Below, one piece after another: positions 1 to 64,000 of a DNA stretch of 64,000 nt. The position numbers and the translations under genes were made by a program. Within the stretch, counting starts at the first letter, position 1. Every line of letters starts with the position of its first letter. The notes beneath the pieces were generated by a model. It saw only the letters and a program-made list of their open reading frames with translations, was not told the origin of the DNA and made no database searches. Source of the stretch: an uncultured bacterium (GTDB taxonomy: Bacteria > Hinthialibacterota > Hinthialibacteria > OLB16); assembly GCA_964481775.1 (NCBI GenBank), contig CAYZUX010000001.1, positions 16,840-80,839 of the forward strand, in the 5' to 3' direction.

Positions 1-2454
1 CACAATCCCGCTTGGGTAACAAGCGACACCCGAACTCGTGAGTGCATATGGAATCACTGTATGAAGACCACTCCGTCTGCAATTCTCGATTGATTTGGCG
101 ATGGATTCCTCTTTCTTTTCCTGGGGATCATCCGCCTTGAATAGCGCATTTATATGGATCCACGCACCCAGAAAGGGCTGATCCTTGCTGGAATCTCCAT
201 ACTCCCTGGTGAGAAACTCATAGGCTTCCTTGAGTTGGGTTGCCTCAAATCCGTTAACATCGCTGGCATGAGCTCCCGCCCCCTGAACCACCTCGACCAT
301 GTTTCGAAGGTTTTCCGCATAAATCCTGGCTTTCGCAACCTCAATACGAGCCAGTTCAGGAACCTTCTGATGATGAAACATTGAGGCTCTGATCAGATGA
401 TTGAAAAGATGCATCATGGCCTCACCGTAGGCAAATCTTTTCTCATCCTCAATAAGGCGTTTACGTTCAATTGGATGAGCGCAATCCAGAAGAGCCTGGT
501 CGAGCGCATTCCTGGCAAGTTCGATCTCACTCATCATTTCAACTACATCAAGACCATCATCGGTGATGGGATGACTTTCTTCATATTGCAGGCTTTTCAG
601 GGGAAACAAATCGTTGCTTATCGCATTCAGCCTGTTGGAGAGTGAATAGGATTTTTCCTGGCCTTCAGGAAGCTCGACATAGTGCTTGAGAGCTTTAATG
701 TTGGACAACCCGCGTTCAAGATGCTCATAGAAGGTTCGTGTCTGCTGTGATGTGGTGGGATAAAACTTTTCAAAATAATCCGCGAGAAACGCATCCACAT
801 TCGTTGTCGGATTCCACAACAACTGAGCCATCAGCCTCTGGTTTATCGTCCATGTCCCCCAGTTCCTCGTGGGAGTATGCATGTACTGAAAATGACGTAC
901 ACCATAGCGATGGAACCAGGGAATATCCGCTGCCATGATGTGGGAATAGACCACGGGCAGAATACGTAGGCGGCTGACATTATAGTATTCTCCGATACAA
1001 ACATCTCCGTGGTAGTGTTTTCCCCTCATCCAGTCCAGAAAATGCTGTGCCATGGGCTGGTTAATTTCCGTGGATGCCGGATCACCAAAGGCATGAGTGT
1101 AGGTTCTGCCGATCGGGTAGAGGGTCACTGCTATGGTGTTGTAATCAAAATCAGGCGGGAGGGGACGATCCGGTGGATTCAGAGTTTCATGGTATGCGCA
1201 AGTATGAAGCAGAACCTGACGGGAAAGACGCCCTGCGGACTGAGCCTCTTTCATCACTTTTTGAACCTGGTGAACAAGAAGGAGCAGGCGGTTGGTTGGG
1301 CTGCCAATACGAGCACAGTGTTCACATTCGCACCAGGGACGTGCATCCAGTGCCCAAAAATTAACAATATCGACGTACTTCCAGTCTCCATCGATCAGGG
1401 ATTTGACGAAATTCCGGGCGAGGAAATCGGCTCCATCGGCATTTGATGTGCAGATGTTGCAGGCACCGAAATTCTCATCCATTTCACGCTGCCGTTCACC
1501 TTTCAGAAGACCATACCAATCCGGATGAGCCTCGAAGTTGCTCAGCTGGCCGTTTCCATCTGTATCGCCTTTATATTCACCAGTTGATGATGACACATAG
1601 GGGTCCTTGGGCTTTTCATCATCTCCATTGAATTTGGGATGATTAAAGGGATAGGGTCCATCCGGGTCGATAAACAACTTATAAGGAGCATGACCACCAA
1701 TGACCAGTTTCAGACCGATCTTCTTACAGAAATGGGGATTGTGTTGGGCAGCAGTCCAATAGTTCAAACGATTCCTTGCCATCCACAGGAGAAAGTCTTC
1801 ATCCCCACGATCCTCCCAGGCCCAGAAACCACGGCTTTGGAAAGCTGGTTTTGTGCGAATGTCCAGTTTTTCAGGCAGAACAACCGGCCTTGAAGGAAAA
1901 ACTGTTCCCTGTTCCCCCAGCCCGAAGAAGCGAAAACCCAGGTGCTCGAGATAATCGTAGACTCCATACAGACATCCAACCCGGTCATCCCCCTGGATTA
2001 TGGTGATGAACTGGCCGCCTTCCCGGGACGAATGGATCCGGTAGGATTCCGCACAGGTCTCGGTGGTTTGAGATTCTGTGCCTTGGGAAGCATACCGGCC
2101 CAGAAGTGCATTCGAAGACGGGGTTCCTATCAGAATCACTGAACCTGTAGAGGGGATTCCTTTTTCAATCGGCACCAGATTGATGGGCGTTTCAGGAGGT
2201 ATGCCACCTGACCTCAAGAATTTCTGAAGCTCCAATGCGGCGAATGATTCGGTACAGGCATCGTCATCAGACTTATCCTCATCCCACCAGTTCACTTTTT
2301 CTTCGGATATTCCGGCGGATTCTATCGAACCAAAAGGGCCGGGATTCGCAAGAATCGAGATCGAGTCCACCCCCCAGGCTGGGTGCAAAAACAGGAAACC
2401 AATCAGAATGGGCCAGTGAATTCCATACAAACCGCTGAAACGGTTGCTTTGCAT
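1..2454 (-). CDS. Secreted putative glycoside-hydrolase-like protein (DUF4838-like); the C-terminal part lies beyond the window edge
   Basis: The track omits this ORF because it has no stop inside the window. My own translation of the minus strand from the ATG at 2454..2452 (GGAGGG 7 nt upstream) stays open to position 1. The N-terminus looks like a signal peptide (MQSNRFSGLYGIHWPILIGFLFLHPAWG). Motifs include NPHFCKKIG, DARPWCECEHCARIG and WFHRYGVRHFQYMHTP. All plus-strand track ORFs across 150..2634 are short and mutually overlapping, as expected for antisense noise. Confidence 0.55.
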   Translation of the reverse strand, partial: MQSNRFSGLYGIHWPILIGFLFLHPAWGVDSISILANPGPFGSIESAGISEEKVNWWDEDKSDDDACTESFAALELQKFLRSGGIPPETPINLVPIEKGIPSTGSVILIGTPSSNALLGRYASQGTESQTTETCAESYRIHSSREGGQFITIIQGDDRVGCLYGVYDYLEHLGFRFFGLGEQGTVFPSRPVVLPEKLDIRTKPAFQSRGFWAWEDRGDEDFLLWMARNRLNYWTAAQHNPHFCKKIGLKLVIGGHAPYKLFIDPDGPYPFNHPKFNGDDEKPKDPYVSSSTGEYKGDTDGNGQLSNFEAHPDWYGLLKGERQREMDENFGACNICTSNADGADFLARNFVKSLIDGDWKYVDIVNFWALDARPWCECEHCARIGSPTNRLLLLVHQVQKVMKEAQSAGRLSRQVLLHTCAYHETLNPPDRPLPPDFDYNTIAVTLYPIGRTYTHAFGDPASTEINQPMAQHFLDWMRGKHYHGDVCIGEYYNVSRLRILPVVYSHIMAADIPWFHRYGVRHFQYMHTPTRNWGTWTINQRLMAQLLWNPTTNVDAFLADYFEKFYPTTSQQTRTFYEHLERGLSNIKALKHYVELPEGQEKSYSLSNRLNAISNDLFPLKSLQYEESHPITDDGLDVVEMMSEIELARNALDQALLDCAHPIERKRLIEDEKRFAYGEAMMHLFNHLIRASMFHHQKVPELARIEVAKARIYAENLRNMVEVVQGAGAHASDVNGFEATQLKEAYEFLTREYGDSSKDQPFLGAWIHINALFKADDPQEKKEESIAKSIENCRRSGLHTVIPYALTSSGVACYPSGIV

Positions 2455-2894
2455 TTCAGTTCCCTCCCTTTGGCATCTTTGGCCAAGTCATTTCTTTGGC
2501 CTGAACAAGTCAATCTGTCCCCTCCAGGAATTCCTGGTATGGAATATGCTAGACAGTATTCATTCATCCGTCATTCACAGGATGCAGTCCACCTCTTGTT
2601 CCGGGAAGAAATGGAAAATGAGTTCCGTATGTGAAACAACTTTTTCATACAAAGAGGCTTCCAGTCAAGGGGAATCAATTCACCAGGGGCCGTCCACCCG
2701 CCGGGCAAGGCGTTGCCGGTGTGGGAACCTCTCTGGGAATGAAAAAAATCTATCACCACAAGATCTGAATGGTAATTCCTTAAGTAAATTTCATGCCTTT
2801 GAGAGATTGGCAGGAACAGGCAAAAAAACGATTGACAGGGTCATGACAGGACATTACGATTCAACAAGTAAAATCATGAAGTAGGTTTTCACAT

Positions 2895-4327
2895 ATGAAA
2901 CTTATGGGCGTCAAAAGCTCAGCCAAGGAGTTACTCATGAAGCCAATCACCCTCCTTTCCAGTCCGGGAAATCCATTGACCCTCATTCTGCTCTTGGCTT
3001 TTTTCCCATTTCCTTTCGCCAATGCTGCCACTATCCACGTTGCCAAAAACACCCCTATTTCGTCAGTTCAGACGGCGGTCAATATGGCCACAGATGGAGA
3101 TGTAGTCCAGATTGACGACAGCGCTGTCTATAACGAGAGCGTAGCGGTCAACAAACCCATTACCCTCATGGCCGCTCCAGGTCAAACACCAACCCTACAG
3201 TACGACTCCACAAATCCGAATCCTGTTTCTTATATGATCTATTGCTCAGCCGCAGGTGCAAAATGTGGATCAAACGAAGGTGGTCAAATCACACTGGACG
3301 GGGCGTGCAATCCGAATATCACTGTCTTCCTCGGTACGAATGTCAACTCGGGTGAGGTGATCTTCGAAAACCTCAGGTGCATCAATGGTCAACCTCCTGA
3401 CCAGTTCATCTACCCTGATCCTGATCCACCCGGAGCTGGAGGAGGCGGGAACTCAGTCTTTACATTCAATAACATTGTCGGCGAAGCAGCTGGTTGTGAT
3501 CCCGGCACACGCTTTGATGACATGGATTTTCCGATCCGTCCAGATTTCCTCGAGGGATCCACTCTGAATCTGAACTTCTGCACGGTTACGAATGCAGACC
3601 GGATGTGCATTCTCCATGGAGGTCGGATATCCCACAAAGCTTTGGGACGGTGAACATCCATGGTTGCATCCTGACAGGACGTGAACTGGCGATTACGAAC
3701 GAGCCACCTTCCCGCCCGATCACCTGGACTGTGACTGACTCGGTTCTGGAAAGTACCATACCTCCTGCTGAAAGCCAGATTTTTGGTACTTTCTCAGCAT
3801 GGTGGGTGCGTTCCGCCGGCCAAGTCATTCACGCCACACGGACGGTCTTTATCGATAACGCACAGGGTGGGCGTGCCTTCTATCCGTGGTGGCCGGGAGA
3901 CACATCCATCATGACCTTTGACCATTGCGATTTCCTAAGCCGAAATGGAAATCCAGTCCATCTGGGTCCTCCGACACTTATCGGGGAACGCTACTTATCA
4001 ATCAGGAACTCCATCCTGCAGTCCAATGATCCCAATCGACCGGGTTTCCGGGATGATGGTGCAATCACTGATTCCGATGTGTTTGAAAATGATTACAATA
4101 ACCTGAATACAGGGTATGGTGGCATTGATGAATACTGGCCTCCCATCAAGGGTGTGCATGACATTATCCCGCCAGCTACAGCGGATTATGTTCATCCCTT
4201 TCTTCTGGAGTACAATTTTAGGTATACGATCCCCGTACTACTCACAGGAGATGAATCCGGCGGTCCTGTTGGAAGTTTCCTGAAATCCGGGGAGGTCACT
4301 GACATCACCAATTGGAACATGTACTGA
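2895..4327 (+). pseudogene. Secreted right-handed parallel beta-helix protein, disrupted by a frameshift (or sequence error); paralogue of the 5141..7951 protein
   Basis: Two track ORFs (2895..3653 frame 0; 3605..4327 frame 2, TTG/GTG start) overlap by ~50 nt. Together they align colinearly with one repeat of the 936-aa paralogue (TIHVAKNTPISSVQTAVN.. versus TIQAALNSVSPGG..; ..NFCTVTNADRMCI / FSMEVG / GTVNIHGCILTG versus ..NCVTLTNCVRECIFSANAATGVININ). This implies two 1-nt deletions between ~3610 and ~3645. The N-terminus has a signal peptide (LLSSPGNPLTLILLLAFFPFPFANA). Confidence 0.5.
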
Positions 4328-4410
4328 GGACTTTATGACAACGAGGGAATTTCGTTGGGAGAATCGGGAATAGGAATATTTCCTGTTCGCAGGTTATTAA
4401 GGAGTTTCCG

Positions 4411-5091
4411 ATGAAATCTTATAAACCAATTCAGTTTTTCAGCAGAGGATTTACTTTGATTGAGCTTCTCATCGTGATTGCAATCATCCTGATCCTGATT
4501 GCAATCGCACTTCCGAATTTTCTTGAAGCCCAGATCCGGGCCAAGGTCGCCAGTGCACGAGGAGGACTTCGTTCTATCCAGACGGGATATGAGGCTTATT
4601 ATGCAGACTATAAGCAATATGTTCCATCTCATCGTTTCAGCTTCCTCAACCGCGCAAGTCCTCCGAACATCGACGGATCAGACATGCGGCTCCTGACTAC
4701 ACCGATTCCATATATTAAAAATGCTTTACCACGCGATCCTTTCACGAATAGAGATCCCTATGCCGGACTCTCGTACAATACAGAGTCCTACTTCACAGCC
4801 TATGGCGCCTGGCGTGGTCCTGATGGGAGTACCAAGTATGCGAATGACGGACCAGGTCCTTTTGGCATGGTTCCCGTTCCTTTTGACAGTTGGATGGGAT
4901 GGAGCTCGGGGCCAGACAATCAGGCACAGACGGGTGGTTACCGTCCGGAACAGATCGTGATGAGAAATGAACAATTGGGATTGAGGAACTATTCTCCTTA
5001 CTACAACGGTGTCCGCTACTCTCCAACCAATGGGACTACAAGTCTCGGCGATATTTATGTATTCGGGCCTGGTGCAATCAGAAAGTATTGA
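4411..5091 (+). CDS. GspG-like pseudopilin / prepilin-type N-terminal cleavage-methylation domain protein (paralogue 1 of 3)
   Basis: AAGGAG RBS 7 nt upstream. The class III leader is MKSYKPIQFFSR|GFTLIELLIVIAIILILIAIALPNFLEAQIRAKV, with G-1/F+1/E+5. The C-terminus (SPTNGTTSLGDIYVFGPG) resembles the GspG calcium-binding loop. Confidence 0.85.
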   Translation: MKSYKPIQFFSRGFTLIELLIVIAIILILIAIALPNFLEAQIRAKVASARGGLRSIQTGYEAYYADYKQYVPSHRFSFLNRASPPNIDGSDMRLLTTPIPYIKNALPRDPFTNRDPYAGLSYNTESYFTAYGAWRGPDGSTKYANDGPGPFGMVPVPFDSWMGWSSGPDNQAQTGGYRPEQIVMRNEQLGLRNYSPYYNGVRYSPTNGTTSLGDIYVFGPGAIRKY

Positions 5092-5140
5092 TTGAGTTGT
5101 TTTTTTTGTTGTATCCACCCAAACAAGGAGGAAAGCCACA

Positions 5141-7951
5141 ATGACGGCAGCAAGTGTGTTTTACCGTTGGGTCGTTCCCGCAGTAATCTCATTTCTCACA
5201 GTTGTTTCCCTCCCAGCCTCTGCTTACACCCTTGAAAGAGTTCCGACAGACCATACTACAATCCAGGCTGCTCTCAACTCGGTTTCTCCTGGTGGTACTG
5301 TGCTCATTGAAAACAGCGCGGTTTATGATGAAGAACTCGTGATTCAGACTGCGAATATCCGCATTGTTGCGGCCTCCGGTGAAACCCCCACGATCCGCTA
5401 TGCGGGTGGCCAGAGCTACATCATTTTTGCTGACAAGCCTTGCAGAATCGGTTCCAACACTGGTGGGCGCATCACCATTGACGGAAACCGTGGTGGCCCG
5501 GGGACCCAGACTCATGTTTTTCGAACGGTTCATACCTCCGGGGAAGTGCGGATCGAGAACATTGACGTCACTAATGTACGCAATAACCAGGTGGTCTATC
5601 CAAGTGGCGGAACAGCAGATATCACACTCAACAATGTACATATCGATGGCGGAGGGATCCTTCAATTTGCCATCCGTGTTGATTTTTTGAACAGTGTACT
5701 GACTCTTAACTGTGTCACACTCACAAATTGTGTCCGTGAGTGTATATTTTCCGCCAATGCCGCAACTGGTGTGATCAATATCAACAATTCGGTCCTCTCC
5801 GCGGGATTCGATGTGGTCTTTTTTGATTTCGCGGCCGGTGGATTCACCCTGAATATCAATGATTCCCTCATCAATGAAACAGGTGGAGGTGGAGGTTTCA
5901 GCGCTTTGTATACCCGTGGTCCCATGACCATAAACATGGCGAATTCCGTGATTCGCACGGGTGACATCGATGGTTTTGGTTTCTACCATTTTGATGACCA
6001 GGCGGGAACGGGACCTGTGAATTTTAATGCTGATCATTGCGATTTTGTCGCTGACTTCCCCTTCCGCCTCCTCTCCAGCACGGCGGCCAATAATTACACC
6101 TTAACAAACTGCAACTTTGTTCATGGTCCCTCGGCTGGACGTGGACAGTTGCTTGGTGGAGCCGGTGGCGGCGATGACACCTTTGTTTGGGATTATAACA
6201 ATGTCCAGAGTAACAGCTATGATGCCTTTCCGGTCGGAGCGAATGATATTCACATCGATCCACTTTATACAAACGTCGCAAGCGGGGATTTTACATACTC
6301 TGATGCGACGGTCCTTGTATCGGATAGTGCCGGAGGACCAATCGGCGCCAACGCGGCCTTTCCTGCTAGTATCTGTGCGGAGGATTTTGTGATCCGTGTG
6401 CCCTCTGATTATCCGAGTATCCAGGCTGCAATTGATGCCTCAGTTCCATATGGCGTGGTTAGGATTGAGGACAGTGGAATTTACGAGGAATGTCTCTTGA
6501 TCAGCATACCGGGACTTACCATTGAGGCTGCTCCCTGCCAAAGCCCGGTGATCCGCTACAACGGTTCGCAGAGTTACCTGGTACGGATCACTGAACCATG
6601 CCAGTTCGGATCGAATTCAGGCGGCCGGATTTTGCTTGACTCGAACCTGGGTGGTCCGGGATCTTTATCACGTGTCCTGGATGCTCTGCATACATGGGGA
6701 ATGGTTGTCTTCGAAAATCTGAGTCTGGACAACATGCGCAACACTTACATGTTCAGACCGACTGCATCAACCAGCGATGTTACAATGAACAACGTGGATG
6801 CGGATGGACATGATCAGGGTCTCGGATTGGCAATAGTTCAATTCCCGATCAGGCTCGATACTCACAACAGTACCTTAACTCTCAACTATTGCAACTTCAG
6901 ACGGATGGCTCGCGATGCGATCTATTCAGCTGGATCAGCTTCCGGAGTGATCAACATCCTCAATTCCGTTGTCGAGGCGGGTTTTGATACCGTCTTCTTT
7001 GACTTTGCAGCCGGAGGATTTACAATCAACATTGATAATTCCTACATAAATGAGACAGGCGGAGGCGGAGCGTTTTCATGTTTTTATGTGCGTGGACCAA
7101 ACACCATCAACATGAAGAATTCCGTACTTCGTACCGCGGATTTTGATGGTTTTGGTTTCTATCATTTCGATGACCAGGCAGGGGCTGGACCTGTGATTGC
7201 GAATTTTGACCATTGTGATTTTGTTGCGGATTTCCCATTCAGATTGCTGAGTAGTTTTTCGGCGAATGTTTATACGGTGACTGAGTGCAATTTCGTTCAC
7301 GGCCCAACTGCATCTGGAAGGGGTCAGCTACTCGGTGGCCCGGCTGGAGGAGATGACACCATCATCTGGGACTACAACAATGTTGTCAGTAATTCCTATG
7401 GTTCCTTCCCGGTTGGTGACCACGACATTCATATTGATCCATCCTACACCTCAGTTACTAGTGGAAATTTCACCTATTCAGAACCAACGGTTTTGGTTTC
7501 GGATTCCTCAGGCGGACCCCTTGGAACCAACACGAACTTCGGACCTTCTGTCCATGTACCGACCCTCTCACTGGATTACACACAGGGTACTGGCTTTGAG
7601 GTGGATGTTCTGGCGCCAGATAACACCCCGGCAGCGCAACCGAAAAGTCAACCTGTCCATGTCTTCTCGCAGAATGTCGGTAATGTGCTTATTTCCACGC
7701 TGAATATAAAGGGAACAAATGCAGCGGATTGGAATATCTTGTGTGATCCACCGATTATTGTGAACAAGTCTTGCCCGGTCTCCATTAAGGTTGAGTTTGA
7801 TCCACAGGAAACCCAACCCACCTACGGCCTTATCGCTTCATTGGAAATAGGCACGAACGATCTTGCCAATGCTGTGGTAACAGTTGCCCTGGAAGGAGAT
7901 GCGGTTGGGGGTGTTCCATCGGCGGTTATCGACTGGAGTATCTACGAATAG
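5141..7951 (+). CDS. Large secreted beta-helix (pectin-lyase-fold) protein with an internal tandem duplication and a C-terminal choice-of-anchor-D/ASH-like beta-sandwich domain
   Basis: GGAGG RBS upstream. Signal peptide MTAASVFYRWVVPAVISFLTVVSLPASA. Two ~385-aa repeats (aa ~29-410 and ~413-800) share long identical blocks (GFGFYHFDDQAG.GPV, HCDFVADFPFRLLSS, GRGQLLGG.AGGDDT). The C-terminal ~130 aa follow the pattern F..NVG.....T..I.N.G...L.I........F...C.....P..SC....F.P.......A.L.I..N.....V.L.G. Confidence 0.85.
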   Translation: MTAASVFYRWVVPAVISFLTVVSLPASAYTLERVPTDHTTIQAALNSVSPGGTVLIENSAVYDEELVIQTANIRIVAASGETPTIRYAGGQSYIIFADKPCRIGSNTGGRITIDGNRGGPGTQTHVFRTVHTSGEVRIENIDVTNVRNNQVVYPSGGTADITLNNVHIDGGGILQFAIRVDFLNSVLTLNCVTLTNCVRECIFSANAATGVININNSVLSAGFDVVFFDFAAGGFTLNINDSLINETGGGGGFSALYTRGPMTINMANSVIRTGDIDGFGFYHFDDQAGTGPVNFNADHCDFVADFPFRLLSSTAANNYTLTNCNFVHGPSAGRGQLLGGAGGGDDTFVWDYNNVQSNSYDAFPVGANDIHIDPLYTNVASGDFTYSDATVLVSDSAGGPIGANAAFPASICAEDFVIRVPSDYPSIQAAIDASVPYGVVRIEDSGIYEECLLISIPGLTIEAAPCQSPVIRYNGSQSYLVRITEPCQFGSNSGGRILLDSNLGGPGSLSRVLDALHTWGMVVFENLSLDNMRNTYMFRPTASTSDVTMNNVDADGHDQGLGLAIVQFPIRLDTHNSTLTLNYCNFRRMARDAIYSAGSASGVINILNSVVEAGFDTVFFDFAAGGFTINIDNSYINETGGGGAFSCFYVRGPNTINMKNSVLRTADFDGFGFYHFDDQAGAGPVIANFDHCDFVADFPFRLLSSFSANVYTVTECNFVHGPTASGRGQLLGGPAGGDDTIIWDYNNVVSNSYGSFPVGDHDIHIDPSYTSVTSGNFTYSEPTVLVSDSSGGPLGTNTNFGPSVHVPTLSLDYTQGTGFEVDVLAPDNTPAAQPKSQPVHVFSQNVGNVLISTLNIKGTNAADWNILCDPPIIVNKSCPVSIKVEFDPQETQPTYGLIASLEIGTNDLANAVVTVALEGDAVGGVPSAVIDWSIYE
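5226..7541 (+). repeat. Intragenic tandem duplication, two units of ~1.15 kb (approx 5226..6366 and 6383..7541)
   Basis: The two units translate to ~40-75% identical protein blocks. The nucleotide copies differ at many third-codon positions, so the duplication is old and not an assembly artefact. Confidence 0.8.
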
Positions 7952-8006
7952 GTCTTTCACAAAGAAGGGTCTGGCTTGGTTCTGTGTATCCGGAATACTG
8001 AAGCAT

Positions 8007-8050
8007 CCGCCCGGTTTCACAGTAAGCGTGAAACCGGGCGGTGACTTTTC
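8007..8050 (+). terminator. Rho-independent terminator downstream of the beta-helix gene
   Basis: Perfect 14-bp stem ccgcccggtttcac / gtgaaaccgggcgg with a 7-nt loop, followed by tgacttttc. It starts 56 nt after the stop at 7951. Confidence 0.7.
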
Positions 8051-8421
8051 GTAAACCTAACCTGTTGCAGATTCTCAAAATGCACAGTGGTTCTGAAACG
8101 AAACCAATTCCCATCTGGTACCTGGGAAGGGGTCCAAATTCCTGGTCGCAAGGTTGCGGATAAGGTAAGTGCAGCAATGGTTGAAAACCTTGAACCCATC
8201 GAGCCATCGTTACTCTGTCAGTCGGTTGAAATGGTGTTCTCACTCGAGAATCCGTTGGGTGAAAAAGGGGATCAGGGGATGATCGAGCAATTGGATACCC
8301 ATAGCGAAAGCATGCCAGAGGTGCAGGTTGCATGGGCGAAAGGTATTGAGGAAAAAATTTCTTCGGCAATTTCCACGCTTATGTTTGAAGGCATTAACTG
8401 ATTTTGATTTGAACAGCCATA

Positions 8422-11400
8422 ATGCGATTGAATATTATTATCATTGCTGTTCTTGCTGGATTCCTGTGCCGTCCTTTATCTGTGACTCCCCAGTCGTTGG
8501 AGATGATTTCCTGCGAAATCCGCGATGATTTTGAAACCGGAGAGAAAAGTGCCTGGGAAACCTACCCATTTTTTCAGGACATGGGTTTCAATCCGACCTT
8601 ATCTTGCACCGGAGAGCCAGCGCGTCATGGAAGATTTTCCTTGTCGCAAACATTCCAACCGACTGATACAGATTACCCTACAGATCTCAACCGGGTCGGA
8701 GTTATAAAGAGGATCTGCATTACAACGTCGGATGTAACCAACATAAAGTTTTCTTTTTTTGTCCAATCTGACCGTCGCCCAAAATGTCTGGATGTTATTT
8801 TATGCTCGGATGAGGGGGATCGTTTTACAAAGAGCATCGCTAATCCTCTGGTTAATGAATGGATTGATATCGAAATACCGTTAAGAAATTTTCTTAATGG
8901 AAATATTGCATTAGGTCCCAATACTGGTATTGAAGCGATCGTGATCGTGGCTGAATTTGGAGTAGTATCACCTGACAAAAGCTACTCGTTGAACCTCGAT
9001 TCAATCAGTATGATAGGAAAGAGACAACGCCGATTAATCCCTGTTTTCCCGGAAGGAACCTGGCTTGAACATTTTCAACGCACCGTATTGCATCGGCATT
9101 TTCACCCAAGAGAGGAAATATCTGTCAGCACCCGTGCTGAGGAGATGGGGAACAATAATGCGCTGAAATCTGTTCACTGCATGGTGATCAATCCCGATGG
9201 AAATATCCCCGCCAGGGAAATTGAATGCTTTGACAACGGCACGCACGGCGATCAATCCGGCGGAGATGGAATCTGGTCTTGCCATGGAATCTATCGACTC
9301 GGAAAGACAGACCCTCCCGGCCGGTGGCAGATTCGCCTTGAAGGCAGAACGGCAGAAGACTTGATCATTGAAAGTACTTTTGATTTTCTCGTCCCATCAT
9401 GTACTTTTTCACCGGATCTCCATCCCAGGCTCCTTTTCACAAATGAGGATGTGAAGAAGAGAAAGGATTTACAACAAAATTATCAGCTCCTCAAACAGCT
9501 CTATGACGAAGCAGTCGATAAGACAAAAAAGGAACTCGAAGGAGAATCAATCAGTTACCATCCTGAGTACAGTGGTGTCAATTCAGAATATCTTGGCGGC
9601 GGTCTTTTTTCACCGAGTTGGGATCAATTTGAGCGATGGATCAATGGTCTGAATGCATCGATTCCCGCCATGGATTGTGCTTTACTGTACTCTCTCACTG
9701 GCGATCAAGCCATGGGGCAACGGGGAAAAGAATTCCTTTTGCATGTCTGCGGCTTCAGGACATGGAACCATCCATGGATGAAGTCACGTGGAATTCACAT
9801 GTATTACCCGGTTGGATATACCGCCTACCGTACAGCAGTTGCATATGATCTCCTTTACCCGTTGATGGATAATGAAGAGCGTCAGTTGGTAAGGGAGGCA
9901 CTCCTCAACAAGGTGATTATACCAGCCTACAAAGGAGAGGTTCTGGATAATCATATTCCTTCGAACATTTCCAATCACCTTGGTGTCAGCTGTACGGGCG
10001 TACTTTTGGCCCTGATTGCCTTGCTTGGTGAAGATCCGGAAAATCCTTATATGGAACCTTACCTCTCCGGCATCCTGAGTAAACTGGAAGCTCATATTGA
10101 TGCGGCATATCTCCCTGATGGAAGTTATGCTGAACCAAACTCCTATTTCCATATGGATGCCGAAATGACTGTCAAGGCCATGGCCTGTCTTCTGAAAAAC
10201 TTTTGCATCGATTGGACTGGTAAGAAGGGGATCGGTGATGCATGGCAATATTCGATTTATACCTCAACTCCCTCTGGAGAAGAGTGCCTCGATATGGGTG
10301 ATGGCTATGACTTCTGGAAAGATAACGGCATAAAACCACTCATCTGGGCCTCATGCCAGATGAATAATGGAATTGCTTGGGACCGGTACCTGTGGACCCG
10401 TGGACCTGACATCAATAAGAGGCTTGTAGCAGACTTCTTTGATTACCTGTGGGCGCCGCTCGACCTTGAGGCAGTTCCCGTGAACCACCTGCCACCCTCA
10501 AAATGGTTCTGGGCGAAAGGCTTCGCGTGCTTTCGTGGAGGATGGGGTTCTGATGACCTCCTTCTTCTATTCAAGGCGGGCCCCCATTCCAACCATCATC
10601 ATCTCGATCAGGGGAATTTCCTTCTGCGCTATGGAAATGAGAATTTACTGGTGGAGGGAGGATACGCTGACTACTACACCAATGGTTATTATCATTCTTT
10701 TTATGAACAAGCAGTGGCGCATAATACGGTCCTTGTCGGAAACTATCCGGAATCCCAAGGAGTCAGTGATCTTCGTAATCAGGTAAAAGCCCTTGACCGA
10801 TATCCCCAAATCCTGGATTGTTTCACGGGCTGCATTGTTGATGCCCTCGAATCGGAATTATCATCAGTATACAAAGGAAGAATGAACAAATTCAGACGAT
10901 CAATCATCTTCCTCAAACCAGATTATCTCGTCCTTTTCGATAATATCACTGCAAATCAACCTGAGTCCATCCAGTGGTTGTTTCATGCCGCGAATAAAGA
11001 TTACATTCATGCCGGATCAAAGACATGCCTGATACGTCAGCCACGAGCTTCCCTGCGCATGGAAATTTTGGAACCTGTAGGCTGTAAAGCAAGTGTCAAA
11101 GATCACCCGGATAGTGAGAAGGGGATATTGTGGTTGTCAACAACTGAATCAGTTGAGAGCACAAAATTTCTTTCCGCATTGATTCCCTCAAAAGAAAAAA
11201 ACTCAAAAGAACATGATAAATGGGTTGTCTCGAAAGTTAACTGTTCAGGCTGGTCGGGTATCCGGGTTCAAAGAGGGGACCTCCTGGATGAAGTTTACTT
11301 TAGAGAGGAGTGTAATCAGGGCGAAATGCTGCCAAACTACAAGACCGACTCTGACAGATATGTTATCACAGTGAATCCTCAAGGAACAATGACTCGTTTT

Positions 11401-11676
11401 TGGGCCAGGAATGTTACCTCCTTCTGCAAATATCAGGAAAATGGAGAAATTATATTCCAGGTCAATTCAGATAAGCCGGCCAGTATTGCACTCCATTGGA
11501 GGAGTTCTGTTCTCGAAATTGAATCGAATCTCGATGATGAGCTGAACCTTGTCATGAAGCCTGTTGAAAAACCATTGAGTGTGACTCTCAACGGAAGAGA
11601 TCACTCGTTTTATTTTAATTCTGAGCTAAACAGTCTGTCAGTCTATAAAGCAAAAAAGGGGAATCGAAATGACTAA
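8422..11676 (+). CDS. Secreted polysaccharide lyase, heparinase II/III-like (alginate-lyase superfamily), with an N-terminal CBM/CIA30-like module
   Basis: Signal peptide MRLNIIIIAVLAGFLCRPLSV. The N-terminal ~200 aa carry a DDFETGE.. beta-sandwich pattern. The C-terminal half has the heparinase II/III signature: GPHSNHHHLDQGNFLL..GNENLLVEGGYADYY...AVAHNTVLVGNYPESQG. Confidence 0.75.
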   Translation: MRLNIIIIAVLAGFLCRPLSVTPQSLEMISCEIRDDFETGEKSAWETYPFFQDMGFNPTLSCTGEPARHGRFSLSQTFQPTDTDYPTDLNRVGVIKRICITTSDVTNIKFSFFVQSDRRPKCLDVILCSDEGDRFTKSIANPLVNEWIDIEIPLRNFLNGNIALGPNTGIEAIVIVAEFGVVSPDKSYSLNLDSISMIGKRQRRLIPVFPEGTWLEHFQRTVLHRHFHPREEISVSTRAEEMGNNNALKSVHCMVINPDGNIPAREIECFDNGTHGDQSGGDGIWSCHGIYRLGKTDPPGRWQIRLEGRTAEDLIIESTFDFLVPSCTFSPDLHPRLLFTNEDVKKRKDLQQNYQLLKQLYDEAVDKTKKELEGESISYHPEYSGVNSEYLGGGLFSPSWDQFERWINGLNASIPAMDCALLYSLTGDQAMGQRGKEFLLHVCGFRTWNHPWMKSRGIHMYYPVGYTAYRTAVAYDLLYPLMDNEERQLVREALLNKVIIPAYKGEVLDNHIPSNISNHLGVSCTGVLLALIALLGEDPENPYMEPYLSGILSKLEAHIDAAYLPDGSYAEPNSYFHMDAEMTVKAMACLLKNFCIDWTGKKGIGDAWQYSIYTSTPSGEECLDMGDGYDFWKDNGIKPLIWASCQMNNGIAWDRYLWTRGPDINKRLVADFFDYLWAPLDLEAVPVNHLPPSKWFWAKGFACFRGGWGSDDLLLLFKAGPHSNHHHLDQGNFLLRYGNENLLVEGGYADYYTNGYYHSFYEQAVAHNTVLVGNYPESQGVSDLRNQVKALDRYPQILDCFTGCIVDALESELSSVYKGRMNKFRRSIIFLKPDYLVLFDNITANQPESIQWLFHAANKDYIHAGSKTCLIRQPRASLRMEILEPVGCKASVKDHPDSEKGILWLSTTESVESTKFLSALIPSKEKNSKEHDKWVVSKVNCSGWSGIRVQRGDLLDEVYFREECNQGEMLPNYKTDSDRYVITVNPQGTMTRFWARNVTSFCKYQENGEIIFQVNSDKPASIALHWRSSVLEIESNLDDELNLVMKPVEKPLSVTLNGRDHSFYFNSELNSLSVYKAKKGNRND

Positions 11677-13474
11677 GCCTCGTTTTTTCCTTAATACTGG
11701 AAGGGTCCGGAACATCACGGGGGTGATAGGATTTATTTGCAATCGGCCCTTACTGGTTTTCCAAATTATGCTCTGCGTGGTCGTACCAGGTGGTGCCTTC
11801 GAGACACCAGACTCAATGGGACAAAATACGGATTTACCAACTGGAATGATCGCCCATTGGGACTTTGATAGAGACTATAATGATTCATCGGGAAACAACC
11901 TCCATGCAATACCCCATGGAACAGAGATTGAAAATACCACCCCGCCTGGAACTGAGGGTGCATCTGTAGTTTTTGACGGGCGTATGGCATGGTTAGAGGT
12001 ACAGGATCACCCATTGTTGAACATGGGGACTGATGACTTCAGTATTGTGGGTTGGTACTTTGTCTCAAAACAGGGGAATGACTTGCCAGGTGATCTCATC
12101 AGCAAATATGATCCTGAGACCAGGACCGGTTTTCAGATAGGTATCCAACACTCACCGGGGATTACCACCTCTCAATCCAACACACGTAACCTGTTCTTTG
12201 GAATCAACTCGGGGAAGCCTGACCAAGGGTGGAAGGATTGTGGACGGCCAGGAAAAAATCTCCTCGTCTATGCGTTGTGTGTTTGGGAAGGAAATCTCTA
12301 TGCGGGAACATATGAGGAAGGAGAGAATGAAGCTGGAAGTGTCTACCGGTATGCCGACGATGGAAATTGGGTATTCTGTGGAAGTCCGGATATCTGCAAT
12401 TCTGTCACCTCTCTTTGTGTGTTCAACGGGGACCTTTATGCCGCTGTATCTGACTATGATGCATCTGGGTCAAAACTTGACAGGTCTCCTAACAGAAATC
12501 CTGGGGGAAAAGTTTACCGATATAAGGGTGGAACCGAGTGGATTGACTGTGGACGATTAGGAGATGCCCCCTATATTTTTGGGATGGTCGAATTTGAGGG
12601 GAGTCTCTATGCCACCCTCCTGCGTGCCCCCAATCCAACGGGGGAAATGAAGGACCTTGGGCTTTATCGTTACGAGGGTGAACAGAAGTGGATCTATTGT
12701 GGACATCCAGGTGGAAGGGTGTGCGCTCTCACACCGTTCAATGGCCATCTCTATGCGACTGGTTATGATGGGGGAAATCTGGGTGGCGTTTTCCGCTACG
12801 AGGGGGACCAGAGGTGGACGAATTGTGGTGTTCCGGGCAGGACTACACAAACTTATTCCTTTGCCTTTCTGGCTGGAAGAATGTATGTGGGGACATGGCC
12901 AGAGGGAAAGGTCTATCGGTATGAGCAGGATGGTGAATGGACTGATTGCGGACAGCTCGGTGAGGAACAGGAGGTCATGGGGATGTCCTTGTACAACGGT
13001 CATCTATATGCGGGAACCCTTCCACTGGCACAGGTATACCGATATATGGGAGGGACAACATGGGATCTGAGTGCGCGCCTTGATCTTACACCGGAGGTGA
13101 TGTACCGCCGGGCCTGGTCAATGGCTGTCTTTCAAGGGGAGCTCTTTTGTGGTGTCCTGCCGTCTGGCCATGTGCATTCGCTGGAATCCGGTAAAATGGT
13201 TACATACGATCGGGATCTTGGAACAGGTTGGAGACACATAGCCGCCATCAGAGAAGGAACACGACTCTCCCTCTTTGTGGATGGCAAAAGGGCTGTTGAG
13301 TCTACTTCCTTTCATCCATTGGATTTCGATTTGAGTAATAGGCAACCTCTGAAAATTGGTTTTGGCCGCAATGAATATTTTAATGGAAATATCGCCGATC
13401 TTCAGATCTATCGACACGCTCTTTGCGAAAAGGAGGTTGATGCCCTTTATCATCAAAAACCTGGAAGGCAATGA
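11669..13474 (+). CDS. LamG-like (concanavalin-A-like) jelly-roll protein with an inserted ~8-bladed repeat (putative beta-propeller) domain
   Basis: 8-nt overlap with the upstream gene, consistent with translational coupling. The N-terminal LamG half is HWDFDRDYNDSSGNNLHAIPHGTE...VVFDGRMAWLEVQDHP...DDFSIVGWYFVSK. The C-terminal LamG half is WRHIAAIREGTRLSLFVDGKRA...KIGFGRNEYFNGNIADLQIYRHALCEKEV. Between them lie >=7 repeats of ~45 aa of the form G.VYRY..g..W..CG.pG.......f.G.LYA. Confidence 0.7.
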   Translation: MTKPRFFLNTGRVRNITGVIGFICNRPLLVFQIMLCVVVPGGAFETPDSMGQNTDLPTGMIAHWDFDRDYNDSSGNNLHAIPHGTEIENTTPPGTEGASVVFDGRMAWLEVQDHPLLNMGTDDFSIVGWYFVSKQGNDLPGDLISKYDPETRTGFQIGIQHSPGITTSQSNTRNLFFGINSGKPDQGWKDCGRPGKNLLVYALCVWEGNLYAGTYEEGENEAGSVYRYADDGNWVFCGSPDICNSVTSLCVFNGDLYAAVSDYDASGSKLDRSPNRNPGGKVYRYKGGTEWIDCGRLGDAPYIFGMVEFEGSLYATLLRAPNPTGEMKDLGLYRYEGEQKWIYCGHPGGRVCALTPFNGHLYATGYDGGNLGGVFRYEGDQRWTNCGVPGRTTQTYSFAFLAGRMYVGTWPEGKVYRYEQDGEWTDCGQLGEEQEVMGMSLYNGHLYAGTLPLAQVYRYMGGTTWDLSARLDLTPEVMYRRAWSMAVFQGELFCGVLPSGHVHSLESGKMVTYDRDLGTGWRHIAAIREGTRLSLFVDGKRAVESTSFHPLDFDLSNRQPLKIGFGRNEYFNGNIADLQIYRHALCEKEVDALYHQKPGRQ

Positions 13475-13529
13475 AACCGCGATTGTGATCAGCTGATAGA
13501 CACAGGTGCTTCCAAAAAATAGAACTCAT

Positions 13530-14423
13530 TTATTTTCCGGATGGTGGCTTTCCGGATGAACTGGACTTGGACGCCTTATGGGATTCCTCGAACCCAAAAA
13601 ATCGTAACGAAATGGAGGTGGTAACTTCCATCAGGTCCACGGCGATTGCCTGGATGAGGCTGTAGGTCATGCGTGAGGTGGGACCTGTGACACTCAATGA
13701 AGCCATTGGTTCACCCTGACTTCCCCGGATTGCCGCAGCAACACAGCGAACACCAATAATGTTTTCCTCATCATCCACCGCATACCCGACTTCCTTAACA
13801 CGCTTAAGCTCATCGGTAAACCGCTTCTTGGGAACCAATGTATTTGGGGTCAACCTTCGAAAATTCAGCTTCGCAAGGATTTCCCGTTGCTGTTCATCAC
13901 TCAACAAGGCCAGGAAGGCCTTTCCGGCCGCGGAGCTATAAACCGCTTCCCTACGGTCAGTAAGATGAGAGACACGTAACGGATGAGTCCCCTCGAGAGT
14001 CTTGAGGGTCACATACTCACCACGATCCAGTCTGATGAGGTTCACATTCTCACCATACTTGTCTCGGAGCCGCTCCATTTCAGGTAGACAAAACCGGATG
14101 ATGTCCTGTCTTTTCTCGGTAATACGTCCAAGCTCAATGAACTTGGCGCCCAATTCATAACGATTTGTCAATTCGTCTTTACGTATGTATCCGAGATATT
14201 CAAGAGAAGACAGGATTCGGTAGATAGAAATGCGGGGGATGTCAGGATTCCGTTGAATCAGATCCGAGTATGTGACCCCTTCCGGCCATTCCCGGAATCC
14301 TTCAAGAATCTGGAATGTCTTCATGATCATCGGAACAATGTTTTTCCTCAGTGTCGCATCCTGTCCCATATGTGTATCCCTTCCCGCAACCTCTTGAACC
14401 ACACCAGTCCGTCCGATAATCAT
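13530..14423 (-). CDS. IclR-family transcriptional regulator
   Basis: The N-terminal HTH (FQILEGFREWPEGVTYSDLIQRNPDIPRISIYRILSSLEYLGYI) and the C-terminal IclR effector domain are both recognisable. It is divergent from the catabolic operon at 14619. The start codon is uncertain; an internal Met at aa 19 or 32 is possible. Confidence 0.85.
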   Translation of the reverse strand: MIIGRTGVVQEVAGRDTHMGQDATLRKNIVPMIMKTFQILEGFREWPEGVTYSDLIQRNPDIPRISIYRILSSLEYLGYIRKDELTNRYELGAKFIELGRITEKRQDIIRFCLPEMERLRDKYGENVNLIRLDRGEYVTLKTLEGTHPLRVSHLTDRREAVYSSAAGKAFLALLSDEQQREILAKLNFRRLTPNTLVPKKRFTDELKRVKEVGYAVDDEENIIGVRCVAAAIRGSQGEPMASLSVTGPTSRMTYSLIQAIAVDLMEVTTSISLRFFGFEESHKASKSSSSGKPPSGK

Positions 14424-14513
14424 GCTGATCTGAACGGAATGAAAGTGTTACTATGCTCCGAAGATTCCAGGGAATCAATCACGTTTATCGGTGTAGCGTG
14501 GATAGATTACTGC

Positions 14514-14542
14514 TTCATTATTGAAAAATGAAGTTTCATATG
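14514..14542. promoter_or_regulatory. Candidate IclR operator / divergent promoter region
   Basis: AT-rich inverted repeats ttcattattgaaaaatgaa and atgaagtttcat lie in the 195-bp gap between the divergent IclR gene and the operon. Confidence 0.3.
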
Positions 14543-14618
14543 CTAAAATAGCCTTCTTTAGTGCAGGATCTCCCGGGAATGGGAAAAGGATCCATGTGAA
14601 AGGAACCTGGCGATCTCC

Positions 14619-15617
14619 ATGAAAGTTGTTGTGACGGATTTTATCGAAACAGACCTGGAGTGGGAAGCAGAACGGTTCCGTCAGGAGAGTATCGAATTCA
14701 AGGCTTTTCAACTGAAGTACGCCTCCGAATTGGAACTGGCGGCGGCTGCAGAGGATGCCGATGTGGTGATCGTCAACATGGCTCCCATCACCAGCAGGGT
14801 CATTGATGGTTGGCAAAAATGCCGTCTGGTGATCCGTCACGGTATCGGATTTGACAATGTGGACATTGAGGCACTTGGGAGTCGTGGTATTCCCCTTGTG
14901 AATATGCCCGATTATTGCACCGAAGAAGTGGCGGAGCAGGCGATTGCCCTGATCCTTGCCTGCGGACGGAAGATTTTTTCAAGCCGGCGAATTCTCGATA
15001 GCTCAGTCAGTCAAGGTTGCTGGAATTTTAACCATATCCATCCAATTCACCGTTTATGTGGACAGACCCTTGGGATCATTGGATGCGGTCGAATTGGAAG
15101 CCGAGTGTACAGGAAACTCTCCTCCTTTGGATATGAATTCGCAATCTGCGATCCTTATCTGAGCTCCAGGCGGAAAGCCCATTTGGGTATAGAAACCGAA
15201 TCACTGGATTCAGTTCTGGCACGATCTGACTTTGTGACACTTCATACGCCTCTGAATCATGAAACTGAACACCTTATCAACGAACAAACTCTCTCACTGA
15301 TGAAACCCACGGCTTACCTGATCAACACAGCTCGTGCAGGCCTGGTGGACCAGAATGCATTGGTTTCAGCTCTAAGGAACAGGAGGATCGCTGGAGCCGG
15401 ACTGGATGTATTTCTTTCAGAACCACCCGATCCGGAAGATCCTCTCCTGAGCATGGATAATGTCGTTCTTACTCCTCATCTGTCCTGGTGCTCGCTTGAG
15501 GCCGAGAGACTGATCAGGGAGAAAATTGTAGCGCAAGTCCTCCGCTTCCGGGATGGAGAACCTCCTGAAAATGTGGTTAATGAAGATTACCTCAAAGCAA
15601 TTGAAGCATCCCTATGA
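14619..15617 (+). CDS. D-isomer-specific 2-hydroxyacid dehydrogenase family protein (NAD-binding)
   Basis: Rossmann motif GIIGCGRIGSRV. The overall architecture matches the PGDH/glyoxylate-reductase family, and the catalytic R..E..H arrangement is present in the C-terminal half. Confidence 0.85.
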   Translation: MKVVVTDFIETDLEWEAERFRQESIEFKAFQLKYASELELAAAAEDADVVIVNMAPITSRVIDGWQKCRLVIRHGIGFDNVDIEALGSRGIPLVNMPDYCTEEVAEQAIALILACGRKIFSSRRILDSSVSQGCWNFNHIHPIHRLCGQTLGIIGCGRIGSRVYRKLSSFGYEFAICDPYLSSRRKAHLGIETESLDSVLARSDFVTLHTPLNHETEHLINEQTLSLMKPTAYLINTARAGLVDQNALVSALRNRRIAGAGLDVFLSEPPDPEDPLLSMDNVVLTPHLSWCSLEAERLIREKIVAQVLRFRDGEPPENVVNEDYLKAIEASL

Positions 15618-16930
15618 CCACATTTCCCCCTGCCTTCCAGAGACTTGCCATACCCGGGCCAGAATCGGAGAAGCTCTTGCGTCTCTGGGAACGCTACGAA
15701 ACCCAGACCACCACATACCAGGCTCCGATTGTGTGGCAACGTGCCTCCGGGGTGACCGTCTGGGATGTTGATGGACGGGAGTACATCGACTGGACATCAG
15801 GAGTTCTTGTCACCAATGTGGGGCATTGCCATCCCAAGTTGGTCGATGCGGTTTGTCATGCTGTCGGCCAGTTGATGAACAGCTATGATTTTCCGACACC
15901 TGCTCGCATCGAGCTGGCTCGCCGAATGGTTGAGATTACTCCCCCGCACCTCGACCGTTGTTTTTTCCTGACCACTGGAAGCGAGGTGGTCGAGGCAGCC
16001 TTGAGAGTGGCCAAACGTTTTACGGACCGATTCGAGATCGTGTCATTCTATGGTGGTTTTCACGGACGAACCTATGGTGCCCTTTCGGCGGGTGGGCTTT
16101 CCGGTCCCAAGAAGCAATACGGCCCGATTGCTCCCGGGATAATTCATGTCCCCTTCCCTTATCTCTACAGGAGTGAGCTCGAACCTGAATCATGTGTCGA
16201 ATGGTGCCTTGAAATGTTGGAGCAACAGGTTCGTGCCGCAAGTACAGGTTCTCTGGCTGCCGTTCTGGTGGAGCCTTACCTCGGGGCTGCTGGATTCATC
16301 TTCCCTCCCAGGGGTTTTCTCAAACGGGTGGAGGAGTGGGCCCGGGAACGGAACATTCTTTTCATCCTTGATGAAGTCCAGTCTTCATTCGGAAGAACAG
16401 GGAAGATGTTTGCCCTGGAGTGGGATGATCTTCATCCGCATCTGCTCTGCCTGGCCAAGGGAATGGGAAGCGGCATTCCAACCTCCTGTCTCATGGCTGA
16501 GTCGAATGTCATGCGGAATATTGGGAAAGGGGAGATGAGCAGCACCTGTGGCGGCAATCCTGTCTCTTGTGCTGCAGCTCTGGCGGTTCTCCAGATCATC
16601 GAGGAGGAAAACCTGGTCGAAAACTCGCTTAAAATGGGTGAGAAGATGAAAGCACGTCTTCTTGAGATCCAGGCCAGGTCACCCTACCTGGGAGATGTAC
16701 GAGGAAGTGGTCTTGTCCTGGGCCTGGAGATTGTCTGTAACAGGAAAACCAAGGAACCTGCTCCCGATCTGACACGCCGGCTGATTCACCACGCCGCGGA
16801 ACGAGGTCTTCTAATTGGATCGGTTGGGATTTTTGGGAATGTCATCCGTGTCGCTCCTCCATTGGTGATCAGTGAAGCGGATGTTCACCGTTCGTTGGAC
16901 ATTTTCGAAAGTGCGCTTCTCTCACTTTGA
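15614..16930 (+). CDS. Class III (PLP-dependent) aminotransferase
   Basis: ATGA overlap with the upstream gene. Motifs: ILFILDEVQSSFGRTGKMFALEW (PLP-lysine region) and SYDFPT..GSEVVEAALRVAK. Confidence 0.85.
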   Translation: MTTFPPAFQRLAIPGPESEKLLRLWERYETQTTTYQAPIVWQRASGVTVWDVDGREYIDWTSGVLVTNVGHCHPKLVDAVCHAVGQLMNSYDFPTPARIELARRMVEITPPHLDRCFFLTTGSEVVEAALRVAKRFTDRFEIVSFYGGFHGRTYGALSAGGLSGPKKQYGPIAPGIIHVPFPYLYRSELEPESCVEWCLEMLEQQVRAASTGSLAAVLVEPYLGAAGFIFPPRGFLKRVEEWARERNILFILDEVQSSFGRTGKMFALEWDDLHPHLLCLAKGMGSGIPTSCLMAESNVMRNIGKGEMSSTCGGNPVSCAAALAVLQIIEEENLVENSLKMGEKMKARLLEIQARSPYLGDVRGSGLVLGLEIVCNRKTKEPAPDLTRRLIHHAAERGLLIGSVGIFGNVIRVAPPLVISEADVHRSLDIFESALLSL

Positions 16931-16946
16931 GGGACAGGGTGACCAG

Positions 16947-18194
16947 ATGATTTCAGACAAGGTTATTCGAACCATCGCCATCGAGGAAATGCCGCAAGCG
17001 ATGAATTTCCTTCTTAACCTTATCCGGTTCGAATCACTCTCCGGAAAAGAGCAGGAAGCGATTCGATATCTCGAAAGTGAGTTCTCTCCTCTCGTGGACC
17101 GGGTGGAACGAGTCGGATTCTCTTCCCATTTCCGTGATGATCCTGAATATTCTTCTCCACTGGATCATCTGGAGTATTCCGATCGATATAACCTTCGTTG
17201 TGTCTGGAATGACAAGGCGGCAGGGCCGACAGTCATCCTGAATGCGCATGTTGATGTGGTTCCCCCCAGCAAGGGACAGGCATCCCCATTCGCTCCCTAC
17301 GTCAGAAATGGAACGCTGTATGGAAGAGGTGCCTGTGATGATAAAGGTCAGATTGCCTGCCTGTGGATGCTGATGCGAATCCTGAACCGGCTTGGGGAAG
17401 TTCCCAACCTGCGCCTCGTTATCCACCTGGTTGTCGAAGAGGAGAATGGAGGTAATGGAACACTGGGGATGGTCCGAGCTGGCGACATGGCAAATGCCGC
17501 CATTGTTATGGAGCCTACTTCGGGGAGAATTGCCACCTCTGTACGCGGTGCAGTCTGGTTTCGCATTACGACACATGGAATCTCCGGTCACAGTGGGCAG
17601 GCAGGTCACGGTGTCAATGCGCTCGATCTGGCAATTGATGCCAGGCAACAGATCGTGGGATTCCACCAGAACCTTCTGAAGGAATCAGGGGGCATTCCTC
17701 TTTTCGACAGTTTTCAGAATCCCATGCCGTTGACATTCGGGAAGTTCCATGCAGGAACATGGCCATCAATGGTTCCCGACCTGGCCGTCCTGGAAGGTGT
17801 GATGGGATTCCTGCCCAATCGTAACCGGGATCAAGTCATGGCCGGGATCCGTTCCCTTCTGCAAAAGGAAGGAACACAGGCGCTTTCCAAGGGAGTGGAG
17901 ATCGAGTTCATGTACCGGCATGATGGCCATGTAACCGATCCACAAGGACCGTTGGCTTCATCTCTGGCATTGGGTATCCGTCATTCTGGCGGGTCACCCG
18001 AAATTGCGGCATTTCCCGCCTCTTGTGATTCTTGGTACTACAACAACCTCCTTCATATCCCAACGGTTGTATTCGGTGCCGGACATTTAGTTCATGCACA
18101 TTCGGCTGAGGAACAGATCCGGATGGATGAAATCGAACGAGTCAGCATTCAGCTGGTTCATTTTGCCCAGCTGTTTTCAACATTCTCTTCATGA
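16947..18194 (+). CDS. M20-family metallopeptidase / deacylase (ArgE/DapE-like)
   Basis: M20 motifs LNAHVDVVPP and GRGACDDKGQIA. The track ORF starts at 16872 inside the upstream gene. The ATG at 16947 has an AGGGT SD-like sequence 8 nt upstream and is the likelier start. Confidence 0.8.
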   Translation: MISDKVIRTIAIEEMPQAMNFLLNLIRFESLSGKEQEAIRYLESEFSPLVDRVERVGFSSHFRDDPEYSSPLDHLEYSDRYNLRCVWNDKAAGPTVILNAHVDVVPPSKGQASPFAPYVRNGTLYGRGACDDKGQIACLWMLMRILNRLGEVPNLRLVIHLVVEEENGGNGTLGMVRAGDMANAAIVMEPTSGRIATSVRGAVWFRITTHGISGHSGQAGHGVNALDLAIDARQQIVGFHQNLLKESGGIPLFDSFQNPMPLTFGKFHAGTWPSMVPDLAVLEGVMGFLPNRNRDQVMAGIRSLLQKEGTQALSKGVEIEFMYRHDGHVTDPQGPLASSLALGIRHSGGSPEIAAFPASCDSWYYNNLLHIPTVVFGAGHLVHAHSAEEQIRMDEIERVSIQLVHFAQLFSTFSS

Positions 18195-18318
18195 GCTTGG
18201 GGGTAATACAGAAAATAGATGCAATATGGGGTTGAAAAAGGGTCCTATTTTATAATATTATCATTTGCAATTTTAGTTTCATAAGAGAAACTACTTGTCT
18301 TTGGCAGGAGGTTCCAGG

Positions 18319-19005
18319 ATGGGATCGCTTCCAATGCGTGGCTCACCCGGAGAGCAGGCTCTCTTCGACACCATCAGCGCTTCATTGTATGCCGGTGCGC
18401 TTTCAGACATCCTGGATGAAATGGGATTTCGCAATCAGTCCATCCCTCCATGTTTACAGATTCGCCCGCTTCATCCCGCGTCCGTGGCCATGGGGCGTGC
18501 GCTCACGCTCCTGAATGCCCGTGATACCCGCGAGGAGGATCCCTATGAACTCGCTATCCGTGCGATGGATGGGATGAAACCAGGGGAGCTGCTCGTTGCC
18601 TCCGGGACAGAGCTTCTTGAGACCGGAATCTTTGGGGAGCTTTCGGCGACTCGTGTTTCCAGGGCGGGAGGACGCGGGGCTTTGATCAATGGCTACTCAA
18701 GAGATGGCCGTAAAATTCTTGAAATGGGATTCCCGCTTTTCTGCCGGGGAATCTCACCCATTGACACCACTGGCCGGGTGCGGGTTGTGGATATCAACTG
18801 TCCTGTCCAGATTGGTGGACTTACTGTTGTTCCTGGTCAGATTCTCTTCGCAGATTTGGATGGAACGATTCTGATCCCGCCCGAGGCTGAAGCCGAAGTT
18901 CTCAATAAGGCGCTCGAACGGGCGGCGACTGAGACCAAGGTTCGCATGGAGTTACGAGAGGGTGCCACCATGGAAGAAGTTTGGAAAAAGTATCATGTGC
19001 TGTGA
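18319..19005 (+). CDS. RraA-family protein (4-hydroxy-2-oxoacid / HMG-CHA aldolase-like)
   Basis: RraA fold motifs GELSATRVSRAGGRGALINGYSRD and GDILFADLDG. AGGAGG lies 8 nt before the ATG at 18319; the track ORF begins at an upstream TTG at 18295. Confidence 0.75.
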   Translation: MGSLPMRGSPGEQALFDTISASLYAGALSDILDEMGFRNQSIPPCLQIRPLHPASVAMGRALTLLNARDTREEDPYELAIRAMDGMKPGELLVASGTELLETGIFGELSATRVSRAGGRGALINGYSRDGRKILEMGFPLFCRGISPIDTTGRVRVVDINCPVQIGGLTVVPGQILFADLDGTILIPPEAEAEVLNKALERAATETKVRMELREGATMEEVWKKYHVL

Positions 19006-19063
19006 CACAAAATATGACCTGAATGAAAAAGGACTATTTGAAAAAGCAGAGGAGGAGACAAAG

Positions 19064-20218
19064 ATGATGAAACTATCATCTCTCAAGAAACTTTCATCGA
19101 ATGTGGTTATGGTATTGTTGCAGTTAACTCTGGTTCTTGTCTTTGTCTGCGATAAGGCTCATTCTGATTGCAGTCATCTTGTGGTAGCCGCCGTGGACTC
19201 TTCCGAAGCAGCCAGGAAATACGCTGACTTTGTAGCGGATGGCAACGGTGACCAGGAAGAAATTCATGCTGCCCTCAAAGCCCTTCCTGCGGCCGGAGGG
19301 ACAATTCAGTTGATGGCAGGGACATATGACATTCGCAGAGTCACAGGAACCCTTGGAGGGATCACCATCAACCGGTCGAATGTGACTCTTGCAGGTGAGG
19401 GTGAGTGCACTAAGCTCAGGCTTTCCGCAGGGCAGAATACAAATGTAATCCGCATCATTGGACCGGATGTGGGAAACATCACCATACGTGACCTTTCAGT
19501 GGACCAGAATCGGGATGAAAATCCGTTTGGCGAGGGAGACAGGAATGTCTCTCATGCGCGTTTTGAGTTCTGTGGGATCAAGGCCTTCTGCAGGGAACCT
19601 GGTGGATCAGGTACCGAGCCAACCCACGACATTACCATCGAAAACTGCCGTGTATCGAATTCCCGCAGGCTGGGAATCATGCTTGAAGGTCCAAACATGC
19701 GTGTGTTGAATAACCATTTGGGTAATGCTCTCTCGGATTCAGTCGAAATCCTGACCGGACCGGGATTCATCATGGGGAATTATGTCGAAATTACGGGGAA
19801 GACCCACGTGGGGATCGGTTCCGATCGTGGAAACTCGATCATCATGGCGAACAATATCATCCATGTCAGGGAAAGCGGTGACATCGACATTGGATTCCGT
19901 TCCTGGGCAAACTCCGAAAGGCATGTCATTTCAGGTAATATCATTCAAGTGGATGAAGGTGGAAAAATTGGAGCCGCGATGGAGGTGCGTGGTTTCGGTG
20001 CGGCGGTTACCGGAAACACGATTCAGTGGAATGATTCCGAAAATCGTTTGCCTCTCCTGCTCACCGGTGCTGGTACGGTTGTCTCCGGCAACTACTTTAA
20101 GAACCTCACTCTCGTGGTAAATGATGAGACGAAAACAGACAGGCCGACAATTATCACAAATAACCTGATGGAAAACTCGGTTATCGATCACCAGAAAGGA
20201 AATTTAAAACAAGAATGA
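19064..20218 (+). CDS. Secreted right-handed beta-helix protein (pectate-lyase/GH28-like fold)
   Basis: GAGGAGGAG RBS, then MMKLSSLKKLSSNVVMVLLQLTLVLVFVC as a signal peptide. Repetitive coils follow (ITIENCRVSNS.., VLNNHLGN.., IIMANNIIHV.., VISGNIIQV.., VTGNTIQW.., VVSGNYF). The track ORF starts earlier, at 18962, inside the previous gene. Confidence 0.75.
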   Translation: MMKLSSLKKLSSNVVMVLLQLTLVLVFVCDKAHSDCSHLVVAAVDSSEAARKYADFVADGNGDQEEIHAALKALPAAGGTIQLMAGTYDIRRVTGTLGGITINRSNVTLAGEGECTKLRLSAGQNTNVIRIIGPDVGNITIRDLSVDQNRDENPFGEGDRNVSHARFEFCGIKAFCREPGGSGTEPTHDITIENCRVSNSRRLGIMLEGPNMRVLNNHLGNALSDSVEILTGPGFIMGNYVEITGKTHVGIGSDRGNSIIMANNIIHVRESGDIDIGFRSWANSERHVISGNIIQVDEGGKIGAAMEVRGFGAAVTGNTIQWNDSENRLPLLLTGAGTVVSGNYFKNLTLVVNDETKTDRPTIITNNLMENSVIDHQKGNLKQE

Positions 20219-20289
20219 TTTGCGCAGGGGTATTACATCCGAGGATTGCCAGCTGCCTTTGAAAACGAATTCCCGGAGGATTACCTGAG

Positions 20290-21570
20290 ATGAAAGCCGG
20301 AGTGGGTAAAGTACTCATAACACCTGAAACGAGTATGTGGCTGGCTGGATACGCACACCGTGATCGTCCCTCCCAGGGAGTACTATGTGAGCTTTATGCA
20401 AAGGCTTTATCATTCGAGGATGAAGCTGGTTCACAGTTTGTCCTTGTAACAACAGACATTCTGGGATTCACAAGGAATGTGGCCGCACAGATCGCTGACA
20501 GGGTAAAGGAAGAATGTGGCATTCCCCGGGAACAGTTGATGTTGACCTCCTCCCATACTCACAGCGGGCCAGTGATAGGGGATTGCCTGATCGATATGTA
20601 TCATCTGAATCCTGAACAAATGGACTTGGTTAAGAAATACACTGTTGCCCTGGTAGATCATGTCCTTCAGGCGGTGAAACAGGCAATCAGGAATCTTGAA
20701 CCTTGTTCATTATCCTGGTCAGTTGGCAATGCGGCGTTTGCCCACAATCGGCGGGAGTATACGGAGGAGGGGGTTATCATCGGTTGTAACCCCGAGGGCC
20801 CGACAGACCATGACGTCCCAGTTCTGCGTGTAAATCGCAAAGATGGTTCTGTCAAAGCAGTTCTGTTTGGTTATGCCTGTCATAATACTGTCCTGGATCT
20901 TTGCGAGTTCAGCGGCGATTATGCCGGTTATGCACAGTTGACTTTGGAAGACAGTATCCCAGGAATGGTGAGTCTTTTCGTCAGCGGATGTGGTGGCGAT
21001 CAGAATCCATTGCCACGCAGAAGCATAGAATTGGCCAGGAAGCATGGACAGGACCTTGCCACCTCAGTGCTTGAGACATTCCATAGACAAGCCGCTGATG
21101 TTCATGGCCCCATCCATGCCGTATTTGAGGAAGTTCCTCTCAAATTCCGGTATCAGGATTATCGCAAAGAACTGGACGACCAGATTAAAGGAGGGAATGA
21201 ATACCTCCGCAACACAGCCGCACGTTTACTCGCACGGCTCAGAGACAATGGGGAGCAACCAGCATTCTATCCCTACCCCGTTCAGATCTGGTGTTTCTCG
21301 AACACACTCCAGCTAATCGCCTTGGGTGGGGAGGTGGTGGTTGACTATTCGCTTCGATTGAAACAGGAACTTGGACGGGAAAGGAATTTTATTTTGGCAT
21401 ACGCCAATGATGTGATGGGATATATTCCAAGCCTTCGGGTTTTGAACGAAGGTGGCTACGAAGCGGACTTCTCGATGGTTTATTATGGATTTTCCGGAAC
21501 TTGGGATGATCAGATTGAAACAACAATTATCGAAGCGGTTCACCGCTTGACAAATGAAGCCAAGGTTTGA
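20290..21570 (+). CDS. Neutral/alkaline ceramidase N-terminal-domain-like hydrolase
   Basis: N-terminal pattern MKAGVGKVLITPETSMWLAGYA.R.....GV.CELYAKAL.FED..G...VLVTTD..G..........LMLTSSHTHSGP matches the ceramidase N-terminal domain signature. Confidence 0.55.
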   Translation: MKAGVGKVLITPETSMWLAGYAHRDRPSQGVLCELYAKALSFEDEAGSQFVLVTTDILGFTRNVAAQIADRVKEECGIPREQLMLTSSHTHSGPVIGDCLIDMYHLNPEQMDLVKKYTVALVDHVLQAVKQAIRNLEPCSLSWSVGNAAFAHNRREYTEEGVIIGCNPEGPTDHDVPVLRVNRKDGSVKAVLFGYACHNTVLDLCEFSGDYAGYAQLTLEDSIPGMVSLFVSGCGGDQNPLPRRSIELARKHGQDLATSVLETFHRQAADVHGPIHAVFEEVPLKFRYQDYRKELDDQIKGGNEYLRNTAARLLARLRDNGEQPAFYPYPVQIWCFSNTLQLIALGGEVVVDYSLRLKQELGRERNFILAYANDVMGYIPSLRVLNEGGYEADFSMVYYGFSGTWDDQIETTIIEAVHRLTNEAKV

Positions 21571-21829
21571 TTGGCATCATCATCTCCATCGGTTGATGTT
21601 GCAAGCCTCGGCGGAGTCAACAAAGCAGAATAATCTGTAAAACCGCCAGAAATATACCAGCCCCCTGTCGTCCTTTCTGGTGCCCTCCACCTCAATCTAT
21701 ATGTTGTATCTGACATAAATAATATAATGTAGATAAATAACACCTTTTCCCTCAAAAGAATTGTTGTCTATTGACAAGAAAGAGAACACAAAAAAAAAGA
21801 ATCGAATGACGCTTGACATCCTGTAATGA

Positions 21830-22345
21830 AGATCTAGATTACTGTGGTGGTCTGGAGCCAATCATTAAGGCACCAGTAGCACCGACCCCTCCTTGGAAGG
21901 AACGGATGGCCTGAGCGGTCAAGCTTTTTCCGTCCCTTTAAAGATCGTGCCGGAGTTCTTGGTTTTTTCTGTTGAATGCGCGAAGGAGTGCCATATCTAC
22001 GATCCACGAACGCGCAGGTCGGCGGGAGACACTCCTCCGAAAAACGGCCTCTCAAGCCGTCGGAGGTGAGATGGGCAGGGACAGAGCACATTCGTGTTTT
22101 TTTGGACAGCTTCGCTTGGATGACAACGATTCCACCTACCTGGCATCCTCGAAACCGAGTGCAGGATATGCGGTGGCGTTCCCAAGCGTATCGTTTCCGG
22201 CCCACCAGTGTCACACACCGGATACGACTGAAGCTCGAATTGAACCTGTCGGTGATGCCTTACCAATAGAGACACGGCTTCAATCGAGAGGCCCACCCTT
22301 TCGAGAACACCCATGCAATCTGTTGTTGAATGATGTGGTCTTTCA
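21830..22345. other. GC-rich ~0.5-kb non-coding stretch lacking any coherent ORF; possible structured RNA or decayed gene
   Basis: Only short, mutually overlapping, Arg-rich ORFs occur on both strands. An AT-rich promoter-like region (21700..21830) lies upstream. I could not find RNase P, tmRNA or SRP consensus blocks. Confidence 0.25.
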
Positions 22346-22369
22346 ATGCAATTCCCATGGAAGGAGAGA

Positions 22370-23764
22370 ATGATGAAAAGACTTTCTGTAACATGCTTAA
22401 TCGTGATTTTCCTGGTTCCACTTTGGGTGTCACCTGCTTTCTCGTTTTGGGATGAGCAACAGCTCACCTTTGATACGAATAGAAATCACTCTCTTGACAA
22501 CAACCTCAACTGGTCTCCTGACTGCAAATGGATTGCTTATGACACAAGGGCTTTGTCAGGTGGAATTGGTAATACGTTGACACTTGAGAAGGTGAACATC
22601 GAAACAAAAAGTATCGTCGTCATGTACACTGCCCCGAATGCACTTCCTCTTGATGGATTTGGCCCGGGCACTGCGGCGGTGAGTTTTTTTCCTGCCGGGG
22701 ACAGAGTTATTGCCATTCGTGGGATCAACGGTGTGCAATACGCGGGTACAGCACGTTTCGGGGCGATGATCAGCCCTACCGATGGAAGTGTGGGAAGTGA
22801 GGGTTATGTCATAGCCGATGCCCGGGATGTAACGCCACCATTCACACCCGGCGCATTGCGTGGGGGGACACATCGGCACGAACCAACTGGGGATGGGGTA
22901 TTGGTGGGCTTCACCTACAATGACCAGATCATGAAAGATCTTGGGAAAGACCTCAGAACCATCGGTGTCACCAAACTGGGTACGCCGGTGGACGTAGATG
23001 AGGCACTTGGAAATCTGGATGGCACAGGTTTCACAGTGCTGGTTGTAAAAGTAAAGCCCCAATCGGAGATCACACCAGGTAGTGATGACATCTTCCAGGG
23101 TTCTGATGATGCCTGGGTTGGTGAAAAGGGCTATCAGAAACCGGACCAGACCTGGCAACGTGCGCGTGCTTTCATCGGCAAGACTGTCACAAGTACTGGC
23201 GGGGTTCGCAACGAGGTGTATATTGTTGATATCCCTGAAGACATCACAGTGGCCGGACCCGATGGGCCGCTTGAGGGAACTGAAACAACCTTCCCGATGC
23301 CTCCCGCGGGGACGGTTCAACGCAGGCTGACCAATAGTGAGTCAGACTGTGGTGGAATCATCCGCTGTAGTCTGGATGGCTCCAGGATCGCCTTCACTAG
23401 AGGTGGTCAGATCTGGCTGATTTCACCACTTGGTGGTACCGCTGTTCAGGCTACCTCAATTCCCACAGGAGTCTCCAAACCCTGGTGGGATCCAAGTGGC
23501 GACTACATATATTGCATCTCAGACAACTCGATTTGGGTGACCAATGTCAGGGAGGGTGATTCCAATTTTGGTGAATCCGAGAGAATCACCGATCCAAATT
23601 TATTCCCCGGTCGTGCACCGGATGCATTGTGTGTCTCGCCCGATGGCAAATGGATTGCTTTCAACCGGAAGCTTGATGGTGATGGAGGAACACAAATCAA
23701 TCAAATCTTTGTGGTGTCGATCCCGGCACCATCAAGGGTCGACAACTGGAGTCTTTTTGAGTAA
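22370..23764 (+). CDS. Secreted TolB-like (PD40 repeat) beta-propeller protein, DUF3748-like
   Basis: AAGGAGAG RBS, then MMKRLSVTCLIVIFLVPLWVSPAFS as a signal peptide. TolB-like blades are recognisable: NWSPDCKWIAYDTR, CSLDGSRIAFTRGGQIWL and VSPDGKWIAFNRK. Confidence 0.65.
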   Translation: MMKRLSVTCLIVIFLVPLWVSPAFSFWDEQQLTFDTNRNHSLDNNLNWSPDCKWIAYDTRALSGGIGNTLTLEKVNIETKSIVVMYTAPNALPLDGFGPGTAAVSFFPAGDRVIAIRGINGVQYAGTARFGAMISPTDGSVGSEGYVIADARDVTPPFTPGALRGGTHRHEPTGDGVLVGFTYNDQIMKDLGKDLRTIGVTKLGTPVDVDEALGNLDGTGFTVLVVKVKPQSEITPGSDDIFQGSDDAWVGEKGYQKPDQTWQRARAFIGKTVTSTGGVRNEVYIVDIPEDITVAGPDGPLEGTETTFPMPPAGTVQRRLTNSESDCGGIIRCSLDGSRIAFTRGGQIWLISPLGGTAVQATSIPTGVSKPWWDPSGDYIYCISDNSIWVTNVREGDSNFGESERITDPNLFPGRAPDALCVSPDGKWIAFNRKLDGDGGTQINQIFVVSIPAPSRVDNWSLFE

Positions 23765-23796
23765 AAGTCTTCGCTCGGAAGTTGTTGATATTTGGA

Positions 23797-23829
23797 GGGG
23801 AGTGATGTCAAGTAGTTGACTCACTCCCC
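23797..23829. terminator. Candidate bidirectional terminator hairpin between convergent genes
   Basis: 9-bp stem ggggagtga / tcactcccc with a 15-nt loop, in the 226-bp gap between the convergent stops at 23764 and 23991. Confidence 0.4.
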
Positions 23830-23990
23830 CACACATATCCGGTATTAAATTAAGCGGTCAACAAACCTGTTGTATCGATTGTAAGAAGCCTCCAGGAATC
23901 AATCCTCGACTCGCAAAGCATTTACAGGAAAACAGCAACTGTTCTTGTTGCAGTTGTCACAAATGACTGTCTTGATAATTCTTGAAGGCC

Positions 23991-25979
23991 TCACGGCTTT
24001 TCTCTTTCCTCAGGAAAGTCCAACCCCTGTGTCAGCCATGACAATGAAAAACGCACAAAACGAATCCATTCACGGCGGTGCTTTTCACCCCCTTCAAAGA
24101 GCAGACCGATATCACCATCAGGCAAACGGACCATGGATGAATACGATGAAGGGCCATGATGGATGAGCCTCTTGACAGGCCATGTCTGACCTTCATCATA
24201 ACTCACCCTGACTGTCATCCGGGTCCGCTCCACTACGTTGAATTTTTCACCGGAATTGTCTGGATTTGAGAACAGGATACGCCCTTTCTCATCCGGGCCG
24301 GGAAGGCTGTACCTCGCAAGACTTGCCTGGCAGGGACATTCATTCAGCGTGCGGTCCCAGCGAAAGTTGGACCAAGTCCGTCCACCATCCTCGCTGATGG
24401 CGACCCCCCGGCAACTCATCCCCATGTCGCCGCGCATGTTGAGCATCAGTTTCCCATCTGCCAGTTCAACTGCCTGACATTCATCAGACAGAACAGATAC
24501 CGCATCTCCCAATGTCCAGGTCTTGCCATGATCATCGCTGTAAAGAACTCGCGAATGGAATTCTTCCTCGCATTCTTCGTTGGGCTCTCCTGTATAACCC
24601 GGGATGACTAACCTTCCGTTTTTCATCTGAAGTCCCACACCTGGGCCGGGATTGAAGGTATCGTCATAATTGGTGATGAACGGACCGATGTCCACCGGCT
24701 CGGACCAGGTCTGTCCGTTATCCCGGCTGATCAGCTGGAAATGCTGGTGATGGTTTGTGCTGACTTTATTGGCATTGTCGCATATCAGGATGATCGTGTT
24801 GTTGATGTAGTCAATCACCGGGCATGGATTCATGAGTGCCTCGATTCCCTGACCCTGGACAAGAGTCTGCATGGGCAACCAGGTGCGTCCACCATCCAGG
24901 CTTCGCCTGAGGACCATATCAGATGGACTCATATCCTCCTGTGAAATTTTACGGGCTTCACAGAAAGCCAGGAGAGAACCATCTGGCGCGATGAGCAGCC
25001 CGGGGATCCGGTATGTATGAACTCCCTCTGCCCCGGCGGTGAACACATTCACGAATTCCGGAGTACCGGGTTGTGGCTTCGGAAGTTTTGCCAGCACCAC
25101 ACGGAATCCGATGTCGCTCTTGATGATCGATGGAGTCTCATGATGACGTCGTGAGGACCGGCAATGGCCACCAATACAAAGCCAACTGCCTCCCCGCAGC
25201 ACACGGTGTTCGGCGGTTGCGGGTCCCACGGGATCAACCGCAATTCCGTCATAATAATAGCCATGCCAGTCCTGGCACCATTCTGAGACATTACCGCTCA
25301 TATCGTACAATCCCCAGGGATTTGGAGGTAACATTCCTACTGGATGGGCGTATTTTTCCATCGTGATCAGTGTGTTTCCCAGCCACCACGCCTTCTGGTT
25401 AATTTCGTCGTAGGCTGGATCATCTCCCCAATAAAATCTTGTCGTGGTTCCCGCACGGCAGGCATACTCCCACTCCGCCTCGGTTGGGAGACGGAAATCC
25501 CTTCCTGTGATTGTTGCCAGCCTGGTTGTGAAGGTATGAGCATCTTCCCAGCTGATGTAAACTGCTGGGCTGCGTGGATTTTCACTGACATATCTGTGTC
25601 CTTTCCACGGCTCATTCCCCATGACAGCCTGCCACTGCTCCTTGGTCACCTCGTACTTTCCGATCCAGAACCCGTTGGACAGTGTCACTGGGTGTGCCGG
25701 TGTTTCTTTGTTGGGATAGGCATCCTGTTCCTTTTTCCTTTGACCCATCATGAATGAACCACCGGGAATCCAGACCAGATCGAGTTGAACTTCCCCAGGA
25801 AGAATGATGGTTTCGTTTGCTTTACTCTGGAATCCCAGGTTCGCTTCTGTTGCATTTCCATCAGCAAATGCGGCCAGGGAAATTTCAAACAAGAGAGTAA
25901 CCATGACCTTGATTATTGTGCTGGCCACACATTCTGTTTTTCGAGGTATCATGTTTGTCTTCATTCCCATTTCACTCAC
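23991..25979 (-). CDS. Secreted fusion protein: N-terminal FGE-sulfatase (SUMF1-like) domain plus C-terminal GH33 exo-alpha-sialidase (BNR repeats)
   Basis: FGE-domain motifs: WIPGGSFMMG, VSWEDA, RLPTEAEWEYACRAGT and RVLRGGSWL. Sialidase motifs: YRIPGLLIAPDGSLLAF (RIP/arginine triad) and the Asp-boxes SLDGGRTW, SRDNGQTW, SDDHGKTW, SEDGGRTW and SYDEGQTW. Confidence 0.85.
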   Translation of the reverse strand: MSEMGMKTNMIPRKTECVASTIIKVMVTLLFEISLAAFADGNATEANLGFQSKANETIILPGEVQLDLVWIPGGSFMMGQRKKEQDAYPNKETPAHPVTLSNGFWIGKYEVTKEQWQAVMGNEPWKGHRYVSENPRSPAVYISWEDAHTFTTRLATITGRDFRLPTEAEWEYACRAGTTTRFYWGDDPAYDEINQKAWWLGNTLITMEKYAHPVGMLPPNPWGLYDMSGNVSEWCQDWHGYYYDGIAVDPVGPATAEHRVLRGGSWLCIGGHCRSSRRHHETPSIIKSDIGFRVVLAKLPKPQPGTPEFVNVFTAGAEGVHTYRIPGLLIAPDGSLLAFCEARKISQEDMSPSDMVLRRSLDGGRTWLPMQTLVQGQGIEALMNPCPVIDYINNTIILICDNANKVSTNHHQHFQLISRDNGQTWSEPVDIGPFITNYDDTFNPGPGVGLQMKNGRLVIPGYTGEPNEECEEEFHSRVLYSDDHGKTWTLGDAVSVLSDECQAVELADGKLMLNMRGDMGMSCRGVAISEDGGRTWSNFRWDRTLNECPCQASLARYSLPGPDEKGRILFSNPDNSGEKFNVVERTRMTVRVSYDEGQTWPVKRLIHHGPSSYSSMVRLPDGDIGLLFEGGEKHRREWIRFVRFSLSWLTQGLDFPEEREKP

Positions 25980-26420
25980 CCTCCATTAACCCCGTTATCA
26001 ATCCCATGATGGACGAGAACCTGGTATCTGTGAAATCATAGGACTATTGTCCATATTCCCCGGTAAATTGACACCCCCGGCTCTGATGATGCAGTCCATT
26101 AGTGGAAGACAGCCTGATATCTCCGGATAACACAATCCTGATTGACTAACAACATGTGTGATCCACAAGAGTCTGACGAGAGCATCGATATAATGGTTTA
26201 CGTATTCAGTGGTTCTATGGTAGATTGTCCATGTGGAGTTGGAGAGACTATTTTCATGCGTGTCTCGATATCGGTGTGAAAATAATTTATTTATGAGATG
26301 AATACAGAATCACCGCTTTCAAGGCGTGTCTCCTTTCTGATTGATTGTTGATCGGTGTACTATGAGGAATGAGGTCCCATTGCAAAATAAGTAAATGCAT
26401 CTCGCTGAGGAGGTTATTCC

Positions 26421-29183
26421 ATGTGGTGCATTCCATTATTATTGGCTGGTGTGGTGACAAGTACGACCATTGAGGTGGACAATGTCTTTCCCGGGAAGTC
26501 ATGGGAACAACGCAGTCCTGAATCACTGGGTATGAACGCAAACCTGCTTGATCAGCTGGCTGAACACCTGGGTGGAAGAGGCTGTGTCATCAAAAACGGC
26601 TATATCGTGAAGACATGGGGAGATCAAACCCAGATTGGTGACTGGGCTTCTTCGGCGAAACCTGTCTTAAGCACGCTCCTCTTCTTTGCTCTTCAGGAGG
26701 GTTTAATTAAGAGTGTAGACCAACCTATTGCAGATTTCGGTTGGAAACTCCAAAAGAAAGACCAGGGAATCACCTTTCGTCATCTTGGAAGTATGAGTAG
26801 TGGCTATGCCCGGCCTGAAGGACCTGGGGAGGCATGGGCATACAACGATTACGCGATTCAACTTTACCAGATGACTCTTTTTGATAAGGTCTTCAAAGAG
26901 GATGCAAGGAATGTGGCAGAGCACTCCAATCGATTGGGTGTGCTCAAATTCCAGGATGGCTTGACCTTCAGTAAAAAACGCCGCCTGTCCACATCGGTGC
27001 GAGATTTCTCACGTATCGTTTGGCTGTGGCTGAACAAGGGACGCTGGGGTGACAAGCAGCTCCTGCCTGCTGAATATTTCAACGAGTATATGAAACCACA
27101 AACACCCAAGGACCTGCCCCAGACCCGGAAAGCTGATACGGAAGATTACCTCGAAATCGGTTCATACGGCGGCGATTCTGACCATTTCAGTGATGATGGA
27201 CCTGGCACGTATGGTTTTAACTGGTGGTTTAATGACACAGGACGAACTCATCCCGACCGCCTCACCTGGCCCAGCGCCCCCCCTGATACGATCATGTCGA
27301 TAGGAGCAAGAGGAAATAGCAGCGCATTTATTCCGAGTATGAATGCGGCTCTGATTTGTGCGGATGGAAGCTGGAATAATGAAAACACAGATGAAACTCT
27401 CCGGTTATTTTCTTTAGCCTGCCGATCAGATCAACCTAAAGTGCAAATTAAGGGCGATCGAGTAAAATGGCAGCCGATCAAATTGCTTTTTGAAGGACCA
27501 ATGACCGCAGAGAGGGCTGAACCAAACCCCTTCATGAACTATCGATTGACGGTACGATTCACCCGGGATGGCCGTACTGTCGATGTTCCCGGGTATTACG
27601 CCGCGGATGGTAATGCGGCAGAAACGGGGGCGAATAGCGGCTCAATATGGAGTGTTAATTTCACCCCCGATGAAGAGGGGATTTGGAACTACGAAACAGA
27701 ATTCGTAACCGGCATGAAGATAGCCATTTCAGAAAAGACAACCACCGGTGTACCAGTAAGTTTTGATGGAGCTTCGGGATGCTTTGAGGTAAAACCAATC
27801 GATTCCAGTGCTCCCGGTTTTTACTCTAAGGGTATGTTGCGTGCGCAGGGTCATCGCTATCTCCAGTTCGCTGAGACTGGTGAGTATTTCCTAAAAGGTG
27901 GCACGGACAGCCCGGAAAACCTGTTGGCCTATTCTGATTTTGATGGAACCAAGCCCACTCACAAATATGGACCTCACGCGGCTGATTGGCGTCAGGGTGA
28001 TCCTCAATGGCAAAATGGCAAAGGTAAGAATCTGGTTGGCGCTCTTAATTATCTGGCGTCAAAAGGCATGAATTCGGTCTATTTCCTGACCATGAATGTG
28101 GGTGGTGATGGAAAGGATGTGTGGCCATGGATTGATACTGACGAAAAGGGCCGTTTTGATTGCAGTAAACTGGACCAGTGGGATATCATCTTTACACATA
28201 TGGATAAGCTGGGACTGCTAATGCATGTCGTGACTCAGGAACAGGAAAACGACCAACTACTAGATGATGGAAACCTTGGCGATGAAAGGAAACTATACTA
28301 CCGCGAGCTTGTTGCAAGATTTGCTCATCACCCGGCTGTTGTCTGGAATCTTGGGGAAGAGAATACCAATACAGACGAACAGCGTAAATCCTTTGCAGCC
28401 TATATCCGTATGTTGGATCCCTATCGTCATCCAATCGTGGTCCATACATTTCCTAGTCAATATAACAAGGTCTATGATCCTCTCCTTGGTTTCCCTCATT
28501 TCGATGGACCATCACTGCAGATGGGAGATATGAGGAAAACCCACGAGGAGACCCTCAAGTGGGTGATTCTCTCCGGGAAAGCCGGAAAGCAGTGGTTTGT
28601 CTGCCAGGATGAAATTGGGCCACCCAGTGTTGGAGTAAAGCCTGACAATGAGGATCCGGACCATTCTGATGTGTTGCGTCATGCGTTGTGGGGTAACCTG
28701 ATGGCGGGTGGTGCCGGGGCGGAATGGTTTTTCCAGAGCGATCTCCATACTGAAGACTGGAGAACAAGGGACAGGCTCTGGGAGAAGACCTTTTTCGCTC
28801 TCAACTTCTTCCAAAAACATCTCCCCTTTGCAGAGATGCAACCCCGTGACGACCTGGTGGCGGGAGAGGGTTCCTGGTGTTTGGCAAACGCTGGCGAGAT
28901 TTATGCAATCTACACCTCTTCTCCGGATAATTGCCAAATGCTGCTGGGTGAAGGGAATTACCGTGTTGACTGGTACAACCCAGTGAATGGTGGAGACCTG
29001 ATTCCAGGTGGTTCAATTGTGGGTGGAGGAGAACGCACATTTGGTCATCCGCCACATAATAGGTCTGAAACTTGGGTGATCCTGTTGCGGAAATTACGAG
29101 CTGGACAAATGGAAAACGAAAAGGGTATTGTTGATCTTTCTACCGAATACCCTGACCTGAATGTACATCCTGAAAAGCCTTGA
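26421..29183 (+). CDS. Secreted multidomain protein: beta-lactamase-fold serine-hydrolase domain plus GH140-like module (DUF5060, DUF4038 TIM-barrel, collagen-binding-like beta-sandwich)
   Basis: The N-terminal ~320 aa carry an S-x-x-K motif (WASSAKPVL) within a beta-lactamase-like context. Then comes a DUF5060-like segment (KWQPIKLLFEGP..NPFMNYRLTVRF..WSVNFTPDEEGIWNYE). Next is a clan GH-A TIM-barrel with an NE motif (VVWNLGEENT). The C-terminus has YRVDWYNPVNGG. Confidence 0.65.
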   Translation: MWCIPLLLAGVVTSTTIEVDNVFPGKSWEQRSPESLGMNANLLDQLAEHLGGRGCVIKNGYIVKTWGDQTQIGDWASSAKPVLSTLLFFALQEGLIKSVDQPIADFGWKLQKKDQGITFRHLGSMSSGYARPEGPGEAWAYNDYAIQLYQMTLFDKVFKEDARNVAEHSNRLGVLKFQDGLTFSKKRRLSTSVRDFSRIVWLWLNKGRWGDKQLLPAEYFNEYMKPQTPKDLPQTRKADTEDYLEIGSYGGDSDHFSDDGPGTYGFNWWFNDTGRTHPDRLTWPSAPPDTIMSIGARGNSSAFIPSMNAALICADGSWNNENTDETLRLFSLACRSDQPKVQIKGDRVKWQPIKLLFEGPMTAERAEPNPFMNYRLTVRFTRDGRTVDVPGYYAADGNAAETGANSGSIWSVNFTPDEEGIWNYETEFVTGMKIAISEKTTTGVPVSFDGASGCFEVKPIDSSAPGFYSKGMLRAQGHRYLQFAETGEYFLKGGTDSPENLLAYSDFDGTKPTHKYGPHAADWRQGDPQWQNGKGKNLVGALNYLASKGMNSVYFLTMNVGGDGKDVWPWIDTDEKGRFDCSKLDQWDIIFTHMDKLGLLMHVVTQEQENDQLLDDGNLGDERKLYYRELVARFAHHPAVVWNLGEENTNTDEQRKSFAAYIRMLDPYRHPIVVHTFPSQYNKVYDPLLGFPHFDGPSLQMGDMRKTHEETLKWVILSGKAGKQWFVCQDEIGPPSVGVKPDNEDPDHSDVLRHALWGNLMAGGAGAEWFFQSDLHTEDWRTRDRLWEKTFFALNFFQKHLPFAEMQPRDDLVAGEGSWCLANAGEIYAIYTSSPDNCQMLLGEGNYRVDWYNPVNGGDLIPGGSIVGGGERTFGHPPHNRSETWVILLRKLRAGQMENEKGIVDLSTEYPDLNVHPEKP

Positions 29184-29422
29184 CTTTTTTTTTAATCCTT
29201 ACAGATGGCATATATTTACTATTGACCTTTGCTTAGCTAACAGCCTGTTGAAAATGGGTGTAACCATGGATTTCCGGGAAAACGGAAATCCACAACCTCA
29301 TAGCAAGAGCGAGTTTTTCGACAAGCTGTTAGCTGTGAAAGGGTCAATAATAGAATAATTCCACCAATCCGCATCCATGCCATAAATTGGGTTCGATTTT
29401 GTGAGTTTGGGAAAAGAAAACC

Positions 29423-31861
29423 CTATCGATAATAAGAGCAAGTTGTGATGGCGGATTTTATTTCTTGACGATATTGGTCGCCAATCTCTTCGGCTGATAA
29501 GTCTCTCGCGAAAAACTTGAACTCGTCCATCTGTCCGGAAAAGTATTGGCTTTTCAGAAAGTGAGGATTATAGCCGATACTGATTTCCTTGGCATTTGTT
29601 TCCAAAAGGGGATGAATTGAGATTTGTTCAATTGCCGAACCGTTCAGGTATAGTTTGAATGAATTATTATCCTTGACTACAGAAATATGATACCAGCAAC
29701 TGTTTTTCAGTTCATAACCTGATGTCAAGCAGGTTGTGTCTTGAATAATGCCAGCGTAGAGAATATTCCCGGTGATGAAAATTGTCAGAGGATCGTCATT
29801 CAGAGCACTGCGCGCTGAGACGATCGGCAAGCGGAAACCATCGGAAACAACCTCAGGATCCATTTCCTTAAGGCGAATCCATACGATAAATGTATAGTTT
29901 TCAATCGGGAAGTATGGAAGTCCATAACGAAGCCGGGAGGATTGACCATCAAATAGGATCGCACTGTCTTCGTTTCCGTTCCGATCGACCGCGGGTAAAG
30001 TTCCTGACTCTTCGAGAAGTTGACCTGTCTCAGGTGTTCCATCTCCATCAAGTGGTGATGCCAGAGCTAGTGCTTCTTCTCCCAACGACTTAATCCAAAG
30101 TTGACGGCGTGCACTGTTGATTTCCTGAAAGAAGGGAAGGGTGGATCCCATCTGGTCCATGGCAATAAGTGAGTCCCCTTTCCACATCATGTCTATTTTC
30201 CGGCCATTGAGGATTTCGCTTGTTTCGTATACCGGGAGAGGAAATCCGATCGAAATCACCTTGTTCAAGGGAGGATTCGATACCTTAAGATAATAGTCCA
30301 ATAGGGTCGTTGAGAGTAGGACGCCTTCGGAATGGACAGTGATTGTGTCACGATCTACCCAATCTGAAAGGCGTACATATAAATGACCAGGGGATTTGAC
30401 AACAATATTGAAATTATTTCCGTTTGGATATGGCGAGGTTACGGCTATGTCGTCATTCTCGAAACCGAAAAGAAGGTTCACATAATGATCTCCATTGATC
30501 CTCCTACAGCAATTCAATTTTATTTCCGCAACCTGAGCGATTCCTCCTGCCACGATGTCGAAAAAGAAGGCTCCATTGAAATAAGGATTCCTGGTTGCAA
30601 GATGCCCGTAGGGAGCGGGGAAACCATAGGCTCCCTTGCTGCGTCCCTTGACATTATAATAAGCATCGGGAGTTGGCGGATTTACATTATCGGGAACAAA
30701 ACTGTTATCAAGGAGCTGGGTTGGCAGGAGGTGGGCTCGCGTATATCGTTCAGCATCCTGATAGTATTGGGGAAATCCCCAATCTCCAAGGTGGAGTGCG
30801 GTGTGAATGATTTCACAGGTGTTATTGATTTCTCCGACATCGCTATTCATGCTTAAACGTTCTGGGTACCACCCTGTCTGGCTTGAATGTTCCTTCAGCC
30901 CATTATCGTAGAAGGCGCGGACACGTTCTTTCATAATGGGATCGTTTGTCACGGTTGCAACCTGTGCCAAAGCGCTCATCCTGCCGACGATCTCAAATCC
31001 ATGGTCTCCTCCTGAAATACTTCCATCGGCAGGGAAATCATAGGCCATGTGAATCCCTCCAAAGATTGAGGAAATTTCATAGGCCAGAGAGGAACCGGTC
31101 ACTTGCTGGTAACGGGATATTGACCAGGTTGCGAAAGGAAAGGAACGGACATTGGATGAACTTGGGCCAGGCCATGCAGGAGAACCTCCTGTGCCTCCAC
31201 CGATTAATCCGAATTTCTGTTGGAAAGCAAGCCAACTGAACCCGGGATTTACAAAATAGGAATTATAATTCGACAGAGATTCATTAAAGTACTCGATTGC
31301 TGTCGAATCATTCCGAAACTGAACAAGGCCCAGTAACCCTCGCATCCCTGCGCCATTATTGAAGATCCAACAGGTGTTGAAGGGCCCACCAATCGTGGAG
31401 GGATCCGCGGGGATTCCACGCACGAGGTTATATGAATCAAGTAAAACAGTTCGGTATTTTTCAAAGACAACGGGATCAAGAGGTTGTCCAAGTGCCTTTT
31501 CAGCCATGAGGAGAGCATATAAGGCTCTGCCTGTTACATTTCCTACGCTCAATTGGGAATGGAACTTCATTTGTGGCCGGGAAAGGACCCAGCATTCGAA
31601 GTAAGGTATGTTCCGATCCTGGGGATTCAAGATGTTCGACATACAGTGTATTCCCCATTTGAGCGCCAGATCCAGGTCCGTAGTATTAACTTCCAGTGGT
31701 TCGCTTCCTAATGATCCAGTTGACGGGAAAGACAATACCAGAAGAAAACATCCGTATAAAAGAACTGCATTCAAAAGCTGCTGACTGGTTTTGGGATAAT
31801 GGCCTGCAGGTGCTGTGAAAGCCGTTACAAGTGATATTCTTTTCATCGTTCTCCTGCTCAT
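29423..31861 (-). CDS. Secreted member of an uncharacterised putative glycoside-hydrolase family (paralogue a) with a C-terminal LamG domain
   Basis: Signal peptide present. Family blocks shared with the 543-aa and 630-aa paralogues: WGIHCMSNILNPQDRNIPYFECWVL, DVGEINNTCEIIHTALHLGDWGFPQYYQDAERYTRAHLLPTQLLDNSFVP and KGAYGFPAPYGHLA. The C-terminal ~170 aa form a LamG (DSAILFDGQSSRL...FSGQMDEFKFFARDLSAEEI). Confidence 0.6.
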   Translation of the reverse strand: MSRRTMKRISLVTAFTAPAGHYPKTSQQLLNAVLLYGCFLLVLSFPSTGSLGSEPLEVNTTDLDLALKWGIHCMSNILNPQDRNIPYFECWVLSRPQMKFHSQLSVGNVTGRALYALLMAEKALGQPLDPVVFEKYRTVLLDSYNLVRGIPADPSTIGGPFNTCWIFNNGAGMRGLLGLVQFRNDSTAIEYFNESLSNYNSYFVNPGFSWLAFQQKFGLIGGGTGGSPAWPGPSSSNVRSFPFATWSISRYQQVTGSSLAYEISSIFGGIHMAYDFPADGSISGGDHGFEIVGRMSALAQVATVTNDPIMKERVRAFYDNGLKEHSSQTGWYPERLSMNSDVGEINNTCEIIHTALHLGDWGFPQYYQDAERYTRAHLLPTQLLDNSFVPDNVNPPTPDAYYNVKGRSKGAYGFPAPYGHLATRNPYFNGAFFFDIVAGGIAQVAEIKLNCCRRINGDHYVNLLFGFENDDIAVTSPYPNGNNFNIVVKSPGHLYVRLSDWVDRDTITVHSEGVLLSTTLLDYYLKVSNPPLNKVISIGFPLPVYETSEILNGRKIDMMWKGDSLIAMDQMGSTLPFFQEINSARRQLWIKSLGEEALALASPLDGDGTPETGQLLEESGTLPAVDRNGNEDSAILFDGQSSRLRYGLPYFPIENYTFIVWIRLKEMDPEVVSDGFRLPIVSARSALNDDPLTIFITGNILYAGIIQDTTCLTSGYELKNSCWYHISVVKDNNSFKLYLNGSAIEQISIHPLLETNAKEISIGYNPHFLKSQYFSGQMDEFKFFARDLSAEEIGDQYRQEIKSAITTCSYYR

Positions 31862-31879
31862 TTACTGATTCGACGAAAC

Positions 31880-32758
31880 CTAACCTTTCAGGCCGCTCAT
31901 CACCATTCCCTGGATGAAATAGGTCTGAAAGACGAAAAAAACGATAAGGCAGGGAAGAAGAACCATAGCTGAGGCCGCCATCAGGGTGTGGAGATAAACA
32001 CCACCGTAAAAGTAATTCTGGTAGAAGCTGAGTGCCAGTGCAAGGGTACGTTTATTTTCGCTGGAAACATAAATCAGTGGACCCATGAAATCATTCCAGG
32101 CTCCCATGAAAGAGAAAATCGTGACTGTGATCAGGGCTGGCCTGGAAAGTGGCAATGCGATATGACGGAAAGTTGCAAAGAACCCGCATCCATCAATTCG
32201 TGCGGCATCCTCAAGTGCGCTTGGGAGTCCCTTGAAGAATTGCCGGAAAAGAAAGATAAAGAAAGCATTCCCGAAAAAGGCTGGAATGTAGAGTGGCAGG
32301 AGAGTATCGATCCATCCAAGATACACGAACAGAGTGAATGTCGGGATCATGGTCACTTGTACGGGTAACATCAGGGTGGCAAGGGACAAGAGGAAAAATG
32401 TATCACGTCCTTTCCAACGGAGCCTGGCGAAGCTGTAGCCAGCCAGCGAGCAAGAAAAAAGGCTGCCGGTAATTGTCAGTGCAGTCACCCAGATCGTGTT
32501 CCAGAGATATTGGAGGAAAGGCCACTCGACAATCACATCCCGGTAGTTCTCCCAACGTGGATGGTCCGGGATCCATTTGGGAGGATAAATAAAAACTTCT
32601 CCAGCATCTTTGATTGATGTACTGAGCATCCAGACAAAGGGCATGAGAAAGGTTGCTGCCCCGAGAATGAGGAGGAGATAGGCAACCCAGTCTCCAAAGG
32701 TGCGGAGTGGTCCTGTTGATGGAGCAGGTTCGTTTGGGGAATAGTCCTTAGTCCTCAT
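31880..32758 (-). CDS. Carbohydrate ABC transporter permease (MalG/UgpE-type)
   Basis: EAA-loop LEDAARIDGCGFFATFRHIALPLSRP with 6 TM segments. The track ORF extends to 32779; the Met at 32758 avoids overlap with the upstream stop. Confidence 0.85.
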   Translation of the reverse strand: MRTKDYSPNEPAPSTGPLRTFGDWVAYLLLILGAATFLMPFVWMLSTSIKDAGEVFIYPPKWIPDHPRWENYRDVIVEWPFLQYLWNTIWVTALTITGSLFSCSLAGYSFARLRWKGRDTFFLLSLATLMLPVQVTMIPTFTLFVYLGWIDTLLPLYIPAFFGNAFFIFLFRQFFKGLPSALEDAARIDGCGFFATFRHIALPLSRPALITVTIFSFMGAWNDFMGPLIYVSSENKRTLALALSFYQNYFYGGVYLHTLMAASAMVLLPCLIVFFVFQTYFIQGMVMSGLKG

Positions 32759-33635
32759 AATATACCCAGTGTTTTGCAAGTAAGAAATTCAGGAGAGTCA
32801 GGCCAAACACGACCAGAAAGAAAAGCCATGCCAGCGCCGAGGCATATCCCATCTGGAGCCACTCAAAGGCATTCCTGTAGACATACAGAACAAACATCAG
32901 AGTGGCATTGGCCGGGCCACCATTGGTCATGATGGCAGCCTGAGTGAAAACCTGGAAGGAACCGATAACTCCCATGATGATGGTGAAAAAAAGAACTGGA
33001 GAGAGCATCGGAAGTGTCACATGCCGGAAAAGGTTCCATCGTCCTGCACCATCGATCAAAGCCGCTTCGTAGAGATAAGGAGGGATCGTCTGCAGACCGG
33101 CCAGGTAGATGACCATCGCCCCACCGATCCCCCAAAGGCTCATCAGGATGAGGGCGGGAAGTGCCCAGACTTCACTGGTCAGCCAGCCAGGTGTTGGCAA
33201 GGAAAAAAACCTGAGAATTGTATTGGCAAGACCAAACTCTGGATTGTAAATCCACTGCCAGAGCATCGCGACAGCGACGCCGGAAATGACAGATGGGAGA
33301 TAGTAAATGGTCCTGAGAATATATCGCCCAGGACAAGGACGATTCAAGCCAACAGCGATCAGCAGAGCCAGGGACAGACCCAGAGGGACACTGACAATGG
33401 TATAGAGAGATGAGACCATCAGTGATTTTCGAACAAGGGGGTCATCAAAAATCAGCTTGGTGTAGTTTCCAAGACCTACCCACTCAGGAGGTGAAAGCAG
33501 GTTCCAGTCAGTCAGGCTGATAAAGAAGGATGCCACTACAGATCCTCCAACAAAAAGGAGAAGTCCCAGGATCCATGGCAAGACAAACAGGATACCGGCG
33601 ACTTGTTCTTTCGTCCTGAGCTTTTGCAATGTCAA
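32748..33635 (-). CDS. Carbohydrate ABC transporter permease (MalF/UgpA-type)
   Basis: EAA-loop YEAALIDGAGRWNLFRHVTLPMLSP; polytopic membrane protein. Confidence 0.85.
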   Translation of the reverse strand: MTLQKLRTKEQVAGILFVLPWILGLLLFVGGSVVASFFISLTDWNLLSPPEWVGLGNYTKLIFDDPLVRKSLMVSSLYTIVSVPLGLSLALLIAVGLNRPCPGRYILRTIYYLPSVISGVAVAMLWQWIYNPEFGLANTILRFFSLPTPGWLTSEVWALPALILMSLWGIGGAMVIYLAGLQTIPPYLYEAALIDGAGRWNLFRHVTLPMLSPVLFFTIIMGVIGSFQVFTQAAIMTNGGPANATLMFVLYVYRNAFEWLQMGYASALAWLFFLVVFGLTLLNFLLAKHWVYYED

Positions 33636-34987
33636 TTGACTCCTCCACGTTGAAGGATTTCATCCACCTTGGGGACGATCACATTGACACACTCGGTTGC
33701 GGATTTCTGGCCCAGCCAGAAGAGGTCCAATTCGACAGGTAACAATGTCTCACATATTTTTTGTGCCTCCAGATGTAACACATCTCCAGGACGAGCTTTC
33801 TTGATGTCCGCGATACGGCATTCCGCATGGTTTTCAGGTACACCCTGTGGATGCCAGAAACCGGGATCGCGAGCCAGTCCTTCGCGTGATGGAATCCACA
33901 ACGCGAAATCACCGAGCATCCTTTGAGCTTCCGGGCTTTGGTAATATTTTACCAGCTCCCAGGATTCCTCCGGGTGTTTAGTGTCCGCCTTGATCCCATG
34001 CCCACAGATCCTGACTGCAACCGCGAATTTCTTTCCCCGGGGTACCGGGGCCATTCCCCAGGAGAAACTTTTGATGCTGCGGAATTGTTCGATCATCCAG
34101 CTGCCTTCGATTTCCATCGCGATCTTTCCGGTCATGAAATCTCCACCCAGTGCACCTGCCTGAACCGGGTTTGGACTGGCATGATCCTTGTGGATCAGAT
34201 CCTGGAGGAAGGTAAGAGCCTCGAGTGCCTGAGAGGTTCCCAGGAGGCATCTGGTGGGTGTAACCATCCGATCAAACAGTTCTCCTCCATTCTGCCAGAC
34301 GAAATTCAGCCAGAATCCCCACCAGGGGGAAAGATTCGTTCCAAACTGGAGTGGCCTTTCCCCCTCAAACAGTGTCAGCTGTATGGCTGCTCTTCTGAAA
34401 GTTTCCCAATCCCAGTTCTCATCGGGATAGGCGATCCCGGCTTTATCAAAGATGTCCTTGTTGTAGTAAAGGTGAAAAGTGACCGGGCCAAGGGGGCAGA
34501 TCAGTGTTTCCCCATGATAGGAATATGACTCCTCACAGTACTTGATTAAAGAATCGTCTTCTCGCAGAAAGTCCTTTCTGGTTTGTCTCTCACTCTCGAT
34601 AAAGGGACGTAGACTGAGAAGGCGTTTGTTTTCATACAAAGCAACAGCTTGCCATGCAGTGAGCCACATCACATCCGGAGCCACCCCGGCCGCGTTCAGG
34701 ATCTGAAGCTTTGTGTTGTACTGAGCACCCGGGATATGCATGATCTCGACATTAATATCCGGGTGCGACTCCATGAAAGCTGCGACAATCCGCCTGTTTA
34801 TGGTCATCTCCTCTGGGCTTCCCCAGGTGGAGAACTTGATGGTCACGCTCCTTGGATGAGAGAGAAGATCAATGGAATCTCGTGAACACGAGCTCAAGCA
34901 TGCCGCCAGGATGACAATAACTGGAATACCAGTCTGTGTTGCAGCAGACTGGCCTGACCTTCCCATATCCGCTACGAGCCCTCTCAT
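33632..34987 (-). CDS. ABC transporter extracellular solute-binding lipoprotein (family 1, sugar)
   Basis: Lipobox VILAAC|LSSC. The architecture and size match the SBP_bac_1 family. There is a 4-nt overlap with the downstream permease. Confidence 0.8.
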   Translation of the reverse strand: MRGLVADMGRSGQSAATQTGIPVIVILAACLSSCSRDSIDLLSHPRSVTIKFSTWGSPEEMTINRRIVAAFMESHPDINVEIMHIPGAQYNTKLQILNAAGVAPDVMWLTAWQAVALYENKRLLSLRPFIESERQTRKDFLREDDSLIKYCEESYSYHGETLICPLGPVTFHLYYNKDIFDKAGIAYPDENWDWETFRRAAIQLTLFEGERPLQFGTNLSPWWGFWLNFVWQNGGELFDRMVTPTRCLLGTSQALEALTFLQDLIHKDHASPNPVQAGALGGDFMTGKIAMEIEGSWMIEQFRSIKSFSWGMAPVPRGKKFAVAVRICGHGIKADTKHPEESWELVKYYQSPEAQRMLGDFALWIPSREGLARDPGFWHPQGVPENHAECRIADIKKARPGDVLHLEAQKICETLLPVELDLFWLGQKSATECVNVIVPKVDEILQRGGVN

Positions 34988-34996
34988 GACCCAATT

Positions 34997-36628
34997 CTAG
35001 TATTGTTTTCCTTGGCATACAGCCTCTCGCACATGAGCATGGCCAAAGAATGGCAGGAAAATCCCTGTGGGATCCATGGCGATAACCTGGTTTCCCTTCC
35101 AGTTGACCCGATAGGATCGACCATTGATCCACTCCTCGGACCACCTGTGACTGGAATGAAAGTCTACGTGAAAAACCGCTGGGCCTTTTCCAAGCAGAAG
35201 GTAACCATTATCGAAGCGTGACGGAATCGGTTTTTCAAGTTGACTTGCCTTGATGCTCCGATGGTCGACCCAGTTTGGAATTCGAATCTTGCAGAACTGG
35301 TTAGTGAGTACCTCAATGGTGATTCGATCACCAGCTGGAAATAGCGATCGAACAATGATTTCGGGTGAGGTATGATCAACGAGCAGATTAACGGTCAGGT
35401 CCAAACTCTTGTCGATTACCTTGTTGGCAACCATGCACAAAGCCTGCACTCCTCCACAGGTGATGTCGAAGTTAAAATTGAGGAAATCTGTACCAAGTGC
35501 CTGATGTCCATAGGGGGCTGGAAATCCAAATGCACCGCGTACCCTTGAGGGAATATCTTTTTCGAAATCACCCGCCGGGTCGCTGACTTGTTGAATCCAG
35601 TCCGTATCCAGTAATTGTGAGGGAATCACATGCGAGCGGAGCATCAGTTCCACATCCTCATAATAGTGAGGAGACTCCCAGCAAGCCAGATGAAGTCCTG
35701 TCTGCATGATATCGCCTGTGTTGTTGATTTCGCCCACATCAAGATCGTTTTCCAGATTCTCCTTGGACCAGCCCAGTGTAGACATGATCTTTCCATCAAA
35801 AGTCCCCTTATAAAGAACACTGACCTGTGTTTTCAGGTTCGTTTCATCGAGAACCTCCGCCAGGAGGGCAAGTGAACTGATGGTTGAAGTGATGGAGTGA
35901 ACATGCCATCCAGCCTTTTCATTGGCCCGGCCTTCCTTGTCGAAGCACTCACGCAGCACGGCAAAACGGAACCTTTGTGCCAGGTCCAACGCCTGCTCGT
36001 TTCCCGTTGTTGTGTAGTATTTGACGAGTGACCCGATCAGTCTTCCTGATGTGGAGGTCAGGTACCTGTCATGCCGGACTACATCACCGAGTGGAAGATA
36101 CTCCTCGTAGGTTGACCATCTCCCGCGATTCCAGGAGCCATCGGGATCCACAAGGCCAGAGAGACGCTGTATCATCCTGTCACCAAAAGCGCGTGCCTGT
36201 TGGTCATCACGGAACCGGACCAGCGCATTTAATCCCTGCAAGCCTTCACGCAGATTGTGGAAAGCCACCCGTTTCTGGTGCAGTTTTTCATCATAATATC
36301 CATTCAGCCCATCCTCACCGGCAAATGAAGTCAGCAGAGCGGATCGATAATCTTCTACAACAGTTTCATCAATTTCGATGGGAAAAGTATTCTCAGCAAG
36401 CAGCAGCGCATCCAGAGCACGGCCCGGCATGTGGGATATATCAAAGAAGGGGATATGGTAGAAATGAGGGCGTGAAGCCAGGAGCGCAACCCCAAAGTAG
36501 GGAATCCTGCCCTTGTCAGGATCAAAAACCTGGGATATGTTGCCAACTGCAGCCTTTACGGTTTCCGAAAGATGGACGATTGCCATACCGGTCATCCTGT
36601 TATTGGAATGAGCGAGCTTCTTGCTCAC
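34997..36628 (-). CDS. Cytoplasmic paralogue (b) of the uncharacterised putative glycoside-hydrolase family
   Basis: No signal peptide. It shares LDVGEINNTGDIMQTGLHLACWESPHYYEDVELMLRSHVIPSQLLD and RGAFGFPAPYGHQA with the flanking paralogues. Confidence 0.6.
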   Translation of the reverse strand: MSKKLAHSNNRMTGMAIVHLSETVKAAVGNISQVFDPDKGRIPYFGVALLASRPHFYHIPFFDISHMPGRALDALLLAENTFPIEIDETVVEDYRSALLTSFAGEDGLNGYYDEKLHQKRVAFHNLREGLQGLNALVRFRDDQQARAFGDRMIQRLSGLVDPDGSWNRGRWSTYEEYLPLGDVVRHDRYLTSTSGRLIGSLVKYYTTTGNEQALDLAQRFRFAVLRECFDKEGRANEKAGWHVHSITSTISSLALLAEVLDETNLKTQVSVLYKGTFDGKIMSTLGWSKENLENDLDVGEINNTGDIMQTGLHLACWESPHYYEDVELMLRSHVIPSQLLDTDWIQQVSDPAGDFEKDIPSRVRGAFGFPAPYGHQALGTDFLNFNFDITCGGVQALCMVANKVIDKSLDLTVNLLVDHTSPEIIVRSLFPAGDRITIEVLTNQFCKIRIPNWVDHRSIKASQLEKPIPSRFDNGYLLLGKGPAVFHVDFHSSHRWSEEWINGRSYRVNWKGNQVIAMDPTGIFLPFFGHAHVREAVCQGKQY

Positions 36629-36654
36629 TTGTGACTGTCATCTCAAAAAAATAC

Positions 36655-38442
36655 TCACTGATATGTTTTCCATGTATCGACGATGGATGGAATGAAGATC
36701 TCCTTGAAGAAGGGGAGAGGACAAGCCATCTGATTCATCGCCGCGACAGAATCCCCACGCCAGAGAATTGTAATCTGCCTGTCATTGATCGTTTCTGTTT
36801 CGAGCCTGAAGGGAATGTCCATCTGGATCGTGAATGTATCTCCAACAGGCAGGTCAGACAGGATCAGGAAAAGACCCTCAAACTGTTTCTCGGGCGTATT
36901 TTCGAGGCCGGTAACTTTCAGAGTATCCCGGTTAACCCAGGAGGGTAGTCTCACATGCAGGTCACCGCCCACCCGGAGCGTGACCTCAACTGCATTTCCA
37001 TTGGGGTAGGGGCCTTTTACCAGGATCTGGCTATTATCCTGATCAAAAAGCATGAGCAGGTAATGGTTCCCATCCTGAAACTTGTAGGAATGCTTAATAA
37101 CTTCTGAAAGCGAAAGTGCCCCTCCAGCCACGATATCCATGTGAAAGGCACCCTGATGCCTGGAGTTCTTGGTTGCGATGTGACCATAGGGCGCGGGAAA
37201 ACCGAATGCTCCCTTGGTCCGCTCCTTGATGTTATCTTTTGAATCATTCAGGTCGGAGTGTGCGGCCACGAAGGAATTGTCCAACAGCTGGGATGGAAGC
37301 AGGTGAGCACGAGTGTACCGTTCGGCATCTTCATAATATTCAGTCCATCCCCGGTCGCCAAGAATCATGGCGGCTTCGGCGAGTTCTCCAGTTGTGTTTA
37401 CCTCTCCGGTGTCACTCTGGCTGCGAGTATTTTCTGGCACCCATCCGGTTGAGCTGCGAACAACTCGAAGTCCATTATCGTACCGGGCCCGGGCCCGGTT
37501 CATCATGGTCGCATCCCCTATCTCAAGCGCAACTCTGGCAAGCGCATTCATCTCGCGGGTTGGGCCTAACATGAAAAATGTATTGGCGGGTAAAGAACCA
37601 TCCTCCGGGAATTTCAGTGACATGAGGTTATTCGCATAGATCTGGCACATTTCGAGAGATGGGGCGTATCCAGTTGCCTGATAGTATTCCAGGAAGGCGA
37701 GAACACAGGTGGAGTCAGTTCCATAGCCGGGACTACCCTGTGGCCAGCCCTGTCCCAGTATGCCTCCTGTAGTGGGAAGATTGAAATGTTCCCGGAAGGC
37801 AGCCCAACTATAGCCGGCGTCAACAAAATAAGTTTTGAGATTCGCGATTCCTTCCTCCATCAGGTCCCCGGCGGCTGTGTCGTTACGGTATTTGACGAGG
37901 GCAGCCAGGGCGCGCATGGCATGGCCATTGATTGCCCAGTAGGTGTTATAGGGTGCACCCACTGCATCGGGAGCCGCGCAGACACCCGGTACGGGGCTGA
38001 ACGAATCAAAGACCACCTGCCGGTAACGTTCGATTACCAATGGATCGACTGGCAGGCCTGTGGCAGCTTCTGTAATCAAGAGGGCCTGTAATATCTTTGC
38101 CGCGTTGACCGGCACACTGTAATAGGCGTTGTATAGCATGTAGGGAGGGTTCTGAAGCACATAACAGTCGAAATATGGAATGTAGCGGTCCTGAGGATTC
38201 TGAACATTAGACATGCAATGAATGCTCCATTGCAAAGCGAGACGAAGATCATGATCGTTTATTTGTACTGGATCGACAGCATGTGCGCCCATTGGAAATC
38301 CGGCAGCACTGATGACAATCAGCCACTTCACGCATCCTGCAGGGTTGTCCCCCCATGAGAAAATCCCCCACTCCAAATGAAGACCTTTTCCCCGGGTGGA
38401 GAGAGCGGATCCTTGGTCAATGACTTGCGAGGCCTTTCTCAT
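36655..38442 (-). CDS. Secreted paralogue (c) of the uncharacterised putative glycoside-hydrolase family
   Basis: Shares WSIHCMSNVQNPQDRYIPYFDCYVL, SDTGEVNTTGELAEAAMILGDRGWTEYYEDAERYTRAHLLPSQLLDNSFV and KGAFGFPAPYGHIA. The track ORF runs to 38547 and overlaps the pseudopilin gene. The Met at ~38442 precedes a signal peptide (KWLIVISAAGFPMGAHA) and is the likelier start. Confidence 0.6.
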   Translation of the reverse strand: MRKASQVIDQGSALSTRGKGLHLEWGIFSWGDNPAGCVKWLIVISAAGFPMGAHAVDPVQINDHDLRLALQWSIHCMSNVQNPQDRYIPYFDCYVLQNPPYMLYNAYYSVPVNAAKILQALLITEAATGLPVDPLVIERYRQVVFDSFSPVPGVCAAPDAVGAPYNTYWAINGHAMRALAALVKYRNDTAAGDLMEEGIANLKTYFVDAGYSWAAFREHFNLPTTGGILGQGWPQGSPGYGTDSTCVLAFLEYYQATGYAPSLEMCQIYANNLMSLKFPEDGSLPANTFFMLGPTREMNALARVALEIGDATMMNRARARYDNGLRVVRSSTGWVPENTRSQSDTGEVNTTGELAEAAMILGDRGWTEYYEDAERYTRAHLLPSQLLDNSFVAAHSDLNDSKDNIKERTKGAFGFPAPYGHIATKNSRHQGAFHMDIVAGGALSLSEVIKHSYKFQDGNHYLLMLFDQDNSQILVKGPYPNGNAVEVTLRVGGDLHVRLPSWVNRDTLKVTGLENTPEKQFEGLFLILSDLPVGDTFTIQMDIPFRLETETINDRQITILWRGDSVAAMNQMACPLPFFKEIFIPSIVDTWKTYQ

Positions 38443-38521
38443 CCCGGTGTACCCGAATTCCTTTAAGACTGGGGCGGCATCAATCGTGTGGCTCACGCTT
38501 GATGCCCAAACCAAAACTGGT

Positions 38522-39124
38522 TCAGAACTGATAACCTCTCCCTCCAAAGTATTTCAGGTCGCCATTACTGTCCGTTCCATTGGTTGGATTATATGGGATA
38601 GGTCCTTGAGGTGGACTCAAACGGGCTCCACTGAAACGATCATTATCACGGTCAGGTCCCCAGCCACGCATCTGGTAAGGTGCGCGAATCATTCTTCCCT
38701 GTATATCGTAAAACTCGATGAGTGCTCCTTGGGCCAGGTCATCATAAAGGAAGTAATCAAAGGTTCTGAACTCATTGTATGGCGGCTGTTCGCCATTGCC
38801 ATTAAAGATGTCATCGGGGACGATAGACATGTACTTCACTGGTGTAGTCAAAGGGACAAGTCGTTGGAGGTAGCTTTTGAAATTTCCCGGTGTCTTGTTG
38901 ATGACTCCGGAGATGTACTGCTGGTAATCACCGCGATAAGCCTCGAGTGCTGTCGCCACTGACCTCATATCAGCATAATTGCGTGTTATTTTGGCGCGTA
39001 CTTGAGCTGAAAGAAAGTTGGGAAGCGCAATCGCGATCAGTATGAGAATAATGGCGATGACGATCAGCAACTCGATCAGGGTAAAACCACGGCGGGACAA
39101 CACGATTAGAACCTCCTTCTGCAT
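38522..39124 (-). CDS. GspG-like pseudopilin / prepilin-type N-terminal cleavage-methylation domain protein (paralogue 2 of 3)
   Basis: MQKEVLIVLSRR|GFTLIELLIVIAIILILIAIALPNFLSAQVRAKITRNYADMRSVATALEAY with C-terminus NPTNGTDSNGDLKYFGGRG. The track ORF begins 17 codons upstream at 39175. A start at 39124 would give a 12-aa leader like that of paralogue 1. Confidence 0.85.
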   Translation of the reverse strand: MQKEVLIVLSRRGFTLIELLIVIAIILILIAIALPNFLSAQVRAKITRNYADMRSVATALEAYRGDYQQYISGVINKTPGNFKSYLQRLVPLTTPVKYMSIVPDDIFNGNGEQPPYNEFRTFDYFLYDDLAQGALIEFYDIQGRMIRAPYQMRGWGPDRDNDRFSGARLSPPQGPIPYNPTNGTDSNGDLKYFGGRGYQF

Positions 39125-39202
39125 ACAACTCTTTGACTTGGGAAAAAACTGGCTGGAAGTGGGGAGGGTGATCAAACCGGCCCACTTCCAGCCAGCAAAA
39201 GT

Positions 39203-40696
39203 TCAATAAAGTGACCAGTTACCAACCGAGGATGCCGGACTTGATTTTTGGTATGCACCGATGTCCGGAGTTGTGCCGCGTGGATTTCCCTCCACATCAG
39301 TGGCGATCCCCAGGTTCAAACCAGCAGCGATTGCGGGTGACCCCTCCTGTAGATGCAGGTCACCAGTTGCCTCGGGGTCGACAAACAATGGGTAGTTTAC
39401 CTGCGCGGTGTTGTATGTGTAATGGGCGCCGCGGGTGACATTGAGAATGCTTGTCGAGAAATCCCTCGCATTAGCCGAGTTGAAGATGGAATAGTCAACA
39501 TCGTAGGAAATCGATGTGGCCGAGCCGTATGTCGGCGAGACCTCCCAGGAGAATCCATTCGGTGTCCGCAAGATTGAGTTCCGGATTGTGGCGGTTGGAT
39601 TGTGGATTGTCAAACGTTGAGCCATCACCGAGTCGTTAATATTATTCACGCTGCAATGGTGCATGGTGATATTTCCACACGGCTCATGGATGTAAACACC
39701 CTCATTCGCGAAAACTGCAATGGCAACGTTCTCAAGAAGAATATTGGAGTTGTAGCCGAGGAACAGGCCAGTCCCCGCCCGATAGGCAGTCAGATCGTTG
39801 ATCATCTCACAACGGCGAATAATGAGGTTGGCTGGGCCTGTATTCGAATCCGGATAGGCATTGGTGAAAATACCATGTCCCGTCCAGTCGTTGAAGGTGC
39901 AATCCTCAAAGAGTACCGTGCTGTTGGGTGCCCAGTTGGGGGAATCAAAACGCAGAGCGATGCCGTATTCACCACCAAAGTGTGTGAAGGTGCAGTGCTG
40001 AACGGTCAGGTTGCCCATGCGATTCTGCGCGGCGCTGGGAGTTCCAGTTTCATTAGCCATGAGACGGATCGGATGACCGATATTCGAGAAGTTGCAATTC
40101 TGAATGGTCACGCCCGCATATCCGAATGTGCTGGTTACGCCACCTATCTCCACACCTGATGAAGCGTTTCCATTACCGAAATCACGCGGTGTTGCATCAT
40201 GCAGGTTACAGTTCGTGAGGGTGGGTTTGCCACCGTTATAGACGTCGATGATCCTCCCGGCGCCAAAAAGGTCAAGGTGATCCATAACAACCGTGGCTCC
40301 CTCGTAGACGGAGACACAGGCACGGTATTCGATGCCGTTATTGGCACTCATATCCACGGAGAGATTTTTAAGAGTGATATTCGAGGATTGATTGGCAATG
40401 TAGATGCCCTGATTCACCGCATTGGAGGCGGAAATCTTGACCACCGCGGGGGTTCCCGCGGCTGGTCCTTGCAGAGTCAGATTGCTTCTGCCAATGATCC
40501 CAACCCAATTGTCGTAATCACCAGCGGCGATATCGATTGTATCACCGTTGTTCGCGGCAGCTACCGCATCTGAAATAAGTGCAAAGTCATAGGTGGGTGG
40601 CCCGGCTGGCCCCACCGTCACTGTCGCTGCGAATCCGGGAGCAGCTCCAAACGCCAACACCAATGCCCCTATCCAAACACCTCTTCGACCGATCAT
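39203..40696 (-). CDS. Secreted right-handed parallel beta-helix protein
   Basis: Signal peptide MIGRRGVWIGALVLAFGAAPGFA. Coils include NITLKNLSV, TLTNCNLHD, TIQNCNFSN, TVQHCTFTH, LFEDCTFND, IIRRCEMIN and TMHHCSVNN. The C-terminus has GNPRGTTPDIGAYQ, typical of beta-helix proteins. Confidence 0.8.
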   Translation of the reverse strand: MIGRRGVWIGALVLAFGAAPGFAATVTVGPAGPPTYDFALISDAVAAANNGDTIDIAAGDYDNWVGIIGRSNLTLQGPAAGTPAVVKISASNAVNQGIYIANQSSNITLKNLSVDMSANNGIEYRACVSVYEGATVVMDHLDLFGAGRIIDVYNGGKPTLTNCNLHDATPRDFGNGNASSGVEIGGVTSTFGYAGVTIQNCNFSNIGHPIRLMANETGTPSAAQNRMGNLTVQHCTFTHFGGEYGIALRFDSPNWAPNSTVLFEDCTFNDWTGHGIFTNAYPDSNTGPANLIIRRCEMINDLTAYRAGTGLFLGYNSNILLENVAIAVFANEGVYIHEPCGNITMHHCSVNNINDSVMAQRLTIHNPTATIRNSILRTPNGFSWEVSPTYGSATSISYDVDYSIFNSANARDFSTSILNVTRGAHYTYNTAQVNYPLFVDPEATGDLHLQEGSPAIAAGLNLGIATDVEGNPRGTTPDIGAYQKSSPASSVGNWSLY

Positions 40697-41260
40697 TATT
40701 CGTACTCCTTAGCCAAGGGTTTTCTCCCGTCGTGCGGGATACGGTCCACCTCTGATGGACAACTCTACCAGGCACCTCGCATGCAAAACGTGAACGTTAA
40801 TGTTCTGGAATTATGTTTATCGTTCCTGTTTTGGATGTCAAGAAGAAATCCCGAAAATCTTCGAAATCAACCTTGAAAAGTTTCATAACCATCGTAAAAT
40901 GAATAGGATAATGATTAGTCCCAACTGGATGAGGGCTTTCTTTCAAAAGGTGGATACTCATGGGAATCGACCTACTGAGGCTTGGATAAAACCTTGGAAA
41001 AAGTCAAAAAGAGAATTAACGTTTAGCACATTCTCATAGGTTTTTTCCATATTACCCATCTGAGAGAGGCTGTTTCCAATAATCCGTGGAGAAAGGTATT
41101 TCGTTGATATCAACAATCAGGAGGGATTTTAGGAGGATTATTTGACTCGATGGTTTTTCTCCCTGTGTTGACAACGTTAATCTCCCTTAAGTAATGTATT
41201 CCCCACACACATCAGGAAGAGCTGTTCCGAGGACCACGGGAAACGTTTTTTTGGAAAGTC

Positions 41261-42301
41261 ATGCGTAGGACCCTTAAAGATATTGCCAATGAAGTGAATC
41301 TCTCGGTAAACACCGTTTCTCGAGCCTTACGGGGTTTTCCGGGAGTCAGTGAGGAAAACCGGCGTCGTATCCAGCAACTGGCAAAGACATATAACTATGT
41401 TCCTTCCAGGGATGCCCGGAACCTCGTTCTTCAGAGTTCTCAATCCATTGGAGTTCTTGTTCCTGACTTGAGGATCCCTTACCTGGGAGAGATCACCTCT
41501 TTTCTTCAGCAAGCCCTCCAGGAAAAAGGCTACTTCAGTTACGTTCTGACCACATCCGACAACACCGAGCAGTCAAGTAAATGCGCCGAATCCCTCGTGG
41601 AGCGACGGGTGGATGGATTGATTTCCATGACCGTTCTGACTCCCCAAACCATCGAAATGCTTCGATATCACCGAATCCCCCTGTTGTATCTGGTGGTTTA
41701 TGGGGGAGAGCTCCCATTGCACTTTGTTGGGTATGATGATGAAGTTGGGGGATGCCTCGCCGCCAAGCACCTGATCGATATTGGGCACAAGAGGATCGCC
41801 TATTTCACAGGGAACTGGGAGACTGATTCGTTTCGTACACCACGCTGCCAGGGATTCCTGAGAGCCATCAGGGAATCGAATGGGGCAGTCCAGCCTCTGC
41901 TGTTTCCCCATGTCTATGCGGACACTGCCAAAGCGGGATACGCCTGCTCACGCGAGATCGTAGAACGGATTCGTAGCAAAGAGGTTCAGGCTGTCTTTTG
42001 TGTCTGTGATGCAGTGGCACTCGGACTCATGCACAGGCTCTATGAAGAAAAGATCCGGGTGCCTGAAGATGTTTCGATCATCGGCTATGACAACATCGAG
42101 ATGGCCGAGTTTTCCACCCCACCTCTAACCACAATCTGGCAAGATGCCGAGCGGATAGCACGTCTTGGAACTATGTTGATTCTCCAGATGCTCGGTTCAG
42201 AAGAAGACTGGGACAAAGTGCGTCAGCAGGTTTTCCTTGAACCCACGCTGATTCTGCGCAAATCCACCCAATACACATCGTCTTCATCCCCAACAGTATA
42301 A
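41261..42301 (+). CDS. LacI-family transcriptional regulator
   Basis: N-terminal HTH (LKDIANEVNLSVNTVSRALRG) plus a periplasmic-binding-fold effector domain. It is divergent from the beta-helix/pseudopilin operon and convergent with the ABC permease operon. Confidence 0.85.
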   Translation: MRRTLKDIANEVNLSVNTVSRALRGFPGVSEENRRRIQQLAKTYNYVPSRDARNLVLQSSQSIGVLVPDLRIPYLGEITSFLQQALQEKGYFSYVLTTSDNTEQSSKCAESLVERRVDGLISMTVLTPQTIEMLRYHRIPLLYLVVYGGELPLHFVGYDDEVGGCLAAKHLIDIGHKRIAYFTGNWETDSFRTPRCQGFLRAIRESNGAVQPLLFPHVYADTAKAGYACSREIVERIRSKEVQAVFCVCDAVALGLMHRLYEEKIRVPEDVSIIGYDNIEMAEFSTPPLTTIWQDAERIARLGTMLILQMLGSEEDWDKVRQQVFLEPTLILRKSTQYTSSSSPTV

Positions 42302-42415
42302 TCCCCCTGTTCGCCAACTTGACAGGTTTTTCCTTCTTGGCTCATCAACCGATAACCTGCACCCTGTTCGGCCTTGATATAGCAGTGCTTCACCGCCTTT
42401 TCTTCGAGTCCGTTT

Positions 42416-42520
42416 GTGGATTCCCGCTTTCGCGGAGTTGACGAGACAAGCAAATTTCCTCGTAAATCGTCTTTCCCGCGAAAGCGGGAATCCACGGTTG
42501 CCACTCTTTTCAACAGGCTG
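42416..42520 (+). repeat. Palindromic intergenic repeat element, copy 1 (long hairpin)
   Basis: Arms gtggattcccgctttcgcggagttgacgaga and tcgtctttcccgcgaaagcgggaatccac are inverted repeats around a ~20-nt loop. The tail ggttgccactcttttcaacaggctgc follows. A near-identical element is at 63837..63945. It sits exactly between convergent stops (42301 and 42521). Confidence 0.8.
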
Positions 42521-43423
42521 CTATCCCTTGATCGCTCCAGACGCAAGGCCGCTGATAAATTCTTTTTGAAGAAGGAAGAAAAGAAAGATAACAGGCAGCA
42601 CGGATAAAAGGGTTCCTGCCATGAGCGTGCCATATTCCTGTGAATAAACGCCCACCATCTGGTTGAGACCGATGGGGAGAGTGAAACGATCCTGAGAGTG
42701 AAGAATGATCTGGGGCCATAGAAAACTGTTCCATGCTCCCATGAACGAAATCAGTGAGAAAGCCCCGATCATGGGACGTGAGACAGGGAGTGCGATGTCC
42801 CAGTAAAGGCGGAATTCACTACAGCCATCAATACGTCCGGCGAACAACAGGTCATCAGGTATGTTCATCATGGATTGACGGAACAGGAACATTCCGAACA
42901 CACTCACACCACCTGGCACAATGAGCCCCATGTAGGTGTCCACAAGACCCATGTTGAAAATCAGCTCATACAAAGGTGCCATGAGGACCTGCGAGGGTAT
43001 CATCATGGTGCCCAGCATCAGCCCCATCACGAAACGTTTTCCCTTGAAATCATATTTGGCGAGCGCAAATCCACCAAGTGATGAAAAGAAGAGTTGGATG
43101 GTCACAGTAGTTCCTGCAACGAAGCAGCTATTCATGAAAAAGCGTAGGAAACGAACATCCTCAAAGAGCTGCCTGAAATTATGGAAGTCGATTTTTGGAA
43201 TTAAGGTGAGAAGCCAGATCCCGATGGAAGTGATCCCTCCCCCTGGCCCCATTATTTTCTGGATAGCTTCATCATCCATGAGGGGGGCAAAGAACACATA
43301 GTGAAAAAGATCGTCAGGTCCCTTGAAACTGGCCGCAACCAGCCACAAGAGGGGAGTCAGCATGATGACAGCGCTGAAGATCAGGGCGGAATAGAGCAGG
43401 ACCAGAAAAAAGGCCTTCTTCAT
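42521..43423 (-). CDS. Carbohydrate ABC transporter permease (MalG-type)
   Basis: EAA-loop DDLLFAGRIDGCSEFRLYWDIALPVSRP with 6 TM segments. Confidence 0.85.
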   Translation of the reverse strand: MKKAFFLVLLYSALIFSAVIMLTPLLWLVAASFKGPDDLFHYVFFAPLMDDEAIQKIMGPGGGITSIGIWLLTLIPKIDFHNFRQLFEDVRFLRFFMNSCFVAGTTVTIQLFFSSLGGFALAKYDFKGKRFVMGLMLGTMMIPSQVLMAPLYELIFNMGLVDTYMGLIVPGGVSVFGMFLFRQSMMNIPDDLLFAGRIDGCSEFRLYWDIALPVSRPMIGAFSLISFMGAWNSFLWPQIILHSQDRFTLPIGLNQMVGVYSQEYGTLMAGTLLSVLPVIFLFFLLQKEFISGLASGAIKG

Positions 43424-43424
43424 G

Positions 43425-44330
43425 CTAATCCTGCCTTTTCCACATGCCAGTCAGGTGGATTTGAAGCATGGAAATCAGAAATACGAGGATAGCGAGAGTC
43501 CATCCGATGGTTGAGGCAAAACCGAGGTCTCCGTTTACGAAACCATTCATATAAAGATACATCACGATGGTCAGACCGGCTCCATCAGGACCTGCGCCGT
43601 TGCCAAGCATGACAAAGGGTAATTCAAAAAGCTGAAAGGATCCAATCGTGGCCAGGATCATGACAAATACGGTCACCTCGCGAATGCCTGGCAAGGTGAT
43701 ATGCAGAAAACGCTGAAATGGATTGGCCCCATCAACGTAGGCCGCATCGTAGAGATCGAGATCGACATTCTGTAGCGCAGCCAGGAAATAAATCATGTTG
43801 AATCCGACATACATCCAAAGTGAAGTCAGGATCAGGGCTGGCATGACAAGGGAGGAGTTTCCCAGCCATTTGGTATCAAGATCGAGCCCAATCAGAAAAT
43901 GCAATGCCCGGTTCAACAGGCCGAAGTGAGGGACAAAAATAACAGAAAAAAGGACTCCCACGAAAACTTGTCCAACCAGGTGGGGAGAAAAAAAAGCAAA
44001 CCGGAAGAAATGACGTCCACGAACTCCACCCTGGTTCAGAAGCAGGGCAAGTCCCAGGCTCATGGGAAGTTGAACCAAAACGGAAAAGAAGGTAAAGATC
44101 GAAGTGTTGAAGACAGCCTTGTGGAAGTCAGGATCGGAAAGAAGGAGACGGAAATTTTCAAGACCCACAAAAACATGCGACTTGGGACCATCCGTGATAT
44201 AAAAAGCCAGGATGAGACTTTTTACAAGAGGATAAAGTCCAAAAGTCAAAAAGAGAATCAGGAAAGGGGAAATGAAAAGATAAGGGGCATACTTCTTCCG
44301 GCTGGCATTGGAGATCAATTCAATCTTCAT
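43425..44330 (-). CDS. Carbohydrate ABC transporter permease (MalF-type)
   Basis: EAA-loop YDAAYVDGANPFQRFLHITLP; polytopic. Confidence 0.85.
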   Translation of the reverse strand: MKIELISNASRKKYAPYLFISPFLILFLTFGLYPLVKSLILAFYITDGPKSHVFVGLENFRLLLSDPDFHKAVFNTSIFTFFSVLVQLPMSLGLALLLNQGGVRGRHFFRFAFFSPHLVGQVFVGVLFSVIFVPHFGLLNRALHFLIGLDLDTKWLGNSSLVMPALILTSLWMYVGFNMIYFLAALQNVDLDLYDAAYVDGANPFQRFLHITLPGIREVTVFVMILATIGSFQLFELPFVMLGNGAGPDGAGLTIVMYLYMNGFVNGDLGFASTIGWTLAILVFLISMLQIHLTGMWKRQD

Positions 44331-44335
44331 TGTGG

Positions 44336-45718
44336 TTAAAATCGATTCCGAGCCATGAAAAATCGTACTGAATCGGCAGCCTCTCTGAGAGTCCTTTCGG
44401 CAAAACCTTCAAAACCCGTGGGTCCATATGAACGATAATAGGCGGCGCAGGAAGACACAGCCTCACCCAGTTTCTGTTTTGCCGTGCTGACATACGGACT
44501 TGTATACTGGGGAGGGACTTCCTCGGCAAGGTTGACATACATGCGTCCAACCGGCTGACCAGACCAATAAGGATCAGGACGGTCAAACGAGGAATGGGTC
44601 CAGGCATCTTTCAATGGAGGTATGATGTTGGTCTCCTGGAATCGCTGCGCAAGTTCATCCGGCTGAAGGTATAACTGCTCGGCGGCCTGCAAGGCCAGAT
44701 CCCTGTGGGGAGATTTCTTGCTGATCGCAAGCATGGTTCCCCCTTGGGTGCTGGTTCTCCTTCCACCTGGAAACGCAACGGGCAGGGGACGGAGAGCCAT
44801 TTTTCCGGCTACCCGGGGGACATATATCTCCGTGGTTTTGCTTCTCCAGTCCGGGCAGAGAAATGTGAGAAAGTAACCTTTTTCCAATGCCTGTGTAAAC
44901 ACGCGTCCCGCGGCCAGGTCGGTCCCGATACGGTCTGGTCCAGCCACCAATGGAATATACCATTTCAGTGTCTCCAAGCCGATCTCATTGTCGAAGATGA
45001 GTTCGCCATCCTCGTTGAAATAACCTCCTCCGCGTTGAAAGAGGAACATCTCCAACTGCGATGAATTGCTGTCAGAAAGCTCAATGGCATACCTCTGATC
45101 AGGAACTGTCAGTTGCCTTCCCAGCGCAATGAATTCCTCCCAGGTGTTAATTTCTGTCAGGTCCACTCCCATCTCTTCAAATAAGTCTTTGCGATAGGCC
45201 AGCATGACAGGGCAAACAGCCTTGGGGAGACCATAAATGCACCCCCGGTTGCTGTATGGTGCCAGACGGGAATGGAGAATCCGCTGGTAGTAACCGCTTG
45301 ATATGAGCCATGGTTTCAGATCGAGGAATCCAACCTCCTCGAGTGGTCCTCTGAAGAAAGTTCCTGCGGAGCTGATCTCCACCTCGGCAAGGTCAGGAAC
45401 ATCCAGGTCTGCCCAGAAGGCCGCTCGGAGGCGGTGGGTCACTGCATCCGGGTGAACAAGCTGCAGGTCAACGCTTACCCCGGGATGGGCAGACTCAAAT
45501 GCTGAGATCACCTTTTTATACGAGTTCAGGTGGGTCAGGGCGAAACTCCAGAGATGCAGGGTTGCCAACTTGTCACCAGGAGGGTTAAACAAGAGCCACC
45601 CGCCAGAGATCATTGCCAGAAACAGCAGGACAGTAGGTCCTTTCCCAAAGGGGAAGCTGTTCACCAGGTATTCGGCTCCATTACCATGTGATGCACAATA
45701 CGCAATTCGACTGCACAT
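44336..45718 (-). CDS. ABC transporter extracellular solute-binding protein (family 1, sugar)
   Basis: N-terminal membrane anchor/signal (VLLFLAMISGGWLLF) and SBP_bac_1-like length and composition. It is first in an SBP-permease-permease set. Confidence 0.75.
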   Translation of the reverse strand: MCSRIAYCASHGNGAEYLVNSFPFGKGPTVLLFLAMISGGWLLFNPPGDKLATLHLWSFALTHLNSYKKVISAFESAHPGVSVDLQLVHPDAVTHRLRAAFWADLDVPDLAEVEISSAGTFFRGPLEEVGFLDLKPWLISSGYYQRILHSRLAPYSNRGCIYGLPKAVCPVMLAYRKDLFEEMGVDLTEINTWEEFIALGRQLTVPDQRYAIELSDSNSSQLEMFLFQRGGGYFNEDGELIFDNEIGLETLKWYIPLVAGPDRIGTDLAAGRVFTQALEKGYFLTFLCPDWRSKTTEIYVPRVAGKMALRPLPVAFPGGRRTSTQGGTMLAISKKSPHRDLALQAAEQLYLQPDELAQRFQETNIIPPLKDAWTHSSFDRPDPYWSGQPVGRMYVNLAEEVPPQYTSPYVSTAKQKLGEAVSSCAAYYRSYGPTGFEGFAERTLREAADSVRFFMARNRF

Positions 45719-45788
45719 CCTATCAGGAATGAGTCAGGAAAGGAATTCTCCAGTATGTGGGCCTTCACGATTGGATTTCTCAGTTCGA

Positions 45789-47768
45789 TCAATACAACGG
45801 CCAGTTCATCATGCCTGACTGCCTTGGAGCTGAAAACTTGACGTTGTCGATAACAAGACCGAAACCCTCCCCCGGATGAGACTCGGTTGGAACCCAAACA
45901 ATATTGGAAACTTCACTGAGGTTCACTCCATCAGAGCCTGTAGTAAATGATAATAAGGGGATGTGGATAAGTTTTGGTTGATCGATGTCTTCAAGCAGGA
46001 CATGAGGTTGAAGATAACCTTTGAATCCAGCGGCGACATGACTCCGGTCTTCCAGGCGAACGCTATACGAAGATCCTTCAGTTTTGAGAATGTTAAATTC
46101 CAGAGCTTCATATCCATTGAGATCCATTGTAACAGTCATGGAAGGACCGAAACGAGTTACAACCCCCGCGAAAGAATATCCTCCTTCGGCAGGGGGGATG
46201 GAACCGGTGGCTGAAAAAGCAGAATTGCTGTTACCCAATCCCGGATGGACGATTGACTTTGAAAGAGCACCACAGGGATTGCAGATTCCATTCCCGTCAA
46301 AGACCTCCCAATTTCCACCTATGTGGTTGCTAAAATCGTTATCCTCCAGGTCGTCAATAAGAATATCATTGATGATAATGGGTGTCGGCGTTGGTGTCGG
46401 TTGAATTTCCGACTTCTTTGTAAATTGAATATTGTCTACGGTTATGCCAAAAGGAGACCCTGAAGAATCTGTCTGTAATGTCCAGACAATCTTTTGGATT
46501 GCTCTGAGATCAACTGGATTGGGTCCATTAGCGAATAATGAGAGGGGAAAGGAAATTCGTTCTGTCTCGCCTGGATGAGTCGTGATAGGTATATTTGTTG
46601 AATTATAGGTTTGATGCTTGTCTTCAAGACGGACCTGGTAGGGACCACCCATGCTTACCGAAAAATCAAATTCAAGCAGGTGGAAGCGGGAAGCATCGAA
46701 CTGATTGTTTTGAATATCCTTGGAGAGTTCTGTGACGAGTCCTCCATAATTGAAGGATGGAGCAAATCCCGGAAGGGCCCCTGATGCCTGAAAAGCATGG
46801 GAACTGTTCCCAAGGCCGGGGACCTGCAATTGACCAATTATGGTTGAGGAAGGTCCTGTATCGTTTCCGGAAAAAGTGGTCCAGATCCCTTGAAGATTAT
46901 TTATATTATTCCCATCTTCAAAATGATCCACAACCAACGAATTGGGTGGAGATGTGGGAGGAAAGTGGAAAAAGTCTGTCACCAGGAACTCATCACCAAA
47001 GCCAGATTGGGGGGAATTGCCATCAATAAGCCAGAAATTGAATCGGAAATTTTCCTGACCGGCTGGAGGAACATCCGGGCCGTTGTTGGCCCAGTTATAG
47101 ATGAGATCTTCTGGCGGGGCGGTGCCAGGAAAATGGTGACCATGGTAGGTCGAAAACTCGACACGACCGGTCGTCCAGTTCATTATCAAAGTGAGCTCCT
47201 GGCTTGCTGATGATAGTTCGACTGCATATCGAACAAGATTTCCAGGAGTATCATAGGGTTGAACAACGAACTGTGCGTTAGTGGGATCCAGCGGATTCCC
47301 CCACCTGGAGAATTCAAAGTCCAACTCCCGATAATGATATTGGGGAGCTCCTCCATCCCATGTGAATAGTCCGGCAACCATATTGGGATCAATCCTATCC
47401 AATCGGCTGCGTGTTTGTATGACGTAGGTTCCATATCCAAGGTTTTCCTGCAGAACACATTCCGTGCAATACCATTTTCCTGACTGTTGGCTGATGGTTA
47501 GATGGAGTCCGTCACTGTCTGTCCAGATATCCGAGGCTGATCCGGAAAAATAATTTGGTCCCGGCCCCACACGAGACTCACTCTCTTTAACAAGCCATGT
47601 CCGTCCGGCGAATTCGAGGAATCTGGCTCCATAAACAGGCCCGGAAAAAAGTCCAATCAATTCCCATCCCACAATCATAATAGGATAGAGTCTTGATCGA
47701 TTCAAACTCAATATCAAATCCAGGTGCATTGTGAAAAAAGGTGCCCGTGCCCCGGAGAGGTGAGGCAC
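45789..47768 (-). CDS. Secreted GH16-like beta-jelly-roll glycanase (ExDxE motif) followed by two CBM11/CIA30-like beta-sandwich modules
   Basis: The N-terminal domain has YGTYVIQTRSRLDRIDPNMVAGLFTWDGG...YRELDFEFSRWGNP, where ELDFE matches the GH16/GH7-type E-x-D-x-E. Two C-terminal modules (VDHFEDGNNINNLQGIWTTF..ITVDNIQF and IDDLEDNDFSNHIGGNWEVF..LVIDNVKF) are separated by a PTPTPTP linker. Confidence 0.6.
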   Translation of the reverse strand: MPHLSGARAPFFTMHLDLILSLNRSRLYPIMIVGWELIGLFSGPVYGARFLEFAGRTWLVKESESRVGPGPNYFSGSASDIWTDSDGLHLTISQQSGKWYCTECVLQENLGYGTYVIQTRSRLDRIDPNMVAGLFTWDGGAPQYHYRELDFEFSRWGNPLDPTNAQFVVQPYDTPGNLVRYAVELSSASQELTLIMNWTTGRVEFSTYHGHHFPGTAPPEDLIYNWANNGPDVPPAGQENFRFNFWLIDGNSPQSGFGDEFLVTDFFHFPPTSPPNSLVVDHFEDGNNINNLQGIWTTFSGNDTGPSSTIIGQLQVPGLGNSSHAFQASGALPGFAPSFNYGGLVTELSKDIQNNQFDASRFHLLEFDFSVSMGGPYQVRLEDKHQTYNSTNIPITTHPGETERISFPLSLFANGPNPVDLRAIQKIVWTLQTDSSGSPFGITVDNIQFTKKSEIQPTPTPTPIIINDILIDDLEDNDFSNHIGGNWEVFDGNGICNPCGALSKSIVHPGLGNSNSAFSATGSIPPAEGGYSFAGVVTRFGPSMTVTMDLNGYEALEFNILKTEGSSYSVRLEDRSHVAAGFKGYLQPHVLLEDIDQPKLIHIPLLSFTTGSDGVNLSEVSNIVWVPTESHPGEGFGLVIDNVKFSAPRQSGMMNWPLY

Positions 47769-47838
47769 GGGCGATAAATCGTATCATCCCAACTGGTGGA
47801 GAGGTTGAATGGATGAATCCCGCTTTTGAGCATACAAC

Positions 47839-49596
47839 TTATTCATGAAGGTACCATTGCTCAACTGCGCTAGCGGGTTCTGTGCCAATAAAGAGCACGT
47901 TGTCAATGGTTAGCACGAATGGATCATCCCCCATATCGGTTTGGGGGACCCAAACGATTGTGGCGACTTTGGTTAGGTCAAGAGCTTCAGGACCAGTCGT
48001 GAATGAACTCAGGGGTATCTTTACTGTTGTGGTGGTATTTGGAGGAACATCAAAGTTGACATGGGGTTGCAGATACCCAAGGTACCCGGCAGCAATGTGA
48101 GGTGCATCTTCAATTCTCACGCGATAGGGACCTCCCTGGGAAACCTTGATGTCAAACTGGAGGTAGAGATGATTCGCGATATTGATGGAGGAGGTGGGTG
48201 TGGGTCCTACACGGACATTGACTCCACCGTATACGTAACCATCCAAGGGAGGCATTTGGCCCGTAACACAGAATGAGTATGCCCCAGAGAGCGGGACGCA
48301 ATCCGTGGCAATATGGATGGTTCCACAGGGGGATGGGCATGAAGCATTTCCGCTGAAGGTTTCCCAAAGTCCACCCAGTTCACAAATAAAGTTTCCATCC
48401 TCCAAGTCGTCGACAAGAACATTTTTGTCCGCTGGTAACGGCGGGATAGGAGTTGGAGTGGGTATAGGCGTCCCCTGGCCGGTAAAATAAACATTATCAA
48501 TGATCAAGCCGAAGGGTGAACTGTCACCCGGTGTCTGTAAATCCCAGATAATCTGACGGGCATCTCTCAGGTCAATCAGGTTTCCGCCATCTGGAGTACC
48601 GCCAGTGGTCAGATCCGCGAGGGGTATAATAACATGGGTTTCCACATTTGGGGGAAGATTCAGATTGATGAACGCTGAATTGTATGTGTTCAACGAATCC
48701 TCTACTCGGACTTTATAGGGGCCCCCATCGGTGACCAATGCATTGAACTCAAGGTTGATCGCCCCCGAAATATCCAAGGTCCCGAGTGGGCAACCTACCC
48801 CGCCAAAATTGTAACCCCCTTCGAGTGGAGGAAGTGTCCCGGATACCGCAACTCCCACTTCCGTAGAACCGAGTCCTGGTGTGGTAGGAGCAATGTTCAA
48901 GTGACCATAGGAGGGATTTGAAACACCATTGCCTTCGAAAACAAACCAGACCCCTGAAAGTTCATTTGTAAGATCCGCATCCTCGGCATCCTCCACCAAA
49001 ATCGGATCGATAAATTTTACGTTGTCGATTGTGATACCGAAGGGGACGCTGTCACCCGATGCTTGAAGGTCCCAGACAATGTTGGTGGCTGCTGAAAAGT
49101 TGATAGGATTTCCACCATCTGGTGCCGTAGCGAGTTTAGACAGGGGGATGATCACATGAGTGGTCAGTCCCTCAGTTAAACTCAGGTTCACAAATGCCGA
49201 ATTGAAAGTTTGAACTCCATCTTCCACCCTTACCTTGTAGGGTCCGCCGGCGGTGACCAGGATGTCGAATTCCAGGATGGTTGTGCCAGAAATATCTCGT
49301 GTTCCAAGGGGACACTGAACACCACCGTAGTTGAAACCACCTACAACGGGTGGTAATTGTCCGCTGACAACAATCGCGGTGCTGCTTCCTCCAAGTCCCG
49401 CCCCTGTCGTGAGGATCAAGTTGCCACCAGTGGATCCACTTCCATTTCCTTCAAAAACCGACCATGTTCCCCCAAGTTCATTCGATAAATTGGCATCCTC
49501 AACCGTATCCACAACGATATCTTGCGACAGGCAAGGTGTTGCCAGCAAGAGCAGCAGCAAAAAGAATGTGAAACCGAATTGTAACTGACTTTTCAT
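47839..49596 (-). CDS. Secreted protein made of four tandem CBM11/CIA30-like carbohydrate-binding-type modules
   Basis: Signal peptide MKSQLQFGFTFFLLLLLLATPCLS. Four ~140-aa repeats each begin (V/I/L)(V/I)(D/E)(T/D/A/L)(V/A/L)ED.. and end ..(T/I)IDNV.F. The last two are joined by a TPIPTPTPIPP linker. The same module type occurs in the neighbouring GH16-like gene. Confidence 0.7.
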   Translation of the reverse strand: MKSQLQFGFTFFLLLLLLATPCLSQDIVVDTVEDANLSNELGGTWSVFEGNGSGSTGGNLILTTGAGLGGSSTAIVVSGQLPPVVGGFNYGGVQCPLGTRDISGTTILEFDILVTAGGPYKVRVEDGVQTFNSAFVNLSLTEGLTTHVIIPLSKLATAPDGGNPINFSAATNIVWDLQASGDSVPFGITIDNVKFIDPILVEDAEDADLTNELSGVWFVFEGNGVSNPSYGHLNIAPTTPGLGSTEVGVAVSGTLPPLEGGYNFGGVGCPLGTLDISGAINLEFNALVTDGGPYKVRVEDSLNTYNSAFINLNLPPNVETHVIIPLADLTTGGTPDGGNLIDLRDARQIIWDLQTPGDSSPFGLIIDNVYFTGQGTPIPTPTPIPPLPADKNVLVDDLEDGNFICELGGLWETFSGNASCPSPCGTIHIATDCVPLSGAYSFCVTGQMPPLDGYVYGGVNVRVGPTPTSSINIANHLYLQFDIKVSQGGPYRVRIEDAPHIAAGYLGYLQPHVNFDVPPNTTTTVKIPLSSFTTGPEALDLTKVATIVWVPQTDMGDDPFVLTIDNVLFIGTEPASAVEQWYLHE

Positions 49597-49656
49597 GATT
49601 AATCCTCCATTCGACCATTTTACTATCCATCTGCTCATTTCCATGAGTCATCTCAG

Positions 49657-50231
49657 CTAAAATGGACCCACGCGAAGTATGTCACCATTGCTCTGAGTGC
49701 CATTGGTGGGGGAGTAAAAGATCTCACGTATATTCTTTACACGGTAAGGATCCATGACGATATCAATATCTCTGTCGGGACCTTGAGATGCGATGTACCA
49801 TTCCGATTTTCTCCCCAGGATGGTGGTCAGGATCTGCTTGAAGAAAACTTCACCCTCCCATGTATTCTTCAATGGAACAATAAAATCAAAGACCCTGTAT
49901 TGCTTGGGATTTGTGTTCCAATCACTCAGGATGACATCATCCCCAAACTGGTCGATGGGAAATCCCGCGATATATTTCACGGGTGTTGTCAAATGAACCC
50001 ATCTTTGCTCGATATAGCGGGTATTTGCAGCGGCTGGATATTTCTTGAAGTCAAGATGATATGCCTCAAGGGCAATACCATACGAGCGAATTTCCGCCGT
50101 CACTTTCGTAACCTTCGCCCGAAGCTGGGCTTCGAGGAAGTTGGGTAATGCAATAGCGATAAGAATCAGAATGATTGCAATGACTATCAGCAGTTCAATT
50201 AAGGTGAATCCCTGTCTTGATATTGTCCGCA
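49657..50231 (-). CDS. GspG-like pseudopilin / prepilin-type N-terminal cleavage-methylation domain protein (paralogue 3 of 3)
   Basis: MRTISRQ|GFTLIELLIVIAIILILIAIALPNFLEAQLRAKVTKVTAEIRSYGIALEAY with C-terminus SPTNGTQSNGDILRVGPF. AAAGAGGA lies 8 nt upstream of the ATG at 50231; the track ORF starts 12 codons earlier at 50268. Confidence 0.85.
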
Positions 50232-50271
50232 TCTGGTTATCCTCTTTTTCCATCTGTTTGTCTGGCACGGA

Positions 50272-53200
50272 TTATTTCGTTTCAAGCCAGACTTTAAGTG
50301 TGTCACATTTTCGGTCCCGGATTCGTTCGACCTCAGATACGGCAAGATTTGAGATCTGAACAGGTTCTTCATCATCTATCGATATCAGGCCTGGACGAAC
50401 GGCATTAGTCCCATAAGTATTGCTGCGAGCCGGATTGATATAGATGAGCAGGATCTTGCCCAGAAAAACACAGGTGAATGTGTTACCTGGAATTGGAACT
50501 TCTTTGCCGTTCCATTGAAGTGTGGTTTCATCTGGATGAAACCAGGTTCCGGGCAGGACCGGTGATAGTGAAAGACGTAAAAGCCCATTCTGCGTGTAAA
50601 ATGGGCGCTCTCCCACGGTCAAAATGAGCCAGATATGAATGAACTCCGCTGTTGCACCGGATAACCTTGCAACAAATCCCTGGCCACGAACCTTTGGATC
50701 GGGGCAAACACTCGAGGCAATGAAAGAGCTATTTTCCAGGATGCTCCTGCCATAGATGGCGGGATCCATGAATGGAACAAGCATCGTCTCGGAATCTCTG
50801 AAGAACTGGTCAATCAATCCTGCTCGGAGGATTTCAAGGAGATACTTGTAACTCATGTGCGGCCAGACAGATTCATTCTCGAACCAGCCACGTGTAAAGG
50901 TACGCGCGCGCCCGATAGTTGCAGGCCAACTTCTCAGGGAATCGTTCAGCTTGTACATGCATAATGCGTGGTCAAAAAGAGGGCTATTACGGACGCTCCG
51001 GTATATCTGGAGGGCTTTCCCGGGATCCTCCATATTCCTGAGCAAATGTACCTGCCCTTCCAGAAAAAGGGGAAGGCTTTCATGGTGAAAGTTCGTTATG
51101 CTTACACCGGTGATGTCTTGCCCGATACGGGAAGGATCGGTAACGTCCACAGCTGAGAAATTTCCGGGTTTCCCGATGTAGTAAGTATGAACCAAGCCTG
51201 TTTCAGGGTCTTTGGCGGCCTCAAGACCCTTGCTAGCTTTACACTCCACAGCCTGTAGCAAAGTCTCGAGGTGATTTCCTTCAATCGACTTCGTCAAGCC
51301 GGTTGTCGTCTGGTAAACCCGGTGGCGGAAGTCTTCCCTGAGATGGGTCGCTGAATCCCAATTGGCATCCTGCTCCCGAAGAAGCGTTATGGCTGATTCC
51401 AGGAACTCAGCCACTTCCAGGGGAAATGTTGTTGTGGGAGGCTGGGGCAAGTTTTTCCGGAGCCAACGCGCCAGACGCGCCAGCTCGGCAGTCTCACAAG
51501 TTGAGGATCCAAAGAGAGCAGGGAGCCCATTAAGCGAGTCATTCCAGCCGGGACGCCCTGCCTCCATCTCGATACCGATGCCTTGGGAATCAAACGAAAG
51601 GGCTTTGACTGCACAGAGGGTACAAAGCTTGGCAAATGGTGTGACAGGTGGAAGGCCCTGATGGATTGGAGGACCATCCTGGACAGCATGGAGTTGCAGA
51701 GGGCCTTGTGGACGAAGCTGGTACTTTTCGCTGCGATCCTTCACCCTGGCTCCATTCCAGAACCAACCAATATCCGCAGTTTCTGTCAGCATCGATTGCA
51801 GCTCATCAGGCCAAATTGCGGCAAAGGATTCCAGCAGATCTGTGACATAGGTCCAGTGATCGATCCAATAACCACCCTCATGACCCGATGCGGCCAGCGT
51901 GGTGTCGCAATGCTGCAGGATTCTGAATGCCCAACTCCAAACACGAGTAGCAGGTATTTCGTGCCGCATGGCCCATGCAACCAGGGACCCCGGAGAGAAA
52001 GGATGCTCAAGTATCCGCTTAAGACTCTCCAGCGAGGACCCTGAAACATCGGACAACAACTCCTCAAGACAGAGATTCCTGGGGAAAATCCAGCGATACC
52101 CATCGATCGCCAGAGGATTATACCCATCCGCCTGGATCAGAGAGAGAAACAAGCGGATCTCGGTATCTTTCAGTTCCGGGTGAAACCACACATTATGCCG
52201 CCGATTCTGCAGGATATCCCGGAAATTTCCGGGACCGCTGGAGAGTGGTTCATCGGGAACGACAAAATCGTTGTAATCCCTTTCAAGATCTCCATGCCTG
52301 CGTCCATAAAGATAGACTGGACGGTCCCCCTCACGACTGGGAAGAAACTCCGGTATCCCTCCTCGCAGAAGGTTGTCAAGGTAATTTTGACGGCAATAAG
52401 CGTCGAACTCAGGCCGGCTGGAACGGGTGAAAGCGGGAAGCGTGACAGAATGAATCAGGTCTTTGCTGGCTTGGCTGAAACGCTGAATGTCATCCTGATG
52501 CCGGACTTGCTGGAGGAAATGATTAGCCATTGATTCATGATGAGCATGGCCAAACATCTCAATGAGTCTGATGGATTTCCCCGCCTCCAGGATGGTTTCC
52601 ACCCCCGCAAATGCGCAGGGCATCCGGTTCTCCCATACCTGGCCGTTACGATCCAGATGGTCCTCTTCAATGAAAATTCTCGGTATCACCAGGTCATTAC
52701 CGATTCCAAATACAATGCCTGGATCCACCACGGGTTCAATGGGGTGAAGCTTGTCTCCATCCATTAACCAGGCGGCAAAGAAGTTTCCTTCCTCAACTTC
52801 CCCCACCTCGGCTTCGTCATGGACTCGGACACGTGATGAATAGAATGCCGTTGAACCACCAATGAGACGTACCGAAGCGTAGGCCTCGTGAATCCGTCTC
52901 ATCTTCTTGATTCCAAAATCGGTGAATCCCGCAGGCAGAATGAGTGGCAATCCATCCAGGACGGAGACCTTGACCTGCCCTGTACTTCTGTTGGTTATCT
53001 TCACAACCCTGATCAAGGCGGCCACGGGCTGGTCGACTACACTGAGATACTGCATTTCAAATTGGAGTGGATAACTGCTGGGGACTTCACTGATTTTTAT
53101 ACGGTCTGATTCGATCGTCAGTAAGCGCCGGCTCCTGGTGCTTTCCCGCGAAAGATTGTTCTGGAAAGGTTCATAATAAGTGTTTCCCGTCTTACAAAAA

Positions 53201-53556
53201 GTCCTGAAACCCTGGAGTCCCACCATCTGATAGGCCCAGGTTGCCGGCAAAAACTCGGCGATGGCATGATCTTTGTCTCTGACACCAAATGAGACGACAC
53301 ACTGTGCACGGTTGACATACAGACACCACAGTGGAATTCCTTGTCGACCGGCAATTCCCGGCAGGAAACTCGAGAAGGGCGGTCCTTGATCGTATTGAAA
53401 GATCTGAAAAGAGCCATCCGGAGTTAGCTGATAAAGGGGCTTCCGGGGCTTGCGCCTGGACTTATCAACCTTGCCAGCGGGTTCCTTATCTGGAGAACAC
53501 TCCATGAGTTGGGAGGCTGGATCGCTGATCAGAGACTCAAGGGACATGGCACACAT
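50272..53556 (-). CDS. Large, apparently cytoplasmic (alpha/alpha)6-type glycoside phosphorylase/hydrolase-like protein (GH94-like WND motif)
   Basis: No signal peptide. An N-terminal beta-sandwich-like region (GIPLWCLYVNRAQCVVSFGVRDKDHAIAEF) is followed by a large helical domain containing GRPGWNDSLNGLP, which resembles the GH94 catalytic-acid region (DWND). The first ~88 codons of the track ORF (to 53820) look non-coding, so the start is placed at an internal Met (~53556) and is uncertain. Confidence 0.5.
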   Translation of the reverse strand: MCAMSLESLISDPASQLMECSPDKEPAGKVDKSRRKPRKPLYQLTPDGSFQIFQYDQGPPFSSFLPGIAGRQGIPLWCLYVNRAQCVVSFGVRDKDHAIAEFLPATWAYQMVGLQGFRTFCKTGNTYYEPFQNNLSRESTRSRRLLTIESDRIKISEVPSSYPLQFEMQYLSVVDQPVAALIRVVKITNRSTGQVKVSVLDGLPLILPAGFTDFGIKKMRRIHEAYASVRLIGGSTAFYSSRVRVHDEAEVGEVEEGNFFAAWLMDGDKLHPIEPVVDPGIVFGIGNDLVIPRIFIEEDHLDRNGQVWENRMPCAFAGVETILEAGKSIRLIEMFGHAHHESMANHFLQQVRHQDDIQRFSQASKDLIHSVTLPAFTRSSRPEFDAYCRQNYLDNLLRGGIPEFLPSREGDRPVYLYGRRHGDLERDYNDFVVPDEPLSSGPGNFRDILQNRRHNVWFHPELKDTEIRLFLSLIQADGYNPLAIDGYRWIFPRNLCLEELLSDVSGSSLESLKRILEHPFSPGSLVAWAMRHEIPATRVWSWAFRILQHCDTTLAASGHEGGYWIDHWTYVTDLLESFAAIWPDELQSMLTETADIGWFWNGARVKDRSEKYQLRPQGPLQLHAVQDGPPIHQGLPPVTPFAKLCTLCAVKALSFDSQGIGIEMEAGRPGWNDSLNGLPALFGSSTCETAELARLARWLRKNLPQPPTTTFPLEVAEFLESAITLLREQDANWDSATHLREDFRHRVYQTTTGLTKSIEGNHLETLLQAVECKASKGLEAAKDPETGLVHTYYIGKPGNFSAVDVTDPSRIGQDITGVSITNFHHESLPLFLEGQVHLLRNMEDPGKALQIYRSVRNSPLFDHALCMYKLNDSLRSWPATIGRARTFTRGWFENESVWPHMSYKYLLEILRAGLIDQFFRDSETMLVPFMDPAIYGRSILENSSFIASSVCPDPKVRGQGFVARLSGATAEFIHIWLILTVGERPFYTQNGLLRLSLSPVLPGTWFHPDETTLQWNGKEVPIPGNTFTCVFLGKILLIYINPARSNTYGTNAVRPGLISIDDEEPVQISNLAVSEVERIRDRKCDTLKVWLETK

Positions 53557-53844
53557 GATGGTCACGTTAACAACGATAGGTCCAAAAAAGTCTCTTGTCA
53601 AGCGAGTATTGTGTAAAACGTATACAGGATAATCCCGGTTGGGTTTCGTAAGTCTAATAAAATCAATATAAAAAAGTAATTTTACTGGGTTTCTTCTGGC
53701 TTGGTACTTGTCCCTCTCGAAGCTTTGGAGAACTGTATTTGCCAGATACCAGCCATCCGGAATCCCGTTTTTATATTGGCTTGACAAGCCAATATACGAC
53801 AAGTATGTTATGGATAACATAAGTCAGTTCAGGCACTTTTTTCT

Positions 53845-54972
53845 ATGCAACGAACCAAAAAGCAACCTGCGATCAATAAGAGGAAGCCGCTTTACAAATC
53901 CGGACGAGAAGCATCCCGGCAGCGAGGCACCGCCTCGAAAGCCTCCGAAGTAGCCAAACGTGCCCGGGTCTCCTTGATGACAGTTTCCCGGGTGTTCAGT
54001 AATCCCGGGGTAGTCTCTTCCGAAACAAGACAGAGGGTTCTTGCCGCGGCCACTGAGCTCGGCTATGAGTCCAACCATGCAGCCCGGGTTCTCCGGACTG
54101 GTCAATCCAATGCGGTTGGTTTGCTGATGGCTTCCCATATGTCCTTGCGAGGGGGATTCCATTCTGAATTCCTTGCGGCCTTTGAATCGCAGGCTTCCAA
54201 GGGAGGTCTGGAAGTCATTATCTCTGCCTCCAATTCCGATGAACCTCTCTGGAAACGTGCCCAACGCCTGGTGGCATCACGGACTTGTGGTGGCCTGGTT
54301 GTCCGGTATGACCTCCTCTCCGAAAAAGAAGTCGGTGAGCTTTCCAAGGTAGATGCACCGTTGGTTCTGGCCAACTATCACAGGGATCTCCCTCTTGTAA
54401 AAATGGGCCTACATTCGGTTGGTTTTGATAACAAGGAGGGAACCCGCAGCGCGGTTCGTCATCTTGTCGCCTTGGGCCATAAACGGATTGCTTATCTGGG
54501 TGGTACGCCGGGATGGATGGATTCCGTGGATCGTGAGGAAGGTTTCCGTGCGGGAATGCACGAGGCGGAACTGGAGGTGGAAGAAAGCTGGATTGAACCC
54601 TGTAATTTCTCCGAAGGTTTTGATGCCGCTTTTGAGAGGACAGCACAAATTCTGAGCCGGAAAGTGGAAGGTCCCACCGCGCTTGTTTGTGCTTCCGATG
54701 AAATCGCCGCGGGCGCAATGGCTTGTCTTCGTCGTTGGGGAAAAAAGGTTCCCAAGGACTTCTCTGTGACTGGGTTCGATGACAACCGCTGGTGTGCTTA
54801 CCTTTCCACCCCACTCACCACGATTCGCCATAGTGGTTGGGCCTTGGGTGAGGCAGTAGGGACACTCCTCATCGATCTGATGAAAAGCGACAGTTTCATC
54901 CCGGTCCGGGAGGTAGTCCTGGAGCTACAACTGATTGTCCGTGAATCGACCGGACCTGCTCCAGGCAACTGA
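53845..54972 (+). CDS. LacI-family transcriptional regulator
   Basis: HTH ASEVAKRARVSLMTVSRVFSN plus a sugar-binding-fold effector domain. It is divergent from the GH94-like/pseudopilin/CBM/GH16 operon and leads the downstream ABC/GH16 operon. Confidence 0.85.
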   Translation: MQRTKKQPAINKRKPLYKSGREASRQRGTASKASEVAKRARVSLMTVSRVFSNPGVVSSETRQRVLAAATELGYESNHAARVLRTGQSNAVGLLMASHMSLRGGFHSEFLAAFESQASKGGLEVIISASNSDEPLWKRAQRLVASRTCGGLVVRYDLLSEKEVGELSKVDAPLVLANYHRDLPLVKMGLHSVGFDNKEGTRSAVRHLVALGHKRIAYLGGTPGWMDSVDREEGFRAGMHEAELEVEESWIEPCNFSEGFDAAFERTAQILSRKVEGPTALVCASDEIAAGAMACLRRWGKKVPKDFSVTGFDDNRWCAYLSTPLTTIRHSGWALGEAVGTLLIDLMKSDSFIPVREVVLELQLIVRESTGPAPGN

Positions 54973-54979
54973 TTCAATC

Positions 54980-56350
54980 ATGTTCCACGCCACATCGGAT
55001 ACAATGCATCACCCATGGCGGTCTATCGGCCTGATCGTTTTCATGTCCGGTGTGTGGATTTCCTGCCAATACCCTATGGAAAATGAATCCAGTGGCCGGG
55101 TAATCTTGAAGTACTGGGAGAAATGGACAGGATCTGAAGGCCAGGCTATGCGGGAAATTGTGGATGCCTTCAATGCCTCCCAGGACCGGTACTTTGTCAA
55201 CTACATGGAGGTGGGAGGCAGTCAGATTGACCGCAAACTGGTGGTGGCAATCGCTGGGGGAAACCCACCAGACATTGCAGGTTTCTGGAACGACCGTGTG
55301 GCTGACTATGTTCAGAATGGAGCACTGACTCCGATTGACAATCGGATGGCTAAGGCCGGCCTCCGGGTGGAGGATTACCTCCCGGCGGTGATGAACTGCT
55401 GCCGTTATGAAGGACATACTTGGGGGCTCCCTTTGACTCCAGCCACCCTTGCCCTTTTCTATAACAGGAAACTTTTCCGGGAAGCTGGCTTGGATCCGGA
55501 TCGTCCACCTGAAACGATTGGGGAGTTGGATGCCTACGCTGAAAAACTGACTCAACGTGACCCCCAAGGAAAAATCCTCACTCTCGGTTTTTCTCCCGAT
55601 ATTCCTGGTTGGTGGAATCACCTCTGGGGATTCTGGTTTGAAGGGAACCTTTGGGATGCGGATTCAGGTATCACTGTCTCGACCCACTCTCAGCTTGCTG
55701 CTTTGCAGTGGGCCCAGGCATACTTCAAGAAATACGGGGTACGTGAACTCGACCGTTTCAAAGCAGCGGCGGAAAATTTTGATTCCCCCCAGTGGCCTTT
55801 TTTCAGCGAACACCTCGCCATGGTCATTCAGGGCGTCTGGACCTCCAACTTTATTGGACGTCATGCACCCCATCTGGACTGGGGCGTGGCCCCTTTTCCC
55901 TCCGCTTCGACCGGAACCGGTACGGTTACTTTTCTTCAGTGTGACTTGCTGGTAATTCCCAAAGGCTGCCTGCATCCTGATGGGGCCTGGGAATTTGTCA
56001 GGTTTACTCAAAAACCTGAGAATCTGGAGAAACTGAATACTCTGCACCATAAATTCTCACCCCTGGCAGATGTTTCCGCGAAATTCTACCGTGAGCATCC
56101 GAATCCTCATATCCGGCTTTTCCGGGAGTTGGCCACCACGGGCCAGATTCATGTGGCGCCACCGATACCCAGATTCAGCGAGTTACAGAGGTGGATGATC
56201 CACTCCTTCAACCAGGTCTGCAAATCTGGAAGTGACCCGGTCGAAGTGCTCCAGGAGGCCCAGGCCGAGGTTCAGAAAGGCTACAACCGGGCTCTCCAAC
56301 AGTGGAATCGTGTGGCGGAGAATCGACGGAAACAATGGATGGAACCATGA
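54980..56350 (+). CDS. ABC transporter extracellular solute-binding protein (family 1, sugar)
   Basis: N-terminal anchor IGLIVFMSGVWISC and an SBP_bac_1-like sequence (KYWEKWTGSEGQAMREIVDAFNASQDRYFVNYMEVGG). Confidence 0.8.
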   Translation: MFHATSDTMHHPWRSIGLIVFMSGVWISCQYPMENESSGRVILKYWEKWTGSEGQAMREIVDAFNASQDRYFVNYMEVGGSQIDRKLVVAIAGGNPPDIAGFWNDRVADYVQNGALTPIDNRMAKAGLRVEDYLPAVMNCCRYEGHTWGLPLTPATLALFYNRKLFREAGLDPDRPPETIGELDAYAEKLTQRDPQGKILTLGFSPDIPGWWNHLWGFWFEGNLWDADSGITVSTHSQLAALQWAQAYFKKYGVRELDRFKAAAENFDSPQWPFFSEHLAMVIQGVWTSNFIGRHAPHLDWGVAPFPSASTGTGTVTFLQCDLLVIPKGCLHPDGAWEFVRFTQKPENLEKLNTLHHKFSPLADVSAKFYREHPNPHIRLFRELATTGQIHVAPPIPRFSELQRWMIHSFNQVCKSGSDPVEVLQEAQAEVQKGYNRALQQWNRVAENRRKQWMEP

Positions 56351-57234
56351 GGTTGCGATATTCAAGGAATCTTCGGAATGGCCTTCTCTTCGTTTCACCC
56401 TGGCTGGTGGGATTGACTGTTTTCAACCTGTGGCCCCTGGCTCGTTCGCTTTATTTCAGCTTTTGTGATTATTCAGTCTTAAATCCCCCCATCTTTATTG
56501 GGTTGGGAAATTACAGCGATCTCTGGGATGATCCGCTTCTGATGGTATCACTCAAAAACACAATCCTTTATGCAGCAGTGGCGGTGCCCATCGGTATGCT
56601 GGTTTCCATGGCCCTGGCGTTGCTGCTCAATGGGCCGATTATGGGACGTTCTTTCTTCAGGGCTGTGGTGTTTCTCCCTTCGCTGATTCCTCTTGTGGCA
56701 ATGGCGGTTCTCTGGCGGGGAATGTTCAATGGGGAATATGGCATCATTAACTTCTTCCTCTCCAGGGTGGGCATTGATGGTCCGAACTGGCTGGGCGATA
56801 GCAAGTGGATGAAACCGGCCTTACTGCTGATGGGATTGTGGGGAACAGGAAACTCGGTGGTGCTGTACCTGGCCGGGCTCCAGGAAGTGCCACGGAACCT
56901 TTATGAGGCCGCGCAGATTGATGGATCGAACTGGCTCCAAACCACCCTTCATGTCACCCTTCCTTCCATCTCTCCCGTCATCTATTTCAACCTCATGATC
57001 AGTATCATCTTCGTCCTCCAGTTTTTTGTCACACCCTATGTCGTTTTTGATCCCGATGGAGGGACTGGTCGGTCCGCCCTTTTTTACAGCATGCATCTCA
57101 TCAATGAAGGCTTCGTCTCTCTCCGTATGGGATATGCCTGTGCTATGGCCTGGGTCCTGTTTGTCATGATCGCGGCGCTGACGGCACTCATGCATGGCCT
57201 GACTCGTTCCAGAATCTATTATGGAGGTTTGTGA
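56347..57234 (+). CDS. Carbohydrate ABC transporter permease (MalF-type)
   Basis: ATGA overlap with the SBP gene. EAA-loop YEAAQIDGSNWLQTTLHVTLPSISP. Confidence 0.85.
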   Translation: MRLRYSRNLRNGLLFVSPWLVGLTVFNLWPLARSLYFSFCDYSVLNPPIFIGLGNYSDLWDDPLLMVSLKNTILYAAVAVPIGMLVSMALALLLNGPIMGRSFFRAVVFLPSLIPLVAMAVLWRGMFNGEYGIINFFLSRVGIDGPNWLGDSKWMKPALLLMGLWGTGNSVVLYLAGLQEVPRNLYEAAQIDGSNWLQTTLHVTLPSISPVIYFNLMISIIFVLQFFVTPYVVFDPDGGTGRSALFYSMHLINEGFVSLRMGYACAMAWVLFVMIAALTALMHGLTRSRIYYGGL

Positions 57235-58133
57235 GAATGAACAGTTTCTCACCTGAAAAAGAGCCTCCAGTAGGCAGTCTCCACCGTAAATGGTTCCTCA
57301 ATCATCCGTATTTGATAAAGAGCATCCTGATCCATTCTGCTCTGATTGTCATAGCTGTTCTCTTCCTCTTCCCACTGGTGTGGATGGTGACCACCTCTTT
57401 GAAGCATTTTCACCAGGCTGTTCAGATACCTCCGGCGTGGATTCCCTCACCAGTTGTCTGGTCAAATTATGTGGATGCCACGACAGGCAACAACCGCTTC
57501 TGGACATACTTTGGAAACACACTCTTTCTCTGCGTGCTCAACATTGTCGGTACAGTGGGCTCCTGTTCACTTGTGGCTTATGGATTCTCCAGGATTGAGT
57601 GGCCGGGAAGAGATCTGCTATTCATGATCACTTTGGCGACCATGATGATTCCACAACCGGTACTTCTGGTCCCGCTTTACCAGCTGTTCCGTGACCTTGG
57701 TTGGATCGGGAGTCTAAAACCATTATGGGCTCCAGCCTTTTTTGCTTCAGCCTATAACATTTTTCTTATCCGCCAGTTTTTCCTGACCCTGCCCAAGGAA
57801 CTCAGCGAAGCGGCCTGGGTGGATGGATGCAGTGAATGGAGAATTTTCTGGCAAATCATCTTGCCCCTTTCCAAGCCGGTTCTGATGGTGGTAGGCCTTT
57901 TCAGCTTCATGTTCATCTGGAATGATTTCATGGGACCACTCATTTATCTGACAGACCCAGATCACTTCACACTTGCTTTGGGTTTACAGGCTTACCAGAG
58001 CCAGCTTGGGGGAACTGAAGTCCATCTCCTCATGGCAGCAGCAGTTCTCATGGTACTTCCTGTTGTGATCCTCTTCTTTTTCACACAGAAGACCTTTATA
58101 GAAGGGATCTCCCTGACTGGTTTGAAGGGTTGA
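57231..58133 (+). CDS. Carbohydrate ABC transporter permease (MalG-type)
   Basis: ATGA overlap with the upstream gene. EAA-loop SEAAWVDGCSEWRIFWQIILPLSKP. Confidence 0.85.
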   Translation: MRMNSFSPEKEPPVGSLHRKWFLNHPYLIKSILIHSALIVIAVLFLFPLVWMVTTSLKHFHQAVQIPPAWIPSPVVWSNYVDATTGNNRFWTYFGNTLFLCVLNIVGTVGSCSLVAYGFSRIEWPGRDLLFMITLATMMIPQPVLLVPLYQLFRDLGWIGSLKPLWAPAFFASAYNIFLIRQFFLTLPKELSEAAWVDGCSEWRIFWQIILPLSKPVLMVVGLFSFMFIWNDFMGPLIYLTDPDHFTLALGLQAYQSQLGGTEVHLLMAAAVLMVLPVVILFFFTQKTFIEGISLTGLKG

Positions 58134-58137
58134 TACG

Positions 58138-59727
58138 ATGTTCAATTGTTTTTATTGGGGCATTCTCGAAACCATTTTCCTGGTATTATGCACGTGGCTT
58201 TCATGCTTTCCTTTGCTGGCATCGACAGAGGCTGAATCCTTGGATAGATTGCCATACCGACTAGTCTGGGAGGATGCTTTTGAAGGTGAGGAAATTGATC
58301 CGGCAGACTGGGAGCATGAGGAATTTCCCGGGGTCGCGAGTGGAAATAACGAACTTCAGTATTATACCAAAAGGAAGGAAAATTGTTTTATCCGGAATGG
58401 CTGTCTGGTCATTCAGGCCATCAGGGAGAGGTACCTGGAGCATGACTACACTTCGGCAAGGATAAAGACAGCCAACAAACATGATTTCAGGTTCGGGAAG
58501 ATCGAGGCCCGTATCAAGCTTCCGTCATCAAGAGGTGTATGGCCTGCATTCTGGATGCTTCCGTCTGAATCAATCTATGGTCCCTGGCCACTCAGTGGTG
58601 AAATTGATATCGTTGAATCTGTGAATGATGCTCAACAGGTTCATGGGACCATCCATTATGGAACTCCTGCTCATGTGTACCGTGGGGCGGCATTCCCGGC
58701 AAAGAAGGGAGATCCCCATGTTGATTTTTCAAATGATTTCCATGTTTATACCGTCCTATGGGAGCCTGACTCTATCCGCTGGTTAATCGATGGGCAGGAA
58801 TACGGGTGTCAGACTGAATGGTCATCCGCGGTTGAACCTTTTCCTGCACCCTTTGATCAGAAGTTCCATTTGATACTCAATTTGGCGGTCGGAGGTTACT
58901 GGCCGGGGCCTCCCGACACAACCAGCGTATTCCCGCAGGAACTGGTGGTGGATTGGGTTCGTGTTTACCAGGTGGAGCACAGTGATCCAGAGATCCGAAT
59001 TATCACCCCTGAACCGGATGCCCATATTCAGGCAGGAACTGTGGTGTCCATTTCAGCGGAGGCCTCAGATCCGGATGGAAAAGTCGAGCGAGTCCTTTTT
59101 TATATGGGAAAAGATTTGGTGGCTGAGTGCCTGGAACCCCCGTATCAAGTTAACCTGAAGAATCTTAAAGATGGTTGCTACCAGCTCACAAGTGTGGCTC
59201 TGGATGGACTCGGGGGTGTTGCCAAAGATTCAGTGCGGTTCACTTTAGGAGCAGGTTGCCCCCCTCGCCCTTTCCACGGCAACCCCCTGGAAGTTCCCGG
59301 ACGTATTGAAGCGGAATGGTTTGATGAAGGAATTGACGGGCAGGCTTATCACGACACGGATAATTACAACCGGGGTGGCGCATTCCGTCCCCAATCGGGT
59401 GTTGATATCGAACGGTGTAACGATGGAGATCATGGCTTGGCCTGGCTGGAAGCAGGAGAATGGACCGATTATTCCATCACTGTCAGGGAAGCTGGTCTCT
59501 ATCGGATTACCGCGAAGATTGCTGCTCCCGAATCAGGAGGAAAGTTTCACATCGAATTCGGAAAGAATCAGAAGGACATTTCAGCTCAGGTTCCCGGGAC
59601 AGGTGGCTGGCAGATCTATAAGGAATTTCCAGTCGGGGAAATTCATCTCGTTCCGGGCGAACAGAAAATGAGATTGGCAGTCGATCATCCGGGCTTCAAC
59701 CTGTCTTGCATCGAGATCATCAAGTAA
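58138..59727 (+). CDS. Secreted GH16 endo-beta-1,3-glucanase (laminarinase-type) with an Ig-like spacer and a C-terminal CBM6
   Basis: Classic GH16 catalytic motif WPAFWMLPS...GEIDIVESV (E-I-D-I-V-E) preceded by NELQYYT. The C-terminal ~130 aa resemble CBM6 (RIEAEWFDEGIDGQAYHDTDNYNRGG...GEWTDYSITV..). Confidence 0.85.
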   Translation: MFNCFYWGILETIFLVLCTWLSCFPLLASTEAESLDRLPYRLVWEDAFEGEEIDPADWEHEEFPGVASGNNELQYYTKRKENCFIRNGCLVIQAIRERYLEHDYTSARIKTANKHDFRFGKIEARIKLPSSRGVWPAFWMLPSESIYGPWPLSGEIDIVESVNDAQQVHGTIHYGTPAHVYRGAAFPAKKGDPHVDFSNDFHVYTVLWEPDSIRWLIDGQEYGCQTEWSSAVEPFPAPFDQKFHLILNLAVGGYWPGPPDTTSVFPQELVVDWVRVYQVEHSDPEIRIITPEPDAHIQAGTVVSISAEASDPDGKVERVLFYMGKDLVAECLEPPYQVNLKNLKDGCYQLTSVALDGLGGVAKDSVRFTLGAGCPPRPFHGNPLEVPGRIEAEWFDEGIDGQAYHDTDNYNRGGAFRPQSGVDIERCNDGDHGLAWLEAGEWTDYSITVREAGLYRITAKIAAPESGGKFHIEFGKNQKDISAQVPGTGGWQIYKEFPVGEIHLVPGEQKMRLAVDHPGFNLSCIEIIK

Positions 59728-59794
59728 CACCCAAGCCAGTCAATTGAGGTACGTTCGGATAGACTTCGACCCATCAGTGAGTAACACATCATCA

Positions 59795-60616
59795 TCAAGG
59801 ATCAAATTTGGGTATCTCTGTGTAGTTGGTTTTTCCACCTGTCAGATCTTTCCCCCGAACAAGAAAAACCTTGTGTGAATCTCTCTCACTGAGGGGAGTA
59901 AAGATCACCGAGGAAGGCATGTATCGCATGGTGTAACCACAACGCCGCTGAGTCGATCGATTTGGTAAGGAACCATGAATTAACCAGGCATCATGGAAGG
60001 AACACTCACCCTCCTCAAGTTCAATATCGACAACCTTTGATTCATCAATCTCATGATCCTCCAGTGTGCTTTTGAACACATTGGTACCCGGTGGCAGGTC
60101 ACGGTAACGGCGTTCGCGACGTTCCAGGTGCGTGCGCGGGATCACCCTCATGCAACCATTTTCGCGTGTTGAACGATCCACGGCGAGCCAGACAGTCACT
60201 ACCTCAATGGGGGTGATTCTTCCTTTCCAATAATCAGCATCTGTATGCCAGGAGACTGGCAAACCATCCCCACCCGGTTTGGAGATAAAATGGGAAGACC
60301 ATAAGGTGATATTGGGCCCGATCAGTGTTTCTACAGCATTCAGAACACTTGGGTGAGTCAGAAATTTCATCAGGTAAGGGTGTTCGAAGTGAGGGACATC
60401 GAGATGTTCAGGTCGTTTTCCTTTGGGAAGCGTATCAATCAGGAATTCGATATATCGGCGCAGGTCGCCGAGTACATCCGGACTGAACAGCTGACCGAAA
60501 CGGAGAAAGCCTTCTCTACGGTAGACTTCAACCTGATCCGGTGTGGGTATCGGGGAACTTGGTGCCATGTTGCTTACAGACTCTCCTTGCTTTATGACTT
60601 GAAGAATAACAACCAC
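59795..60616 (-). CDS. Phytanoyl-CoA dioxygenase (PhyH) family Fe(II)/2-oxoglutarate oxygenase
   Basis: PhyH-like length and motifs: LPVSWHTDADYW (H-x-D), a later His in MRVIPRTH, and the N-terminal segment YRREGFLRFGQLFSPDVLGDLRRYIE. Confidence 0.65.
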   Translation of the reverse strand: MVVILQVIKQGESVSNMAPSSPIPTPDQVEVYRREGFLRFGQLFSPDVLGDLRRYIEFLIDTLPKGKRPEHLDVPHFEHPYLMKFLTHPSVLNAVETLIGPNITLWSSHFISKPGGDGLPVSWHTDADYWKGRITPIEVVTVWLAVDRSTRENGCMRVIPRTHLERRERRYRDLPPGTNVFKSTLEDHEIDESKVVDIELEEGECSFHDAWLIHGSLPNRSTQRRCGYTMRYMPSSVIFTPLSERDSHKVFLVRGKDLTGGKTNYTEIPKFDP

Positions 60617-60805
60617 TTAAAAAATCCGTGAGGGAAGTCTCAACGGAATCCCTCAGTCGAGATCGATTGGGATTGTAACTCTCCAGTAATGCAGCATCAA
60701 TGGAGTCTGAAACATCCCCTTGGCAATGGTCGCAAAGCATTACCAGTCTTCGAAAATAAGAACCGAATCCTTACACCATGTTCATCAACAGTGAACACGG
60801 TGCGG

Positions 60806-61924
60806 TTATCCATTTCCAGCAAGGTTCATGTAATCAGAAAAGGCAGGGGTCTGACAGGCTATAAAATGATTGGAATCCTTGCGGATGAGCAGATATACAG
60901 CGAGATGATGATCCAGTGAAAATTGATATCCTTTCTCAGGTCCCATCACCATGATGGCTGTCGCATAAGCATCCGCCCAAGCGCACGATGGATGAATGAC
61001 GCTTGCTGAAGCAAGCTGATGAGTAGCTGGCCATCCTGTCCCTGGATCGATCACATGTGAGAAACGTTTTCCATTTTCAATACGAAAGATCCGATAATCA
61101 CCTGAAGTTGCCAAAGCGACACCGGAAAGCCCCACCACCATCTGGGAAACATGATCTTCGTCGATCGGTCTTTCAATCGCCAATCGCCAGATTGTCCCCT
61201 CCGGATTGATTCCGTTTGTACGCACCTCCCCACCCACCTCAATCAGGTAATTGGTGATTCCCAACCTGTCAAACTCTTCCGCCACCTTGTCGACACCATA
61301 TCCCTTTGCCACCGCCGATAGGTCGCACCAGACTGAAGGATGTGTTTTGACAATCATGGTGTTGTTGCGGATCTCGATTTTATGGTGACCCGTGTATTCG
61401 AGTAACTTGGCGATTCTTGTCTCATCTGGATTACCAGTGACTCTTTGTGGACCGAATCCCCACTCGTTGACAAGTGGTCCCATGGTGATATCAAAGGCAC
61501 CCTCAGTCTCTGCGCTTATCTGCTGTGAAATCTGGAACACTTCGATGGTCTCTGGACTCATGACAAATGGGGTTGTAGAAGAATGGTCGTTGAACTGACT
61601 CAATTCGGATTCTTTCCGATAGATCGACATCTTTTCTTCGACCATGCTCAGTTTCTTGTGGGCAGCACTTGATAAAACATCCGGATCCATTTCATCTGAA
61701 AAACTGGCCACTGTAATATGATATGTGGTGCCCATAATCTCACCAGCAAAACGGATTGCACCGGATAGTCCGCTTTTCTTCCATTTGCCGATATAGGTCC
61801 GCAGGGCCTTTCGAAGTCTTTTGGTGAGTATTGAAATTCTTCCAGGGAACACACCCTTTTGGGTGGATTCTTCATGGCTGACACAAATCTGTCTGGTGGA
61901 GAGTCGAGGGGTGTCCGGGGTCAA
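60806..61924 (-). CDS. apbE: FAD:protein FMN transferase (ApbE family)
   Basis: ApbE signatures: SRFNDHS, FDITMGPLVNEWGFGP, SHVIDPGTGWPA and the C-terminal AWADAYATAIMVMG. Confidence 0.8.
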   Translation of the reverse strand: MTPDTPRLSTRQICVSHEESTQKGVFPGRISILTKRLRKALRTYIGKWKKSGLSGAIRFAGEIMGTTYHITVASFSDEMDPDVLSSAAHKKLSMVEEKMSIYRKESELSQFNDHSSTTPFVMSPETIEVFQISQQISAETEGAFDITMGPLVNEWGFGPQRVTGNPDETRIAKLLEYTGHHKIEIRNNTMIVKTHPSVWCDLSAVAKGYGVDKVAEEFDRLGITNYLIEVGGEVRTNGINPEGTIWRLAIERPIDEDHVSQMVVGLSGVALATSGDYRIFRIENGKRFSHVIDPGTGWPATHQLASASVIHPSCAWADAYATAIMVMGPEKGYQFSLDHHLAVYLLIRKDSNHFIACQTPAFSDYMNLAGNG

Positions 61925-62252
61925 TGGCGTGTCACTGTCTGTGATGGCTCTATCACCGTGGATGACCAGATGCCTGGATTGAACGCTGATCGGGAATATG
62001 ATTGACAGCCTGGTATTCCTGTCAAGATCGGAGTGAATGGAATGAATAGCGAACTCTGTCCGGCTGATGTCCCCATGAAACCCAATATTCTCTTTACAGG
62101 AGACAAGAGCGAGAGCACAATGGTTTTTACCGTTACTGCCAGTCTTACACGTGACAGAAAGTGCAAAGGCAATATTGATTGCCTTTCTGGCATTTGGGGG
62201 TAGGGAGATTTTTTGGAAGCTTATCTCTTAATCCCTGAAAGGAACACGCCCC

Positions 62253-63782
62253 ATGGTTACCGGTTCAGAGGAAAAACGATCAAGCTGGGAAAAGGTGGCA
62301 GTCACGCTCCTTCGTTGTGCGATCGGCTGGCATTTCCTGTATGAGGGTGTTACCAAACTGGTCGCCAACCAATGGACAGCCAGGGAGTTCCTCGCCAATG
62401 CGGGAGGCCCTTTTTCGGGATTCTATCGATGGATGGCTTCCTCCGAATCAATGATGGCGGTAGTGGATCCATTGAATATGTATGGTTTGACACTGATCGG
62501 CTTGGCACTGTTCACCGGGATTGCCATTCGGTTAGCCTCGGTTTCGGGAATCATCCTTCTGATGCTTTATTATTGTGCTTATCCACCATTCGGCGGAGCC
62601 TCTTTGGGATATTCCGAAGGTGTCGTCTACCTCGTTAACAGGAATGTCGTTGAGGCGCTTGCGCTTGCGGTCTTTGCCTTGGTACGGGAAAAGGGATATG
62701 GCCTTTATGAACTCATCGATATGTTCAAAAAGGGGATGGCTGTCTCTACGGAATCTGTGCAGGTTAGTTCTCGACGGGAAGCATTAAAGAATCTATCCAC
62801 ACTCCCCATGCTGGGGATTATGGGGGTCGGAGCAGCCAGAGAAATTCAGAAAGTGGGAGTGGATGGTTTTTCCGGAGCGACAAGGAAATTGACCATTCCC
62901 TCCCTTACGGACCTGGCTGGGGAGCTGCCCAAAGGGAGAATTGGAAAATTTGAGATCAGCCGGTTGGTTTTGGGTGGGAATATGATCGGTGGCTGGGCCC
63001 ATTCGCGTGACTTGATTTATGTGCCCGCGCTCTCCATGGCCTACAACACGGAAAAGAAAATCTTTGAGACACTGATGCTGGCGGAGAAAGCGGGTATCAA
63101 TGCCATCAACATCGGTTTTCCCACCAACCCGGTCCTTCAAAAATATAAACAGGTCACAGGGGGAAAAATCCTTGTGATATCCCAGGTAGGGGCTGACAGG
63201 AAGGAGAATGATTACTTCAAGGAAATCAACCAGGCAATCGATTCCGGGGCGGATATCCTTCAGATCCATGGCAATCTTTCAGACTCACTGGTGAAGGATA
63301 AACAGTTTGAAATCATCGCCCGGATGATGGATAAAATCAGGAGCCAGGGATATGTTGCCGGCCTGGGTGCCCACGCCGTTGAGACCCTGGTGGCCTGCCA
63401 GGAGCAGGGGATCATCCCTGATTACTACATGAAAACTCTGCACCATGACCGGTATTGGTCAGCCCATCCCCTGGAAAACCGCGTCCCCTTTGAGGTTACC
63501 GGTGAGAATTCCCCTGACCACAACAAATTCCACGACAACATGTTCTGTCTTTTCCCTGAGGAGGATGTGGCATTCGTGGAGCACACGAAAGTTCCTGTGA
63601 TGGCTTACAAGATACTTGCCGCCGGTGCGATCACTCCCGAGGATGGTTTCAACTGGGCATTTCAAAATGGAGCTGATTTTATCTGTGTTGGCATGTTCGA
63701 TTTCCAGGTTGTTCACAACGTCAATACCACCATCAAGGTTCTGGCCGGTATCAATGAACGTAAACGTGAATGGTTTGCTTAA
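62253..63782 (+). CDS. DoxX-family membrane domain fused to an extracytoplasmic domain bearing a candidate FMN-flavinylation site
   Basis: The N-terminal ~150 aa are DoxX-like (LLRCAIGWHFLYEGVTKL; 3-4 TM helices). Next comes a Tat-like segment SSRREALKNLSTLPMLGIMGVGAA. Immediately after is DGFSGAT (nt ~62862..62882), which matches the Dxx(S/T)GA(T/S) ApbE target motif. The ~300-aa C-terminal domain has unknown fold. Confidence 0.65.
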   Translation: MVTGSEEKRSSWEKVAVTLLRCAIGWHFLYEGVTKLVANQWTAREFLANAGGPFSGFYRWMASSESMMAVVDPLNMYGLTLIGLALFTGIAIRLASVSGIILLMLYYCAYPPFGGASLGYSEGVVYLVNRNVVEALALAVFALVREKGYGLYELIDMFKKGMAVSTESVQVSSRREALKNLSTLPMLGIMGVGAAREIQKVGVDGFSGATRKLTIPSLTDLAGELPKGRIGKFEISRLVLGGNMIGGWAHSRDLIYVPALSMAYNTEKKIFETLMLAEKAGINAINIGFPTNPVLQKYKQVTGGKILVISQVGADRKENDYFKEINQAIDSGADILQIHGNLSDSLVKDKQFEIIARMMDKIRSQGYVAGLGAHAVETLVACQEQGIIPDYYMKTLHHDRYWSAHPLENRVPFEVTGENSPDHNKFHDNMFCLFPEEDVAFVEHTKVPVMAYKILAAGAITPEDGFNWAFQNGADFICVGMFDFQVVHNVNTTIKVLAGINERKREWFA

Positions 63783-63836
63783 TCGGAAGATTCACCGACA
63801 GCCGCTTGTTGAAACCTCATTCTTGCGAAGAGACTG

Positions 63837-63945
63837 TGGATTCCCGCTTTCGCGGGAATGACGAGACCAGCAAAATATTTCGAAAATCGTCATTCCCGCG
63901 AAAGCGGGAATCCACGGTTACCCTTCATTTTCAACAGGCTGCCAG
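63837..63945 (+). repeat. Palindromic intergenic repeat element, copy 2
   Basis: Arms gtggattcccgctttcgcgggaatgacgaga and tcgtcattcccgcgaaagcgggaatccac form a perfect ~29-bp inverted repeat. The tail ggttacccttcattttcaacaggctgc follows. It lies 55 nt after the stop at 63782. Confidence 0.8.
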
Positions 63946-64000
63946 CGCTTTTCTCATCAGGCTGCTAATACTTCGGCACGGCGGGATCAACCTGTTCTGA

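Follow-up and report, generated by a model that had tools for sequence, protein, structure and literature searches.

An operon with three paralogues distantly homologous to GH127/GH146 around a carbohydrate importer

Operon organization and a divergent LacI-family gene

The window, a 64-kb stretch of DNA from a Sumerlaeota-like bacterium, contains an operon of eight co-directional genes on the (−) strand, running from 40696 to 29423 with intergenic gaps of 0–80 bp. The first gene (39203–40696) encodes a 497 aa, probably exported right-handed beta-helix protein, and it is followed by genes for a 200 aa pseudopilin or type IV pilin-like protein (38522–39124), paralogue c (595 aa, 36655–38442), paralogue b (529 aa, 34997–36586), the solute-binding protein of a carbohydrate ABC transporter (33632–34987), two ABC transporter permeases (permease 1, 32748–33635; permease 2, 292 aa, 31880–32758) and paralogue a (807 aa, 29423–31846). 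Open reading frames, Pfam domains and the gene calls of the source contig, which include the pseudopilin and permease 2, bear out the gene order and coordinates of the original prediction. The operon is kept in three Sumerlaeota/BRC1 genomes at 45–95% identity, each with two to four copies of the paralogue family.

The solute-binding protein and two permeases form a CUT1-type set from which an ATPase gene is absent within the operon. The solute-binding protein matches SBP_bac_1 (E 5e-31) and SBP_bac_8 (E 1e-24) in Pfam, with weak matches to carbohydrate-binding SBP models in NCBIfam, and is probably a lipoprotein, as its N-terminus (...IVILAACLSSC) includes a lipobox-like L-A-A-C. Both permeases match Pfam BPD_transp_1 (E 5e-16 for permease 1, E 1e-19 for permease 2). 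The pseudopilin matches Pfam N_methyl (E 9e-7), its similarity to the NCBIfam GspG and PilA models is confined to the N-terminal segment and falls under the model cut-offs, and orthologues are found in the relatives L014 (92% identical) and L004 (58%). The beta-helix protein has a signal-like N-terminus, MIGRRGVWIGALVLAFGAAPGFAA, and matches Pfam Beta_helix (PF13229, E 8.5e-17) and the NCBIfam choice-of-anchor Q model (E 1e-8). A word-indexed protein search with it as query returned two matches only. Its AlphaFold (AF2) model is poor (pLDDT 55.6), and Foldseek with this model gave generic beta-helix matches only (GH87, GH110, PL6, adhesins and tailspikes), all at E values of at least 4e-4.

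Divergent from the operon lies a gene for a LacI-family transcription regulator (41261–42301, (+) strand; Pfam LacI, Peripla_BP_1 and Peripla_BP_3), which is probably the regulator of the operon; a LacI gene also adjoins the beta-helix operon in relatives L014 (95% identity) and L004/L015 (56%). The divergent intergenic region holds three copies of AACGTTAAT, at 40793–40801 (+), 41015–41023 (−) and 41173–41181 (+), and these are the only exact matches in the whole 64-kb window, where 0.28 would be expected; at least three copies occurred in 0 of 100 shuffles. The first copy sits inside an imperfect palindrome, TGAACGTTAATGTTC. We consider the three copies candidate LacI operators.

Three paralogues, three subfamilies

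Paralogues a, b and c are homologous, as had been predicted, with blastp similarity far past chance in all three pairs (a–c, 43% identity, E 7e-149; a–b, 30%, E 1e-62; b–c, 27%, E 5e-57). The conserved blocks that had been proposed to unite them held to differing extents. Block W.IHCMSN..NPQDR.IPYF is found in a and c, but only IPYF remains in b. The core of the second block, D.GE.N.T ... YY.D.E...R.H..P.QLLD, is present in all three, though the block had originally been written one position short, and in the third block KGA is not shared by b, which has RGAFGFPAPYGH there. Paralogue a carries, after its subfamily A module, a C-terminal LamG or concanavalin-like domain (Laminin_G_3, E 2.3e-15, residues 649–793 on an 812-aa ORF), and against the PDB it matches the S-layer domain structure 4qvs (E 5e-6). 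Paralogue c has a weak match to PF20736, the GH127 middle domain (E 0.032).

Paralogues a and c, together with their orthologues, begin with Sec-like hydrophobic segments of 17–20 residues (c, CVKWLIVISAAGFPMGAHA; a, LLNAVLLYGCFLLVLSFPS) with a maximum Kyte-Doolittle 12-mer score of 1.8–2.7. The conserved domain of paralogue b and its orthologues begins at the N-terminus, with no hydrophobic segment. Tat signals occur on many other family members. Judged by hydrophobicity heuristics, a and c are probably exported and b is probably cytoplasmic. On this reading, a conserved operon sets exported a and c and cytoplasmic b around a sugar importer, as had been predicted.

The three paralogues belong to three separate subfamilies, A, B and C, with b in B, the main clade. 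Six positions on three inner helices distinguish the subfamilies: 110, 113, 114, 182, 228 and 230. Subfamily A has the signature F110 G113 A114 F182 H228 F230, which is also found in P0143, P0149, P0167, P0188 and others, and subfamily C has I110 G113 H114 T182 F228 L230, also found in P0138, P0139, P0144 and P0150. Subfamily B has H228-x-H230, an HxH motif that is not retained in a or c. W273, E276, E286, Q324, R348 and D374 are held by all three subfamilies. The proposal that the same linkage is processed outside and inside the cell is weakened by this pattern, in which a presumed catalytic core is shared but six inner-helix positions differ.

Distant homology to GH127/GH146 and loss of the zinc-cysteine site

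At curated thresholds, the paralogue family lies outside all Pfam-A and NCBIfam models. PF07944 makes contact with 11 of 43 members and PF20736 with 6 of the 43, at scores below or near threshold. The family comprises about 500–1400 clusters at 50% identity, and we found no literature on it. The AF2 model of paralogue b (pLDDT 93.6) consists of an (alpha/alpha)6 barrel and one beta-sandwich, and its top whole-length Foldseek matches are GH146 and GH127 (E 2e-15 to 5e-12, 12–15% identity); the next family is GH88 (E 2e-7). A profile HMM of the family matches GH127 structure 4qjy (E 1.1e-6) over both the barrel and the beta-sandwich, and hhalign aligns family and GH127 at 97% probability (E 1.3e-10, 455 columns). 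The family is a distant homologue of GH127/GH146. The original prediction that it falls in no named family stands at curated HMM thresholds but not by profile or structure comparison, and by fold the family is no orphan (Foldseek E 2e-15). GH127 is among the families whose detection had been named beforehand as counting against novelty. Relatedness to it was found; confident membership was not, because Pfam scores fall short of threshold and the zinc-cysteine centre that defines clan GH-P is missing. We rejected assignment to GH127/GH146 on these grounds and on the absence of the third domain, and the paralogues are a plausible candidate for a new carbohydrate-enzyme family.

We located the GH127 reference residues E322, E338, C340, C417 and C418 in HypBA1; they are invariant across five GH127 sequences. 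Among 121 family sequences there is no conserved cysteine in regions 276–300 or 348–372, and cysteine reaches at least 30% at columns 14, 234, 318 and 384 only; no invariant cysteine is common to the three window paralogues. All three zinc-ligand cysteines of the Zn(Glu-Cys3) site, including the nucleophile, are replaced, and a different chemistry is therefore needed. That the paralogues are ordinary, if divergent, GH127/GH146 beta-L-arabinofuranosidases with a zinc-activated cysteine nucleophile is contradicted by these data and barely credible, even though GH127/GH146 account for all the Pfam signals and are closest among solved structures, and GH127 genes commonly adjoin CUT1 ABC importers. 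According to PMC10850190, Zn-Cys coordination is what members of clan GH-P have in common, Pfam scores stay under the gathering cut-off, and the third GH127 domain is absent.

Residue-level confidence in the alignment of the catalytic loops to GH127 is low, and in the N-terminal half the HMMER and hhalign alignments are offset from each other by one hairpin. For this reason, the equivalences of E276 and E286 were drawn from helix register rather than superposition: E286 is taken to correspond to the zinc-ligating Glu of GH127 (HypBA1 E338), and E276 is probably the acid/base Glu, near E322. Some twenty polar residues show complete or near-complete conservation and cluster at the barrel mouth; conserved polar positions lie at the N-terminal ends of the six inner helices and in loops 263–286 and 321–372. 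In the model, the conserved blocks are placed as six-hairpin active sites are, at inner-helix N-termini and adjoining loops.

One alternative is that the paralogues are AGE-type sugar epimerases or isomerases, which would act on the reducing end of imported oligosaccharides, converting one sugar into another with no bond cleavage. The family profile matches cellobiose 2-epimerase 5zhb (E 9e-4), an hhalign comparison with four AGE sequences reaches 88% probability (E 2.8e-6), and H228-x-H230 of subfamily B aligns with the HLH motif and E276 with the Glu of YGHDIE. However, the first catalytic His (YGH) is aligned to invariant W273, the second (PYH) has no counterpart, the HxH motif is lost in a and c, and whole-length structure and profile scores prefer GH127/GH146. 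We regard an AGE-type activity as quite improbable.

Genomic context and a proposed role in glycan breakdown

Elsewhere, one family member lies inside a SusC/SusD locus with GH32, and other members neighbour GH123_N-like, heparinase II/III-like, GH36, UxuA-like and MR_MLE genes. Sulfatases adjoin members in 19 of 80 loci, and the cytoplasmic clade neighbours heparinase II/III-like genes in 9 of 80 loci and UxuA-like, SDR and MR_MLE genes in 12 each. Drawn from related sponge-symbiont clusters, these counts do not represent independent observations. The cytoplasmic clade also has recurrent neighbours not obviously linked to glycans, among them genes for gamma-glutamyltranspeptidase, a DAO-type oxidase, PhyH and peptidases. 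Gamma-glutamyltranspeptidase, M28 and M55 peptidases and an acetyltransferase beside some cytoplasmic members could point away from carbohydrates, to a non-catalytic binding or scaffold role or to another six-hairpin class (terpenoid-cyclase-like or LanC-like) acting on peptides or lipids. Such a role is very unlikely given the conserved polar residues at the barrel mouth, the occurrence of members in sugar ABC-importer operons, the SusC/D locus and glycosidase or sulfatase clusters, the LamG fusion of one copy and the absence of LanC-type Cys/His zinc ligands.

The heparinase II/III-like, sulfatase, UxuA-like, SDR and MR_MLE neighbours fit catabolism of uronates or sulfated glycans, and the beta-helix is the fold of many lyases. 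On this alternative, the family would be functionally analogous to the GH88/GH105 unsaturated uronyl hydrolases: the beta-helix protein would serve as polysaccharide lyase, and the three paralogues would hydrate and release the non-reducing-end 4,5-unsaturated uronate of its products. The beta-helix protein gives hints of a lyase in a weak Pectate_lyase_4 match (E 0.017) and in PL6 and fucoidan-lyase structures among its Foldseek matches, but these matches are generic and derive from a low-confidence model. No family member matches Glyco_hydro_88 (PF07470) at E ≤ 0.01, no counterpart of the GH88/GH105 catalytic Asp could be placed, KduI/KduD-type genes are missing from the window operon, and the neighbour statistics carry the dependence noted above. 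We judge this alternative unlikely.

The best explanation, to which we assign a probability of roughly 0.55, is that the family and the GH127/GH146 cysteine glycosidases are sisters that diverged long ago and that the locus is a LacI-controlled glycan-utilization operon, whose paralogues act as non-cysteine glycosidase-type enzymes outside and inside the cell with the importer between them. Catalysis would be carboxylate-based, by the invariant E276/E286 pair aided by D283, H319, H361 and D374. The beta-helix protein possibly attacks the polymer first, after which exported a, with LamG as a binding module, and c would trim or cut the glycan, either periplasmically or on the surface of the cell. 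Oligosaccharide products would be imported by the solute-binding protein and two permeases, and cytoplasmic b, in which one half of the pocket differs and is lined by His, Arg and Glu, may complete their breakdown.

Compared with known systems, the GH88/GH105 hydrolases and the GH76 alpha-1,6-mannanases are single-domain and show no sequence-level signal to the family, with no match to PF07470 or to a GH76 model. Enzymes of the AGE superfamily (N-acylglucosamine 2-epimerase, cellobiose 2-epimerase, mannose isomerase and YihS) are likewise single-domain and mostly cytoplasmic, whereas the family adds a beta-sandwich, exported forms (two of the three copies here) and a LamG fusion. GH127 (HypBA1, Ara127N, BT1003, BT3674) and GH146 (BT0349, Bll3HypBA1) are closest: they share with the family an architecture in which the (alpha/alpha)6 barrel comes first and a beta-sandwich follows, a conserved Glu opening inner helix 5 (E286, taken as HypBA1 E338) and a Glu near the acid/base position (E276, near E322), and both groups are often encoded beside CUT1 sugar importers. 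The family differs in having N288 at the C340 position and an invariant GFPAPYGH loop in place of the CACCP loop, in retaining the sugar-binding histidines in subfamily B only, and in its length, about 520 aa against about 650 aa, because the second, C-terminal beta-sandwich is missing. At the level of the locus, a similar logic is seen where glycosidase genes flank a CUT1-family carbohydrate ABC importer, for instance in the beta-arabinooligosaccharide cluster of Bifidobacterium (HypBA1/HypBA2): one or more enzymes are exported, two permeases serve a solute-binding protein, and an enzyme from that family or a related one works inside the cell (PMC10850190; bioRxiv 10.1101/2020.03.26.009860). 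The operon described here differs from that cluster in adding a pseudopilin and a beta-helix protein, in having no ATPase gene, and in that all three of its enzymes are paralogues of one uncharacterized family.

Three paralogues in a glycan-uptake operon

The original prediction described a minus-strand, pseudopilin-containing operon with three paralogues, and this gene observation was confirmed. Eight ORFs run head to tail on the minus strand from 40696 to 29423 with gaps of 0-80 bp, a layout with which the gene calls of the public source contig (JGI 3300022664 Ga0247854_1002026) concur. Likely starts from those calls give a pseudopilin of 200 aa, paralogue c (36655..38442, minus strand) of 595 aa, paralogue b (34997..36586, minus strand) of 529 aa and paralogue a (29423..31846, minus strand) of 807 aa, the last with a C-terminal Laminin_G_3 domain (Pfam). 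The first ORF (39203-40696, minus strand) encodes a right-handed beta-helix protein with a choice-of-anchor-Q tail (Pfam and NCBIfam). The pseudopilin is a prepilin-type N-methylation protein (PF07963, E 9e-7; TIGR02532, 32.9 bits against a cut-off of 16.3 bits) with a prepilin cleavage/methylation motif followed by a hydrophobic helix, RRGFTLIELLIVIAIILILIAIALP; it scored below the cut-offs of the full-length GspG and PilA models, having the N-terminal methylation segment alone in common with known pilins. Between b and a lies a CUT1-type importer set identified with Pfam, consisting of a family-1 solute-binding protein (SBP) with a lipobox-like LAAC (SBP_bac_1, E 5e-31) and two BPD_transp_1 permeases (E 5e-16 and 1e-19). 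There is no ATPase ORF for this importer between 29423 and 40696, and a gene for the ATP-binding subunit is also absent from the syntenic operons of loci L004, L014 and L015. CUT1 systems often share an ATPase encoded elsewhere.

The three paralogues are unambiguously homologous, with identities of 43% between a and c (E 7e-149), 30% between a and b (E 1e-62) and 27% between b and c (E 5e-57). The conserved blocks originally quoted for them are essentially right, except that the first is found in a and c only, the second was written one wildcard position too short, and in the third paralogue b has R in place of K. In a, c and their orthologues a hydrophobic segment of 17-20 residues precedes the domain start, (D/N)VNT(T/x)D(I/L), and b and its orthologues start directly at this motif, so that two exported copies and one cytoplasmic copy, as first proposed, are a reasonable assignment. 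Many other members of the family carry textbook twin-arginine (Tat) leaders (SRRKFLAGSAALAL...), one of which matches Pfam TAT_signal. Clear examples include P0023, P0031, P0038, P0046, P0104, P0120 and members at L042, L046 and L063, among others. Because N-termini differ in this way across members, the family is predicted to occur in cytoplasmic, Sec-exported and Tat-exported forms, and the Tat leaders hint that these proteins may fold, and perhaps bind a metal or cofactor, before export.

A LacI-family regulator (41261-42301) is encoded divergently from the operon, separated from the beta-helix gene by a 565-bp intergenic region. This region holds all three exact copies of the 9-mer AACGTTAAT in the 64-kb window (40793-40801, 41015-41023 and 41173-41181), where 0.28 would be expected, and the first copy sits inside the palindrome TGAACGTTAATGTTC, making the three sites candidate LacI operators. 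A promoter and terminator scan of the operon returned sites no more numerous than in shuffled sequence. The beta-helix protein is very narrowly distributed: a word-indexed search of 5.8 billion clustered proteins matched only itself and one 85% orthologue, and orthologues at 44% identity were found in Sumerlaeota genomes. Its AlphaFold2 model is poor (pLDDT 55.6) and its Foldseek matches are generic (E >= 4e-4: GH87, GH110, PL6, fucoidan lyase, capsule depolymerases and the adhesin PfbA); it may be a lyase, a hydrolase or an adhesin.

A neighbouring pseudopilin operon (42521-53820, minus strand) matches the layout of the family operon, with genes for an 1182-aa protein, a pseudopilin, 601-aa and 659-aa proteins, an SBP and two permeases. 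Pfam gave no match for the 1182-aa and 659-aa proteins and, for the 601-aa protein, sub-threshold CIA30 and rhamnosidase-C hints alone; the 659-aa and 601-aa proteins were ruled out as family members (hhalign probability 0.2% and 1.3%). Elsewhere in the window, a 920-aa protein (26421-29183, plus strand) has an N-terminus weakly resembling beta-lactamases, DUF5060, and a catalytic domain with a sub-threshold match to GH140 apiosidases; a 2026 preprint reports a new family of beta-agarases with remote similarity to GH140 (bioRxiv 10.64898/2026.05.19.726164). A 662-aa protein (23991-25979, minus strand) joins an FGE-sulfatase (formylglycine-generating-enzyme-like) domain to a BNR_2 sialidase-like beta-propeller, an unusual combination.

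Distribution and genomic neighbours of the family

The word-indexed search returned 229 relatives of the paralogues, every one labelled 'hypothetical', and the nearest named relatives belong to Candidatus Sumerlaeota. In an exhaustive profile search against 1.84 billion cluster representatives, 2094 proteins passed E <= 1e-3, of which 1414 reached E <= 1e-10 and 514 reached E <= 1e-30, which puts the family at about 500-1400 clusters at 50% identity. Scanning one genome for each of 185,579 species yielded 464 loci, the best 80 of which come from Sumerlaeota/BRC1, Poribacteria, Latescibacterota, Chloroflexota/Dehalococcoidia, Gemmatimonadota, Opitutales, Spirochaetia, Terriglobia, Planctomycetota, Armatimonadota and Pedobacter. 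Phyla with the family include Sumerlaeota, Latescibacterota, Poribacteria, Chloroflexota, Gemmatimonadota, Verrucomicrobiota, Planctomycetota and Bacteroidota. Many of the best 80 loci are in metagenome-assembled genomes; isolate labels such as RHO, COS and SB06xx presumably denote sponge-microbiome studies. Literature searches found nothing specific on a cysteine-less GH127-like family, nor on pseudopilin-linked glycan operons in Sumerlaeota.

The operon itself is conserved. In an uncultured bacterium (L014), whose proteins are 71-95% identical, the order is LacI, beta-helix, pilin, c, b, SBP, two permeases, a and one further a-like copy; in two Sumerlaeota genomes (L004 and L015, 44-71% identical) it is LacI, beta-helix, pilin, b, SBP, two permeases and three a-like copies. 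On a BRC1 contig, b occurs together with an SBP and one permease. At a different kind of locus, in Larkinella rosea (L003, RQJO01000016.1), a Tat-type member belongs to a SusC/SusD locus that also encodes three BNR_2 proteins, a GH32, an MFS transporter and a DHDPS-type lyase; this species is cultured, so the family would be genetically testable there.

Clustering the genes around 80 loci, most of them from subfamily B (the one containing b), gave counts that are not independent, the clusters being phylogenetically and syntenically related: sulfatase at 19/80, GFO_IDH_MocA at 14/80, SDR, MR_MLE and UxuA-like proteins at 12/80 each, GH123_N/GHL6-like at 10/80, PhyH and heparinase II/III-like at 9/80 each, and gamma-glutamyltranspeptidase and GH36 with NPCBM at 7/80 each. 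These neighbours point to catabolism of sulfated or acidic glycans as a class, not to a particular substrate. A recurrent cluster was also seen around subfamily-B members of several phyla (L005, L007, L027, L028, L056 and others, from Gemmatimonadota, Latescibacterota and Poribacteria metagenome-assembled genomes), in which the family member is accompanied by a DAO-type oxidase, a sulfatase, GH123_N/GHL6-like, UxuA-like, PhyH and MR_MLE proteins, an unknown 444-aa protein, a gamma-glutamyltranspeptidase and a heparinase II/III-like protein. The labels of several of these genomes resemble those of sponge-microbiome studies. The recurrence of the cluster across phyla suggests horizontal spread of one pathway.

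Fold, conserved residues and subfamilies

Direct HMM annotation (Pfam, NCBIfam and phmmer against the PDB) gave sub-threshold GH127 signals at most. An AlphaFold2 model of paralogue b, built from a 43-sequence alignment, was confident (pLDDT 93.6, pTM 0.93); in it, residues 1-390 make up an (alpha/alpha)6 barrel of twelve helices, and residues 395-505 a beta-sandwich. In Foldseek against the PDB, the top matches were GH146 (5opj, 6yqh, 8qf8) and GH127 (3wrf, 4qk0, 6ex6, 5mqo), over the whole length at E 2e-15 to 5e-12 and 12-15% identity. GH88 was the next family (E 2e-7). We consider a GH88/105-like role as an unsaturated-uronyl hydrolase unlikely. The family profile matched GH127 Ara127N in barrel and sandwich alike (E 1.1e-6), as well as BT3674 (7e-5), a cellobiose 2-epimerase (9e-4) and HypBA1 (2e-3). 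For hhalign, full-length comparison sequences of GH127 (five) and of the N-acylglucosamine 2-epimerase (AGE) superfamily (four) were taken from annotated plasmids by tblastn. The family aligned to the five GH127 sequences with 96-97% probability (E about 1e-10, 312-455 columns), the 455-column alignment (97%) spanning the sandwich too, and to the four AGE sequences with 88% probability (E 2.8e-6). Together, the Foldseek, profile and hhalign results make the family a distant homologue of the six-hairpin glycosidase/epimerase superfamily. Its closest relatives are GH127 and GH146, with which it uniquely has the barrel-plus-sandwich architecture in common.

An alternative reading is AGE-like epimerase or isomerase chemistry. 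The (alpha/alpha)6 barrel is present in the family, and hhalign places its E276 (paralogue b numbering throughout) on the Glu of the AGE YGHDIE motif. In the same moderate-confidence alignment (88% probability), the catalytic His of YGH falls on W273, an invariant residue, and this speaks against epimerase chemistry of the AGE type; the PYH histidine lies outside the barrel alignment. We consider this chemistry rather improbable.

When mapped on the AlphaFold2 secondary structure, the conserved polar residues group at the N-termini of six inner helices (R56 and E65; H110, N111, R113 and E114; R182; H228 and H230; E286 and N288; D374) and in two loop clusters (W273, E276 and D283; H319, Q324, D327, D340, R348, Y359 and H361). 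Because these are the positions where six-hairpin enzymes bind substrate, the conserved blocks are unlikely to be purely structural, and a non-carbohydrate or non-catalytic role for a family with such residues is highly improbable. The original interpretation is partly supported: the family is unnamed, its glycan-uptake operon coherent and its conserved residues active-site-like, on a fold that is not new.

Comparison of 25 divergent members separated three subfamilies. Subfamily B comprises b, other cytoplasmic forms of roughly 520 aa and Tat forms, with H110, N111, R113, E114, R182, H228, H230 and D292. Subfamily A comprises a and other multidomain proteins of 775-1064 aa, with F/Y110, G113, A114, F182, H228, F230 and E292, and subfamily C comprises c and other proteins of 575-603 aa, with I/V110, G/A113, H114, T/M182, F/H228 and L/Q230. 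W273, E276, D283, E286, N288, R317, H319, Q324, D327, D340, R348, Y359, H361 and D374 are kept in all three. We read this pattern as a probable catalytic half common to the subfamilies and divergent substrate-recognition halves, which would imply the same chemistry on differing substrates or subsites. This refines the earlier idea that all three copies act on the same linkage.

Comparison with GH127 and GH146

Activities in GH127 and GH146 (clan GH-P) are retaining beta-L-arabinofuranosidase, aceric-acid hydrolase or anhydrogalactosidase. What defines the clan mechanistically is a Zn(Glu-Cys3) site that holds the nucleophilic cysteine (PMC10850190). By aligning a GH127 sequence to HypBA1 we located E322 (GESF), E338 and C340 (GETCAS), C417 and C418 (CACCPAN) and the sugar-binding H142, H194 and H270, all invariant in the five GH127 sequences. 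The Zn2+ site of HypBA1 consists of E338, C340, C417 and C418, with one Cys as nucleophile, whereas the family keeps the Glu alone (E286). In its 121-sequence alignment, cysteine reaches 30% only at columns 14, 234, 318 and 384, with none near 276-300 or 348-372; at column 384 paralogue a has Ala and paralogue c Ser, and no invariant cysteine is common to the three window paralogues. The register of inner helix 5 was the same by hhalign and by eye (G291-D292-I293 against I339-G340-L341 of the GH127 sequence L009), and from such helix-register reasoning, on which the residue equivalences with HypBA1 are based, we infer that E286 (100% conserved) is the counterpart of the Zn ligand Glu338 and that N288 (98%) replaces Cys340. 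In place of the GH127 CACCP loop the family has an invariant GAFGFPAPYGH loop. In a gapped, low-confidence stretch of the hhalign alignment, the invariant E276 comes to within two columns of the acid/base Glu of GH127 (HypBA1 E322).

GH127 and GH146 proteins have three domains and about 650 aa, including a second C-terminal beta-sandwich that is absent in the family: the model of b has a single sandwich, which finishes near residue 505 of 529, and hhalign extends the match no further than GH127 residue 578 of 649. Against PF07944 (gathering score 24.9 bits), paralogue b reached 18 bits (E 0.0015) and a and c had no match, c matching PF20736 alone (E 0.032); 11 of the 43 relatives matched PF07944 at E <= 0.01, the best at 1.2e-7. 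Because the Zn-Cys site is lost, PF07944 is sub-threshold and the second C-terminal sandwich is missing, we reject membership of GH127/146. Homology to GH127/146 is accepted. That these proteins are ordinary GH127 enzymes is scarcely credible. Within the GH127/GH146 lineage the family forms a two-domain offshoot without the cysteines, a conclusion on structure and homology that we hold with very high confidence.

Our main reading, to which we give a probability of roughly 55%, is that this offshoot performs a non-cysteine glycosidase-type reaction centred on E276 and E286, and that subfamily A and C enzymes would act outside the cell and the subfamily B enzyme inside, around the CUT1 importer. 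A bolder version, which we regard as tentative and somewhat doubtful, would make these proteins a new family of glycoside hydrolases (or lyases) whose GH127/146 scaffold has exchanged its Zn-thiolate nucleophile for a centre of the invariant E276 and E286 plus H319, H361 and D374, with A (LamG-fused and exported), C (exported) and B (cytoplasmic or Tat-exported) jointly dismantling a glycan that no known CAZy family handles. Under this version the centre may bind a metal through a remodelled set of His and carboxylate ligands, in keeping with the many Tat-exported members, and the glycan could be a sulfated or acidic one from microbial mats or sponges.

Should the proteins prove active, a new CAZy family would be established, with roughly 500-1400 clusters at 50% identity in phyla about which little is known. 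The three-subfamily operon, with its two exported enzymes, its importer and its cytoplasmic enzyme, offers a ready-made experimental system. If they are inactive or ordinary epimerases, this is a routine 'hypothetical protein' family with a known fold. Activity would, in addition, make clear how GH127/146, with their unusual cysteine-glycosidase scaffold, are related to ordinary carboxylate chemistry, and would supply an evolutionary intermediate for a mechanism that has to date been described in clan GH-P alone.

Follow-up and report, generated by a model that had tools for sequence, protein, structure and literature searches.

Gene clusters with a GH161 phosphorylase

Characterised GH161 enzymes phosphorolyse beta-1,3-oligoglucans (PMC6484121; bioRxiv 10.1101/2025.04.05.647330), and in other bacteria their genes adjoin those of ABC transporters and GH16 enzymes (PMC6484121). 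The nearest known clusters are those of Firmicutes and Mollicutes, such as that of Paenibacillus polymyxa PapP or the GH161-permeases-GH16-GH3 cluster of Acholeplasma laidlawii (PMC6484121). In the window, i.e., the whole stretch of 64,000 nucleotides analysed here, a cytoplasmic GH161 likewise has an ABC importer for sugars and a laminarinase of GH16 type beside it, and the common logic would be cutting outside, import of oligosaccharides and phosphorolysis inside; this locus differs from those clusters in its two divergent, putatively LacI-controlled units, its two importers, its CBM11-like proteins and its pilin-like gene, and in the lack of a GH1, GH3 or GH94 partner for laminaribiose (Table 1). 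Its host also differs, and would be, as judged from the similarity of GH161 and the transporter genes, a diderm of Planctomycetota-like kind. The enzymes and transporters are themselves ordinary, and the nearest GH161 loci are found in Planctomycetota (Phycisphaerae). With moderate confidence, the arrangement is read here as a locus for the use of beta-1,3-glucans of laminarin type, regulated by LacI and transcribed as two divergent units, in which the pilin-like gene is an integral part with a probable tail-linked role as a fibre.

Table 1. Features of the locus, with window coordinates
Feature	Position	Strand	Evidence
Inverted repeat of 20 nt, REP-like, at the end of the operon and between two convergent genes	42416..42495	.	
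ABC permease 2	42521..43423	-	BPD_transp_1
ABC permease 1	43425..44330	-	BPD_transp_1
Substrate-binding protein (SBP), ABC sugar importer	44336..45718	-	SBP_bac_1, SBP_bac_8
Secreted remote-GH16 protein with two CBM11-like modules, 659-aa ORF (GH16-like domain, about residues 45-285; modules, 276-452 and 466-651)	45789..47729	-	Profile and structure matches
GC-rich hairpin then T6, terminator-like	47733..47772 (hairpin 47772-47743)	-	
Secreted non-catalytic CBM11x3 protein, 601-aa ORF (modules, residues 41-214, 215-391 and 404-592)	47839..49596	-	Module alignment, CBM11 profile match, AF2/Foldseek
Type IV pilin-like (pseudopilin) protein, 191 aa	49657..50232	-	N_methyl, E 1.3e-7
GH161 beta-1,3-glucan phosphorylase, cytoplasmic	50272..53556	-	PDB sequence match, catalytic loop, residue spacing
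Divergent control region, promoter-like sites and operator-like palindrome	53557..53844	.	Promoter scan, conservation
LacI-family regulator, first gene of right-hand operon	53845..54972	+	Pfam LacI, Peripla_BP_1, Peripla_BP_3
Second SBP	54980..56350	+	SBP_bac_1; best matches in Phycisphaerae GH161 loci
Two permeases, second ABC importer	56302..58133 (56302-57234, 57231-58133)	+	ORFs, permease similarity
Secreted GH16-Big_7-CBM6 endo-beta-1,3-glucanase, canonical	58138..59727	+	Pfam Glyco_hydro_16 (E 1.4e-22), Big_7, CBM_6

The minus-strand order given in the preliminary description (first the phosphorylase and the pilin-like gene, next the multi-module protein and the module-bearing GH16-like protein, and last the SBP with its two permeases) is confirmed by the ORF listing and domain scans, and the ORF listing and Pfam agree with its divergent LacI gene heading a row of SBP, two permeases and GH16/Big_7/CBM6 enzyme (54980-59727). 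Both divergent operons are reproduced in the related locus L085, with the LacI gene in the same position (7-8 nt from the SBP gene) and the same GH16-Big_7-CBM6 protein in the equal place, while L083 keeps the GH161, pilin, CBM11x3 and GH16-like genes in the window order. The right-hand permeases share 34-35% identity with the Pfam-annotated permeases of the left operon and have matches among the permease ORFs that accompany GH161 in loci of Phycisphaerae, and BPD_transp_1 is found on their L085 counterparts.

Pfam and NCBIfam gave no significant match for the phosphorylase, the modules or the GH16-like domain, and these were assigned by searching PDB sequences, by profiles and by predicted structures. 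The phosphorylase, taken at first for a GH94-like enzyme, is a GH161: it matches the solved structures 9qqk and 9h8v over ~960 residues with E about 1e-182 (1.5e-182 to 9qqk), the WND loop and its flanking motifs are identical (catalytic loop GWND, Asp codon 51538-51540), and the spacing of E893/S944/S966 equals that of E840/S891/S913 in THA_1941. It carries no signal peptide. Both families belong to clan GH-Q, and the laminarin proposal, made beforehand to depend on a GH94/GH-Q-like phosphorylase, thus stands in this respect; the GH161 identity strengthens the beta-1,3 assignment, because of the activity of the characterised enzymes of that family.

The reading as a beta-1,3-glucan pathway, built on endo-glucanases, CBM proteins, ABC import and a clan GH-Q phosphorylase, with a pilin-like gene embedded among them, is retained. 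Outside the cytoplasm, the polymer would be cut by the canonical laminarinase and by the remote GH16-like enzyme, and bound by the non-catalytic CBM11x3 protein; the oligosaccharides would be taken up by the two binding-protein-dependent importers, with an ATPase encoded elsewhere, and the GH161 phosphorylase would take off glucose units as glucose-1-phosphate. No gene for the final step from laminaribiose to glucose (beta-glucosidase or GH94) is found in the window.

CBM11-like modules, the remote GH16 domain and the substrate

One module type is common to the CBM11x3 and GH16-like genes, as had been proposed, with pairwise identities of 31-59%, although the alignment gives three plus two copies, i.e., five, instead of the four in the 601-aa protein and six in all counted before. 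The earlier suggestion of CBM11 is borne out by a profile match to 1v0a (E 2e-13) and by the AF2 model of the CBM11x3 protein (pLDDT 94.4), whose best Foldseek match is CBM11 (TM 0.69), and the module is, on these profile and model comparisons, a divergent CBM11. Like the CBM11 of Clostridium thermocellum Lic26A-Cel5E (PDB 1V0A, 6R3M), it is a predicted beta-sandwich of ~175 residues; the window modules, however, share only ~15% identity with that CBM11, fall below the Pfam CBM_11 threshold, and occur in tandem arrays in a non-catalytic protein or attached to a GH16-like domain.

The GH16-like domain is likewise a remote relative of GH16, in which the catalytic motif ExDxE has been kept. Profile searches align it with GH16 lichenases on EIDIE (E 4e-5), E-x-D-x-E is invariant among 60 homologues, and the AF2 model (pLDDT 94.8) has its best Foldseek matches in GH16 (TM about 0.6), pointing to the beta-jelly-roll fold of lichenases and laminarinases such as 1BYH, 1GBG, 3O5S and 5WUT. 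Unlike the solved GH16, the domain has no Pfam PF00722 match, and its identity to GH16 structures is 9-20%; it falls within a large unnamed family, mostly annotated in the sources as hypothetical protein, with homologues adjoining GH161 in three other loci.

These structural relatives also bear on the substrate, which may not be pure laminarin and may include mixed-linkage beta-glucan, since the solved CBM11 binds beta-1,3-1,4-glucan and the closest GH16 structures are likewise associated with mixed linkages. A stronger form of this view, that laminarin is not the target but a mixed-linkage beta-1,3-1,4-glucan, as in lichenan or cereals, or some other beta-glucan, is unlikely. In this view, specificity would be set by the CBM11-like modules, whose best profile and structural match was solved with a beta-1,3-1,4 tetrasaccharide, and by the GH16-like domain, best matched by Bacillus lichenases, while GH161 would trim the products at non-reducing ends that are beta-1,3-linked; the GH161 PapP takes beta-linked disaccharides of any linkage as acceptors. 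Nevertheless, identities of only 15-20% to CBM11 and lichenases are too low for a transfer of specificity, GH161 enzymes work on beta-1,3 linkages but do not attack cellotriose, a laminarinase of canonical GH16/CBM6 type is encoded in the partner operon, and related tail-bearing CBM11-like proteins adjoin genes for GH81, GH16/CBM6 and GH161/GH94, all beta-1,3-glucan enzymes.

The pilin-like gene and the C-terminal tail

The pilin-like protein has a prepilin leader (MRTISRQG/FTLIELL) and resembles GspG, PilA and Geobacter PilA-N in its class III signal peptide (G/FTLIE, Glu5) and hydrophobic N-terminal helix. The GspG and PilA models match its first 60-110 residues with scores below the family cut-offs, and solved pilins are matched by the N-terminal ~65 residues only. 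It differs from GspG and type IVa pilins in a globular domain without solved relative, in its location within a sugar-utilisation operon, outside gsp or pil operons, and in the presence of one divergent paralogue in each CAZyme cluster of the window. These three paralogues are only 37-43% identical overall, but their N-terminal helix is almost the same over a segment of 34 residues, with differences at positions 26 and 30 alone. Related contigs of six further samples have an orthologue in the same slot with 75-76% identity (globular part 73%), versus 58% in the case of GH161, 68% in that of CBM11x3 and 58-60% in that of the GH16-like protein, whereas the next homologues (at most 50% identity) lie in other contexts. 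The pilin-like gene is, as judged from this conservation, an integral part of the locus and not a passenger.

The second peculiarity is a hitherto undescribed C-terminal tail common to secreted glycan-binding proteins beside the pilin genes. Seven secreted proteins, out of 45 window ORFs, end in V-x-[DN]-W-x-[LM]-[YF]-(E/Q), the last residue being optional (control rate 0.0007); the CBM11x3 protein ends in AVEQWYLHE and the GH16-like protein in GMMNWPLY. Six genes directly flank the three pilin genes, and five of these encode the tail (P = 1.4e-4). It is kept in orthologues, and among 148 unrelated CBM11-like representatives 12 carry it, one of them within a row of GH30, pilin and tagged-protein genes. 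It is missing from the canonical GH16/CBM6 enzyme and from the ORFs of other GH161 loci (0/304 and 0/593). Tail-bearing proteins without a pilin neighbour are encoded at 22346-23764 of the window and in two other loci, and on metagenome contigs three pilins of the same family stand without a tagged protein beside them.

Like the signals of PEP-CTERM/exosortase, LPXTG/sortase and T9SS CTD systems, the tail stands at the extreme C-terminus of signal-peptide proteins of unrelated families, and in a 497-aa beta-helix protein it follows a choice-of-anchor Q domain directly, 14 residues after its end. In contrast to these signals, it comprises only ~7-9 residues, without a transmembrane helix, basic cluster or 80-residue domain, and its candidate partner is a pilin-like protein, no dedicated sorting enzyme having been found. 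A pilin-linked export or display system for the tagged proteins is proposed, in which a machine for type II secretion or type IV pili, with its genes outside the window, would use the invariant N-terminal helix of the pilin-like protein to build it into a short fibre, and this fibre would export the neighbouring tail-bearing proteins or hold them at the cell surface; the window itself has no genes for secretion or for the assembly of pili (GspD/E/F, PilD). The pilin gene and its tail-sharing neighbours thus hint at an unrecognised export or display route for secreted glycan-binding proteins.

Pilins that bind cellulose or xylan have been reported from Ruminococcus, as with the Pil-type cellulose-binding proteins of R. 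albus, and from Caldicellulosiruptor. Together with Planctopirus and Gemmata, whose fibres bind gold-labelled dextran (PMC5394234), and with Fimbriiglobus, whose adherence to chitin is reportedly helped by type IV pili (PMC11131199), they suggest a different role, in which the pilin-like protein itself captures the glycan as an adhesive or retractile fibre, its variable globular domain binding beta-glucan and the tails being unrelated. The near-identical helix and divergent globular part of the paralogue in each CAZyme cluster fit such a role, which is nevertheless improbable: the globular domain matches no carbohydrate-binding family, five CBM11-like modules and one CBM6 are already available in the locus, and the tail common to the immediate neighbours would be left unexplained. 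The resemblance to the Ruminococcus albus, Caldicellulosiruptor and Planctopirus/Gemmata cases lies in a pilin-type protein tied genetically or physically to polysaccharide capture; those cases, however, concern whole pilus loci or adhesion phenotypes, not single pilin genes inside substrate-specific operons and flanked by tail-sharing proteins.

Still less probable is a mere passenger role for the pilin gene, as one member of a large paralogous family, with the tail as an unrelated, lineage-specific feature (e.g., a cell-envelope attachment motif or a PDZ-protease/quality-control signal), both clustering only as marks of secreted-protein neighbourhoods: the family is indeed very large (6276 matches at E <= 1e-3), PVC-type genomes carry dozens of pilin-like paralogues (PMC10632474) and several tagged proteins have no adjoining pilin, but the pilin keeps its slot and sequence between loci in which enzyme identity has fallen to 58%, no other gene of the row being conserved as well, five of the six direct neighbours of the pilin genes are tagged (P = 1.4e-4), and the order of enzyme, pilin and tagged protein recurs elsewhere with a GH30 gene.

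Transcription units and control elements

The control region holds promoter-like sites at 53601-53573 on the minus strand and 53781-53809 on the plus strand, as detected by the promoter scan, and the -35/-10 pair and TGTTAACGT box 5' of GH161 are kept in L085 and L083. An operator-like palindrome, ATGTTA-N4-TAACAT, is perfect at 53805-53820, the sole such copy across the 64 kb, and degenerate at 53559-53572; the L085 intergenic region contains two copies, versus 0.10 matches expected over that whole 10.7-kb locus. The palindrome at both promoters is probably bound by the LacI protein, which would thereby regulate the locus.

The single operon of ~11 kb envisaged in the preliminary description is doubtful. 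Its gaps of 3, 13 and 71 nt derive from longest-ORF starts, and the tight spacing fails with orthologue starts, which give ~39 nt between GH161 and pilin, ~60 nt between pilin and CBM11x3, and 109-160 nt between CBM11x3 and the GH16-like gene, the latter starting at ATG 47729 or 47678. The start at 53556 then assigned to GH161 is one of three plausible ATGs (53556, 53547 or 53505), the longest ORF spanning 50272-53820. Operon status had been made to depend beforehand on the absence of terminators between the genes, and the terminator-like hairpin with its T6 tract between the CBM11x3 and GH16-like genes counts against one uniform transcript. A hairpin lies at the same place, with different sequence, in L083 and two further loci, and since it recurs without the T-tract in orthologous loci, partial termination or mRNA stabilisation is more likely than a hard stop. 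The REP-like repeat that closes the operon has an identical copy at 63836-63915.

The phosphorylase and the beta-glucan pathway

The ORF listing reproduces the minus-strand gene order given in the preliminary description, and the divergent LacI gene heading a row of SBP, two permeases and a GH16/CBM6 gene was likewise seen in the ORFs and in the Pfam matches to LacI, Glyco_hydro_16 and CBM_6. For the 1182-, 659- and 601-aa proteins, neither Pfam nor NCBIfam gave a significant match.

Features of the window, with C-terminal tails where present
Feature	Position	Strand	Tail	Recognition or context
Protein	3605-4327		NWNMY	
Pilin-like paralogue	4411-5091	+		Cluster: 936-aa protein, heparinase II/III-like lyase, LamG protein
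Protein	5141-7951		DWSIYE	
Protein	22346-23764		NWSLFE	
Protein	36655-38547		TWKTYQ	
Pilin-like paralogue	38522-39175	-		Cluster: beta-helix, 630-aa unknown, GH127-like, SBP, two permeases, LamG protein
Beta-helix protein	39203-40696	-	NWSLY	
Second LacI gene	41261-42301			Divergent from the 38522-39175 cluster
Permease	42521-43423	-		ORF listing; transporter recognised by Pfam
Permease	43425-44330	-		ORF listing; transporter recognised by Pfam
SBP	44336-45718	-		ORF listing; transporter recognised by Pfam
659-aa ORF	45789-47768	-	NWPLY	ORF listing
601-aa ORF	47839-49644	-	QWYLHE	ORF listing
203-aa ORF (pilin-like)	49657-50268	-		ORF listing; N-terminal methylation motif by Pfam
1182-aa ORF (phosphorylase)	50272-53820	-		ORF listing
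LacI gene	53845-54972	Divergent from the minus-strand row		Pfam; then SBP, two permeases on the plus strand
529-aa protein	58138-59727	+		Pfam Glyco_hydro_16 + Big_7 + CBM_6

Judged by its sequence, the large enzyme is a GH161 beta-1,3-glucan phosphorylase of clan GH-Q. In a PDB sequence search it matched the solved GH161 members over their full length (9qqk, GH161A, E 1.5e-182; 9h8v, E 2.7e-182; query 137-1097, about 960 aligned residues), and the GH149 structure 6hq6 at E 7e-6 at best; the NCBIfam GH149 model scored 66 bits against a cutoff of 1150, and the phosphorylase is therefore not GH149. The earlier GH94-like assignment had to be abandoned, with no Pfam family at E <= 0.01 and no GH94 chain among the PDB matches. 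The catalytic Asp that was to be sought is present, in a GH161 rather than a GH94 loop: GWNDSLNG, at residues 670-677 counted from the start at 53556, aligns with GWYDALNG of 9qqk, and a W-N-D catalytic loop has been reported for the reference enzyme THA_1941 (catalytic Asp D625; bioRxiv 10.1101/2025.04.05.647330). Among the glucose-1-phosphate/phosphate-binding residues of THA_1941 (R345, R373, E840, S891 and S913; bioRxiv 10.1101/2025.04.05.647330), the Glu and the two Ser have probable counterparts of exactly the same spacing in E893, S944 and S966, within motifs identical to those of 9qqk. Since the PDB alignment starts at residue 137 of the ORF and the orthologues have 1063-1073 aa, the real start is ATG 53556, 53547 or 53505.

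The GH161 genes nearest to it in GTDB representative genomes (48-55% identity) all belong to Planctomycetota MAGs, mostly Phycisphaerae (Sedimentisphaerales, Anaerohalosphaeraceae), and those of other phyla are 35-39% identical. The locus extends GH161 loci to this lineage. GH161 enzymes phosphorolyse beta-1,3-oligoglucans, and in Firmicutes and Mollicutes their genes adjoin ABC transporters and GH16 genes (PMC6484121). In the pathway that emerges, which is well supported, the polymer would be cleaved and bound outside the cell, oligosaccharides would be imported by the ABC transporters, and cytoplasmic phosphorolysis would release glucose-1-phosphate. The coherent beta-glucan pathway claimed previously is upheld in this form, with GH16 proteins, ABC import and a GH161 phosphorylase; it is of an already known kind, and a laminaribiose-processing enzyme is absent from the window.

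The GH16-like and CBM11-like domains

The domain at about residues 45-285 of the 659-aa protein belongs to a large family, mostly labelled hypothetical protein by the sources; of the candidates scored, 294 matched at E <= 1e-3. Searched against the PDB by itself, the 659-aa protein gave nothing useful and a deeper family profile was required; this profile matched Bacillus and Paenibacillus GH16 lichenases, 1byh included, at E 4e-5, aligned on the EIDIE catalytic motif. The E-x-D-x-E motif (E104, D106, E108) is invariant in an alignment of 60 members, and the GH16 signature E-x-D-x(x)-E on a beta-jelly-roll is present. With the AF2 model of the domain (pLDDT 94.8), the top 25 Foldseek matches were all GH16 entries, lichenases and laminarinases first and one of them an inactive pseudo-glucanase (TM 0.53-0.64, 9-20% identity). 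The invariant motif, the lichenase match and the fold together make the domain a remote GH16 relative, which is probably active. The curated GH16 models (Pfam PF00722, NCBIfam) do not match the 659-aa protein, and PF00722 recognises the separate 529-aa protein; at present the domain is best classed as GH16-like (clan GH-B), and it flags a large unnamed enzyme family missed by curated models. Two Ignavibacteria loci (L040, L041) and one from a planctomycete (L025) carry homologues adjoining GH161.

The preliminary description was right that two adjacent genes share one module type; its count of four modules in the 601-aa protein and six copies overall does not stand, self-comparison and alignment giving three in that protein; the 659-aa protein has two. 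Every copy is about 175 residues long, and pairwise identities are 31-59%. When 1.84 billion cluster representatives were searched exhaustively with a profile, only 204 proteins came up at E <= 1e-3, which defines a rare CBM11-like module family; a word-indexed search with the 601-aa protein had returned 3. Against the PDB, the five-module profile alone gave nothing useful and a deeper one was required. Some of the 204 relatives pass Pfam CBM_11 or CIA30 across the matched stretch, and the profile including them (A3) matched the founding CBM11, from endoglucanase H of C. thermocellum (1V0A), at E 2.1e-13, followed by CIA30 and CBM30. Foldseek placed CBM11 entries at ranks 1-3 for the AF2 module model (pLDDT 94.4; TM 0.68-0.69), so that the CBM11 guess for the repeat was borne out by profile and fold, both of which also match the CIA30 family. 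The window modules themselves do not pass Pfam CBM_11 and give only a sub-threshold CIA30 score (21.6 bits, cutoff 24). In proteins P0125, P0127 and P0129, and at 2052-3626 of locus L092, thioredoxin-like domains are joined to distant relatives of the module; in L092 the fused protein lies between a CBM protein bearing the C-terminal tail treated below and a probable GH161, LacI and GH94 group.

A mixed-linkage glucan as the substrate, to which the lichenase matches and the inclusion of a complex with a beta-1,3-1,4 tetrasaccharide among the best CBM11 matches would lend themselves, is unlikely beside a phosphorylase of a family acting on beta-1,3-oligoglucans.

Pilin-like genes and the shared C-terminal tail

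Orthologue starts place the start of the pilin-like gene at ATG 50232, giving 191 aa and the leader MRTISRQG before FTLIELL. This prepilin leader ends in Gly and is followed by FTLIELLIVIAIILILIAIALP, with F-T-L-I-E, Glu5 and a hydrophobic helix, as in the pilin/pseudopilin superfamily; Pfam N_methyl matches at E 1.3e-7 and TIGR02532 above its cutoff. An assignment to GspG specifically was rejected (TIGR01710 52.4 bits, cutoff 88.85; not in a gsp operon). T4a pilins match the profile no less strongly than GspG, solved members of either being matched by the first ~65 residues only, and gsp or pil assembly genes are absent from the window. Two further paralogues, 37-43% identical to the pilin of the GH161 locus, are each part of a separate CAZyme cluster. 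All three paralogues, as well as the orthologue, have in common a near-identical N-terminal helix (GFTLIELLIVIAIILILIAIALPNFL in the paralogues) and the motifs LTTPV.Y, GPD and Y.PTNGT.S.GD, and differ in mid-protein. A metagenome scan with the pilin alignment found at least three pilins of this family among the matches listed, the others being generic pilin N-termini; none of their neighbourhoods was informative among those matches.

The termini of all window ORFs revealed seven signal-peptide-bearing proteins ending in W-x-[LIMT]-[YFH]-(E/Q), usually preceded by V-x-[DNQT]. They are predicted to be secreted and represent unrelated families, and the tail occupies their last 6-9 codons. Of the six genes immediately next to the three pilin genes, five encode it and the sixth is the cytoplasmic GH161 (hypergeometric P 1.4e-4); six of the seven tagged proteins were counted as flanking a pilin gene. 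The pattern occurs at a rate of 0.0007 at random internal positions and is absent from 304 ORFs in other Planctomycetota GH161 loci and from 593 ORFs in GH161 loci of other phyla; it is kept in the orthologues. Among unrelated CBM11-like representatives, 12 of 148 carry the tail: one in a row of GH30, a 206-aa pilin and the tagged protein, others next to GH161/GH94 or GH16/GH81-GH3 genes where no pilin was called, or alone.

Choice-of-anchor domains typically precede C-terminal sorting signals, and one of type Q (NCBIfam NF041518, E 1.3e-8, residues 444-483) ends 14 residues ahead of the tail in the 497-aa right-handed beta-helix protein. No NCBIfam sorting domain matches the tagged proteins, and the tail does not conform to PEP-CTERM, LPXTG, T9SS CTD or similar signals: these have either a signature motif with a transmembrane helix and basic residues behind it or a CTD of about 80 residues recognised by NCBIfam, whereas the tail consists of 7-9 residues at the very end of the protein. 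No description of this tail, or of any pilin-linked C-terminal signal, was found in the literature searched.

Because the pilin is conserved, each cluster has one paralogue with a common assembly helix, and the neighbours are tagged, a role in a pilin-based export or display device is favoured. Tentatively, this may be an undescribed system in which each sugar-utilisation operon would have its own pilin-like subunit and the tail, V-x-[DN]-W-x-[LM]-[YF]-(E/Q), would target the neighbouring secreted glycan-binding proteins and enzymes to a pilin-based apparatus or dock them on it; that the locus exposes a new sorting or display system is a credible minority reading. If true, organisation of the SusCD or cellulosome type would in effect have a pilus-borne alternative in a Planctomycetota-like lineage. 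A glycan-binding fibre formed by the pilin would have a parallel in the dextran-binding fibres observed in the planctomycetes Planctopirus and Gemmata (PMC5394234), and seems improbable next to the tagging of the neighbours. That the gene is a passenger, for which the very large size of its family speaks (named GspG or prepilin-type protein by the sources, mostly in Omnitrophota and Sumerlaeota), is quite doubtful: its orthologues are 75-76% identical (73% in the globular part), against 58% for GH161, 68% for the three-module CBM11 protein and 58-60% for the GH16-like protein. Its next homologues, at <= 50% identity, lie in unrelated contexts.

The literature searched yielded no description of pilin genes embedded in beta-glucan operons, nor of pseudopilins in Phycisphaerae or Kiritimatiellota polysaccharide loci. 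In this locus a defined substrate pathway is tied to one specific, strongly conserved pilin-like gene, with a tail common to the neighbouring secreted proteins, which provides a testable genetic handle on how Planctomycetota-like bacteria, devoid of SusC/D-type outer-membrane importers, capture and process polysaccharides.

In five Planctomycetota GH161 loci (L011, L020, L021, L022 and L025), a prepilin-type gene of ~360 aa directly follows or overlaps LacI in the same orientation, near GH161/GH16; more generally, longer prepilin-type genes are often less than 10 kb away in other Planctomycetota GH161 loci, sometimes directly after LacI. This arrangement suggests that sugar-regulated pilin-like genes exist in other lineages too; enrichment over chance is neither established nor claimed, because such genomes hold many paralogues.

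Conservation and control of the locus

None of the GTDB-representative loci holding the closest GH161 genes has the arrangement of the window. It recurs in orthologous Logan contigs: L083 has GH161, pilin, the three-module CBM11 protein and the GH16-like protein with two CBMs in that order; L085 has both rows, one with GH16/CBM6, two permeases, SBP and LacI and, divergent from it, one with GH161, pilin and the three-module protein; and L086-L089, from four more samples, repeat the junction of these last three genes. In L081 unrelated genes lie downstream of the GH16-like gene, and the second importer, which occupies that slot in the window, is therefore an add-on; its permeases find their best match in a Halobacteroidaceae locus. 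In L083 the same slot, directly after the GH16-like gene, holds an ISL3-family transposase fragment (8464-8595).

GH161 is preceded by a promoter of TTGACA, a 17-18 nt spacer and TAnnnT and then by a TGTTAACGT box, conserved in L085 and L083 as in the window. A perfect palindrome, ATGTTA-N4-TAACAT, adjoins the LacI promoter at 53805-53820, and a slightly degenerate copy stands at the GH161 promoter in the same three loci; as expected of a LacI-regulated sugar operon, the regulator combines HTH and periplasmic-binding-fold domains, and the palindromes are kept in all three control regions. The CTTGNCAAG palindromes at both promoter-like sites were rejected as operators (two matches, equalled in 37 of 100 shuffles, not significant) and are more readily accounted for by the -35 boxes themselves, which leaves ATGTTA-N4-TAACAT as the better candidate for a putative operator.

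The single operon proposed for the left row is doubtful, since a terminator-like structure, a GC stem of 9-11 bp with T6 behind it, lies inside it, between the stop of the three-module CBM11 gene and the GH16-like start; this hairpin is not proof of two independent operons. The orthologous loci have a different GC-rich hairpin in the same place, without the T-tract, and the structure may terminate part of the transcripts or stabilise their 3' end, which would set the message of GH161, pilin and three-module protein higher. An Rfam scan of the whole window returned nothing, so the hairpin does not belong to a known RNA family.

The left row ends in a REP-like palindrome at 42416-42495. This element, whose perfectly inverted 20-nt arms (GTGGATTCCCGCTTTCGCGG ... 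CCGCGAAAGCGGGAATCCAC) are 40 nt apart and which has the conserved flank TTTTCAACAGGCTG, recurs identically at 63836-63915 and in degenerate form at about 29274-29330, always at gene ends. Elsewhere in the window, 23991-25979 on the minus strand encodes a 662-aa fusion of an FGE-sulfatase (sulfatase-modifying-factor-like) domain and a BNR/sialidase-like beta-propeller.
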